Below are positions 1 through 64,000 of a stretch of DNA of 64,000 nt, one piece after another. Numbering within the stretch: position 1 is the stretch's first letter; the number at the start of each line of letters is the position of its first letter. The notes beneath the pieces were generated by a model. It had not been told where the DNA came from. It was given only the letters and a program-made list of their open reading frames with translations, and made no database searches. The translations under genes were made by a program, and so were the position numbers. The stretch comes from Lingula anatina (lineage: Eukaryota; Animalia; Brachiopoda): NCBI GenBank assembly GCA_051362555.1, contig CM120640.1, forward strand, positions 11,346,001 to 11,410,000, in the 5' to 3' direction.

Positions 1-173
1 AAGATGAGCAATTCAGCAACTGATTCTGTACAAAGTGCAACATGTTACACTGGAATCATGTTCCAAGTATTCAGCCAGATGTAACTGGTTGTTATAGGCA
101 AAACTTTTCCTGTTTAACACTTGGCTGTTTATGTAACCTTAAACAAGTGATTCGAGAAGAAAGAAATATCTAC

Positions 174-394
174 CTTTTAATTGGATCAAAGTCCTCATTG
201 CCATGGTAGACAGCTTCATGTTTGACACCGGCAAAGTTTGTGCCCTCTAGTGATCTTACTGGGAGCCATATTTTGAGGGCCAGTTTGGTGCCATCTTGCA
301 AGGGGACTTCATAGTGCGGTATGACTGTGACTGGATGGTTTCCAAAGCCACTTTTTTCACCAATTTCTTTGTTGATCAGCAAAGGCTGAGACAT
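174..394 (-). CDS. First coding exon of a CocE/NonD-like (X-Pro dipeptidyl-peptidase S15 / cocaine esterase-like) hydrolase; gene continues beyond the left edge
   Basis: Acceptor ...ttttag|A ATG (AG 397-396, ATG 394) and donor AAAG|GTA at 173. Peptide MSQPLL...VIPHYEVPLQDGTKLALKIWLP matches the CocE/NonD N-terminal pattern 'vpmrDGvrLaariwlP'. Catalytic motifs lie outside the window. Confidence 0.7.
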
Positions 395-853
395 TCTAAA
401 ATATATAAATAAATGTGTGTGTGTGTGTATGTGTGTGTATAACACTTTTTATCTCAGCTTAAAACTTTGGAATCAGTAACTGCATGCATGTTACGTCATT
501 GTACATGTGAAGTAAGTATACCCTTGTATGTCAGTAAGAAAACAGTTTTGAATGATGGTTTAAATCCCACAAAAATAAAACAAAGCTACTCAAGCTACTA
601 TTCACTTTACCTTCACTTGAAAAATACGTACACTTTTGCTACGATCAGTTACACCATATTTTGACCTAGCTAACACTGAAGTGGGTGTATCTATTGACAT
701 GACCCAATTAAATGCATTCAGCACTTCACTGCATGTATACTGGTACCACTAGTGTGTAATGATACTGAACTTTGCACATATCAAGTACTCGGTGAAATCA
801 TCTGGGCATGAAGAATGACTGCAAGCAAAACCATTTTCACATGGGTCACTTCA

Positions 854-1050
854 CAAAAAAGAGAACATTTTGTTTAATATTTGCATAATCCTGACTTATC
901 CCTTTATTTTCTCTGCTTTACACTACCGGTATATAGTACCCTCCAATATGGAAAGAAACCAACAGTAATTAAAAAGTGATATAGGACAATTATGCAAATA
1001 TTACACATAATTTTAGTGTCACTGATCCCTCTCAATGTTCTCTTTGTTGT
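854..1050. mobile_element. Degenerate foldback MITE-like element
   Basis: Nested inverted repeats acaaaaaagagaacatt / aatgttctctttgttgt and aatatttgcataat / attatgcaaatatt. No clear TSD. Confidence 0.45.
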
Positions 1051-2272
1051 AGAATAAGTACATTATCATGTGTTCATTTTAGTTTGGCCTTCTCTACATT
1101 TAGCATTATATATTTTGCCTAATCAATGCAGATAAATAGAACATAAGCAAAATAATAAACATTTTATTACCCGTTTCCCCCACTACTATAAATATGCTGC
1201 AGTTAAATATATAGCCAGCTCTTTTTCATTTTTCCCAAAAATCAAATATAGTTTATTCAGTTTCAATGGAAAAATATGGACCATGTTTTTTGTGCTTTGT
1301 GTGGTTCTTTTCCCCTTTATCCACTCAGACCTACAAAGGCCCACCTCTGAATGGGGATTTAGAGGCACTCCCTTGAAACATGACTACAATTTGGTATCTT
1401 TTCAATAAATTGTTATCATGCTTCTGTGGTTCCAAGACAAACTGTGGGTAACTTTTCCCAATTCTGTGAGCTCAAATTATTTTTGGGAAGGGATAAGGAG
1501 CAGGTTCTGAAATTCTGCTTTGGAAAAGGACAGGAGCCTTATGGGATACCACTTAACAGAGTAATTCAAGAGATTCACCTTTCCATTTATGATGCAAATG
1601 TAAGAAATCCCATAAGTAAATGGTTTTTGACTATAATGCACTTTAGTAGAGATCTCATTTTGAATTTCCATAGTATTTTAAATGCTGTTGAAACTAATAA
1701 AGGTAGATGGAGCAACATGTTTGGAAGAATGTTTTGCACATAGATTGGTATTTCATTTGATTAATAATGCATAAAAGATAGAGTCTCAGTAAGTAATCCA
1801 GTGATTGACAATTCAGTTTATTACCTTCTCGATCCTAATTTGATATCAAAAGTTATCTATGCAAATTACTCAAAGACAAAGTCATAAAGACTAGACCAGA
1901 GATATAGGCTGAGCAATTTTTAATTACCCTCACCTACAGTATTCACTCATTCATACAGTATAAAAAATCCATAGATGCCCTCAAAGTGGAGTGCATGCAT
2001 CACCATAAACTAATTTTTCTATCACAGCCCTTTAATAAATGTAATTGCTTTAAAAAAATAGTGCTTTAATATTTTTGAAATAATACTGTATTCACCTGCC
2101 AGTATAAGATTATACTTATCATTAAAGAGATTTGATAAATTCCAAAATTAGTATTTATATACTTCAGTGCATCACTATTTTTAAAATGCATTTTAATTGC
2201 ATGAAGATGATACTCTCTAACACCTAATGTCATTTTCACTCCAGTGAACCCAGCAGATGTACATGTAGACTG

Positions 2273-5200
2273 TTACCCCTGTTTTCCTTTACTTAGACAC
2301 TTTTGCAGTTTGTCTTTTAATTCACTTGGAGAAAAGACTCCAAACTCTGTCACAATCCCTCCTGTCACCAGCTCATGTGGTGTGACATCGAAGGCTGGGT
2401 TCCAGCAACCTATTCCTGGAACAGAAAGGGAAAATGGTGACTTTATACAAAACACATGATTAATTAATACAAATCTACTGCAGATACATTTTTCCCTTAA
2501 ATAATTAAGATAACCTGGTGAGACATAATATTTCACCAAAAATGACATTTATGTTTATCATCTTTTTATATCAACTTTGTTAGCATATCATACAGCAGTT
2601 GACAATGTTTTTTAAGTAAATTTTTAAGTACTGGTAGTTCAAAACCTTATCAATATTATAACACCGTCATTCTAGATAAATCCGAGTACATAAATTACCC
2701 AACTAAATATGAGCAAAAAAAAAAAAAAAGATTTAAGTAGTTGGAAATATCTAAAAAATTTAATCCTTTTAATCTGAGATGTAAGCTTGAACATCATATT
2801 GAATTCGTAATTTTGTCCAGGGTTTAAGGAAGTGACCTGTTTTCCTGTGAGACACCAAGACATTTTTGTGAGTCACATAAAATGCAATACCTTAAAAGGT
2901 CGTATACTGAAACAACTGAGGTGTGTAGAATTAATTAGAAATTACTCTACATACCTTGTGCAGCAATTCTCTGTCCCTTAACAGTGAACATTTCATTGTG
3001 TGGACGCTCTTCAATCTTGATCTCATCCCCCGTCTGCAAGTTCAGATCAATAGATGTGCTTGGGGCAGCCACATAGAAGGGAATTTCATGATATTTAGCA
3101 CATATGGCCAGTTGATAAGTCCCTATTTTATTGGCCACATCACCATTTGCTACAATTCTATCTGCACCAAGAATAATGGCACTGACTCCTTTCTTTTTGA
3201 TGAGAAAAGCAGCCATGCTGTCACAGACAAGAGTGGCTGGCATTTTGTCATGGACTAACTCATAGGCTGTTAGTCTGGACCCTTGGTTGTATGGTCTGGT
3301 TTCTGTGCAGTAGACATGGTCAATTTTGTTTTGTTCAAATAGGGCACGTATGACACCTGCAGAAAAAGGAAATTATGTCATGAAATCATTCATAAAAATA
3401 CAATAAACATCACTGTTTTTTTTCTTCAGATATGTCAAGATGCTGTAAACTTCTTGATTTCATTTTTTAAAAACAACATATTTAAAATTAAAACTCATGG
3501 AAAGACTTTCAAAAAGCCAAGAAAGCTAGCTTAGAAAAGAATGATATAAGATAAAATAAGTGAATTATGAATTGCCAAAACGTGCCAAGTTGTTGCCAAA
3601 TAATTTTATATAGAACTCACCAAGAGCTGTTCCATATCCTGCTGTGGCCAGAGAACCTGTATTACAATGGGTCAGTATCCGTAATGGCTTGTCTCCAATA
3701 TTTTGTAACATGTGGGCACTACCATGCCGTCCAATTGATTTGTTATCCTCCACATCTTTCCTCAACATTTCTTCTGCTGCTTCTATGATCCTATGATAAA
3801 AAAGGATAGATTTCCTTAAACACAGGACATTTTTTATTCAAAGGGTTTTTTTCTAATAGCTGGTGCAATTTGGTGCATTACAGATTACTAGTTTGAGACT
3901 CTGGAACATGACTCCTTGCTCCCTTTTGGAAAGGAACTGCAACAAAATCAACAATTTAATTTAGGAAAATTAGTATTTAACACTGAAGTCACAATCAGGC
4001 AGTTCCTTCATCTTTTTTACCTCAATTTCATGTCCTCTGCCCCTAACTTCTGATCAAGGTATGTTGTGCAGAATTGTTTGAACTTTATGGCAGAATCTGA
4101 AATGTTGACAGCAGTTGGCCTTGCAGTGACCAGGTAGTTCATCCTCTCTAACACCCAGGAAACCAGTTCATCAGGAGTTTGAAAATTCTTTTGGTGTAAT
4201 TCAGTAGCAAGGCTCAGTGAGGCCACAACACCAATGGCTGGAGCTCCACGAATCTAACAAAATTTTAAAAGGGAAAGTGTAAAATTAAAATATATATGAT
4301 ATAGATATAGATAAAAATTTGTTTTCTTGGAAACAAAAAAAAAATCCTGTAAATTTCAGTGATTTTCTGTTTTAACATTTTGGTTTACCTTATTCAAAAC
4401 TGCTGAGAAAATAGGAATATATAGACCCGTTTTAAAGGTATAATTTTTTTTTGTTCCCATCACTAGTTAACTTTACTAGTCTCAAGCTCCATTAGTTGAG
4501 TGACTCAAAAACTAGAAACTAGAACTCTAAATCAAGTTTACGGGTTGTGATTCTCTAGGAAAACAACCAAAAATATACATGTGGATATATTCTCAGCTTT
4601 TAGTTTTACTTATTGCTGCAGCAAGACTTCGGCTATCTCAGGTGATTCCTATCATTCTAATAGTGTCCCAGTATAAGGACCCTGAATAATATGAGGCAGG
4701 CAAGTAGATGAAATGTTGTTTGGGCTATTTTATCAGGGAATCATATTGTAGACTAGACAGGATACAATTTCCTGATTTTATTCAGGAATCATGAGTCGAT
4801 TTTTTTTCAAGATGTTTCTAGGTAATACCACTGTGATGTAAAACTAAGCATTCTTTTAAAATTTTCACTGGTTTAAAGATATTGTCACCCTTCGCCCAAA
4901 ACTCGTTTACTGCATTACAATATATATTAGATCTTTAAGAGGTCATATACTGAAATAACTGAGGTAACAGATAAATAATAAATTAATTAACATTTACATA
5001 TATGTCATCTTTATGTCATAGTTGCGCTATTTGAGTAAAAACAAAAAAATTGGTTTCTCAAATTTCTCTTTTAACTGAGCAACCACAATCACCATTTCAA
5101 CCCTATTTAATGACACCGTTTAGTACTTCGACACCCTGCCAGTGATTGTTCTTTAAAGTCTTAGTTCTGATTTTATTGTTCATAAAGAAAAATAATGCCT

Positions 5201-6215
5201 TTGTTTAATGATAATCTGTAATTAGGGGCTCATAACTCCTTAACAAAAATATTTAAACCAAAATGACAGCACGGGATTGTAACCCATACACTCAACTCTG
5301 CCAATTTTCAAGATAAAATCTTGTACAGGGATGAAGTTATACACTGATTGCTATCTCACCACAAAATAGAAAGGTGTTAAATTGACGATTTAAGCTTTGA
5401 CCTGCCTAGGGTTTTTCATTGTTTTAAATCAGCACAAAGACAGCTGCATTATTAAATAATTAGATGCAGAAAAAAACTCATTTTTGGTATCTTGATGATA
5501 ATATCCTTCAGGATATCGTAACCCTTGTAATAAAGGGATTATGACAATGACCATGCTTAAACCCTTTATTATCACCCATTGTTTTACTTTATCAAATCTA
5601 AACTAAGACTTTTAAGAAAAATTGCTGGCAAGGTTTTGGATTACTAAATGGTGATCTTGGGTACTTAGGTAAAGGAGAAATTTGAAAAAACATTTTTTTT
5701 TTTGTTTTTACCCCAAAATCGCAATTATGACCGACGTCACCCGTAAAATGACATATTTGTAAATGTTCATTAATTTTGTCACTGAACACTGAACATTTAT
5801 TTATTACCCAAATAATGTATGAAAGGCAGTATATATAAGGAGTTTTGGGCGAAGGGTGACAACATCCTTAATATGGTCCATAATGTGAGTGAAAAACAAT
5901 GTCGGCAGGAGTCGACCAGCTTGGACTAGCGTGGATAGCATACAAAGATCGGTCACGCTGTACTGGATACGTAAGCTATAACCGCTAATACTCCAGGTGA
6001 TTTAATAGCCGGTCTGACACTATTTGATTGATGTTTCACTGGCTGTAGGTTGTAGGCCAAACCTGCATTTTGTTGATGGCGCTCCACCCCTCATTTACGT
6101 CTTTAATTTCAATATATTTGGTCATTTCCGGAAGCAGAAGTTGGTCAAGGATCTGTAGCTTCCCTCTCGTATACAATATTGAGTCGACAGACGTCTGTTT
6201 CTCTGCATTCGACAT
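2273..6215 (-). CDS. MRI1: Methylthioribose-1-phosphate isomerase (methionine salvage), 5 exons, 366 aa
   Basis: Exons 6215-6063, 4253-4021, 3790-3621, 3356-2955, 2415-2273; all GT-AG and phase-consistent, total 1101 nt. Motifs [10 protein letters not shown]|[76 protein letters not shown]. Confidence 0.97.
4877..5867. mobile_element. Non-autonomous DNA transposon with TTAA TSD (Kolobok-like) in MRI1 intron 1
   Basis: About 26-bp TIRs agatattgtcacccttcgcccaaaactc / gagttttgggcgaagggtgacaacatcc, flanked by TTAA at 4873-4876 and 5868-5871. Purine termini fit Kolobok better than piggyBac. A related short fragment lies near 2890-2935. Confidence 0.75.
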
Positions 6216-6552
6216 TATCGATAATTACACAAGCTGCGTTTGAAGCGTACTCTTTACCCTCTTGACCTCTTTGACCGGCTTGTACATGTAGCCTCGGTTC
6301 AAAATAAATCTAAACGAGGTACATAGAGTGACAGTTCAAAACAAATCTCTCTCTCACATATATAGGGCCTACATCTGCATAAAAAATTATATGTAAAACG
6401 TAAAATGAGAGAAAGTAATTAGTTTATAGGCCTAGTCATCAAAGCTCTCAAATAGGCTTCAGATAATTCTTTTTCTTGTCACTTTTGAAAATTATTTTGA
6501 ACGTAGTATAATTTCATTTACCAGCTACCTGGTAGGCCTATCTGTAGGGGCC

Positions 6553-6591
<39 letters not shown>

Positions 6592-6869
6592 TGGAAAATT
6601 TGTGTTTTTACATGGGAAATTTGAAGGAAAGCTTGCATTTTCAGCAGGGAGGGGTCCAAGCTGCATGGAAACTATTTAATCTGCTAAAAGTAGAATCATT
6701 TAAACATTCGTCGAGGAGATTACCTATGAACGACAGTATTTACATCCGTCAACAAGCAATAAAAATAATAAAAATAAAGTTCAAAATAAAGTTGTTTATA
6801 TTTTATAAAAAACACATAAAACGAAAATCGTTTTCCCGTCTCAGGTTTAAGAAAGATCAAAAAGATAAA

Positions 6870-7260
6870 TAAAAATGAAATAAATTAGAAAAACGCATTT
6901 AGCGGTAGGAATAAAAAGAAGGGTAATTGTTAAAACTACTTTTTGCTATAAAAAAAGAGATGTTAGACAAAAGCTTTTTAAAAACCGCTTGCTTCCTCTA
7001 AAAGTCTACCATGATTTGCTTGTGATAAATGAAAAAAAAGATTAACAGGGTGAGTGGTGTCGTTCATAATCTTATCGCTTTTGGAAGCCACCCTTTCTAT
7101 GTAAATGCTTCTCAGAGTGGAGAGATCCAATTCCAAGTGGTTGTCAAGATCGTCAAGGAGTGCTGAACAACAGTGTTATCGATGTAAACAGACTCGTTAT
7201 CACTTTCATTCTGTCTAACACCTAGCACAAGGTCATTATTGTTACGCCATTCGACAACCG
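6870..7260 (-). mobile_element. Decayed LINE 3' fragment, Rex1/Babar-like
   Basis: Minus-strand translation LSTLRSIYIERVASKSDKIMNDTTHPVNLFF...FIPTA resembles the Rex1 ORF2 C-terminus ('psl..iy..r...kA.kI..D.tHP...lF...sFfP.Ai'); frameshifted. Confidence 0.55.
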
Positions 7261-7277
7261 ATCCAATGCAACGTCCT

Positions 7278-7501
7278 CAGGGGCGGATCCAGGGTTATTT
7301 GAAGGGGAGTCTGCAGATGCAAAGCATACCCCCCCCCCTTGGCGTGAAGTTCGGGGCCTCGAAAAAAATTGGTGTTTTAGAGGGCGAACGCTGCCATTTG
7401 GTACGATTTAGAATTGTGATTTAGCTAAAAATATATATATAATTTCAAGATGGGACTATTGATGTAATTTTTTTACCCCCACCCCCCTAAATCCGCCACT
7501 G
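7278..7501. mobile_element. hAT-like MITE (CAGGGGCGGATCC family)
   Basis: TIRs caggggcggatcc / aatccgccactg; 5-bp duplication gtcct on both sides. A related degenerate copy lies at about 8920-9325. Confidence 0.75.
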
Positions 7502-7659
7502 GTCCTGATGCGGGCCTGTATTCAAAACCAATGCATTAAAAAGGCCCGCCTCTAATAACAATTTTAAAATCCAATCACATAAAAAACTGAAAATTTTAGC
7601 TCGTCAGTTAAAATATTAAAATTAAGTTTTTCTTTATTTAAGTTAGGCCTACAAGCAGA

Positions 7660-8386
7660 ACTTTCATTACTTCTAAGCTTGATTATTGCAACAGTCTCTT
7701 ATATGGTTTAGGCAAAAATCATCTGAACAAACTTCAATTAATTCAAAATTCTGCAGCTAGGCTGGTAACTAAAATGGGATGGAATAGCCGAGAGCATATA
7801 ACACCTGTTTTGATGGAACTTCACTGGCTTCCAGTAAGAGAGAGAATTTTATTTAAAATTTTATGTGTCATTTTTAAAGCAGTCACTGAGAATAAACCAC
7901 TTTATATCTCAGAACTTATGAAGCAACATCAGCATGGAAGAGTTACCAGGTCTTCAACTTTTAGTCATTTACTTTTAGAACACAGTGTCTTAGAGAAAAA
8001 AGCTGGTAAATTTTACGGTGAAAGGGCATTTATGATATATGCACCCAAAGTTTGGAACACTTTACCCTCTGAAATACGAGCAGCAGGTGACATAGATACT
8101 TTTAAAAAGCTTTTGAAAACTCATATTTTTAGAATAGCCTATCAGTAGCTATCATATAGTTAATTTTAGTTTTTAATAAGGTGTACTGTAATTTTATGAT
8201 TAATTTTAAATGTTGTCACTTTAGGTTCTTATCATTTTAGAATATGAATAATTGGTTCTTTAAATTAGTTCTTAGTCCTTTAAAATTGTAATGTGTTCTT
8301 ATATTAGTATTGTGTTATTTAGCTCTTTTAAGTGAATGTTGTAAGGCGCATTGAGATTTTTAATGGAATGCGCCATAGAAAAATAA

Positions 8387-8429
<43 letters not shown>
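7660..8429 (+). mobile_element. 5'-truncated L2/CR1-group LINE: RT C-terminus, 3' UTR and (ATT)n tail
   Basis: Open frame FITSKLDYCNSLLYGL...LQLIQNSAARLV...HITPVLMELHWLPVRERILFKI...GERAFMIYAPKVWNTLP...FKKLLKTHIF (stop 8148), then AATAAA and an (att)n tail at 8387-8429. Confidence 0.9.
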
Positions 8430-8431
<2 letters not shown>

Positions 8432-9145
8432 CGCAGTCGAAATAAAATCCTTGCTTAAAGCAATAATAACTCTTCGTTTCGGACAAAAAATGAATTTTCC
8501 TGGAGTAAACATCAATTTTCCCATACTTACCAATGGTTAATGAATCCATTTTTACATTCAAAGATAGTCCCTGGTTTTTTTCTAAAAAGTTTGGTTTTTT
8601 GTTAAAATCTCTTAAGAGATTTTAACAGAGTATAGACATCAATGGAGGTCACATGGTCTAAAGACAAGTTCAGATATCAGAATAATAGTTATAACTGCTG
8701 TTTTTGTGGTAAAATAGAATATATTATATTTCTACGAGTTATTCACAAGGTTTTTATTGTGAAATATAGATCTCATACGAAGAGTTATTATCCCTTTAAG
8801 TGCTCTTCTTCTGAAAGTGTTCTAATACCTACAATGCTCGATGCATATTGACGTTGAGTGTAAAGTCATATAGACCCTCATGCCTTCACGGAGTTCTCGC
8901 ATCGTTTGACCAACTATCTTGACCGATCCAGGTTTATTTGAAGGGGGAGTCCGGTTCTGAGAATTGACAGGCCTCGGATGCGAAGCCGACCCTGGCCCCC
9001 TTGGCGTGGGGTTTGGGGCCTGCAGAAGGGCACCGAAAGGTGTGCCATTTGGTACGGTTTAGAACTATGATTCACCTAGTCGAAATTTTAATTTCAGGAG
9101 GGGAGTATTGGTGTGATTTTTTTCCAGAAATTTAAGGGGGATCAG

Positions 9146-9290
9146 GGCCCCGTATCTCGAAAGCATCGTGCATTGCGACCGTGCGCAAGCGTCTCGATTC
9201 CATAACTCGCCCATATTCGCCCATATAATACATTGTAACCTCTATGTGATATCGCTATTCGCAGGACACGATGCTTTCGAGATACGGGCC
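9146..9290. mobile_element. PIF/Harbinger-like MITE inserted in a CAGGGGCGGATCC-family remnant
   Basis: TIRs ggccccgtatctcgaaagcatcgtg / cacgatgctttcgagatacgggcc; 3-bp TSD CAG at 9143-9145 and 9291-9293. Confidence 0.8.
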
Positions 9291-9837
9291 CAGGGCCCCT
9301 AGACCCCCACCCCCCTAAATCCTACACTTTAACCCGAATTGTGATACTCTCTCCTTAATGTAAAAATATTCTGTAAATAACGGCTCCCGAAAGCTACAAT
9401 TATATAATTGCATTAAAATAGGCCTATAATTTTTTAAACTCCGTACTAACAAAGAATTTCTCTGATATAAAACCAAGGAGTTATAACTCCTTGATAAAAC
9501 CTACAGTTTAAAAGAAATGTTTTTTGCATTACAGTGCATAGGGGCCTATTTATTATTGTTTCTAAGCACTGGTAGATCCAATTTCATTCTTCCACACTGC
9601 TGTCTATCTCTCACAAAAGATAAATTGCCCGAAAAAAGTATAATATATGGATATCCTTATATACACGCTAGCCATTTGCATATTTAAAATGCGTTCGAGT
9701 GCTGGCATTTCATTCTGCCGTTGAACTAAACTATAAGATGAAAGTAGGTGGGTAATTTGACCCTGAGAAGATTCGCAAAATACACCGGACAGATTACTTG
9801 GAAAACTTCGTGTGATCTTTCTTGGGGTTTGTTCGAT

Positions 9838-10022
9838 GGTGTACTTGAGTGTGGTAGAGGAGACGCCCTTGGTTCGCAACACATTCAAACACATATAGAT
9901 ACAACGCAATTGCTTATTTCACTGCTATTTTAATTAACGTTGTTGACCGCTATCTGTCATATGCGGTATCTTCTTTCTTCAAAGATTATGAGGATAACCG
10001 CGTTGGTGGCGTTAGATGAGCT
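9838..10022 (+). ncRNA. Candidate structured non-coding RNA, copy 1 (family not recognised)
   Basis: Shares blocks GGTGTACTTGAGTGTGGTAGAGG, AACACATTCAA, GACCGCTATCTGTC.TATGCGGTATC and CGCGTTGGTGGC..TAGATGAGCT with 12335-12515. The blocks form two hairpins with G-U pairs on the + strand. Confidence 0.35.
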
Positions 10023-12334
10023 GCGCTGAAGTTTTAAAGAAATGCACTGTGCTTTTTTCACTAAACAGACCCTTGCACAAATTTCACGTGTTAAAGTTCA
10101 ATTTTCCGTAGTCTTAATAACATTACTGATTGCACATAAATTCTTTTAACATCAATCAGTTTATTTTTGGTATACCAAGTTGGACACATGACTTGAAGTC
10201 TGTCTTCAATGGTAGTCATGCGTAGTACATGTCTTGTTCTTTAAAAGATATATTCTATATAGACTTGTGTTCCGTCTTGCATGAAGGTTGCTCTCACATT
10301 AAATAAAAAAGCAAGGCGGAAATTGCGAAACTAACGGGAAAGCGGTCATCAACATTTCTATCGATAACAATGGGCATGGTTTTACGCTGTTAGCCTCGTC
10401 CACTTCATGTGAAGAAATCGCCCCATTATTGTAGTAACATTTCATGCATCTCTATCAAACAGATGCTGCATGATTCATCGTATTGATCTCAAATAAGTAA
10501 TAGGGATTACAATGTTACAGTTAAGAAACATCTCAGTGAGGGGCCAACAATTCATGGAAAAAAAGACAATTAGCGGGGTGGAGGGGGGACTGGGGGTTAA
10601 CGGCAAATATTGTGTACTTTAAGTTTTAAGTAGGGGGTCGGTGGCTTTGGGTTTTATTTTAATGATACATTTGGCCTAAAGAGTTCACTCAGCCCCTCGA
10701 CTCCTTCCCCCCCCCCCCCCATAAGCTTCATATGCTCCTAGGCAAGTCTGTCCTTCACCGAACCCAATCAACCATACCGCATGCAACCCACAGCAACAAA
10801 ACAATGTAATCGTTTATCACGGTCTAGAGCGCGATATCCATTGGCAGATGAAGAGGCATATCTGCAGCGAGCGCCCACTGCATTTATATCAGTTGTATGC
10901 CTATAACGTAAATAGCATGAAGTATATATATACCTATATATGTCTCAATCACAATTTAAAAAGTCTTGAAATTCACAGTTCAGTTTCTCCAGAGTTTTAT
11001 CCATGACAGTTCAATAAAATTGCATCTCCATAAAGTAGAGTACCTCTGCTACTTTGCAGTTTCTTAAAACCTTAATGGCGTTCCAAACAAAAATCTGGAT
11101 CTTTGGAGGGATGAAATTCTCAAAAATAGGGCTGCGAAAAACTGACCACTGAATTGTCTGTGCTTGACTCGTACACATATAAAGGCAATGCATACCACTC
11201 AAACCGCTACTGACATGCTTTTTCCTGCGTAAGATGAATATGTATGCTAATTCCGCGGAAGGGTTAGTGATCAATATACATATAAGCTAGATTATGAAAA
11301 ATCGAAAATAAATTACTGAAAAAGCATGTGAAAAAGGTCTGCATCAAAAATGCCTCTGCTTTGCGTTGACGAGCAGGTTATCCTATTTTATGTCACTTAT
11401 AATAGAAAGATAGATGGAACGAAAGGAAACAATCGATGGGATGACGCCTAGTAGGCTTAGGACTATTCGCTGACAAGGCATAATGTTGTCACGAACATTT
11501 TACCCGCAAGCATACCCTTACATATGCAGACTTCCCTTAATAGTTATTACCCGCATGAAACCACGCTGTTTACCCTAGATACAAAATGATATAACTTTCA
11601 CAGCGCAGACAATCGTGGATTTAAGAGCCATATACTCGTACCACGTATAAAACGGTACATCACTTTGTTTGATAGCGCTTTATTTGTTAATTATGAATTA
11701 ACCAAGTATGCGGGTTCGATTCAACCTTTTTTAAGATCCCACAAAATGTTAAAGGAAGCAACTTAAACAAATTATTTTTGTTTTTTTTCATGGGTTATGT
11801 TAATGATTTTGTCAAATAATCTTTGCAGCATACAAATTATCGGCGTTGCATAAGGAACTGATCGTGAATCAAACATCACCAGGTCGTGATTAATATGTAT
11901 CCGGGCAACGACATGAACGTACCGGAACCTCTTCGTCGTGTACTCCTTACATTGGGTATGGACAGGCACGTGCTGTGAATAGGTTTCATTGGCTTTAAAG
12001 GTAATCTGACCAAACATACATTCATTGCTAAAAAGAAATATTATATATATACAATTCTTAAGTAGTATCAATATTTTAATTTGTATGTATTAAATCTCTA
12101 ATATTTTTTCTCTATTCCACAAGAATTGGTTCGATAAAAAAATGCCATGTTTTCCTTGGTGTAGTTTTGGTTAATGCTTTTACTGATAACTAGAAAAGGA
12201 GGTTGCTATTTGGCGAAAAAGAGTTCACATCGGAAAAGAATGCACGTCATATCCCGGACGCACCGGCGGAAAGAACAACGTACAGCCCCCCCCCCCTTCT
12301 CTCCAGATAATAAATATATCTGTTTGACCCAGCT

Positions 12335-12515
12335 GGTGTACTTGAGTGTGGTAGAGGTGACGTAAGGTCTGGAACACATTCAACCCGTATGATTACACCC
12401 CAACTGCTTATGGATTTTTTTAGAAATAACAATCAACGTTATCGACCGCTATCTGTCCTATGCGGTATCCTCTTTCCTCTATGTGCATAATCGCGTTGGT
12501 GGCTATAGATGAGCT
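12335..12515 (+). ncRNA. Candidate structured non-coding RNA, copy 2
   Basis: Direct repeat of 9838-10022 about 2.5 kb downstream; stems conserved, loops and linkers diverged. Confidence 0.35.
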
Positions 12516-13343
12516 ACAGCTTGCTTACTGGAGTTTCCTATGGGATCTATTGTTCCTGACTATTACATGTACTTCCTTAGCCTTTCTAAATACTAAAAAA
12601 AGACCTCCGTGTAGTGTGCGTAAACTTCACGGGTACCTGAGCTACAACTAATTTATCCCAGCTTTTTTTTTTTTTGCTCATGATATACAGTATGATGATT
12701 TTTTGAGAATGGCATTAAAATTTCCCCTGTTTTACTTTCATATGTGCGTTGTGAATAATGTGTGTTCATGGCAGTCATGGGTTTATTAGGTACGGCAATG
12801 TGTTTAATCAACTATAATGAGGGCACTTTTTCCTAGACGGAAGAATGCAAGCACATAACCTCATACTATTGCTTTAAACAACATTTTTAAAATGCACATC
12901 TTATAGACTGTCCATTTTCACTTAAAAGGCGAGCGCAAATAATTCTCACCGAAAAGAGGCAGTAAAATCGCTACTGTAAATCACTAGGATGATAAGTAAG
13001 GGTTAGACAATCTGAATGATAAGTGTCCGACAGTTGACGAGCATCATGATCTAATCAGTTCCCCGCATTCTTGTCTTTACTTGTGCGGCTCCATATAAAG
13101 TTGTTGCCCGTAAGGCGGGTCTCAAGAGAATAGGAGTACTTATACATAGACACGATTTTGATTAGGTGAATTGCACACGATCAGAAAACAAGCGCATTAT
13201 ATCCCATTCAATCCGTGGACGAGCAAAATTTAATGACCACTCGTGACTATATTATGGCAACCATATTTAAACTGCTAGAAGCAACAGCGGGGAAAAAGCC
13301 AACAGCAATTATTTATTCCGAAGTCGTTAACGCCTTTAAATTA

Positions 13344-13407
13344 CTCTCTCTCTCTCTCTCTCTCTCTCTCAGTCTCTCTCTCTCTCTCAGTCTCTCTCTC
13401 TCTCTCT
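13344..13407. repeat. (CT)n microsatellite with two CAGT interruptions, upstream of the SAMD1-like gene
   Basis: Direct reading. It lies about 600 bp before ATG 14017 in CpG-rich sequence and may be a GAGA-type promoter element. Confidence 0.85.
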
Positions 13408-14016
13408 AACAACACATGTGCGTGATGATAAGCTGAGTTCAGTGCGCACAGCGCACGTTGGTTGTCTGGTTACATATTACAGCTCAAAATAAGCATCCGG
13501 TTTGAAGTAAATTAACCTTGTGTTCATATCATAAACGCTATTAGATGGCATGCATATATGCAATATGTGTGTGCCGCAGCCCGAAAGATTCACTTGGCTG
13601 CTTGCGCCGTACACAAGCTATTGCTTGATGGTTCAATTATTTCAACAACTGAGACGGGCCAGCTGTGACTTTTTTCACTTCAACCACTGTTTGTACCGCC
13701 TTGGTCATTAAACTTTGTTCCTGCCGCTTCACACGACTTTATTTTAACTCATGAATTAGGTATAAAACCGGAGAGGAAAGCCTATGTTCGTGCCCTTTTT
13801 GTTGAATGTTTGTAAATCATTCGCCTCGTGTGAGAAATCCAATAACGGATCCCAGAATACTAACGCGATGGTATCACTGCACATGCGCTGATCGTAAGCG
13901 CTCCGCTTGTCCTCATTAATGCTGTCGCGTTTTCCTCTTTCATTTAACGCGTAACGATTAACAGCGTGACAGCAGACTGCTAAAGCTCTTATCTCCATCC
14001 GTACACCCCGTCGAAG

Positions 14017-17000
14017 ATGGCTGTTGTACGAAACAAGGACTGGATTCTTGAGACAATTGATCAACTGCGAAAACGCAAAGCTCGGCCAGACATTGAGAGA
14101 ATTTGTCACATGTTGCAAAGAAAACATGGTCTGACGAGGGAAGAAATAGAAGCTGACCTTGAGAGCTTGGTAGAGGCAGAGGTGGTTATAAAAGTCGATT
14201 ATAAAGGCAGTACCAGCTATCGAAACGCAGCCAAATGGAGAAAAAGTCACTTAGGCGGACTGGTGTTAAATTCAACAGAAGTTAGCAAGAGAATCGTTAA
14301 CGCGCTACGCGCCTTAACAAAAACCGAGTCGTTACCCGATTCTGAAACACAAACGTGTAACATCAATAATAGCAGCAGCATAGGGGTCAGCCTGAGTGAG
14401 ATTGAAAAATGGATTGCAAACGAAGACCCAGAATCAACTCTGGTGAAAGCGAATCTCCAGGTTGCTTTGGACCGTGAGGTGGACGCGGGCCAAATCGCAA
14501 GGCTCAACGACAACACCTACGTGCTATCTGACAACAAGAAACCTAAAGCGCATAACCCGACTAAAATTGGAGGGCCAGGAAAGGGCGGGCTACATCATGG
14601 AAAACGCGGCCGTCCGGCCACCAAAAAGCCGGTGTGTATAAAACGGACTCATTGAAATGACTCACAAGCTCAAGCGCATATTTATCTAGGCGACATTTTG
14701 CACTTATCTCAATGCGTGCGTGATAAGCTGGCGCGATCATATACAGAGCGTGGCAGTCTGTTTTTCCCCCGTCTCCATTGCGCGAAGATTTCATTGCGCT
14801 CGCTGTATTTCAATTTATCATACACCTTCAGTTTACGGGTATGCGTTTCACTGCACAGAGGTTATATGTGGTAGAACTGGTAGTGGGGGCAGCACTTGGC
14901 TCATATCTGTTATATAGCTTTCTTAAATAACCAGCGCATTTCTGACTCTAAATCTCTGTCATGTTTCTGTGTATTTTGGTCCAATTAACGCAATGGTCCA
15001 TGGAAATCTGCTAAGAAGGCTACAGTGTTCTTAGAAAGAAAACTAGCGCGTTAGGTATTGTACTTTCTAAAACTATTCCCCACCCACTTAACAACTTAGG
15101 AAAAATACACACTGATAAAAGAATGCTGAAGGGAACGCGCACAATGAATATATATATATAGAGCCCGTTCCACTCCATATAACCACATATAAATTGCGAC
15201 TTCACATGCGTTAGTTCCATGAAAACGATGGTATGTGGGTATATTCTCTAAGGCTATCTAACGTGATGCCTCTCGCTCAATTCCCTGTTCGAATATACCG
15301 TGAAAACGTTTTTATACGGGATCTACGTGTGATTCTTGTTCAAATTTATAAATGTCGGGTAAAGTTATAGGTCTGCGGAATTAATAATTCATGACCAAGT
15401 CATACTGTGTTAATGTAATCGTATTTGCTTTAACTGGATATGGTGGCGCGTTCCATTGCGCGCGGAGAGATAGATCGGAACGAGTGATGTTGGTTGGCCA
15501 AACGTATTGGATATCGATAAAACAGCCAGTGCATTGTTAATAATGACTAGAGGTTCGAGGAAGATAAGTCAGTTAGTTTTGAAAAAAAAAAGCATCCAGG
15601 ATGTTCTGTAAATTTTTCTTTTTCGATTGCGCTCTCATATTGAACATCTTGACTTTGATACGTGTCTGTGTAATATGCACCGAGAAACGGGCAATTTACG
15701 CACCGGAGCCGCAATGACCTGAGCTGGTGCGTAAACTCGCCGTAACGATAACCGTAAGACGATCAAGAGCAGTACAGCGCATATAAATAACCCTTTCCCC
15801 TCTGACTGCATGTAAGGCGGTGTGCTATACAGCGCTCAGTATATGCTGGCATGCCGCGCCTGTACTTTACGTAGTGTTCGCAAATAATATTTATATAACA
15901 CCTTTATAGATATCAAGCACACCTCACAATGCCCAGTTACTATAGCTCACAGTCGGCGCGTTCTCGGGTGACTTCGTGAGCATTAAATTGTTTTCGGTAA
16001 TCACCGTGCGGTGAAAAGGGCTCGCCTTTATTTAGTTACCGACATGTATACGTGAAAACCCGTTTGGGAATACTTCAATGACCGTCCTCTATATCAGGAT
16101 GAAAGGTCGGTTACACAGCAGAGTGTAGCCGCCTCTTTTTTCACTACTGCTGTGGCGATGTGCCAAGGTGAATTTATCTATAATGATGGTTGAAAATGTT
16201 GATTGAGATGGGGTTGTATTTTGACTTAAGTTTTTAATTTGCGTGTCAGGCAAGCGTGCCAAGGAGTTTTATACAGATTTGTTGAAAGTTGTACTGAATT
16301 CCTGTAGATGAAATATATCGATCAAATTGTGATAAAATACGTAGTAAAACGATGTGGCGGATGAAACCACTTTTAGCTTCTTTCAACCCGAGAGATCTAC
16401 AGTTTGCTGCCTTGTCTCAAATAGATAAGCATTTTTGGACTCCTACTGAGTCGGCAGTACGGGTATTTATATGACGTGAAATAACTATTTCTGTTGGGGA
16501 GCCATTATTACACTACCTTTCATCCGCATAATTTATTCAAACTCTGTGACGCTATACATGTATTTAATCACTTCACTTTGACATTTGTATTTACTATGAG
16601 GACATCAACTCGTATCCGACGTATTGGCTGGCTAATAATACCACACTACGGCATGACTTGATAATTATTCCAGCTCTGGTCGCAAGGGGTTTACCGCTTA
16701 AACCTCCTGCATTCGTGACTTTTAACACATGCCATTGTGCGAGCGTGATAGAATCTCCAACATATAAAATTGCAGGTTTTGTCGAAAAAGGGGCCTACAG
16801 GGAAAGACATGGGGTTATCTAAATCCTCGCCATATCATAAAATTAAAAAAAAATTGTATGCGGCCTGGATAGCAAAGAAACGGTTTTATCGGTACCTGTA
16901 TTTTTGGGGTCTATACCACATGCACGTTGAAGTCACTAAATGTTTTACCAGCTGTTAATATATCTGAAAATTTCATGGAAGTGGCGTGCAGCGGAAAATG

Positions 17001-20000
17001 TGTGCGAGATAGTAAGATACCTGTCAACGATGGCGAAATCCTCCGTGTGTGTTTCCAATTCAGTATCGATCTTCGCAATCCGCCTTAGTACATTTTCAGG
17101 CAATTTATCTTGGGCTTCTGTACCTAGTAACTGTCATTATTGAAAAAAAAGCATTTAGAGAGCATTCTAGGCATCGAAGCACTGTTCAACTCGGGTAAAA
17201 TAAAACAGCAATGAAGATGCACTGCATATATACTTGACAATTTTAGGTGTATTTGTACTGAAAATATTCAAAGAAATATGGAATTTAAGATAACTAATAT
17301 CATAAATTATGGATGATGGGAGCCAATACTAAGCAAGTTTTTTTTGCAAGTTGACAATAAGAAAAGGCTTCTACCTGTGTACACAGAGAATTAAAATATA
17401 AGTGCGAATTACAAAATATTTTCCCGTAGGATTGTCAGAGTTGGGGTTTTTGTCAGTAGGTACGTGTAAATGGAAATCTAACGCCCAGCTAAGGATCATC
17501 TGGTATGATCAACTAAGATGCTATGAACGTCATACAATCATCGAGGTCTTTGCTTCTAGATGTCCTCTATTTTCACTTAACTATTCACCATATAAATCGT
17601 CTTCGGTCTTGTCTGGTCTTCGATAGCCTGCAACTACCATTATATTAAAACTTGGAGAAGAGATATACTCTAAATGTTACAACTGCGTTTTACGCATTTT
17701 CAGAACGCTAAATCATCTTGTTGGGAAAAGAATTCACATAAACAGCCATCACTTAACTGCTTTTGAAAATACAAAATTGGACTGCGATCTTTACTATGAT
17801 ATCCCCCTTCTACACAAATGAAAATATAGTCTACCAGATCAAAAGTCTAATTCTCAAAGTGAAACGATACTTGATTCATTAGCCGACTGATTGATGGTGA
17901 TTCCCTTGCCTGTAAGTGTTAAATGATGTTGTATTATCATCTTTGCAGATTCTAAAGAAGAAACATCTCCTGGAACCCCAAGGAGTGAAATCTGAAGAAC
18001 GCGCACTCTCTCATGAGGAGCCAGTCCCGAAGCGTGCGATGAAAGTATGCGACTTCTGTCTCCTCACCGAAACGTTTAATAGAAAAGGAGTACCAGAGAA
18101 CCTGTTGGTTTGTAAAGACTGCAACGCGAAAGGTTTGTGGATCTGTCATATTTTAAAAGAATAAAAGAAAGAGATAGATGAAAAAGTGCGGCCGTTACAA
18201 TATTTTACTCATTTTGTGATAAAAAACGCAGTAAATGTCGATCGTTAATGTCAATATATATATATATTCAATATATAGGCCTACTCCATCTTTGATTTTA
18301 TATTCATTTTTGGTAATGAGACCTAAACAAAACTGCTCAACTGTATAAATTTTATGTATTGTCCATGGTATGTTTGATTGGTTTGACTGTTGCTGTTGAA
18401 ATCAAAGAATAATAAAAAAAAGTAATAGATAGTAATTTACATGAAATATTGAGCGAAACCTGCACAGAAATTAGCATTTTTGGGGAAAATTTTGTACGCA
18501 CAGTGCGACCTTGGATACTTTAGTACTGTATAAACTGTGCTGTGCACCGGTCCGACTTTTTCAGTCGTTACGGCAACGAAATGTAAATTATCCAGCTTAA
18601 TGCCGAACATTTTATATGCTGTAACATTAAATTGCGGTCATTAAACACTTCACGTCTAAACATGTATTTGATAAGTTGTTGAAAAAGTGTCTTTGGAAAA
18701 AAGTTACCTTGCATGATTTAAGCACAGCACCGAAGCATTCCCAGAAATAGATCTCTATACGGTGAACACTATTAAGCGTCCATTCACCCTTTATAAATGT
18801 GACGTTACTATGTCATATCAAGTGTCAGTATTACATTCCAAGGCAATCTCGCTTTTTAGCTAGTGATAGCAATTATGTCTTTACAATTATTATGGTTTCA
18901 CGACATCTTTCTCCAGCCCATCCATCATGTATGGAATACTCGGCAGAGCTGGCAAGGCGGGCAACACGCTCCCCGTGGCAGTGCATTGACTGCAAGACCT
19001 GCAATATCTGCGAAGATGCCGGAGATCCTGTAAGACTTTTTTAGTGCTTCTTGAAAATATTTATTTCGCGTAGAATGCCATCTTTGAGTTTTGTTGTACA
19101 TGTAGTCAACTCGTTTTAGTGTGGTAAGGGTAGGAGCATTTTTTTGTTTTGTGGGGTAAAAAAAAGAAGAGTGGGTGGTAAAATATGCCACCAGAAGCAT
19201 TTTTCAGTCTAAACCATCACTTGAAGTGTATTGTATGAATAAAATTCATAAGAAAATAAGCGCAGTTCAAAAACGCTCAAACACCGATTAATACAAAGAT
19301 TCGTATTGAAAACGTTTATAGCTGAAAAAAGGTGCACTGGGGCGGTATGAATCATGTCGACATTGACTATACCCGATTCGAAACAGAAAAAGAAAACAAG
19401 TATCCGGAAGTAGGATAAAACTATTTTTTGAAAGAAGACAAAAACAACACTTGAAATGAATGGCCACGCGTGATTCAATGAAAAGTGTGCAGAGTGCGAA
19501 CTCACAAATATTCATCACTGTTCAGGAATTTATATGTACGATGCATAAAAAAAAAAAGACTTATCACTAAGTAATGTTGTTTTAATGCACTCGTGAGGAA
19601 TTTTTGTGGTCTTCGTTACGTCAGTTATTGATTTTCATGCAAAACTAAGGAAATATAAAAAAGTTAAATATATTTTGCCTGTAATGGGGTCTGTGCATTT
19701 GTTTTGTCGGGAGTCAGACATTCCTCTGTTTGAAAGATTATATTGATTGGAAAGCCTTGGTCATAAAACCGCTTCTGATTTTGTGAGGAGAAATCGTACA
19801 GAGCAGTTACTATCAAGGCAATTTTTTAATTAGTACTTTTATTTAAGTTTAATTTTGTAATTTTGTTCATTCACGTAACTTTCATTTTAATAAAGAACTT
19901 TGAAATGTGAGATCGCACACCAAACTTTCCTGTCTACAGTTCGCCTACTTTAACTTTACTTATGGATGTGGTTGCCAGTTAAGATAATTGAGACACGGAA

Positions 20001-22165
20001 GAGCCTTTAAAGTATCGTTTACATAGTTATTTTTTGTCACGAGAATATTGTTTTTCATTTATGCCAAGCTAAAGATGTCCTAATTTCTATTTAAGCAATA
20101 TTGTCGTTGAGGCACCAACCGTCACGTCCGTATATGACAAAGATACATCTGTCTGCTATATATTATAATTTTTATCTTTGGGTTTTGGCATGCTTTCCTG
20201 GCAAAGAAAAATCAATAATTAGTTGAGATTCGCACCTATAGATTACATCGATCTCTGATTTTTTTTCTTCGATTTTACGAATCCATAATCTAATTTTACA
20301 TATTGATGAAACGCTCGAGATAGGATACAAATCGAGTTATATCATGTATAGAGGCGTTTGGAAGGGTATAGTTAATTTATAAAGAGATGCACTGGTGAAA
20401 GCAATACGGCATTCGGCGCTGCAAGGCGTCAGCAGCATATGAAATCGATAAAAATTGTTATTGAGCGTGTCTTGCTAAAATTGGATTTTCTTATATGATG
20501 CTCTTCGATTTGCTTTGACTTTTTTATTTGTCTGTCAAATTTGTTACCGGCTCTGACATCGTCTATCGTTTAAAAAATTTAAAAAGAAAGTTTCCAACGG
20601 AATGATTTTTCTGATTTTTTTTCACTTTTGTTCTAGGACGCTATGCTATTCTGCGACGCTTGTGACAAAGGATACCACATGGACTGTCACAACCCCCTTG
20701 TCGCAGAGAAACCTACAGGTGAGGAGTATCAAAGCGTGACCCACGTGCCCTAGACCACTTCTATTAAAACTAAAATCAACGAGTGATACAAGGGTGGCTC
20801 TCGGGCAGCCTGATCCCCGCGAAGTATGATCTAATTTGATAATGTAATAAGTCAACCCTATCGATGTTGCTCCCCGGGGCAATGTGCGTATATTCTGTGG
20901 AATTATATCTTTTGTGCTGAGTTTATTTTCTCAGTCATAGATTTATATTGTTGACTTTATGGATTTTGTCATATCAACAAAAAGCACGATTGGGAAAAAG
21001 AGTTTGTCAATAATATAGTGTATAATACATGTACCATAAATATAATCTTATCTCCGTTTTCCGTTAAATTTGTCGCAAGGCATAGGCAATTTTCATGGGA
21101 TTTTCGTTGTTTAACCTTAGTCTCCCCGTTTTCATCGCAGATAGCTTGCAACTATGTGCAATGGCACCCTTTTGAAATGATTTTTATACTGATACCCCTC
21201 CTTCAGTATTGCATATCTTCGCATAGTTAAAATGAAAGGAATGCCTTTATATTTAACCAGTTACTCGACTTAAGCCTAATAATGGTTTTTTACTATTTTT
21301 GGTCTGGTGAAGATTTAAGGCCGTGATAATGCTTACTTCAACCTATAATATGAAATATTGTCTCCTCAAATGCCGTTGCCTGAACTAAATTCGTCGTCAG
21401 TGTATGGCAACGATTTCAACCTGCAATTACATTTCCTTATGTCTAAATATTATTTTCATGTTTAACAGTTCTATGTACATACATCTGATATTTTACAGGG
21501 AAATGGATGTGTAGCCGCTGTTTACTGGAGGGGTCGCAGGTCAGTGTATCTGCCATGGAAGAAAGCGAAATGGCTAGCGTGGACAGTCATCGCGGTGCGT
21601 TCTTGAAATGTTTTGAGAATTTTTGCCTATTTGCGTACCTAGAGAAAGCGATTTATAAGTAGTACGTTCAACATTAAATAAAATGCCTATGTGAAAGAAA
21701 AATATTGTAATCTGTCGAATAAATAAATTTTGGTGTACGTTTGAGGTTTAATATCTTATTTGAAAAGTTGAAAACGTTTTACAATAATGAACTTAAAGAA
21801 CTGAGAAGTGAATTTGATAGCATTTTATGCATATTTATTTATATTTTCGTACCATGAAAACGTGTTTTCCAACGGCCCCTAAAGAAGGGGGGGGGGTGGA
21901 AGTATACACCATCAAAACACGACTAAATCTAAATACATAGGTGCTATCTTATTTTCAACTTTGTTTTTTGATTTTTTCTTTCGCGTTGCCAGGTAGCAGA
22001 CTGAAGGATGGCATAGCTTGTCTTCCCACTCCCAGTGACTCCCCAGTTCATTCAAACGAAGAATCAAGTGACAAAAGGTACAGTTATATTGATCCTGAAA
22101 TGGCAGATCCAGGGGCACCACGTGCCCCCTCTCATTAGGTTGGGAGAAACCCTCCCCACCCCACC

Positions 22166-22221
<56 letters not shown>

Positions 22222-23354
22222 CGAGCGTTACGCTCAAAACCAACAGGCCCGTAGCCAGGGGGGTTCGGGGGCTCGAAAGAATCCCCCTTTTTGCTGGAAA
22301 AAGGTCCACTCTGGGTAAAATTTGACCTAGGTACATGGGAATTATATGGTAAAAGGTCCACTTTTTCAGAAAAAGACCCCCCCCCCTTTGAAATTGCTGG
22401 CTACGGTCCTGACCAAGCAATATTTCCACCCGCTGTGCCTTACATGTTATGGTCAAATTGTCCTCGTCTACCGTTTCATATTCGCTGATCGAATAAAGCT
22501 ATACTTGGGTACCTCTACCGTCGACATGCCGTGGGTCTGCATGTGTAACAGTGTTCGTGTGTTATTTACGTACGGTACTGTTATCAGGTGTTAATCTCGA
22601 TGCCATAATACAGACGTGTTAAAACTGGTATTTAGATAATCTCTATTTCGTGAAAGCCTCTGTTTATTTATCATTGTCACAAACATATTAAACCTAACAT
22701 AGATAAATTTTAACTGTCATTACTTGGTTAGAAAATTATGACCTTCGACAGAATTAAAATTTTATGAAACCGGTATGTTAAACATTAAATATGTTCGATA
22801 CGATCTGGAAGTCCTAATGGAAGTGTTTCGTTAATATATTTGACAGTGAAGATGACAATATCCTGTTAAGTATGGCAATCAAAAACTATTACTTTTCTTT
22901 GCAGCCCTTTTTTTATTTCAACCAAGTCGCCGTTGAAACCAAAACAGGAGATTCCTGACGCTTCAAGATGGGGAGTGGACGAAGTGGTCACATATTTCAA
23001 GGAATCGGGATTTTTAGAACAAGCAGAAGCATTTAGGGAGCAGGTAGTTACACTGCTTTTTGTAAATATTACCCCCCAAAACTCATGTTTGAATTTTTAT
23101 ACTTTGCTTATATTTCATGTCTGTCTTCCGCTTGCTAAAAGTGAAATCTCGGGTTGATATTTTCCAGCAATGTTTAACTTACCGATGTGTATTTATTCGT
23201 TTTTATTATTATGTAGGAGATAGATGGAATATCTCTGATGTTGATGAAGCGCTCCGATGTTTTGAGCGGGCTCGCACTGAAACTTGGACCAGCGCTGAAG
23301 ATGTACAATTACGTGAAACAGCTGCAGTGTAGAGGGCAACCGCCGCTTCAGTAA
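14017..23354 (+). CDS. SAMD1/atherin-like chromatin reader: winged helix 1 + H15-like winged helix 2 + AT-hook-like + double PHD finger + SAM; 8 exons, 483 aa
   Basis: Exons 14017-14631, 17949-18132, 18917-19029, 20637-20718, 21499-21594, 21993-22077, 22905-23043, 23217-23354; GT-AG, phase-consistent, 1452 nt. Motifs: [22 protein letters not shown]...YKGSTSYRN (SAMD1/KAT6 WH); KRGRP; CDFC...CKDC...HPSC...[12 protein letters not shown]...[18 protein letters not shown]...GKWMCSRC (DPF); [10 protein letters not shown]...[34 protein letters not shown] (SAM). Confidence 0.92.
22244..22411. mobile_element. hAT-like MITE (CAGGCCCGTAGCC family) in intron 6 of the SAMD1-like gene
   Basis: TIRs caggcccgtagccag / ctggctacggtcctg; 5-bp duplication accaa. 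Relatives at about 40141-40288 and 47398-47530 (partial). Preceded by an A run at 22171-22216. Confidence 0.75.
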
Positions 23355-25652
23355 AAATACATTTTGCACTTTGTGGAATGATTCCGATCTGTTAACAGAC
23401 TCTACACAACGCTTCAGACCCAGTTGAAACATGACGACAGACTTGAAGAAAACGATTCCGTTGGTTCTATTATACTACAAAAAATGCAGCGGCTACATTG
23501 GTTCAATGACAACCTATTAACGTATTTTCAAAGAGAGCACCTTATCCTGGATTCTTATTTTCAATTCATATTCATCTTTCATCTACCCTAATTTTCGTTT
23601 ATATAATCATATGCTTTGATCTGTTTTTGAATAATAAATCAGAAATTTGCCCGCATTTCATATATATGGCATGAGTTTAGATTTTAACAAAAATTATCTT
23701 GTTATGGCATGCGTATACTGAGAAGAGTAGGTCACAATACACTCAGAAAGTGAGAGTGCTTATCATGGATTCTTTCCCTAGGTGAGGTCATTAGTAAGAA
23801 AATGTCCATCATCCATAATTATTGATCCTTTGGCTTTTTTTAGTTGATTTATTCGAAATTTTATTATTAGTATAGTTCATATTTCGCTTTGCTTATCGGT
23901 GTATTGGTGATATTTAACTACTAAACATCGTCCAGTTACTGCAAAGTTATTAAAATGTATTGGTTTGTATGTTTTTCAAATGAAAATGGAACCTGTTGTT
24001 TCAATCGTGTAGGAATCAACGCCGATGCATTGGAGGAGCTAGAAGACTCATCTAGCACAACCAACCACATAGCCAATACAAATCGTTATCTTTTGGTCCC
24101 ATCATAGCATTGTGCATGATGGGACCAAGATGTAACTTATCTTTATACGTTTAATCTCAGAAGAACATGCGATTATTATAATTTAGTAATTTTATTGGGC
24201 ATTAAATAAGTTAATATTTGTGGGGTCTCTTAAATATTGTCTATATCCAATGTGGATCGAAAAAAGGCATAAATAGCATTTTATTGCATAAAATAAGAAA
24301 GATATTAGATAAGCAAATGGAATTGTGCACAACAATAGTACATTTATTCAATTATCTATAATTTCTAACCATGGGAACACAAACTACTGTTTGTTAATGT
24401 TAATAAGGAAAGGTTGGTATATAATCCTAATCACACAATCTGCTGAGATAGTACGCATCAACTTAACACTTCACAACTGAAGTAGAGCCATGATCGTTCT
24501 TTATTCGAAATTCTTTATCTTATAAAATATATTCATGCATAATCAGAAATTTTATTCGTTTATTGTATACGCACATGGTAGTAAGCTCCAAATGTAGTTA
24601 TAGGCTCATCTTCGACAGGTGAAAACATAAATGCCTAGTGTCTACAATAAATTTTTCTCTTTTGTCTTAATATAAAAAAATATTAACAAAAGAATGTTTC
24701 GTGCAAAGAATGTGCTATTTAAAAGCGAAGTTGTTGATCGGCTTTTGGCTATTTGCTAGATCTTTTCAGTTTTGTGCCCTCGCGCCTAATTTTACCTTAT
24801 CTACGACTAATTTCTCATGTGGCGCTAACTTGCATGGATTGTAATTGGCCTATATTCCAGTATTTGCTTCGTTATCAATATACACAATTAGTTTTGGGTA
24901 GCAACAGTGGCAATCAATTAATAAATGGGAAACCATATGGCATCATTCATCGGGACTCAGTTCTGACAGTTTCAATGAAAATATCAAATTGACTTTTACG
25001 AGACAATTGATCTTAGTAATGAGTTAATATCATTGTGACTCTTCGGCATCGAAACTCAATCAGTTTTCTATTGCTCAGTTCCGATGCTTCTTATGCGTAC
25101 TTTGTAATTACCTCAATTTTTCGGCTTCGTTCAATGGAAAATACAACAAAGACATTGTAATTACGGATACAGTTTATTGTAATAAACACTTACAAGTCAT
25201 TTATTTGCTTATGTTTTTCTTTACCTCTTGTTTGAGGAGTTAAAGTTATTTGATTACTCAGCTTAGTTAAAAGATGGCGCAAGTCCAAGGATAAAGCCCA
25301 AGCTTAGCAATAGCCGACTGATATTTACTTTCAAAGGTAAAAATGATTTTTGCCAAGAAACGCTTTATTTAAATATATTTTGATATTAGTCAAAAAGGTT
25401 TCATTTATGCTAGATCCTGAAATTTGATTTACCTGTTGACTGTTTCGTCTGTTCACTCTGACAGACTTGGTCACATCTAGCATAAATGAAACCTTTTTGA
25501 CTATCAAAACTAAGATCCAATGAAACTATTTTCACATATATTTTGATATTATTTCCATAATAAGATAATATTAACCAAATCTGTACTCTCTCCCCTAAAA
25601 CGTTTATTGTAAAAACGTTATTGTAAAGCGCACTCGGGCGTAGAGTAGTGCC

Positions 25653-25700
<48 letters not shown>

Positions 25701-26565
25701 ACCGAGCTTTACTTTTACTTCACACCGATTCATAACGCTGTGTGCAAACGCAGTTTTGCAAATTTTGTCTTGTTTTTTTTTCAGTAAAAGCCTCCGTACT
25801 TCGCGCTAAGTAATACAATGCTAACTAACATTATTTTGACACAAAATTCGCCTACTTTGCTTCTAATGATGTAAAGGACATTAACTGTACAGAATAATAC
25901 CTTTAAAATAATATAATGTCCGACTGTACAAATTGATGTCAAATTAGACGATTGTGCATTATTAAAACTAGGCAAATATATAAAGGTATACAGAGCAATT
26001 TAACACAAATAAGTTATAAAGCTGAAAGGAATAACAACTGTTCGTATGAAATTAATATTTCACAATAAAAAGATTGTAAACAACTCATAGAAATAATAAA
26101 TTACATTTTACCACAAAAACAGCGGTTATCGCAGTTCTAGAATCTGTGCTTGGAATCAGACCACGGCCTTTATAGATGGCTATTCCTCTAAACACCAAAC
26201 CTTTTTGAAAAAAAATATATGAACTAACTCTAAATGTCGGAATGGATGCATTTACCATTAGTAAGTATGGTAAAATCGTCGTTTACCCCAGAAAAAACGA
26301 ACAGTTGTTATCCCTTTATTTCTAAATATCCAATTATTTGAAGGTGACCCTACATTTCAGACAACATTTCTCCGGGAGATCTTTCTTCCTTTGACATTTT
26401 TTAAACAACACAGACTTGCTAAGGTCTGAGTAACGTGACTAATTTGTACCAGGCTGAGGATCACATCTACTGTGAAAACGATAGAAATATAAATAAGAAG
26501 AAAAAAGAAATATGCATATAGCATAGTCTCATAATTTCTCAGTATAACAGTTTGATACATGTAAT

Positions 26566-27786
26566 TTACAGAACAGTTTGCAGCATGGGTTTAGATGTGT
26601 CCACGCCTGTGCTCATTGACACCCTACGCCGCGCGATATTCAGATCACCGTCGTCCATCCGCAAATGTTCTTCTTGAGTCGGGTGGTGACTATAGCTGAT
26701 GACATCCTTCGGAGGAAGAGGGCGGTTCTTTCTGCAGCAAAGAGACGAAAACAATCGCAATAGTTCTTTTCGAAATCTGGTCCCAACGAAGCAGTAGATG
26801 ACAAAGTTGAAACAACTTCCAAGTACTGTGAGGGATGTAGCGGCGATATTCAACTTGTCCATCAGGGTACCTTCTTGCAACGAGTTCTTCAGCTTGCAAG
26901 GCTCGTCATTTGTTACGAAAAAATATACCTGCCAAGCGCATTTTGGGAGGTTGGTGATTACGTACAGGCTTACTATCGATATGAGAAGGATAGTTAGATT
27001 TCTACTCACTGTGCGTCGAGAGGGCATCTCACTCCAGATTTTTGTGGTCTGTTTTATGTGTCTGATGAGCAAGCCGTTTAATACAGTAAGCAGGAGCCAA
27101 GGGATGATAAGCCAGACAATAGGGATTATGAAAGCGTGCAGAGCACAATGATACCCTTCAAAAGCATCCAGTGGCTTGCTAAGCAGTACGACTGGCGGGT
27201 CTGATGCGTTTTTGTTCCAAAACGGATACGTGATGAATTTCAAGTCTATCATGAGAAATTCTGGCAATATGGTCAGCAGCACTCCCAAAACTATCGTCGT
27301 AATCACTAAATAACATATTTTCTTGTTGGAGTACCGTTTCATTTCCAGCGGGTACTTAATCACTAAGAAACGTTCAACTGTTAACGCCAGGGTTATAAAG
27401 TATGACGTTCCTTGCGCTATCAGGTAGAGAGGTTCCATGAAAGTCTCGGAAACCGTGTCCAGAGTTAATCTGGTTTTAATGATGTCTTTGGGGTCATCGC
27501 TATAATAGGTCTTGTACGTGCCGTATGCAAACACCGACGTGACTGTCACACCGAGATCTGCAATGGAAAGCGCACGCAGGTAGATGATGTACGTAGTTGT
27601 TGCCGTCCCACGGATTGATCGTCTGCTAAGAACGATCAGATTTAAGATGTTTCCGATGAAACCGAATGACACGCCGACCAACAGAATGCCCCCATACCAA
27701 ATGTGAGAGTACAAAGTGCTGTATTCATTGCTGTGCCTGCTGACATTTCTTGTAAAGTTTTGTAGAGTTACATTGATATCAAGCAT
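26566..27786 (-). CDS. Rhodopsin-class peptide GPCR, FMRFamide/sex-peptide-receptor-like; intronless CDS, 406 aa
   Basis: Seven hydrophobic segments; N-glycosylation sequons NVT/NFT/NVS; GFIGNILNLIVL, YLRALSIADL, ALTVERFLVIKYP, IPW, NLP, NFVIY...FR. The real ATG is at 27786, just after an acceptor ttttttacag (27798-27797), implying a 5' UTR intron. Confidence 0.93.
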   Translation of the reverse strand: MLDINVTLQNFTRNVSRHSNEYSTLYSHIWYGGILLVGVSFGFIGNILNLIVLSRRSIRGTATTTYIIYLRALSIADLGVTVTSVFAYGTYKTYYSDDPKDIIKTRLTLDTVSETFMEPLYLIAQGTSYFITLALTVERFLVIKYPLEMKRYSNKKICYLVITTIVLGVLLTILPEFLMIDLKFITYPFWNKNASDPPVVLLSKPLDAFEGYHCALHAFIIPIVWLIIPWLLLTVLNGLLIRHIKQTTKIWSEMPSRRTVSRNLTILLISIVSLYVITNLPKCAWQVYFFVTNDEPCKLKNSLQEGTLMDKLNIAATSLTVLGSCFNFVIYCFVGTRFRKELLRLFSSLCCRKNRPLPPKDVISYSHHPTQEEHLRMDDGDLNIARRRVSMSTGVDTSKPMLQTVL

Positions 27787-28922
27787 ATTTTCAGTTCTGT
27801 AAAAAACAAACGTCAAAGTCGATATGCACCATTCCTTGCTTTACAATGAATTCTGAAGCCGTTTGGTCCGATGCTTAACTTCAGCAATGAAAGTTTACTT
27901 GGTTAATCAAATTTGCTGAACAATAAAATCAATCCTTTTTTGTGATGTGTGACTTCAGATAACGTTTACATGATACTGATGTGATTCGCAGTAAAATCCG
28001 ATCTTATATATGTATCTGAGACAAAAAGATTTCATGTGAGGGCGTAATTACATTAGAATTAATGAGAGCAGAATTTCGTGAGTAATCGCTGGAAAGTACA
28101 AGCTCCAAGAAACCAACTTATAATTACTTTCTTATCACGTCAGCCTAAGAAGATAATCTACCAATGGCTTTGTGTCAGATTACAGCGATCCTTCAGAAAC
28201 CGTTACAAAGAAAATGGCTGGCCACCGTTTTAATAGTCAAAACCAATATGTTGTCACATTTCGCGGAAAAGACATTTCAGTTGCGAGGAAACAAGCTTGA
28301 ACTCCCCATCTTTATTGGAAAAGTTGCTAATGAAGTGTTAATATTAAAAGATAAGGCTTGGAACACACCGTAATTAACAGAATGAGACAGCAATAAAGTG
28401 AACCAAAACGGCACAAATACAGGAGAGAAGACGGATGCGGAAAACTTGAATATGATGGCAATTAAAAAAAAAAAAAATAAAAAAATAAATATATATATAT
28501 ATATATATTTTTTTTTTTTACTCTGCTTTTATATATATATATATATATATAAAAGCAGAGTAAGGGACAGTTTATCTTGTATTTCGGGGAAAAACAAAGC
28601 AAGAACAAAGGTTAGCCTTTAGTAAAGCTTTAACATAGGTTTTTATTAGCCTATCGCTCAGTTGAATTTTTTCTGCACATATCAGAAGGGCATTTCGCCA
28701 AGTATAGGCCTACCTTTATCATGTGAGTAAAAAAAAAATCCTCAAGGAGCTACGATGAGAACCTACATTCATTCATTGGAGAGGTATACTTGAATAAGAT
28801 TCAATTTAGTGGCTCTTGGTGGTTTTTGTGGCAGACTTAGTTTTGACTGAAAGATACGTTCGATTCCTTTGCTGCGGCACAATTCCCAATATTCCACTTA
28901 AATCACTATATACATGTACACG

Positions 28923-29130
28923 TCTCCGCCAAGGAGGTTGTTTTCACCAGTCTGTCTGTTTGTCATCAACATAACTCAAAAAAGTTATCGACCGATTTTG
29001 ATGAAATTTTCAGGATAGGTGGGAAATGGGTTTTTGGTGGTGATCCATATCAATAATCAATCAATTATCAATAATAATCAAAAATTGCTGCCTTGGCGAA
29101 GGTCTGCGCTCTCGGAGTGCTTTCCTAGTT
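28923..29130 (+). mobile_element. Short non-autonomous Helentron/HINE (DINE-like) element
   Basis: 5' ctccgccaaggaggt hairpin/subTIR, gtctgtctgttt microsatellite, 3' subTIR ccttggcgaaggt, palindrome gcgctctcggagtgc and terminal ctagtt. Inverted copy at about 38175-38410. Confidence 0.8.
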
Positions 29131-30563
29131 TTTCATCATCAGTTGCTCACAATACTTTTCTCACTTTTTGTGTCGATTTTTAGCAAGTACTGTTCAAACA
29201 CTTTGGGCATGAAGACCATTCTTTTAAGGCTCATTTATAAAGGAACTGGTTAGGAAGAAGACAACTGAATAAAATAGTTCAATTTAATTTCACTATGTAT
29301 GTTTCAAATTATACATCTAGAAATTTGCCATCCTTAAATGCAATGAAGGCGACAAACGTGTTCTCTAAAGATAATTACATACACGGGTATATACTGACAT
29401 ATTTACAAATTTAACGGATTTAGCACATTTGTCAACTTGGATGTTATGCTAACAAAAAATATATTTGGAACCAATGCACTTATAAGTGTACCGGTAGCGT
29501 TTAGAGGCTTTAGTGAAAATTAATCGAGAAAAAATACGATGTAGTCGAATAAATGAAAAAGATTGACAGAAAAGGTTTAACAGCCTTTAATAAAGAGTAG
29601 AGAAAATAAAGATATCAAAATTTTCTTCTGTTAATTCTGTGAAATTTATGTACATCAATGATTGAATGATTCCTGTACCGAATGCAGGAGTCCTTGGCAT
29701 TAGAGAGAGCGCCTTCAATTAGTTTAGGAAATCTGTAAGAATTGTAGAATTTAATATCAAGTGCCAAAGCATCAGTTCTGCTCAAGATACTTGTATGCCC
29801 TATCCCAAATCAATATATGTCGGGAGGAGCGATTTCTACCCCCCCCCCCCCCAATTTCCATACATTATGGTCCTCTTTTCAGTGGTGTAGAAAAGTTAAA
29901 ATTTTTATACAAATTTGATTTCGTGTGTGTGTGGCATTGTCTAAGGATCATGTACACGACCTATAATTATATCTCTCAGAACATAAAAACCAAAAATTTT
30001 GTAAATTTTCTCAATGTCCTTTAATGACTTGATCTTCAAACAATATAAACTCAAGTTTAGTGGTAAAAAGAAATAGAAGGGTACCTTGATGAATGGACAG
30101 CTAAAGCTACAATAATAAAAACTTTTAACTTCATAAACTATAATAAAAAATGGCATGTACATGATTTGAACATTCTAATCAGATTTTCTCTCAGGGAGCC
30201 CAGACCTCTGCCTAGGCAACTCAACAGTTATTAATTTTAATTAAAATGTATTACTGGATCACGTTTCTGATCATATCCTATATTTTTTTTAAATCAAAAT
30301 TTGTGCATTACTTTGATCTATTCAAAACTTTTGAATTAGGGTATTAAGGTAAACTGACAAAGCCAAAAATCATAGCTTACTTATGAGTAATAACAGGTTA
30401 AGAAATGATAATATCTAGGATGTGATAAAAGTAACATGCCTAAATATTTAATACACAAAAAACTATATTCTATCTCAAGTTCTGTCACCTTAACAATGAC
30501 AAGCACCTTTCAAATGTTCTCTACTGGACTTGTTACACACTACCTTAATGCCATACTGTTAAA

Positions 30564-33500
30564 TCAAACCAAATTTGTTCTACTCCTTCTCCTATTCAAT
30601 AAGGTTCTCAAGTCAAACATCATTTTTGGCTCCCTGGTCCAAGCACATTCATTCTCTGCTGCAACGTCTTTTAAGCTGTCTTCTGCAAAACCACTGGGAG
30701 GCTGAAACTGTAAACCCCTGTTAACACAAGCTCCTGTCTCTGGATATAACTGACAATTTCCATTATTCTGCCATCCTGATTCCTGCTGCCAAAATGGGCC
30801 TGTACATCCACCACGAACTGGGTCACTACGAGCATGCAAGTCACCTCCATAGCCACTATTCTGATCTCCTTCCAAAGGAACTGGATTGCAATAAGGGCCC
30901 TGGTTCCATGTGCCACTTTGTGCTGCTGGGTTATGGATGTCTCTCCCATAATTGTGCATGCCTTGGTTTTCTTGAGGGGGGTTAATATTGCAGTGATACC
31001 CTTGCTGCCTCCACTCCTGATAGTTAAAGTTCTCATTACAGCCCCCTTGCCTGTTTAAGTTGTGAGATGGAAAGTTGCCACAGTGTGGATTCCATTCCTC
31101 TTTGTAGCCCTGTTCCTGATTCCACCCCTGTGATGGAACATTTCTGCCATAACCTTCTTGATTCCATCCCTGGTTTGGGGCACTACAACTTCCCTCTTGC
31201 CAACTCCAATCCTGGGGTGGACAGTGTCCATTGTACCCCCCTTGCTGATTCCAATTTGGTGGCAAGTGTTTATCATAACCACCTTGTTGGCCATTCCACT
31301 GCTGTTGTGGGCAGCTTGCCATATAATCTGGATCCTGTGGTGGTCCTGACCATTGCCTCTCTTCATACGAATGCTGGGTAAATGGGCCGTGATGAAATTC
31401 CCCATTGACTTGTTGGCAGTCCATCTGCCACTGCATCCTACCACTGTTAAAATGCCTGTGCTTAGGGTTGACATGCACAGTCTTGCGTTTCTTGACAGCT
31501 GCTACATTGTAACTTTTCTTAACAAACAACTTCCTTTTTAATGCTGTACCAGTGGAAGGTTTAACAGTCTCAATATTGTTCCCGTCTAGAATCTTGAGTG
31601 GAATTTTCCTGGACTGTTTGGTGTTGTCTTGTTGTACTTGGGACATGGGCTTCACATCCACAGTGTTTTCACTGCTGCAGACTTCTTTTTCTGCAGATTT
31701 TACTTTTATGACAGTCAGCTGAGAGGCCTCCTCTGTGGGAGTTTTAGCCATGTCATCAACAGGTACTTCTGATTCATGAACATCAGCTGACATTTGAGGT
31801 TTACACCGAGTTTCAACTATAACAATATCACTGTCACTGACTTGGCCATTCATGCCCATTTCTTCCTTACTTTTCCTGCCAGATGCCCCAGTCTCTGGTT
31901 CTGTGTCTGCATTTGAAGCCTCTTTACTCTCTGAACCAGATGTGCTGTTGGGAATACTACTGGCTATTACACTGCTTTCTTGAAGTTCCCTTGATGGAAT
32001 ATCATCTTCATGGACTGCCTTCATGACAAGGTCATTCTCTTGGGAAGTCTGGGAAATGTTCTCACTTTCTTGGATTGTTGTTATAGCACTTTCACTATCT
32101 TGGGATATATTTGTTAGATCTATAATCTCTTCAGTTATTTTTACATCACTCTCACCCTCTGATGTAGACTCTGCAGTATCTTTACGGACTTCAGTTGCCT
32201 TTGCAGCATTTTCACACTCTTGGCTCATCTTAGCATTTTCACTTTGTTGGACTACCTCCTTTGTAGCACTAACACTCTCCTCTTCAGTAGTTTCATTTGA
32301 AGATTTCATGGCATTCCCGTTGGCATCACTTTTGTTGTTGTTGCTAACTTTACATGATGCTTCATTGGAAACTTGTTTCCCACTGGTAGATGGTACTTTG
32401 CTCCTCTCAACTGACAAAGGTTTCTGGAAACTGAACCGTGGTACACTGATATTGTTGTCAAGGTCAAGCCCAGGCGCATACAAGGTTCCATACCCAATAT
32501 ACCTATCAGCTAAGCTGTCTGTGGTGTAGGAACGGCAATGCCTAAGCTGTGAGGGTTGAAGACCTAAAATTCTGTGAGATGGTGCCATAAAGTGCCACCT
32601 TTGACTGAGCTTTGTTAGATATATGTTGGTTATACGTCTGTGGGCGATCTCATTCCAGTGCACTCCATCAGGGGCCCTCAGGTGAACATGTTGTGTGAAC
32701 AGTTCACACATATCTAAAACACTGTACCCATGGAAGAGAGCCTCTAGCCTTGCACAGTGGTTACCTGCAGTGATGTCAAGGTGGAGGTTGCATGGGTTGT
32801 ATGGATTGAATGCCTTTGAGGGTTCAAGAAAGCCACCTCGTGGTTTCTTATTCACTGGCAAAGTGGACATCCACATGAACAAACTTGAAGGGGAGAGCAC
32901 CAAGTTCAGGTGGTCAAACAACCGTCTGATGTTAGTGCGATAAGCTGGTATTGCATTGGAACCATAGCTGTGAAAAAAAAGAAAATTTCAGGAAATAAAG
33001 AAAGAAACAAACCATAAACAAGCTTTTAATTTCAAATTTTCTCACCAGTTTAATGAATGTAAAAACTTAATAAAATCATAAACCCAGTACATGTCACATG
33101 AATTACAAATCTGGTTCTTAACCCAGGGTTAATCAAACTAGATTACGTAAACTGACCATAGAAATGGAATCAGCAACAGAAGTTCAAAATGCACTTGCTT
33201 GACAGTTAACATAACCTGTAATATATTTAACTTATTTGTATTGCCATGAATTCAATCTCTATACCTTGTCATGTCCCATATGCAGGAGCTCATGATGATC
33301 ACATCTGGTTTCATCTGCTCCAGGTCTTCTAGGACTTGTTGCACATAGTCATCATAGCACCTCACAATGAAGTAATATGTCACCATCACGTTGTGACCAT
33401 GGTACCTGCGGACCTCTCTGTATTTTGTACTATTCACCATCTCACCCAGGCAGCCTCCCATCAGAAGCTCATCACCCAAAAAGGTTTTCTCTCCCTGTAA

Positions 33501-35078
33501 ATAAGTGTCTACATAAGTTGCATGTTGCAATCAAAATTAGATCATTAAAGAATTGAAAATACACATCATGTGAATTTTGAACTGTATAATTCATAATATC
33601 ATATTTAAAATTATAACTCATCATGTAACAAGACAGCAATGTTCTGAAATGTTTTTTTTCCAGTTTTAACAATTTTTAACATAAAACGAAATTAACAGTT
33701 TACTGCCATTTTTATATGTTCAACTAAGAAAATTGATGAGATGGGAAAAATATCAACAGAGCAGTGTTAAATGTCCAATTTCTTCCATTCTTCCATTCTG
33801 AACATAGTGAATGATTGAATCTGACAAACTGCAATGATATGAGTTTATTTCCATTTTTGAAACTTTATTACACAATACACGATAACAAATTTACCATCAT
33901 TTTTACAAAATCAACTAACAATGTTGTAAAGATGCAGGAAATGTCAAACAAACACTTTTACGTATCTTATTAGTTTAATAATGAGACTGTTAACATGCCT
34001 AAGAATTGAATCTGAGGAAATGTGAAAAATATGCTGAAAAGTGAAAAAACAGCATAACTTCTACAATAATGGCTCGATCATGCTGATTTTCGAACTTGGC
34101 CCAGGGGCGGATCCAGAGATATTTTCTGACAGTCTTCCAAATTATCTTTGTTACCATCCTCCATTTTTGACCGTCTTCCGACAGAAAAATATAGATACCT
34201 GTCAATGCAAACTTGAAAATCTGACCGTCTTCCAGAAGACCTAGAAGACGGCCTAAATCCGCCCCTGTTGGCCTGCGTTTTATGAATATTCATCAGCTCT
34301 GTAAATATAAAGCCAAAAAGTAAAACTGCCCTCCACTTATCGTGTTTACAAGGAAAGTGCACGGCACCGGCATCGGCATCGCCATCGGCGACGACAGACG
34401 CAGGTGATGGCAATATGTACAGACACATCTGTGTCTGTACATAAAAATATTTATATATGAAACAATACATAATTTTCTATATTTCAATGACAGACTTATT
34501 ACATTGAAAGCACCCAATTTGAAAGATACCTTGGCTTTGAGCTGTGCTGTGGTGAGGTATCTATTGGCTTGGAGTAGTAGTACCAAATCCTTATAAACAC
34601 ATCTCATCACTAGAATAAATCATTTTAAAGGAAATGAAGTACACAAGTAACATGTCAAAATGCAATATTATGCCTTGTTAATGCAATATTCATAGTTATA
34701 TTAATGCTTCACGAACAGCATTCCCTAGAATAATGAAGTGTTATCACTTTATTTTGTAAAATTTTAAACATTAGCTTGTTATTGTTATAACTGTGAGTGA
34801 CATTCTGGTGCAAATTGACAAACTGAAATTTTGGTAATTGACAAACTCAAAATGCTTTTAAAAATATGTTTTCATAAACTATCATTTTGTAGTTAGCAAC
34901 ACAGTTTTAGCTCATGATAAAATGTGCACAACATATTTACATGCTTACATACACCTTGTGACAATTTGCAGCAAAAACCTGTCTAACCACAAATAAACAC
35001 ACCTGAACTTCCAATGATGACAACATGTCTGCCATGTAGTAACATCTGTGCATCCCGCTGGAGGTATGCAAGATTCAT
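30564..35078 (-). CDS. PC-esterase domain (PCED1/FAM113, SGNH fold) paralog A with a long disordered C-terminus; 4 coding exons, 929 aa
   Basis: Exons 35078-35003, 34609-34530, 33494-33265, 32967-30564; 2790 nt. Motifs HVVIIGSS|VMRCVYKDLVLLLQ, YREVR, YYFIVRCY, PDVIIMSSCIWDMT, PRGGFLEP, PDGVHWNEIAHRRITNI. Acceptor at 35094-35093 upstream of the ATG. Confidence 0.9.
33640..34446 (-). mobile_element. Truncated HINE/Helentron-like element in intron 2 of paralog A
   Basis: Same roughly 390-bp unique block and one 161-bp unit as 42235-43165. Ends in a GACG/GGC microsatellite, hairpin atgtacagacac-atct-gtgtctgtacat and an A run. Confidence 0.8.
34102..34267. mobile_element. hAT-like MITE inserted in the HINE 161-bp unit
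   Basis: TIRs caggggcggat / atccgcccctg; exact 6-bp duplication ttggcc at 34096-34101 and 34268-34273. The empty site is visible in the other 161-bp units. Degenerate copy at about 37780-37942. Confidence 0.85.
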
Positions 35079-35413
35079 CTTTCTGCAAACGCCTGCCAAT
35101 AAATGAAGCAAAATGTGATTACCATAAACATTACCATGAATCATTTAATCACATAAATTAATATAGCCACGTGCAGTGACAAATTTCAGAAAATATATTT
35201 AAATTGAAACCTCAAAGTCCTAAGAGTAATCTTGAGACAAAAATGCTGGTTAACTGTCTTCAATTAAGGATAAATGTACAGTACTTAGTACATTTCAACA
35301 GAGCTAGGACCAGCCGATCAACAGGATAAGCCTCACTATATGGGATATGGATAAGCCTCACAGCATAAGATATAGACCGTATGAATCTTGTTGACCAAGA
35401 TCACTAACGTCAT

Positions 35414-35557
35414 AGGGACTTTTGCTGAATGCAATCAGATAAACAGACTAACATGCCTCCTTTTTTTTCCAATGATCTCACGCTTTTCTATATTCTACTC
35501 AACACCAGGAGGAGGTTTGTTAGTATGTTAATCTGATTGCATTCAGCAAGAGTCCCT
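35414..35557. mobile_element. MITE with about 45-bp TIRs
   Basis: agggacttttgctgaatgcaatcagataaacagactaaca / tgttagtatgttaatctgattgcattcagcaagagtccct. Confidence 0.75.
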
Positions 35558-35801
35558 GTAGAGGTAGTGCACATTAGCAAGGTTGGCAAAATTCATTGTT
35601 AACAGTTCTTACCAGGTGTAACATGAAAATCCGACTCCCCCAGTCCAAATTTCATAATGAAAATCTGACTCCCCCCATGAAAAATGACACTAGTTTATTT
35701 TTCAAAGAAAAAAAAAATTAAATGCATTTTGAATATGCCACATCCTTTCCAATAATTGAATTCCTACATTTATTTCTCTAGGAGAGATCTGGAGTCTCTT
35801 A

Positions 35802-35976
35802 GGCCCCATTCAGAATAAGGGTCTAGCTTGTCTGAGGATCATATATGGCGACCCACTGCAAAAGTTGCCACCTCATCTACTAATAGACACTGAATAGATA
35901 TCCCGTGGAGAAGTATTCAAGTGGGTTGGCCATATTTCACCCTCAGACTAGTTAGTCCCCTATTCTGAGTGGGGCC
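35802..35976. mobile_element. Foldback MITE with GGCCCC termini (Harbinger-like)
   Basis: ggccccattcagaataaggg...tctgagg...atatggcgacccact / agtgggttggccatat...cctcaga...cccctattctgagtggggcc. Confidence 0.7.
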
Positions 35977-36633
35977 CTAGGAAATCCAGCAATTGATGGG
36001 ACTTGACTAAAATCTACTGACAACACAAATTTTTGGTACATACCAGGTGATAAACCAGAATTTTGAAGCAGGCTAGCTGTCAAAAACAATGGTATGAGCA
36101 CAGGGGTGGAGGTGGAGGTGCATACATTTATGTCCCTTCATTGCGCAATTAAATTTTAAAAGATTAAGTTTATGAAATGCAATTTGACCATGAAATCATC
36201 ACAACACCTGCAATAAATCTAATAAATTCTTCTCATTCCTAAATATATATTATTAAACTACCACAAAAATAATTCAGCAAAGCTCATGTTTGATATACGT
36301 TCTGAAAATTTGAACAATTCCTAGTAGCAAGTAGTATTGCTTGGTTATAATTGAGTCAAACTGAAGTTTACATTAGTTTAGCCTTGGAAAAATCTAGCAA
36401 AAGTACAATGATTTGTTTGGATTCACTCAGACTCTGAAGAAGGCTGATTAGCTCAAGTGTGATAGCAGACAGAGTGCAACTGTTATGCTGTTAGTTGGTA
36501 AGTGTTAATTATTGTCAGTGTACCATAGCAAATATCAGTCTACCAATAGGCATGATCTTTTTAATTACCTTAACACATATACCCAAACTGGTCAGCAACT
36601 GTTCTCAAATGTCTGACCCAATCTTGAATATAT

Positions 36634-36832
36634 GGGTGCTTTCCCAGAGATTTAGATCGATCTAACTCCCTGGGGGTTCACGCTAAATTGCAGTCAGCCG
36701 AGCGGGCACCATAGTTAATTACCCCCTTACAGCTTTTAGTAGGTGGGACAGACGCTTTAGCCGGCCAAGCTGACAGTAATCTAGTGAGACTCCCCACAGG
36801 GCTAGATCGATCTAAAAATCTATGGAAATGGG
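36634..36832. mobile_element. MITE of about 195 bp; inverted second copy in the last DCTN1 intron
   Basis: TIRs contain tagatcgatcta; the internal sequence is the reverse complement of 56332-56512. Confidence 0.75.
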
Positions 36833-36959
36833 GTGTATCACTTCTGGACTTGATTAAAATTATCTATTGCTGTGAAAACTCATGGGCCTTTTCCCACATC
36901 ATTGGACAGAGATATATGCATCAAAGCTCCACTTACAATTCTATTATTGTTATTACAGA

Positions 36960-37436
36960 TACAGTTCATGGTTAAAAGTAGGTCAAAGGTCAATTTTAAG
37001 GTCACAGTAAATTGCCTCTTGTGACTTTCTATTCAAATTCAATAGTAACTATGGGCGTATCTCTGCCAGTTTTGAAAAAAAAAAGCATTAAAAAGTTGCA
37101 ATGTTCAGATTATGGTGTAAAGTAGGTCAAAGGTCAATTTCAAGGTCACATTTAGATTGCCAGTATATGACTTCCTATTCGAGTTCAATAGTAACTATGG
37201 ACCTATCTCTGCCAGTTTTGGAGATAAAAGGGAACCAAAATTTGCAAAGTTCAATTCATGATGAAAAGTAGGTCAAAGGTCAATTTCAAGGTCACATTTA
37301 GATTGCCAGTATATGATTTCCTATTCAAGTTCAATAGTAACTATGGACCTATCTCTGCCAGTTTTGGAGATATAAGGGACTAAATGTTATAATTTTGGAG
37401 TTGCAACAATGTGCCATAAATTTCGTACAGAAAAAA
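36960..37436. repeat. Tandem array of about 146-bp units (3 copies) containing AGGTCAAAGGTCA
   Basis: Motif starts at 36980, 37124 and 37270; same unit as 43170-43805. Confidence 0.9.
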
Positions 37437-38174
37437 CTAGAGGATCAGAGAGGCGATACCGCCTCCGAATATTGTACCACCAGCTGGAGCAAGCGCATTC
37501 GTATAGACCCCCACATACACAAAATAAGGAACACAGCCACCAGTCTTGTGCTTGACAAGCTGTAAAAATGCAATCAACAAGAATTTTCAAAATATGCAAA
37601 AAATATACATATAACTAACAAGGCAGCAAAGCTGTCAAATGTACAGACAAAAAACAGAAAATAAAGATATAAAAAAAGGTCATTTTGTCAATTTTGATGC
37701 AATAATAAATAATGCTTATAATAGCACTGTCAGTCAACACTGAATTTTAATCATGCACAACAGGTAACATGGTCAATAACAGGAGCAGACCCTGAGATAT
37801 TTTCTGACAGTATTCCAAAGTATCTATGTTGATCCATCCTCCATTTTGATGGTCTTCCAACAGAAAAAAATAGATACCAGTCAATATAAACTTAATAACC
37901 TGTCTTCCAGAAGACCCAGAAGATGGTCTCAATCCACCCCTTCAATAAGATTACAGTTTCAGGACCATGAGAGACCAAAGTCACATGATGAAAGTCTCAA
38001 TATTTGAAAAATGATGACAGTGCATAAAATAATATTATATAATGTTTAAAGACATAAAAAACAATATAATTGCTTATGTGGAAATACAGAAAATGTGCAG
38101 TGCCTCGAGCGGATGAGAGTTAAAAGTCACAAATGCAAGTGTTTGAGAAAAAATTGTAAAGGAAAACATAACAA

Positions 38175-38410
38175 AACTAGAAAACCACCGAGAGTGCAGA
38201 CCTCTGCCAAGGCAGCAATTGTTGATTATTATTGATTATTGATTGATTATTGAGCCAGACCACCACTAAAAACTAACCATTGTCCTCTTTGGCCCAATTC
38301 TGACAGTTCCTGAAAATTTCAGCAAAATCGGTCCATAACTTTTTGAGTTATGTTGATGACAGACAAACAGGGGTGAAAATATAACCTCCTTGGCAGAGCC
38401 TGAGGTAAAT
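38175..38410 (-). mobile_element. Short HINE element, inverted copy of 28923-29130
   Basis: aactagaaaaccaccgagagtgcagacctctgccaaggcagc ... ataacctccttggcagag is the reverse complement of the 28.9-kb element. Confidence 0.8.
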
Positions 38411-38450
38411 ATAATTTCAATGAAGCTGCTATTCAAATTTTTAATCTTTG

Positions 38451-38501
<51 letters not shown>

Positions 38502-39444
38502 ACCTGCATAATTATCACTGCTTCCTTATTATTAATCTAGCAGAGAGCTTAACTTTTGGGAGTTTACAAGGAAATATCAACAAGTGTGCTTTATGTAATC
38601 TCCTTTAATGGCCTATCAATTAGGCAAATGACTTTATAACTCAGAAATTAGCTAAGTGATACCCAAGGGATATTAACAGACTGACCCTCTCAAAGGTCTT
38701 TCAGGCCCATAAGTCACATCTTAAGAAAAGCACAAAACAATAATGCACAAAATAGGAGACTACCAATTCTGATGCAATAATACACTATGTTTTACTGCAC
38801 AGTCAACATCAAATTTTAATTATGCACAACAGGTAACAACGACGAAAGTAAAAGCATAAGGCTTCAGGCCAATCAGAGTTCAAGTTTATACTTAGAAAGT
38901 GCCAGAATGAGAAAAATGAAAATTTCACACAAAATTGCATAAATTCAATAATAAATGATAACCCAATTGACCTGGCTTTCTAATTTGAACTGCATGCCAA
39001 TCCTAAAAATAATACTTGTAAGTTAATAATAAGTAACACAGTTTTCTTTTCATAATGTTTGCAGTAGCAATGCAAAAATATTGTTGTCAATTTTGATGTA
39101 ACATTACATAATAAATTATAGAATAATTATCACCAATTTTTGATTATTGACAATAAATAGCATGGACATGTAGAAAATTTGATCACCATTCGGCTTCATG
39201 TCCATGGGAGCTCCGAGTCCAACAATGAATATGCCAAAAAGATAATGAATATTTCACTCAAATGTATAACTTCCAGAAAATGAAGCCAATTAGACTGCTT
39301 TTCCAACTCATTCTGCATTTTAGTCCTGTGTTTCTTTTTTAAAGGTTTGACAGTCATAACACGGTTTTCCCATAATGGTCATAATGGCAGCAGCACCAAA
39401 AATTATGTTTTCTTCTATTTTGATGCAACATTACATAATGCTTA

Positions 39445-41080
39445 CAGTGATTGCGAAAGCCGTCGGACCACGGCCATATGCCGGCAAAAGTTCTGTGGGC
39501 TGGAAAACCCTTTTAACTCATCGGCCCACATGTCCGACGGACTAAAGTCAGTTTCTTTAACAGACACCTCGCCTCATATTTGAATTTATCGTAAAGCTCT
39601 AAGTACGCACTATTCGCAAGTAAAACTTTAACTTGCGCCATACTGGCGCGTTTTGTAATAAAGGTCTACGTACATTATGATGTCGCTTGAAGTGTGCGTA
39701 GCGATGGTGTGAGGGCTGACATGTGACCCGTTTCACAAAAAAATGTATCGAAACTGAAACAACTACAGGTCAATGAAAAACATACTGCTCAAGACTCTGA
39801 AAACAGGCCGCTCAAACTGCTTACGACTGGCCACGCGCGGACCTCTGAGAACACCTAACTAAACGTGCTGGGTAAACAAGTATGGCTTCCGTCGGACTGC
39901 ATGTTGAGTAAACGATTAAGTGAAATATTCATTTGCTTTTAGATGGGTGCTCTTAACTAATTTTAACGGATATTTTAAGTCATATTGCGCCTTTAGCGGT
40001 CCTATATGTCAAAATGAGGGACAACATCATTTTCCATGCGGAAAATCCGCAATGGCACAGTCAGGGTGCAAAACTGTCCATTACAGTATATTCATCTAAA
40101 CTTTAGAATTAGATATTGAATAAAAATTCTTTTCAGACTCTGGCCCGTAGCCAGGGATGGTTCAGGGGTTTCGAAAGAACCGCCTCTTATGCTGACAAAA
40201 GGTCCACTCTTGGTAAAATTTGATCTAGGTACATGGCGTTTTTATGGAAGACCCCCCCCCCTTTTAAAATTGCTGGCTACGGGCCTGCTATGAGAGCAAT
40301 AGCTTTATTTTACAATAAAAATGGGATTTGTCTACCTTTTCCATGTAGTGCAATTATTTGGCATAGTGCAATTATCAATTCTGAAGATTTTTCCATTAAG
40401 TACTGTATAATTTTTCAGACAGTATGTTTATTTTGGAAGATTTTTCCACACACTACAATTATTTAGGACTTCAGAGTAGTAGCATTAAGCCTTTTTTCAT
40501 TGATTTTAATCATATAAAAAATATTGAAATACAATGAATTTTCTTTAAATAATTCACGGCACACATTTTTAAAAAATGGCACACTTTTTTTGACCAAGTG
40601 GGCCAAAATGGACCGACCAGATTTTGACCCAGGACAATCCCTGCTAACAGACAAGCATTTTTCCAAGAGTGAAAATCTAAAAAACGTTACAAAAGTTGGA
40701 AGCTCCACTTCACTATGACTTATGTTTTAATTTAAGTCAAAAATTGGAATAAAATTTACAAAGGATACATGATCTTGTGTTAAAAGATTAGAAATTAAGA
40801 CAGGCAACCCAGATGTAAAAAGGATAAAACTTAAATGCCAGAAAGCAACCAAAATGAAAGACGTTTAAACTTAAACCTTTAAACATCCTATTACATCTGG
40901 CCTGAAAATTAAAAAGCAACGATTTAAAATGCTAGACAATAATATTCATCAAAAATGAAGTGAAAATATAAAGCTTGATTATTTTGTTGTGGGCCGGTAA
41001 AAAAAAGGTGTGGGCTGACAAAATTTAATTTGCTCCAGCCCACATGTCTGGTAAGTTTTCAATGTCTTTCGCAATCACTG
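39445..41080. mobile_element. 1.6-kb non-autonomous hAT-like transposon
   Basis: Perfect 15-bp TIRs cagtgattgcgaaag / ctttcgcaatcactg; 6-bp duplication tgctta; splits a 337-bp unit; subterminal gtgggc/gcccac motifs at both ends; contains a MITE at 40141-40288. Confidence 0.85.
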
Positions 41081-43169
41081 TGCTTAACAGTAAAATGACC
41101 ATCAATTTTTAATAATAGAATATTAGTAACATGGACATTCAGAAAACGTGACAAGCAAAGGTCTTCAGGATCTTGGAACTTCAAAGTCACACCTTGAAAA
41201 TGCCAATAAGTGAAAAATTAAATTTTCACAAAAAACTGTTTAACTGCCAGAAAAAATTAACAAACAGACTGCATTGCCTACTGAAGCTGTATTTTAGACC
41301 CATGTTTCTTTCCTGTAAGTTTGAGAACAGTAATTGACATGATTTTTGTTAAATGGTCATCATGAGAGCAGTGCCCAAAATAGGGTTTTTTTCAAATTTT
41401 GATGCAATATTACATAATGTTTAACAGCATAATGACCATCAATTTTTAATAATGGGATATTAGTCACATGAACATTCAGAAAACGTGACTAGCAAAGGTC
41501 TGCAGGCTCATGGAACTTCAAAGTCACACCTTGAAAATACCAATATGTGAAAAATTAAATTTTCACAAAAAACTGTTTAACTGCCAGAAAAAATTACCAA
41601 ACAGACTGCATTGCCTACTGAAGCTGTATTTTAGACCCATGTTTCTTTCCTGTAAGTTTGAAAACAGTAAGTGACATGGTTTTTCTTAAATGGTCATCAT
41701 GGGAGCAGTGCCCAAAATAGGGGTTTCTTCAAATTTTGATGCAATATTACATAATGTTTAACAGCATAATGACCATCAATTTTTAATAATAGAATATTAG
41801 TAACATGGACATTCAGAAAACGTGACTAGCAAAGGACTGCAGGCTCATGGAACCTCAAAGTCACACCTTGAAAATGCCAATATGTGAAAAATTAAATTTT
41901 CACAAAAAACTGTTTAACTGCCAGAAAAAACTACCAAACAGACTGCATTGCCTACTGAAGCTGTATTTTAGCCCTATGTTTCTTTCCTGTAAGTTTGAAA
42001 ACAGTAAAAGACATGGTTTTTCTTAAATGGTCATCATGGGAGCAGTGCCCAAAATAGGGGTTTCTTCAAATTTTGATGCAATATTACATAATGTTTAAGA
42101 GCATAAAGACCATCAATTTTTAATAATAAAATATTAGTATCATGGATATTCAGAAAATGTGACTAGCAAAGGTCTGCAGGCTCATGGAACTTCAAAGTCA
42201 CATCTTGAAAATGCCAAAATGTAAACAAGACACACTGTTCTGAAATGGGTTTATTTCCATTTTTAACATTTTTTTAACATAAAACAAAATAAACAGTTTG
42301 TTGCCATTTTTATATGACCAACTGAGAAAATTGATGAGATGGGAAAAATATCAATAGAATAGTGTTAAATGTCCAATTTCCTCCATTATGAGATTCTGAA
42401 CATAGTGGATGATTGAATCTGACAAACTGCAATGATATGAGTTTATTTCCATTTTTGACACTATATTACACAATACACGATAACAAGTTTACCATCATTT
42501 TTACATAATCAATTAACAATGTTGTAAAGATGCAGGAAATATCAAACAAACACTTTTACGTATCTTATTAGTTAAATAATGAGACTGTTAACATGCCTAA
42601 CAATTGAATCTGAGGAAATGTAAAAAAACAGCATAACTTCTAAAATAAAGACCCGATTATGCTGATTTTCGAACTCAACCTGCAATTTAGTAAGTTTGAC
42701 TACTCCTGTGAGTATAATGACAATGGGCTATCTGTTTTTCTTATATTGTGTTATCAGTGTTGCATATATGTTGAAAAAAGTGAAAAAAACAGCATAACTT
42801 CCCTAAAAATGGCCTGATCATGCTGATTTTCGAACTTGACCTGCGGATTATAAATATTCATCAGTTTTGTAAGTTTCAACCCAAAAAGTAAAATGGTTTT
42901 CCACTTATCGTGTTATCGGTGCTGCATATATGCTGAAAAACGTGAAAAAACAGCATAACTTCCCTAAAAATGGCCCGATCATGCTGATTTTCGAACTTGA
43001 CCTGCGTATTATGAATATTCATGAGTTCTGTAATTTTGAATACAAAATGTAAAACGGTATTCCATTTATCGTGTTATCGCTGAGTGCACGGCGACGACGA
43101 CGGCGACGACGACAGACGCAGATGATGGCTATATGTACAGACACATCTGTGTCTGTACATAAAAATGGT

Positions 43170-43805
43170 ACAATCAAAGTTAAGTTCATCGTAAGGTAGG
43201 TCAAAGGTCAATTCCAAGATCACAGTAAATTGCCAGTATATGACTTCCTATTCAACTTCAATAGTAACTATGGGCCTATCTCTGCCAGTTTTGGAGATAA
43301 AAGGGAAGCAAAATTTGCAAAGTTCAGTTCATGGTGAAAAGTAGGTCAAAGGTCAATTTTAAGGTCACATGTAGATTGCCAGTATATGACTTCCTATTCA
43401 AGTTCAATAAAGACTATGGACCTATCTCTGCCAGTTTTGGAGATAAAAGGGAAGCAAAGTTTGCAAAGTTCAGTTCATGGTGAAAAGTAGGTCAAAGGTC
43501 AATTTTAAGGTCACATTTAGATTGCCAGTATATGACTTCCTATTCAAGTTCAATAGAAACTATGGACCTATCTCTGCCAGTTTTGGAGATAAAAAGGAAG
43601 CAAAATTTGCAAAGTTCAGTTCATGGTGAAAAGTAGGTCAAAGGTCAATTTTAAGGTCACATTTAGATTGCCAGTGTATGACTTCCTATTCAAGTTCAAT
43701 AGTAACTATGGAAATATCTCTGCCAGTTTTGGAGATATAAGGGACTAAATGTTATAATTTTGGAGTTACCATAATGTGCCATAAATTTCCTACAAAAAAA
43801 ACTAA
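43170..43805. repeat. Tandem array of 146-bp units (4 copies) containing AGGTCAAAGGTCA
   Basis: Motif starts at 43198, 43343, 43489 and 43635; followed by the same terminal block as 37376-37436. Confidence 0.92.
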
Positions 43806-43816
43806 TTAAAATAAAG

Positions 43817-45675
43817 ACAAGGCAGCAAAGCTGTCAAATGTACAGACAAAGAACAGAAAATAAAGATGCAAATAGGTGAAAAATTAAATTTTTACAAAAA
43901 ACTGTTAAATTGCCAGAAAAATTTACCAAACAGACTGTGTTGCCTATTGAAGCTGTATGTTAGACCCATGTTTCTTTCCTGTAAGTTTGAGAACAGTAAG
44001 TGACATGATTTCCCTTAAATGGTCATCATAGGAGCAGTGCCCAAAATAGGGGTTTCTTCAAATTTTGATGCAACATTACATAATGTTTAACAGCATAATG
44101 ACAATCAAATGTTATTAATAAAATATTAGTAACATGGACATTCAGAAAATGTGACAAGCAAAAGTCTTCAAGATCATGGAACTTTAAAGTCACACCTTGA
44201 AAATGCCAATATGTGAAAAATTAAATTTTCACAAAAAACTGTTTAACTGCAAAAAAAAAAAAAAAAAAAAAAAAAAAACCCAAACAGACTGCATTGCCTA
44301 CTGAAGCTGTATTTTAGTCCCATGTTTCTATCCTGTAAGTTTGAAAACAGTAAGTGACATGATTTTCCTTAAATGGTCATCATGGAAGCAGTGCCCAAAA
44401 TGGGGGTTTCTTCAAATTTTGATGCAATATTACATAATGTTTAACAGCTTAATGACCATCAATTTTTAATTATAAAATATTTATATCACAGATATTCAGA
44501 AAATGTGACTAGCAAAGGTCTTCAGGCCCATGGAACTTCAAAGTCACGCCTTGATAATGCCAAAATGTAAACAAGACAGCACTGTTCTGAAATGGGTTTA
44601 TTTCCATTTTTAACACTTTTTTAACATAAAACAAAATAAACATTTCACTGCCATTTTTATATGTCCAACTAAGAAAATTGATGAGATGGGAAAAGTATCA
44701 ATAGAACAGTGTTAAATGTCCAATTTCCTCCATTCTGAGATTCTGAACATAGTGGATGATTGAATCTGACAAACTGCAATGATATGAGTTTATTTCCATT
44801 TTTGACACTTTATTACACAATACATGATAACAAGTTTACCATGTTTTTTACATAATCAACTAACAATGTTGTAAAGATGCAGGAAATATCAAACAAACAC
44901 TTTTAGGCATCTTATTAGTTAAATAATGAGACTGTTAACATGCCTAATAATTGAATCTGAGGAAATGTGAAAAAACAGTATAACTTCTTAAGTAATGGCC
45001 CGATTATGCTTATTTTCGAACTCAACCTGCGTTTTAGTAAGATTGACCACTCCTGTGAGTATAATTACAATTGGCCAATCCGTTTTTCTTATATTGTGTT
45101 ATCAGTGTTGCATTTATATTGAAAATAGTGAAAAAACAGCATAAATTCCCTCAAAATAGCCCAATCATGCTGATTTTTGAACTTGACCTGCGTATTATGA
45201 ATATTCATCAGTTCTGTAAGTTTCAAGTCAAAAGGTAAAATGGTTTTCCACTTATCCTGTTATCGGTGCTGCATATATGCTGAAAAAAGTGAAAAAACAG
45301 CATAAATTACCTAAAAGTGACCCGATCATGCCGATTTTCGAACTTGACCTGCGTATAATGAATGTTCATCAGTTCTGTAAGTTTCAAGTCAAAAGGTAAA
45401 ATGGTTTTCCACTTATCGTGTTATCGGTGCTGCATATATGCTGAAAAAAGTGAAAAAACTGCATAAATTCCCTAAAAGTGACCCGATCATGCTGATTTTC
45501 GAACTTGACCTGCGTATTATGAATATTCATCAGTTCTGTAAGTTTCAAGTCAAAAGGTAAAATGGTTTTCCACTTATCGTGTTATCGGTAAAAGTGCACG
45601 GCGACGGCGACGACGGCGACGACAGACGCAGATGATGGCTATATGTACATTTCACCACCAATATGTACATAAAAA
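43817..45675 (-). mobile_element. Second full-length composite HINE/Helentron-like element
   Basis: Same 3' end (acaaggcagcaaagctgtcaaatgtacagaca), about 2 copies of the 337-bp unit, the unique block, 4 copies of the 161-bp unit (about 44970, 45131, 45292, 45453), microsatellite and an altered 5' hairpin (atgtacat...atgtacataaaaa). Confidence 0.8.
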
Positions 45676-46568
45676 GGTCATTTTGGTCAAAATTCTTGAA
45701 ATGGGAGGTGCTCTGAAGTTCCAGATGTTCAAATTTGATGAAATAATGTCATTTTTGACCTTTTCGAAGCCTTATGTTTTATTTTTCCGGAGTTCAAAAT
45801 TTATTATCCATTACCGTACTGCACATTTTGCTTTCACCACCAATATGTACTTTTTGATACAGCGTAACTCGGAAACCGTATGGAATACAAAAAAACGGAG
45901 ACCACCTCCAGTGTTGGGCTTTACATGCTCTACAAAATGCAAAAAAGAATGGGTGTCTAGCATTAACTGTTCCCGAATTAGAGACAGTTTTCAGTTTCGA
46001 TATCTTATGGCCGCTACTCCCGTGAAAATGCACCGATTGACCCCAAATTCACGGAGATGAAAGATGACCTGAAGGGTAACACTTTCCATTAATATTATTA
46101 GTTAAGTCTGTGTGGTGTCTGAATAAGACCGCAAATAATTTTTTTTCGGCAAAAATTTTGTTTTTTTGAAAATTTTGGCCCGTTTGACCTTAAAATAAAG
46201 GTCAAAGGTCAAATCCAAGGGCATATTTGAAATCTACACATATGACTTTTGGAAAGCTGTCTGTAGAAATTTTTCCCATAATTCCTTCTGTAGGGGAGAT
46301 AATTAGCATTTAATTTTGCCATTTTTGGACAAGGGTGCATTGCAATGAGTGCCACACCTAGACCCCAATACCGACAAAGCCCAAATTTTACGTGGAACGA
46401 GTTGAGATTATAGGTGACCTTAATCCAAGAGATGGGTATGGAGGCCCTTACCGTCTAGGAGGAGAAGCGGTAACGGTGACTTGGCGGCGGAGCCGCAGGA
46501 GCCGGCAGAACATACGGGTCGGGACTAAAACCATGTGTACCGCCAGCGCCTACGCTGGTGGTACAATG
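45676..46568 (-). mobile_element. 5' part of a different HINE-like family
   Basis: Hairpin tgtaccgccagcg-cct-acgctggtggtaca at about 46536-46566 next to a GC-rich microsatellite-like tract. The matching subTIR + palindrome + CTAG end is at 37437-37487. Confidence 0.6.
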
Positions 46569-46662
46569 ATTGGTTCATTTCCCCCAGCTTCCAGTTTTTA
46601 AGCCAATCAATGCTTCGCTCATATTTTACACTGCATGTGTCAAATTAATGCAACATGGCGGG
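46568..46662 (+). promoter_or_regulatory. Putative promoter: two CCAAT boxes and a YY1-like AACATGGCG motif
   Basis: gattgg near 46568, agccaatc 46601-46608, and caacATGGCG at 46651-46660 overlapping the ATG of a 131-codon ORF. Motif-level evidence only. Confidence 0.4.
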
Positions 46663-47987
46663 AGACACATACTGGAGTAGCTGTCTCTACTTAAGCAGGA
46701 AATTGACCACTGTTGTGTGGCTCAGTATTATAGTGAAGGAAGGACCAAAGATATTATGCAAAAAGGTCTGTCCGGCCAGTGTTACAGACGTTTTAGGCCA
46801 TTTTATTGACTGCTTTCTGTCAGAAATGAAAATATCAACTGCAACACTTGTCACGTGTGGAAGGTTTCAGGGAGCAAAAATAGGTTCTGAACTGAATGTA
46901 AGAACGCCGGTCACTACGGTGGTAGACATTGACATTAAATGCATTCAGATAACAGTTGGCAGTGAACACCAAAAGAGGCAGGCTCAACTAAAGTCTCCAA
47001 GAACATCCAAATACAGAGCGCATTGGATTTTTAATGCAGCACTCGCATAGGCCTACTTCTGAAAGTCTCCAGAAATGATGTGAGTATTTTTTTTCGTTTT
47101 ATCAGTCTAGAGTGTCATAGTTTTTTAAGGTGAATATATTTTAGGCATTGATATGTTGGTAAATAAATGTCCTTTTTTGCACTTTCACAAAAACATATGT
47201 TAAATGCTAATTGCTTGCTCACAACAGCAGATGTTTCTATACTGAAGCAACGTGTCTTTGACATTTTTTAAAATTAAATTAAGGCAGGTAATAGCTGTAA
47301 ACTATCATGTGCTTTGGATAATGAGCCTGTCAACATGAATTCATAGTTCAATTAAGTTTTCCGCCAAGTTTTTAAGTATATAGATATTAAGTTTAACCAG
47401 GCCAGTAGCCAGCAATTTCAAAAGAGGGTTCTTTTTCTGAAAAAGTGAACCATTGACCATAAAACCTTCATGCACCTAGATCAATTTTGATCCAGAGCAG
47501 ACTTTTTCCTGATAAAAAGGGTGGATCATTCAATAATATTAAATAAGTTGTTGCTGCCATTTAGATTTAATAAAAATTAAGACCATAACAGGCCATATTA
47601 CCCTTGCTGGTTTTTGTATTTTCAGCAATCTTGCTAAGCAATTGTTTGCTGTCTTTTGAATTATACAATTCCCATGCAGCTAAGAGAAGGCACACATCCA
47701 ACTCAGTAAATTTATCTGAAACATATTTTTTTTCAGTGAATCCCTAAGTAAAGCAAGGCAGACAATGTATATTCCATCTCGCAAGTAGTGGAAAACTTCA
47801 ATCTTTGTCTTCGGGCTGGACAGGCCAAAAATCTTGGAAAACACATAGCAGAGACACTGACAGAGGAGCTATGGTATAGAAGCCCATATGCAGAGAGAGA
47901 CTGGCTAGCTTAGTGCAGCTGCCATAGTGACCATTTTTGGAAGGCCATTTAACAAGATGATTCTCAAACTTATTGAAAGATTCAAAG
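46655..47987 (+). pseudogene. Decayed spliced ORF, possibly the N-terminus of a transposase-like protein
   Basis: Exon-like blocks 46655-47079 (donor GTGAGT at 47080) and 47737-47987 (tttttcag acceptor), with frameshifts and stops. Peptides QSALDF/LMQ and IPK*SKADNVYSISQVVENFNLCLRAGQAKNLGKHIAETLTEELWYRSPYAER. Confidence 0.45.
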
Positions 47988-48753
47988 GTCTGAAATATAG
48001 CCTGATTGGATTCTTTTTATGGAAGTAATGCTGTTTTTGTGAAATGGTCATTTTTCATATACATGTATTGGTGTTTTCAGTGTGGGACTTGGAACTCACA
48101 TGGGCATGAAGCCATATTGTTTCTGGATAGCCATGTTACATGAAGTAGATAATTTAAATTTGATGATTTTCCACTTAATCATTAAATCATACATAATATT
48201 GCATCAAGATTGACAAAAACTGTTTTGTGCACTGCCATCATGAATGCATAGAAAGGCAAACTTTTTTTTTTTGTTTTGTAATTTACAAGAATGATTCGTT
48301 GAATTGACATTCATTTAGACAAATAAAACATTGAAAAATAATTGCTGTTTTTATCCAAAAATTGCTATACTGTGTTAAAACCAGTATTTACCATTGTCTA
48401 ATGTAGATTTGAAAATGAGTGACCAAAAGTCATTATTTTGAAAAATATTTTTTATTTTTTTCCCCCCTCCGACCTCTGACAAAAATAAAAATCGTTCGAG
48501 AAACAGGTAATAAAAAAAAAACTGCCTTATATTAAGGATTCTTTTGAATACCATATGATAAAAGAAATCATTAAAATTAATTAATATATATATTAAACAT
48601 TTAACAAATGTCAAATATATTGTAAATATTTTCGAGAGTTTTGTGCCAATCTATAAGTGACAAGTTTGAAAATTGGTGACAGAATTCAAACAGCAGTAGT
48701 ATGCTAATGTGACCCAAGTCATCAAACCAAATAGAATAGAAACTGAAAGCACA

Positions 48754-49607
48754 GATTCTAGGACAATTCCCCCCCGGACTATTCCCCCCGGACAATTCCC
48801 CCCCAAGAAATATATATTTATATACAAATATTAAGTAGAAAGTGTAAAGTTAAAAACATTTCTTCCTTTTTATTGATATTTTTAGTGTGAAAATACAACT
48901 TCATCATGAAACAAATTATTTTATAACAAATTCCTTTTTCATTGAGTACAAGTACAGAAAGATTTATTAAATATCTAATCAAAGTATAACCACCTATTCT
49001 TCAGGTAAAGGTGGGATAAACAGATGAACAGGTTAACAGATATTTTATGAATATTTTTAGTGTGGTGGGTGGTGGGTAGTTGTCAAGCAAGTAAAAGTGA
49101 CAAATAGTCAAAGGGATACCTGGATAAGCGAGAAAATCTGTTTACCCCGCATCTATCTAGAGGTGACCTTGATTCAAGACTTACTCAATGGGGGGGGGGG
49201 GGGGGGGGGGGGGGGGGAAGGTAATAAAGCAATTAAAAGTAACAGTTAATTCATCAAAGGGCTACCTGAATGAATGAGAACATCTGTTTACTCTCCTTTA
49301 CCTGGAGTTAAACTTTGATCAGATTTTTATTGAAATGTTCCGTACTTCTATCTTGAAAATTTTATGTACTTGTACTCCATGAAAGTAATTTGTTTAATGA
49401 AATTAATATTATTCATCCTCCAGTTGCATCATCACACTAAGAAATATTCAGAAAATGGATGAAAAGATTTGAACTTTGTACTCTTTACTTTATATTTGTA
49501 TATAAATTAATATATTATTCGGGGGGGGGGGGGGGGGGGGGGGATCGTCCTGGGGGGGGGGGGGAATTGTCCAGGGGGAATAGTCAGGGGGGGATTGTCC
49601 TGATACC
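48754..49607. mobile_element. Mutator-like (MULE) foldback element
   Basis: About 200-bp imperfect TIRs starting with ggacaattcccccc repeats / ggggggaattgtcc; 9-bp duplication gaaagcaca / gaaagcacc with one mismatch; central G run at 49191-49217. Confidence 0.8.
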
Positions 49608-50503
49608 GAAAGCACCGTACACAAATGAACATTCCATTGGATGCATTCTGCATTATAACACAAATATATTAACAATATATATATTCATTCAAATTACCTA
49701 GTAATTTCACATTTGCCCCTATGATTCTTCTCAATCTTATTTTTACAATACTCGGTTAATAACTTAAAGCATGTGCCAACAAAATATTGCTGAGTCAGCG
49801 TGTTTAGTTCTTAATCTGTGGAGTGACATACTTTCTAAATGGGGAATTCCCTTAGCATCAAAATTCAATCCTGTAGAACCAAATCAGTGCACTTGAGCAT
49901 TGGTAGTAAAAAAAAAAAGTACATTCTCACTTCACTTAACTAAGATCCAAGGTCGTATTCTGAATGGATATCTTCTCATTTAAAATGATGGCAATAAATA
50001 AGAAAAACAAAATACCCCTACCCCTGCATGTGCAACTTTTGTTATAACAAGGCTTTCTAAGGTACTCTCTACAGGGACATGCAAATAAAAAAAAATTACT
50101 TTGGAGAAAAAAAAATTCTCCTTGTCACAAATCATTGTGAGACCCATCCCTGCACTATTGGATTAGATGTTTTATTCCATCTTAAATGTTACATGATTCC
50201 AAATGACCTGTCATTCACTTAGAACACCATGGTTTCCTGTAAATTTCAGTGGGAATTATTCATGTCATGTACTTATGTGAAGAGTTTATAGCTTATTAGG
50301 TCTAAACAGGGAATAATTAGTAGCTTTGAAGGATATGTACACATAGCTAGGATATATGACTAAATAGTAAAATTTCAAACAAATGCGTTTAGTAATCCTT
50401 TAACTTAAAAAAATAATTTAGCATATTTTTCTTTTAGATAACGAGTCCTGGATGAAAAATGGGAAATGGGGAGAAAGAGAGACAACAAGTAATGGCAACT
50501 GAC

Positions 50504-51492
50504 TTCCCGGGGGGGGGGGGGGGGGGGGGGGGGTATCTCTTGATGGCGCAACGGGCACGCACTTACTGTTACACGTGTCTGGGTGTTTTTAGAAATGGCA
50601 AACCGACAAATTTTAAACTTCAGAGAAGTCTTTAAACTAAACCAGCCGAGCTAAATGAGCATCGCCGAAAAGATTTTAGCACCATTAAAGATATGGAATA
50701 TGAAGTCCCTCAACTTTAAGTTAAACACTGAAATCATATAAAAGCCAAAGAAGAGGAATAAAATAGCAACTGCGAGAGATAGGAAACGCACTCATTAGGC
50801 TTGGAAAATGAAGTACCCACACATGACACGTAAAGGACTCCGATTTACCTCTTGAAAAAACCCAATACTTTCGAAACCAACTGTTGTCTTGTTTAATGTA
50901 ACTCTGACATGTTTAACAATAAACGAAATACATGAAAACATAAATCCCGTTTACCTGGAGAGTCCTAGAGCTTTCTTTCCTTGCAACCTCGTCTTGTCAA
51001 GCACTTTGAACATCAGCCCCTCTCTTCGAATCATGGACGAGTCCAACAAGATATGGTTGATTCAAGCTCCATTATTTTGACAGTTTTCTTTTTGAGTATT
51101 TAGTTGGTCAATCAGTTTGATTTAATCTATTGTCTACTTTCTTTCCAGGATTCTTTTTTTAAATGTAAATGCTTAATTTATTTATGAAAACACGTCCGTA
51201 CATTTGATGAAAAAGAATGTTACTACCTCTGTCCAAAGTGATCCCGTCCATCTTTGAATATTGTTGACACTGACAGCTCATGAAGCCCTGATGAAGGGTG
51301 TTGCATATCACGACTAACAACTTGTTTAAAGTGGAGGCGTAAAACAATAATTTACAGATCAACAAGAACACTCTAACTGGATCATTTTCGGTAAGGATGC
51401 AAGGTATCTAGATTTACTACAGTGCAGCCAGCAAAACCTTTGCAAAACTTTTGAATCGTCTTGGCGGGTACGTGCACGTGGCGCATAAATAC
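50504..51492. mobile_element. About 1-kb non-autonomous element with imperfect TIRs
   Basis: Left ccc(g)n-gtatctcttgatggcgcaacgggcacgcac (to 50562) versus right gtacgtgcacgtggcgcataaatac (51468-51492). CpG-richer than the flanks; the right poly-C end is missing. Confidence 0.5.
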
Positions 51493-51767
51493 TTCGTTTT
51501 TTTCTCGCTTTCTATGACTGTGAGTTGATTAGATCTAATTTTGTATAGTTAAAGAGAAGTCAGCAATGTCCGATAAATAGATCACACACACAAAAAGGAA
51601 TTTTATCTGTATTTGCGCAACTGTTCATCTTCGAGCCTCTGTGCTCTCCTCGTTTATTTCTTTTTAAACTTATGATTGTTTGAAGTTGAATGGAGAGTTG
51701 AGAAGAATCAACGGCGAATATGTCATTTAATTACTTAAAAAAGATCATCTGCTTTTTTTAGGTTGAC

Positions 51768-54141
51768 ATGGCCACTGTATGTGAAATTTTCTTGACTGAA
51801 GATGTCCAGCATCTGCTTTCTAACAAGTTTGTTGTGATCATCGGAGACTCTGGTAATCGTGATAAACCGTCAGTCATTGCAGCTCTTTGTAGTTTATGAG
51901 TCGACTTAGCAATAACAGAAATGTAGCATTTGGTCGTTTGTACACTTGTGCAGTTTGGACGGTCACTTCAAAGCTTACAGAGATGATCCAATAACAAGTT
52001 TGGCACATCGCAGACTAGAAGAGTGATTAATTGAAGCCAGTCTCCTGGATTGCAGACTAATGTTTGTTGTGATAGTAATTGAAGAGAATTTCCTCTTTAA
52101 AGCTCCATGAAGTCGTAAATAGTGGGTTTAAAATCCAGTTGAAGTCTGCCAACTCTTTATTTGTGTTGACAAAATTTTAAAGAATGGATGGTACATGATT
52201 CTTAGTGAAATAAAAAATGTACATGTGAGTAATGTATGATAAAATTTCCTACCTCAGTATTTGTGTTAAATCAAGCTTTTATATTAAGTGTTTCTATTTC
52301 AGTCCAAAGAGCTATATATAAAGATTTGGTTTTGTTGCTACAAGACCCAAGATACCTTCAGGAATGGCAGCTGAGAAAAAAAGTAAAAATTCCTACCTTG
52401 TATGGCCCCTGTCCCCATACTTCAAACACATCTCCAGCTCATGTCTTTCTAGTTTTCATTTTCATTCTCAGACCTTTATTATAAAGTAAATATGTAAAAT
52501 AAATGTTATTGGATATTTTGATACTCAGTGAGAGGGGAATCCTGAAATGATTAAATAGGCACTGGCATCACTACATGTTGTGAGGTGATTCTTAGCTATG
52601 TTTGTAGTAAGTATAAGTGACCTGATCATGTGGCTGATGGTAGTTGCCATAAATCATCTTAAATACTAATATATAATCTAAATTTGTTGAATTTTTTTCT
52701 TAGGGTGAATTTAGTCATGTTGATGACAAACTGATTGAAGGTGGACAAAAAGCAGTGATGAATAACAAGACAAACTATAAAGAAGTCCGCCAATACCAAA
52801 CAGACTACTTTCTGGTTAGATTCTACTTCACCACCCGTTGCTACAATGATTATGTTGAAAGTATTCTCAGAGATCTCGCAGAGGAACCCCAGCCTGATGT
52901 GGTCATTATGAACTCCTGCCTCTGGGATGTTACCAGGTGATTAATCTGCTGAATCCTCTTCTGTTTGGTCACAATAAAATTATTATTTAATAAACTGCTG
53001 ATTTCTTAAAAAGCTGCATGGAATTGAATATTACATTTAGTCATATCATCACAGGCTATATATTAGAGGGAGTGGAGTTTGTACATGTAAAATGATTGGC
53101 TTGTGAATATGGCTTAAGTTTAAATGTCAGAATGTGTATGCATTGATATCTTGATCTTTTAAACCAAAACTGTTGGTAACCATTAAAAGCAATGCTTTTA
53201 ACAAAGGTCAAAGAGTAGCAGAAGATTACAAGAGCTTGTATGGGAACAAAAAAGCAGGTCCAAATTAAAAATGTCTTGCTTTGCAGCATACAAAATCTCA
53301 TTGTCATAAATAATACACATTTCTCTTTCGTTACATCTTTTTTAGATATGGTCCATCTTCTGTGCCCAAGTATAAGGAAAATCTTATTGAGTTGTTCCAC
53401 AAATTTAAGAAAATACTGCCTGATGATGCTCTGGTAATTTGGAACACAGCATTGCCAATAGCCAACAATGCTCGTGGTGGTTTCCTTATCCCAGAGGTCG
53501 AATTCATGAATGACACCCTACGTCTTGATATCATGGAGGCCAATTACTATGCTAGGCAAGTGGCAGGTCATTATGGCTTTGATGTCCTAGATTTACACTA
53601 CTATTTTCGCCGTCAGATCCATCGTCGAGCCAAAGATGGTGTGCACTGGGACATGACGGCTCACAGACGTATTACAAACCTACTTCTCACCCACATTTCA
53701 GAAGCATGGGGTGTGGAACTGCCTGGACGGGTGCAGAAGTTGAAACTTGAGGCAGCAGCAGAGAAAAAGAATTCCCAGAGACAAAATGAGTCCCACAAGG
53801 ATGCCTCTGACTCTGGCTCCAATAGCAAGAGATATGCAGATAATCGCCACCAAAGAAGCAGGAGTGACACCTACAACAGGTCACATGATGGTGGGAGGAG
53901 AAGAACCCAAACATGGCAGCCACAGCAGAACAGTGTGCATCAGATTCCAGCCTTGATGGAGGTGGCATCACAGCAAACCGGAAACAACATGCAGCATACA
54001 GTGCATTTCAGTCAAAATTACAATCGCACTTACAATAAAAATTATGGAGGCAGTAAGCGCTGGCAACCATATAGTAGTAACAGTTCCAATCGACATGCAA
54101 GTCATTATAGTAGGGAACAGCAGAGCAATTACAAAAGATAA
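51768..54141 (+). CDS. PC-esterase domain protein (PCED1/FAM113-like) paralog B; 4 coding exons, 397 aa
   Basis: Exons 51768-51852, 52303-52382, 52704-52936, 53346-54141; 1194 nt. Motifs NKFVVIIGDS|VQRAIYKDLVLLLQ, YKEVRQY, VRFYFTTRCY, PDVVIMNSCLWDVTRYG, RGGFLIPE, FDVLDLHYYFR, DGVHWDMTAHRRITNLLLTHISEAWG. Probable non-coding exon ends at 51519 (GTGAGT); AATAAA near 54919 and 55066. Confidence 0.94.
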
Positions 54142-56077
54142 ATTTGATGATTTAAACCATGATGATTTAAATAACTGCTCACAGGTTCCCAGGTAAAATA
54201 TTTGATTGTAGGTATTTAGAAACTGAAAACCAAGATTGTTGATTAAACACCTAGAAAGTAATGGTAATGCACCATGTTAGTCTTGTTGCCATGACCTCTA
54301 CAAGTCTATTGTAAACTATCTTATCAATTGGTACCTTGTTTTGCACTTCAATAGTCCTCAATTCTAGATTCACTTCTTTCCATTTTTATGATTTCTGCAT
54401 GTTGACCTTGATCTATTTTGCTGAACACCAAGAATAACCCACCCACATAATGACAGAAGATGTATGATTTTATCACCATAAATAATTTTTGAAATGCATT
54501 CAAATGTGTAAATCATATATCACTGACATCTTATTGCAACACTGAAGGATTTAAAGTACAATTTTAATGTGCATTAAAAATTTTGATTAGAAAAAAAATG
54601 CCCAAACACAAATTTTTGTAGAGATTGATGTTACTCTTATCCAGGCTATGTGAAATTGCTTAATTTTCAGTGAGGTGTGGAAATAGAACTACAAGAGTCA
54701 TAAAATTTCTAAATGCTCATGCATGTAACCAATGTGGCTGGCATTGGTGTAAAGTATTCTGAGCAGATTAGTTCCTGGTAGTTTACAAATCTGTTATCCA
54801 TTTTTAGCAGGATTTACACTTCTTTTGTGAATGTATGTGATTGTATGGTAATCACAACCATTTCTTGGAAATGGACTGCATGTAATAACCACAACTTGCT
54901 ACACATACTGTTACTTTCAATAAAGGTAGGATGCTACATTAATGCATTAATGTTTTAGTTACTTATTTATGCCATTATCCTTTTTGCTTTTCTGAAACCA
55001 TTGATGTGCCCAAGTTTAGTTTTTTACTTTTGTATTATACATTATGTGAATACATTTAACACTTAAATAAAGTATGAAAACAACATAGAACCATGTTGTT
55101 TTGTTTGTCTATTCTTTTAGAATTTCTTTCAGAAATTTACATTAAAAAAATCCAAATGATTTGGCTAAAACTAAGTTAAAACAAAGACTTCAGAGTATAA
55201 GTTGGAAAGCAGTTTTATTTTTGGAAAGAAAATGCCATTTTAATGATGCCATATTGGGTCAGATATAATGACAGACTTGAAAGTTCATTGCAGCATGAAA
55301 GCTGACAGAATTTAACCAAAATGTGTTTATGGTAGTTTTCCCTGAACTTCTGTTGAAAATGGTATATTGCAAAACTGCAAAAACTATGTTTTGGGTGTCA
55401 CTTTCCTATTGTTTCTAAGAAAATATTTAATGCAGAGTTTCACCATTACCATGAAAATGGTTTTCATCACACATTGTTGACAACCTCCTTTTGGGCCATC
55501 TCAAATGACCATGACTGGAAAACCAGAAATAGCCCAGATACAAACAATGTAGATAATTTGGTTATTAATTATTAAGATCTGGATTGTTTAGACACTGGGT
55601 AGCTGTAAGTCCGCATGCATGTACATTGGTATCAGATCTTTTTACCATCATGTTAATATAATTCCGCCATCATCTATATCTGCATGCTCTTTACAGCCCT
55701 ACCAATCATACTACACAATAGTATGCAATATTTTAAGACCAACACATTTCACATATTTGTTTCGTAATAAAAGCTGAAGCTGAACATTTAATGGTAATGA
55801 CATTTAACTTTCTATATCGATTTGTAAATCCAAAAAACACATAGGAATAAAGTCTGATACAACTTATAGGACTACTTTAAGATATTTTTTTATGAAAACA
55901 CTGAATAATGTTTTGTTTTTGAGCAGTGACATTATACCAACTTTTTTGCTAAATCTGTCTCCCATTTTTTAAATTTTCTGTTGCAAAAAAAGTTCACAAT
56001 GACAGAAGCTTTGTTCTGTGTTAAATTACATAAATTAACTACGACATGCAATATCACTACTGAACAAGTCTACAATT

Positions 56078-59000
56078 TCAGCTGACAAACTTAGCATGAA
56101 TTTTCCTTAATTGATTTGGTAGCACACTGATTGGTATGGTATCTCCTTGGCCTGCAGTGGTAGGGAGTGTCACCCTGCCTATCATCTCTTTATCTTCAGT
56201 TTTTTCATGAAGCACCTGTAAAATATGTGACACAATTCTGAATCTAGCAGGAGGTAGAAAAATTAAAATATATAATTGTTCTTTATATGTCAAAATTAGT
56301 GATACTACAAATCTGCCAAATAAAGACTAAGGGCGCATTCCCATAGATTTCAGATCGATCTATCCCCGTGGGGAGTCTCACTAGATTACTGTCAGATAAT
56401 CCGGCTTAAATGTCCGTCCCACCTACTACAAGGTATAAGGGGGTAATTAACTTTCGTGCCCGCTCGGCTGACAGCTATTTAGTGTGAACCCCCAGGGAGT
56501 TAGGTCGATCTAGTTGGATCTGTTAATTTGACATGCTTTATCCTTGACATATGACCATTGTTTAATATGTGATATCAAAATTATAGTTACAAATATTCCC
56601 TCAGTGTTTCCAATTCTTTGTGCTAGAAAACTGAGTGAAGCTCACCTTGGCAAAAGATGGAGTGGGAAAGGCAGCAAAGTCGGTCCTGACCTGGCCTCCA
56701 TTTCTGTTGGCAGCCATTAGGTTAGTGACAGCTACCTGGAGCTGGAGAAGACAAATGCATTGAAAAGTATTACCCTGGTCAGGTATCACAAAGTTATTGT
56801 TATCATATTCCAAGTTTTAAGGAAATGGGAACAAAGTCTGAAGTTCACTGCAAATATAAATCCCACAACAAAGGTGAAGCTTTGAATCATATAGTTTATA
56901 AAGACACTGCAACGCCATCCACCCATTTTAAAACCCTTTTCTTGTCCTAAGTTATGATTACAAACCTCTAGAGTAGATCTCTGGAGTTGGTTCATTCTTG
57001 CTGCGTTTTCTAGCAGCTGGTTAGCAGGAGAAGCCTTGTCCAGCAGAGGCTCTTGGCCTGTAATATGTTTATAGTGCATCATTTCATTACTTATTTTCTT
57101 AAAAATACCACCCTTAGTTGAATAACATCATCATATAATTTTAATCAACTTTTGAAGTCATGCAAAATATATTCCTTTACAAGATGTTTAGTCAATCTTA
57201 TCAAGATAGTTATTAATGTATCACTTAGACATTTAAAAAGTGCAGATTTCTATGAATTATATGTTTGTGTACCTGGTTTTCTTTTGGAAATGTCAACTAC
57301 TGTAGGACAAGCACTCAAAGTCTGTAGCTCCTTTAAGAAAATGATATAATATTTAATATTCTATATATTTTGGCAGGCTTTGTTCTGAATTTGAATATTT
57401 AATCAAATAAAATTAATATGCAAATTGTAAATATAACAATATATAACTTTATGTGGTCCAGTAAATAATTATATCAATCAGTTTCATTTACGTACATGTA
57501 ACATAGCAGACGTCTTTTTACTCAGTCTGTTGAGAGACTCTATTCCATGAGCGCCCTCTGGTGCCTCTCCCATCTTGATGAGTCCAGTTGTACTGGCCAG
57601 GCCAACAGGTTTCTTGGGAACTCTGAGAGGAGGCAGGCTGGCCAACTGATCCTAAGAGAGAGAGAGAAGAAAATATTTGTAACACCATGAACCCAAATAA
57701 ATGACAACACTACTGAACAGAGGATAGTGATATTTTGTTCATGATATTTTCCACAAAATATACATTAGATTTGGAGATTGCCTGGCTGACTGGTTTTTGG
57801 TTTTGATAAAGTCAGCAAAACACAGAGCCTCAACAACCACCATATGAAGACATTTACCATCATTTTCTGTCCTTTCAGTCTGACATTTTCATTCTTCAGG
57901 TGCTTCAAGGCCATCTTCAAAGAATCTATCTCTTGCAGCAGAAGAGGAGAATCCCTGACAACTGCTGGTCCTGGGATGCCTGCAGTGGGGCTAGAGGGAC
58001 TGGTAGATCCTGAATCATATTTTAATTGACTAAACAAACCAAACCACAATAGAGCATGCAGTTCTATTTTTATGTGAATATTCATTCAAAGAAATGCATC
58101 AATGTACTAAATAATCACAATACAACTGCATAGCACAAATGGCGAAACTTGAAGGTGAACATTGCTTTTTTGGGTCTGAAATGAATGAGTGATAATTTCA
58201 AATAATTTACTCATTTGTATCATTTTTTCGTGTATTTTGATGATTTCAGGAGTTAATGAGAGAAGCTGGATTATTAACCAGGCACTGACATCACTGGTGC
58301 ATTGTAATGTGTATTACAGTAGTGACGCCACTAGTGTTTAGCACCCAAAAAGTGATATTTGCCTTTGAATTCATTTTTGTTTGTAATAATTTATCTTGCT
58401 TTAAAAGTTGTATTCAGAAATATTGAATAAGTACATGACATATAAGAAATATACAATTATTTTGTAAATTCACATATTATATTGAATAAAATACAAAGAA
58501 AGTGTACAATAATCTGGCAACAATATCCTTCAACCCTTTAGCTCTGTAAGAAAAGAAGCCAGTGGAGGTGGAAGCTGTAAGGTTGTGTAAAGCCCTTTTT
58601 TTCAACCCATCATAAGCCAACAAAGGAAAATACCATACCAACTGAGAGGTATAAAAACGGGACAGAAGCCAGCACCTGCTTTGCCATATAACTAAAACAT
58701 ATTTATACCATCTCACATTTCAAAGTTATAAAAGAGATTGCTTTGACAGCAAATGCCACCTGAGGTGAAATGATAATGCTGAACATATCAGTGCTTTGGA
58801 ACTTATAGTGGTTCCATCAAACCCATTCTTTAAAACATGAAATACAATGTGAAGAATAACTTGAGGATAAAAAAATATAAGAATACAGAATGGTTGGGAT
58901 GATTTTGTTCTGGAAGCTTTTAAGCCAAAAGCTGCTATGCAGGCAAAATGTTGAGATAAAGTGGGATACATGGTATGATGGGAGTTATGATTTAAGTTAG

Positions 59001-62000
59001 GAAAGATAAAAATGCTGAAACTTGAACGTCACTTTGGAAACATCAATTCATTTTATCTGTAGTGACAGTCATTCTCCTTGGGACAGTATTGCTCTACTCT
59101 CCTTTAGTTTATTTCAAACATCTCTTCCTTTTTCATAAATATGCTATTTAAGGCTAATCCACAGGCCATTGTGCCTTGTATCTTGTCAAATTATATCTTA
59201 TAAGACTATAAGTTCAAAAATCTGTTGGTCACATAACATTAAACCTGCAAGCAATTATGTGGCTAGACAGCAAAAAAAGGTGTTAAAGCTGTGTACAGTA
59301 CCTGTTGCACCTTGCACTTTTCGTAGAAGTTCTTAAAATTATAAAAATAGTATTGGTAACAAATTATTTTATAGAAGATAACCAAGTAAATAATTAGAGT
59401 TAGCATAATTATGTTAGTTTTATACATCCTCTTCACTATAATACATTATCTTAACTCTAAAAATCCTAATAACAGTGGTCAAAACACCACCTACCTGGTG
59501 ACCCCTGTGTGACCAGAGCAGCCACTCCAGACTGTTTGGCTAGCCCCTCTAAAAGTGTCTTTTTGGACAGGACCCTCAGCCTCTCCTTTAATTCAGCCTT
59601 CTCATTCTCCAATGCATCAATGTCAGCCTGAAGGGCATCCATGGTTTCCTCAAACTCCCTGAATTAAAATAAAGTTAACATTGGAACTGAACACTAGCTT
59701 TGACATGAAATCTGAAATAAAATGGAGACATGATATGTGAAATGAAATTTAATTTTTTTGTATGTGTTTATTAGTCTAGTGCATTAATATCTTCCTTAAA
59801 ATCTCATTTTTATAGCCAGAAGTATTCAATGTATTTACAGAGTTAAAAGAATAATCTATAGAATCTAAGAACATACATAAAAGTTTAAATTATTCATTTT
59901 AAGGCTATTATTAAAAACCTACTTTTCTTTCTTCTTCAACTGAGCATTTGCATCATCCAGCTTCCTCTGCAATTTTTCTATCTTCTCATTCCCATCCTTG
60001 GAGGCATTCTCCAGTTTCTTGTCCATCATGCCATAACGGATCTGTTGCTGACTCAACTCATCTTGCTACAAATTAATCCATTCATACTATGTACAGAACA
60101 AACATATCAGATTTTTTGTGGAACAGGCACAAATGTCTAATATTTGTAAAGATATAGTGCTTGGGGGATTTTTACCTAAATTAACAACAAAAAACTGTTC
60201 ATTTTAATAAGGAGTGCTGTGAGTTTGTTAACAGAAAAATCTGTGCATAGAAATTTTTTCTAGTAATGTATAGGAAAAACAAGGAAGATTCTATTATGAA
60301 GAGCTATTTTTTTTGAAAAATCATAAAAAGAATATAAAATCTTTGTATATTTAAATTTCATAAATTCTTTAAATGATAAGATTTCTGGTCTGTGTAAGCA
60401 AATTTGGTAAAATCAACCTTGAGTTTGAGCTGTTTCTTCAATTCCTTGATGTCTTCATCTTTGGCCTCTATCTTATACTTCAAATTCTCAGTGTCTGATA
60501 TTTCCCCCTTTACCTGATTGGCCCTTGTCATAACAGGGGGCATTGGCTGAAAGTTTAAGATGATATTTTTTTTATATACTTTTATATACACTGTGCTTTT
60601 ATATACACCTGTATATAACACTATATTCATTCAATTTTACAGAAAATGTACATACTTTGTGTGTGAAAAAATGTACATATGTGATTAAAAACATGTCTTA
60701 GGCCCCAAAAAAAACTAGTTTTGCTCTAAAATAATAAAGATATATACAATAAATCAATGATAAATTATAATATAACCTCTACTTCTTACCTTTGTGTCTG
60801 AAGTACCATCAAAATCATATTCTCCATTCTCCACTGCTTGAGCAACCTTGCTGACTACATCCACCACAGACTTGAATGATTTCCTAAAATAGGTTACAGC
60901 ATTAAATCACACTTCCATATGCAGAATGCCTTCTGTAGAACATATTTAAATATTAGTGAAATTTATCAATAAACCTTAAACCAGGAAGAGGGTAAAAGCT
61001 TCTAAGTAAATTTTTCCTGAGTTTAACACTTGTAGGAATCAATTCAGATTACAGCTGATAAGTAGCCATTCTCTATGATCACAAAAAAATTATTGCAGAA
61101 ATTTAGGATTCCATTAAAACTATAATAATATATAATAGTTATGTTTTTTTACTTATCAAACAACATAATGGTGTGAATCAATCAGTAAGTAAAAATATAC
61201 AGTGGGTATATGTGGGATATATTTAAACTGCCAAACTTTTAAATTTTAAATTTTTTCATTCAACCCACTGAAGAAATCTCTACTATTGAATTCTACCTCA
61301 GGCTTTCGGCTGGCCCTCCAGTGGCGCCACTGAACACTTTGTTGACTGACTGCTTGGAGATTTCTTCCATTTTCTTCACAGGCACACCATCACTGTCTAC
61401 AATACAGATAGAAAACCTGTGACATTTGTATTTATTTGGATATATATATATATTTCTTTTTTTTTCTTTAGGACAATCACAATTTTTCTCACCCTCTTTC
61501 CAATCTAAACTATCATATTATTAAATGTTAAATTAATTACTGTTTTCCTTGTGCATTTATATAATTATTACATTTAATAAATATTATGCTCTTTGTAATA
61601 CATGCTGAACAAACTTGTTTGTGAATTACATTTTGTCTCTTTTTGAAAAAAAATGCATATGTGTAAGTAGCTGCTAAACATGAAGCCTGATTTCAGACTC
61701 CAGTAACTAATGTAGCATTCATGAACAGGCAGAATTTCAAGGATTACAAAAATATCAACACTGCATCCTGTATCCCTCGGCAGCATGTTAGAAATGCTAA
61801 GACCTGGCAAATGAAGATTGTTTAATCTATATGCTAATGCAAAGACATATGTCTATGTAATACCTTTGCTAATGTAAAGATTTCATGAAAGCTAAAATCA
61901 TACAAAGACAATTAAGCTAAGCAGAATCCCAATGCATGGTATTTAGTACAGATCTCAACAAAAATAATGCAAAGGGCTTATTTCAATGCTAAAAAAGCCT

Positions 62001-63983
62001 TGGGCTGTTATTCCCCAATTTTTGGTGAAATAGCAATCCAGGGTTAAAAGTAAAGCAATCATGCTCAATAACAGAAAAAAAATGATAATTAAAATAAGTA
62101 AATAAAAATTAAATGTTAATATCTGCAAACATTAAATCAGTTAAGATCTGTCTGACTAGAACTTCACACATCAAACATTCTAAGATCAAATTGTTATTGT
62201 GAATGGAAAAATTAGTATAATGAAAACATCAATATCATTTTACAAAAAAAAAAAAAAAAAAAAAAAAAAGTTGAACTAACAACAGCACAATGAAGTCCAA
62301 CAGATAAGAAATCCACAATACATAAGCAGTAATTACTGCAGTTTCACAGACATTACAAAAAATGCACAGGCCTCCAAAGCTTAAAAGCAAAAGTATAACA
62401 AAAAAGGCAAGCTATGGATAAACAATAACCACTCAGCCAACCTTTCAGTGTGTGAAGGGCATGTCCTAGAATGCAAAATCATTAATGATCACAATACCAA
62501 TGATATGGAAGATATGTAAAACAACTAAAGCTATATTCCGCCCCAGACCTGACTCCTGGCAACACTGACTCTCAGAGTGGTATCATAAAACATTACCCAG
62601 ATTTATATGAAATTGTAACTGAGAGTGAGCCAACATGGAAAAAGCTTTTGGTCAATAAAACAATGCAATAAATGACAATCTTTCTGAGCTTTTTTAATGT
62701 CAAATAAAAACAGTGAAAGCAAAGAGTATCCTGAAAACATATCTTCAAAGCATAAATTTTTACGAGACAAAATTTATAATACAACAAGTTTTGTGGTGCA
62801 CTTTGGTAAAAATGCATGTATTTCAACAAGGAAGGAAGTATTTCATTCAACAAATGGTTATCCAATTGCACATCTTGGAGCATTTGAGATAAAAAAAGTG
62901 ATTTTGAATCTTGTGAAAACAGGCATCATATTGCATTTACTGATTTGATTTGATATATAACACAGACTTTTTAACACCTGCACAGCACAATTCCTACCTG
63001 TAATCAAGGCCACCTGTTTCATGGCCTCCCCTCCCATCAGATGGAGCACCTTCACAATATGATTCATATTCTTCCCACAGGCCAATATAGACTCCTGAAC
63101 CTAGATTTACATCACAAAAAATCAGTGTTTGCAGATAGGTAAAAAACCATACAACTTATACATTTGTGAAAATTAAACAAATGTAGGGCCCATCCACAAA
63201 ATTGTTGACATCTGACAATTAAGTAAAAAGATATCTCACATCCACAATGTAGGTACAAGACAAAGACATCTTAATCAAGTATACTATATTAACTGATTTC
63301 TGCTCCAAATTCAACATAGGATATTAAATGTTTGAATTAAATTAAATATATAATCAATGGAGACTGCACTTACCTCCTTTCCATATGAGAGTGGTGCACT
63401 CATGCTTTCTTGGGCCTGTTGTGGAACGCGACGCTTGATCTAGAGATAAAACATATAAAAACACTGACTTAGGTATTTTAAAAATCGTCACCTCCTTTAA
63501 AATGTAAAATGTAAAATAATTTTAAAACTGACCCAGTATTGTTCACTACCTTAAATATACACATTTAATATTCCACATAGTCTTACCTTTCTTGCAGCCA
63601 GTCTAGTATCATTGCAGTAGGATTCAAGATCTTTCAACAAAATGGAAATATCACTGGTTTCTTGTTTTGGCTGAAAAAAATATAGTAGTAAACTGCAGCA
63701 TGCTATCATATTAGCTAAATGCAAATACGTCACTTTTTCCCTTTTTGATTACATTACAGATGAAATAAAGTGCTCTATTAAAACTAAGTGTACCCTCGAT
63801 GCTAACACAAGAAGGATAATCATCATACCACCCTATGTAATAGACATTTACCTGTAGCAGTAGCTTGAGTCTGGTGATGTCTACACTGACACAGTCACAA
63901 GCATTGAGAATCTGCTTGACATGATCTGCCATCAGCACAGTCTGGTCAACCTTCTCCTGGGCCAGGTGAACACTATACAGGTG
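56078..63983 (-). CDS. DCTN1: Dynactin subunit 1 (p150Glued), 3' part; gene continues beyond the right edge
   Basis: Phase-consistent exons 63983-63852, 63670-63587, 63439-63374, 63100-62998, 61396-61297, 60883-60790, 60546-60418, 60065-59923, 59658-59495, 58009-57858, 57651-57496, 57330-57273, 57057-56966, 56741-56646, 56215-56078. Peptides [107 protein letters not shown]. Confidence 0.96.
56332..56512. mobile_element. MITE copy (inverted relative to 36634-36832), one end truncated
   Basis: Reverse-complement match across about 180 bp. Confidence 0.75.
58150..58370. mobile_element. Degenerate MITE in a DCTN1 intron
   Basis: Imperfect TIRs gaaggtgaacattgcttttttgggt / acccaaaaagtgatatttgcctttg and an internal palindrome at about 58283-58337. 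Confidence 0.45.
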
Positions 63984-64000
63984 CTAGAGTGGTAAACCAG

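What the first reader, a model, noticed from the sequence alone, without database searches (positions are those of the whole stretch)
14017..23354. WH1-WH2-double PHD-SAM protein: a KAT6 reader module on a SAMD1 polymerisation domain, with no acetyltransferase
Seen: the 483-aa model has a SAMD1/KAT6-type winged helix (RKRKARPD...YKGSTSYRN), a second H15-like winged helix ([10 protein letters not shown]...[14 protein letters not shown]), KRGRP, a complete DPF-type double PHD and a C-terminal atherin-type SAM. Established: vertebrate KAT6A/B have WH1-WH2-DPF-MYST, SAMD1 has WH+SAM without PHDs, WH1 binds unmethylated CpG, and DPF reads acylated H3K14. Inference: this is an intermediate or ancestral architecture that could read unmethylated CpG plus H3 acylation and polymerise through SAM. 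Automated pipelines would probably mislabel it 'KAT6-like acetyltransferase'.
Basis: partly seen in the sequence, partly recalled or inferred. Interest (0 to 1): 0.8.

Follow-up and report, generated by a model that had tools for sequence, protein, structure and literature searches.

The report
Brachiopod SAMD1/Lint-O repressor mislabelled as KAT6
This is a real, spliced eight-exon animal gene for a chromatin protein with no acetyltransferase domain that databases label KAT6; the same design occurs from corals to amphioxus, and it is likely the four-domain form of human SAMD1 and fly Lint-O, predicted to bind unmethylated CpG DNA and recruit the L(3)mbt repressor.

Summary
RNA reads support all 7 introns (8 exons, not 8 junctions) and give exactly 483 aa. 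WH1, WH2, double PHD (DPF) and SAM are all present, and there is no MYST domain. The design is not a one-off: 177 of 348 retrieved proteins have it, from corals to amphioxus. In the WH1 tree the family groups with vertebrate SAMD1 and apart from KAT6 (100/100). Eight insect members are database-named Lint-O, the fly SAM-dependent L(3)mbt co-repressor. WH1 keeps 8 of 9 SAMD1 DNA contacts, and SAM keeps 14 of 14 polymer contacts. Reading of H3K14 acylation is therefore doubtful. My searches found no paper that links Lint-O to SAMD1. The fly sequence itself was not retrieved. The scan noted this family twice before on other genomes. Verdict: new member of a known kind.

The parts
14017..14631 (+). 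Exon 1 coding part (aa 1-205): WH1, WH2, basic linker
   Evidence: identical to database protein P0001 over 205 aa
14038..14226 (+). WH1, SAMD1-type winged helix (aa 8-70); predicted unmethylated-CpG reader, 8 of 9 SAMD1 DNA contacts kept (R56 is His31)
   Evidence: PF21524 E 1e-31; 83 bits to SAMD1 6LUI against 45 to KAT6A 7Y43; residue list from PMC8115922, census
14266..14532 (+). WH2, H15-like winged helix (aa 84-172), homologous to KAT6 WH2 but with most DNA-binding basic residues lost
   Evidence: hhalign 97%; fold; charge and residue census
14602..14616 (+). KRGRP basic motif (aa 196-200); AT-hook-like or nuclear-import role is recalled and untested
   Evidence: a similar motif recurs in arthropod members
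17949..18132 (+). Exon 2 (aa 206-266): linker and first half of PHD1
   Evidence: RNA joints
18917..19029 (+). Exon 3 (aa 267-304): rest of PHD1 and start of PHD2; the Ala267 codon (MOZ G237 position) is split by intron 2
   Evidence: RNA joints
20637..20718 (+). Exon 4 (aa 305-331): PHD2 core with the acidic H3R2 residues C310, D311, D314
21499..21594 (+). Exon 5 (aa 332-363): end of PHD2, start of disordered linker
21993..22077 (+). Exon 6 (aa 364-391): linker with a conserved TPxxSP motif at 22025-22045; absent from database model P0001
   Evidence: 13 and 17 junction reads; motif census
22905..23043 (+). Exon 7 (aa 392-438): first half of SAM
23217..23354 (+). Exon 8 coding part (aa 439-483 and stop): second half of SAMD1-type SAM with the ML/EH interface residues
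23355..24900 (+). Probable 3' UTR (read cover runs on unspliced to about 24.9 kb; the end is not mapped)
   Evidence: depth tables

Best explanation
This transcribed gene encodes a 483-aa WH1-WH2-DPF-SAM protein without an acetyltransferase domain, likely the brachiopod orthologue of vertebrate SAMD1 and fly Lint-O, and predicted to act as a non-enzymatic co-repressor scaffold. Shown here: the gene structure, the four domains, the family's range and its separation from KAT6. Inferred steps: (1) WH1 binds unmethylated CpG in accessible DNA, as SAMD1 WH does. (2) The SAM domain self-associates head-to-tail, giving multivalent binding, and its EH face binds the SAM of an L(3)mbt/L3MBTL-type protein, which brings repression. 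(3) The DPF holds the unmethylated H3 N-terminus through the PHD2 acidic pocket, while the K14-acyl pocket is made shallower by Gly-to-Ala, so acylation probably adds little or prefers short acyl groups. (4) WH2 keeps its fold but probably not KAT6-like nucleosome-dyad binding. Vertebrate SAMD1 would be the reduced form: DPF lost, with WH2 kept in some fish as Pfam SAMD1_SHD.
For: WH1 tree of 74 rows: 32 invertebrate members plus 4 vertebrate SAMD1 on one side of a 100/100 branch, 38 KAT6 on the other. DPF tree of 51 rows: the family is one side, 100/100. SAM is closest to SAMD1 among solved structures. All 14 SAMD1 homopolymer contacts named in PMC8115922 are identical, and 6 of 7 L3MBTL3 contacts named in PMC11969672 (R508 is Lys). 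8 of 9 WH DNA contacts are identical. Anchovy Samd1b still has WH2 (E 7e-8 in a 12-sequence search; SAMD1_SHD E 2e-20), and fish SAMD1 shares the pre-SAM TPxxSP motif. Eight insect hits are named Lint-O and about ten invertebrate hits SAMD1/atherin. Fly Lint-O has two PHDs and a C-terminal SAM, binds L(3)mbt SAM-to-SAM and needs this to repress vasa and aub (PMC9535798), paralleling SAMD1-L3MBTL3. True KAT6 exists beside the family in Mya, Mercenaria, Anneissia, Lycorma and Ambystoma. 0 of 363 proteins carry both SAM and MYST. The window shows CpG mosaicism (o/e 1.0 over this gene, 0.15-0.4 over neighbours), so methylation status can be discriminated.
Against: No binding or repression data exist for this protein; every functional step is transferred from SAMD1, KAT6 or Lint-O. 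The Drosophila Lint-O sequence was not among the hits shown (120 of 906 listed). The Lint-O link therefore rests on NCBI names and the paper's description, and the paper mentions no winged helix. In a smaller quick tree the invertebrates formed their own branch (95), with vertebrate SAMD1 outside it, so old paralogy is not excluded. No SAM tree with SAMD13 was possible. Ala at the pocket position also occurs in 3 of 48 KAT6, and 11 other pocket or H3-binding positions are identical or conservative, so acyl reading may survive. Zebrafish Samd1 proteins, which lack the mammalian PA-rich region, bind mammalian chromatin poorly and form no fibres (PMC11969672); this protein has no such region. An L3MBT partner and a KAT6 were not shown in this genome (none held). 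This organism has a second paralogue (P0002), so functions may be divided.
Confidence: 0.8

Rival explanations
1. One reading: a dual reader of unmethylated CpG and acylated H3K14 with an intact KAT6-like DPF, which marks or buffers active promoters and polymerises through SAM.
For: DPF is 47-48% identical to MOZ DPF. F211, W257, C259, I260, C281, D282 and D285 are kept, and S210 is Asp as in DPF1-3. Ala is small, and 3 of 48 KAT6 also carry it.
Against: Two reviews call G237 the critical pocket-forming residue. Gly occurs in 41 of 48 KAT6 and 68 of 73 DPF-only proteins but in 1 of 201 family members (Ala 170, Val 22). L242 is Met and N235 is Ala here. Fly Lint-O with eight PHD cysteines mutated still represses.
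Confidence: 0.25
2. The invertebrate family and vertebrate SAMD1 are old paralogues that share WH and SAM types, each lost in the other lineage, so vertebrate function may not transfer.
For: In the 25-row quick WH1 tree the 11 invertebrate rows were one side (95) with vertebrates outside. Only 6 vertebrate SAMD1 proteins were sampled.
Against: In the larger careful tree vertebrate SAMD1 lies inside the family. The distributions are complementary in what was retrieved: none of the 6 vertebrate proteins has a DPF, and amphioxus has the four-domain form. WH2 and the TPxxSP motif persist in fish SAMD1.
Confidence: 0.1
3. A truncated or mis-assembled KAT6 gene, or two neighbouring genes merged by the model.
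For: The database name is KAT6B. Short reads do not span the whole transcript.
Against: Seven consecutive junctions are read-supported. No MYST was found in the window. 177 of 348 proteins share the architecture. AU test rejects WH1 grouping with KAT6.
Confidence: 0.02

Closest known systems
Vertebrate SAMD1 (atherin), Stielow et al. 2021 (PMC8115922); SAMD1-L3MBTL3 structure paper 2025 (PMC11969672)
   Same: SAMD1-type WH (8 of 9 DNA contacts), SAMD1-type SAM (14 of 14 homopolymer contacts, 6 of 7 L3MBTL3 contacts), same WH1 tree branch, no catalytic domain.
   Different: Adds a complete DPF and a clear WH2; has no Pro/Ala-rich region; sits in an invertebrate genome with mosaic methylation rather than CpG islands.
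Drosophila Lint-O (CG2662), Yamamoto-Matsuda et al. 2022 (PMC9535798)
   Same: Two PHD fingers followed by a C-terminal SAM, similar size (446 aa against 483); insect proteins named Lint-O fall inside this family and carry WH1.
   Different: The paper describes no winged helix and names SAMD13, not SAMD1, as a doubtful human orthologue. Insect DPFs have lost the PHD2 acidic residue D282 that this protein keeps. The fly sequence was not compared directly.
KAT6A/KAT6B/Enok N-terminal cassette (PMC9881136, PMC9908889)
   Same: WH1-WH2-DPF in the same order; all three domains are homologous.
   Different: No MYST domain; SAM instead. WH1 has SAMD1 residues (R45, Y87) where KAT6 has Gln and Asn. 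WH2 core net charge median is -1 against +9. The DPF pocket has Ala for Gly.
DPF1/2/3 (d4) and PHF10 double PHD fingers
   Same: DPF fold, Asp at the S210 position as in DPF1-3.
   Different: Separate branch; no BAF-type N-terminus; pocket Gly absent.

Membership tests
SAMD1 / Lint-O family | SAMD1-like winged helix (PF21524) with the CpG-contact residues | tested here: met
   E 1e-31; 8 of 9 contacts identical, R56 is His
SAMD1 / Lint-O family | C-terminal SAMD1-type SAM with ML and EH interface residues | tested here: met
   71.5 bits to 6LUK against 39 to L3MBTL3; 14 of 14 and 6 of 7 contacts
SAMD1 / Lint-O family | Groups with vertebrate SAMD1, apart from KAT6 | tested here: met
   100/100; 100. 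Position of the vertebrates within or beside the invertebrates differs between the two trees
SAMD1 / Lint-O family | Direct orthology to D. melanogaster CG2662 | tested here: inconclusive
   Eight insect proteins named Lint-O belong to the family (three of them in the tree); the fly protein was not among the hits shown
SAMD1 / Lint-O family | Binds unmethylated CpG, binds L3MBT through SAM, represses transcription | not testable with these tools
   needs binding and reporter assays
KAT6 (MOZ/MORF/Enok) acetyltransferases | MYST acetyltransferase domain after the DPF | tested here: not met
   The transcript runs from DPF to SAM and a stop; no MYST in the window
KAT6 (MOZ/MORF/Enok) acetyltransferases | WH1-WH2-DPF cassette | tested here: met
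KAT6 (MOZ/MORF/Enok) acetyltransferases | WH1 falls in the KAT6 branch | tested here: not met
   AU p 1.2e-5
KAT6 (MOZ/MORF/Enok) acetyltransferases | Basic DNA-binding patch on WH2 (K127, K131, R151, R153, K157, R158 of MORF) | tested here: not met
   2 of 6 basic here; family median 2 (n 64), KAT6 median 4 (n 37)
Acyl-lysine-reading DPF domains | Two intact Cys4-His-Cys3 PHD fingers with the H3R2/K4 acidic residues | tested here: met
   zinc ligands nearly all invariant in 69 aligned members; C310, D311, D314, D291
Acyl-lysine-reading DPF domains | Pocket-forming glycine (MOZ G237) | tested here: not met
   Ala267; Gly in 1 of 201 family members
Acyl-lysine-reading DPF domains | Measured preference for H3K14ac/cr | not testable with these tools
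   needs peptide binding

The most novel reading that the evidence does not exclude
SAMD1/Lint-O is KAT6's repressive twin: a pre-bilaterian duplicate of the WH1-WH2-DPF promoter-targeting cassette that carries a polymerising, L(3)mbt-binding SAM instead of the acetyltransferase, has its acyl-lysine pocket and nucleosome-binding patch disabled, and so competes with KAT6 at unmethylated, unacylated promoters. The SAMD1-L3MBTL3 and Lint-O-L(3)mbt complexes are one ancient module that silences germline genes in soma and predates vertebrate CpG islands.
Probability: 0.3. Interest if true: 0.65.

Novelty: new member of a known kind. Interest (0 to 1): 0.4.

Why it matters
The Lint-O paper asks whether humans have a Lint-O orthologue and leaves it open, and the SAMD1 passages I read follow the protein back only to fish. 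Placing both in one family with a four-domain ancestral form joins two literatures: fly brain-tumour and germline-gene repression, and mammalian CpG-island repression. It predicts an overlooked DNA-binding winged helix in insect Lint-O and suggests that readers of unmethylated CpG predate CpG islands. The family-wide Gly-to-Ala change gives a one-residue test of how DPF pockets select acyl marks. In practice, many invertebrate proteins annotated as KAT6 acetyltransferases are not enzymes, which can distort counts of histone modifiers. As a locus, this gene is an ordinary member of the family.

Tried and rejected
No whole genome is held, so a separate KAT6 and an L3MBT gene in this organism were not shown; none appeared among the hits. 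A possible 30-nt micro-exon at 17430-17459 was considered and rejected: it gives a stop in the needed frame and has no reads. The database model P0001, with an extended exon 5 and no exon 6, has no listed junction reads and loses a conserved motif. Pfam scans of single exons miss PHD1 and SAM because introns split them. The Foldseek search with WH2 alone gave no match at E 0.001 or better; the wide search gave only a generic winged-helix fold. Retrieval of fly Lint-O failed (no dipteran among the 120 rows shown). No SAM tree was built because no SAMD13 or L3MBT sequences were held. No sponge, placozoan or ctenophore member was seen, but the searches were capped and many records are unnamed, so the direction of the KAT6/SAMD1 duplication is unresolved; the trees are unrooted. 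The DPF tree left out insects, Daphnia, flatworms and five other members as long branches or near-redundant rows, and used 16 of 73 DPF-only and 17 of 48 KAT6 proteins. The run search listed no RNA holder by index; runs came by species label. No complex prediction was run, since a SAM-SAM pass would only echo solved structures. The ESM Atlas query returned only the same family under automatic names. A look-up of earlier findings by sequence returned nothing.
Full report
Observation. RNA reads from eight runs of three studies, labelled as the same species, were laid on the locus (6-30% of each run read). They give seven GT-AG introns, with 6, 13, 16, 18, 13, 17 and 19 reads. The first junction was seen in only two runs of one study. 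Joined, the eight exons give a 483-aa frame ending at 23354. Depth is low (mostly under 10 reads per base). A database protein identical over exon 1 is labelled 'histone acetyltransferase KAT6B [Lingula anatina]' (P0001). Its model replaces aa 365-392 with a read-through of intron 5; no reads for that joint were listed.

Anatomy. WH1 (aa 8-70) matches PF21524 at E 1e-31 and scores 83 bits against SAMD1 WH and 45 against KAT6A WH1. The DPF (aa 236-342) matches MOZ DPF at E 4e-32. The SAM matches SAMD1 SAM at 71.5 bits, then L3MBTL3 at 39. WH2 (aa 84-172) is below Pfam cut-offs, but a profile of 64 family members aligns to a profile of 37 KAT6 WH2 regions at 97% probability (10 shuffled controls at most 0.25%), and it models as a winged helix. 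The AlphaFold model of P0001 shows four confident domains on flexible linkers (pLDDT 78, pTM 0.37), and Foldseek returns MOZ/DPF3 DPFs, SAMD1 SAM and SAMD1 WH. No MYST sequence was found in the window.

Family. Of 348 proteins from four searches, 177 have WH1-WH2-DPF-SAM. None of 363 has both SAM and MYST. These searches were seeded with the family or with a placozoan KAT6 N-terminus, so the fraction is not an abundance. Named members come from corals and anemones (Montipora, Exaiptasia), molluscs, annelids, a nemertean, flatworms, chelicerates, a myriapod, Daphnia, insects, echinoderms, hemichordates and amphioxus. Thirty of the 116 hits are named KAT6 without a MYST family. Eight insect members are named Lint-O, and about ten invertebrate members SAMD1 or atherin. 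Mya, Mercenaria, Anneissia, Lycorma and Ambystoma each have a true MYST-bearing KAT6 as well.

Trees. In a WH1 tree of 74 rows (77 columns; the bootstrap had not fully settled), 32 invertebrate members and 4 vertebrate SAMD1 lie on one side of a long 100/100 branch, 38 KAT6 on the other, with the vertebrates inside the family. A 25-row quick tree keeps that split but puts the vertebrates beside the invertebrates. AU tests reject this protein's WH1 with KAT6 (p 1.2e-5) and vertebrate SAMD1 with vertebrate KAT6 (p 8e-4). In a DPF tree of 51 rows the 18 family rows, cnidarians included, are one side at 100/100 (insects, Daphnia, flatworms and five others left out). The cassette is thus homologous to KAT6's but has been separate since before the cnidarian-bilaterian split. 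The trees are unrooted, so which gene gave rise to which is open. Anchovy Samd1b retains WH2, which identifies Pfam SAMD1_SHD as the WH2 remnant (inference). A TPxxSP motif before the SAM is in 41 of 94, 37 of 93 and 0 of 14 members of three groups (shuffled means 0.2, 0.8, 0.1) and in 3 of 6 vertebrate SAMD1 records, from two fish species.

Functional residues. WH1: of nine SAMD1 DNA contacts in PMC8115922 (section 7 read), eight are identical and R56 is His31. R45 and K46 are kept in 190 of 193 members. SAM: all 14 homopolymer contacts (section 12 read) are identical, as are 6 of 7 L3MBTL3 contacts from PMC11969672 (passages), with R508 as Lys. DPF: the MOZ pocket and H3R2/K4 residues were taken from passages of PMC7797077, PMC7800603 and PMC9329655 and mapped through. 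The acidic H3-tail residues are kept (C310, D311, D314, D291). G237, which the two reviews call the key pocket residue, is Ala267: Gly in 1 of 201 family DPFs (Ala 170, Val 22; near-duplicates included), 41 of 48 KAT6 and 68 of 73 DPF-only proteins. Three KAT6 also have Ala, so this lowers but does not exclude acyl reading. WH2: of six MORF basic residues needed for DNA (passages of PMC9908889), two are basic here; medians are 2 for the family and 4 for KAT6. An almost invariant Glu (61 of 64) follows R158. Core net charge is -1 against +9 (related sequences, so the p-value is not meaningful).

Mechanism. Shown: gene, transcript junctions, domains, family placement. Inferred from SAMD1: WH1 binds unmethylated CpG; SAM oligomerises and binds an L3MBT SAM. 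Inferred from Lint-O: the complex represses targets such as germline genes. In PMC9535798 (abstract, section 10, passages and a term search of five supplements), Lint-O has two PHDs and a SAM at aa 372-436 of 446. SAM deletion abolishes L(3)mbt binding and repression. Mutating eight PHD cysteines does not, while PHD deletion loses L(3)mbt binding. CG2662 also co-purifies with Sfmbt (one passage). Inferred from residues: the DPF anchors on an unmethylated H3 tail with little acyl preference, and WH2 is not a KAT6-like dyad binder. The window's CpG o/e is about 1.0 over this gene and 0.15-0.4 over neighbouring genes, the pattern expected of mosaic gene-body methylation (established knowledge; no methylome was seen).

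Literature. Searches: SAMD1 + winged helix + PHD + invertebrate gave 0 papers. Lint-O gave 9 listed; CG2662 gave 20 of 32 listed, mostly methylation-probe matches. SAMD1 + SAMD13 + L3MBTL3 gave 2; SAMD1 + invertebrates 3, unrelated by listing; SAMD1 + Drosophila + PHD fingers 1. The Lint-O paper has no 'winged' and its five 'SAMD1' matches are SAMD13. Passages of PMC9881136, PMC8175269, PMC11969672 and PMC12153100 did not describe an invertebrate WH-DPF-SAM protein. The library lacks most subscription papers, figures were not visible, and supplements of the SAMD1 and KAT6 papers were not read; they may hold such alignments. Database names already point both ways. Two earlier notes of this scan reached the same family on other genomes (seen after my analysis).

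Verdict. Real gene and correct architecture; an ordinary member of a widespread animal family whose fly and human members are characterised. What seems not to be in print is the Lint-O = SAMD1 link, the four-domain ancestral form, and the blunted acyl pocket and WH2 patch. Novelty: new member of a known kind. Interest 0.4.

Noticed in passing
   Followed up: yes
window 22025-22045: The conserved L/P-T-P-x-x-S-P motif, shared with fish SAMD1, resembles the Myc T58/S62 GSK3-FBXW7 phosphodegron (resemblance recalled, untested).
   Followed up: partly
P0002: A second paralogue in the same labelled species (512 aa; WH1 88%, WH2 38%, DPF 69%, SAM 67% identical). Bivalve and nemertean duplicates also occur.
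   Followed up: partly
window 14223-14247: Three synonymous differences at depth 6-12 in runs that otherwise cover exon 1 about once; possibly reads of the paralogue, which would then be the more expressed copy in those samples.
   Followed up: no
window 22244-22411: A 168-bp MITE-like element in intron 6: 15-bp terminal inverted repeats (14 of 15 matching) and a 5-bp direct repeat on each side (read). Hundreds of RNA reads from other copies end at these boundaries.
   Followed up: partly
window 25387-25503: A second small element with perfect 29-nt inverted arms 59 nt apart, also drawing multi-copy RNA reads.
   Followed up: no
window 6000-30000 against the rest: CpG o/e is about 0.75-1.1 over this gene and its flanks but 0.1-0.7 elsewhere: the gene itself appears to lie in an unmethylated domain.
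   Followed up: partly
window 2276-4253 (-): Multi-exon gene of the IF-2B family (PF01008); looks like methylthioribose-1-phosphate isomerase (recalled).
   Followed up: no
window 26569-27840 (-): Single-exon rhodopsin-type GPCR (7TM_GPCR_Srw, 7tm_1), convergent with the gene.
   Followed up: no
window 30567-32987 (-) and 53314-54138 (+): Two large exons sharing a DGVHW motif, no Pfam hit; resemble PC-esterase domain proteins (recalled).
   Followed up: no
window 7642-8145 (+): ORF that looks like the C-terminal part of a LINE retrotransposon (recalled; no Pfam hit).
   Followed up: no
insect family members; P0359: Insect DPFs have lost D282 and I260/E261, in line with PHD cysteines being dispensable in Lint-O. 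The Clytia member has DPF-SAM but no WH1 or WH2 hit.
   Followed up: partly
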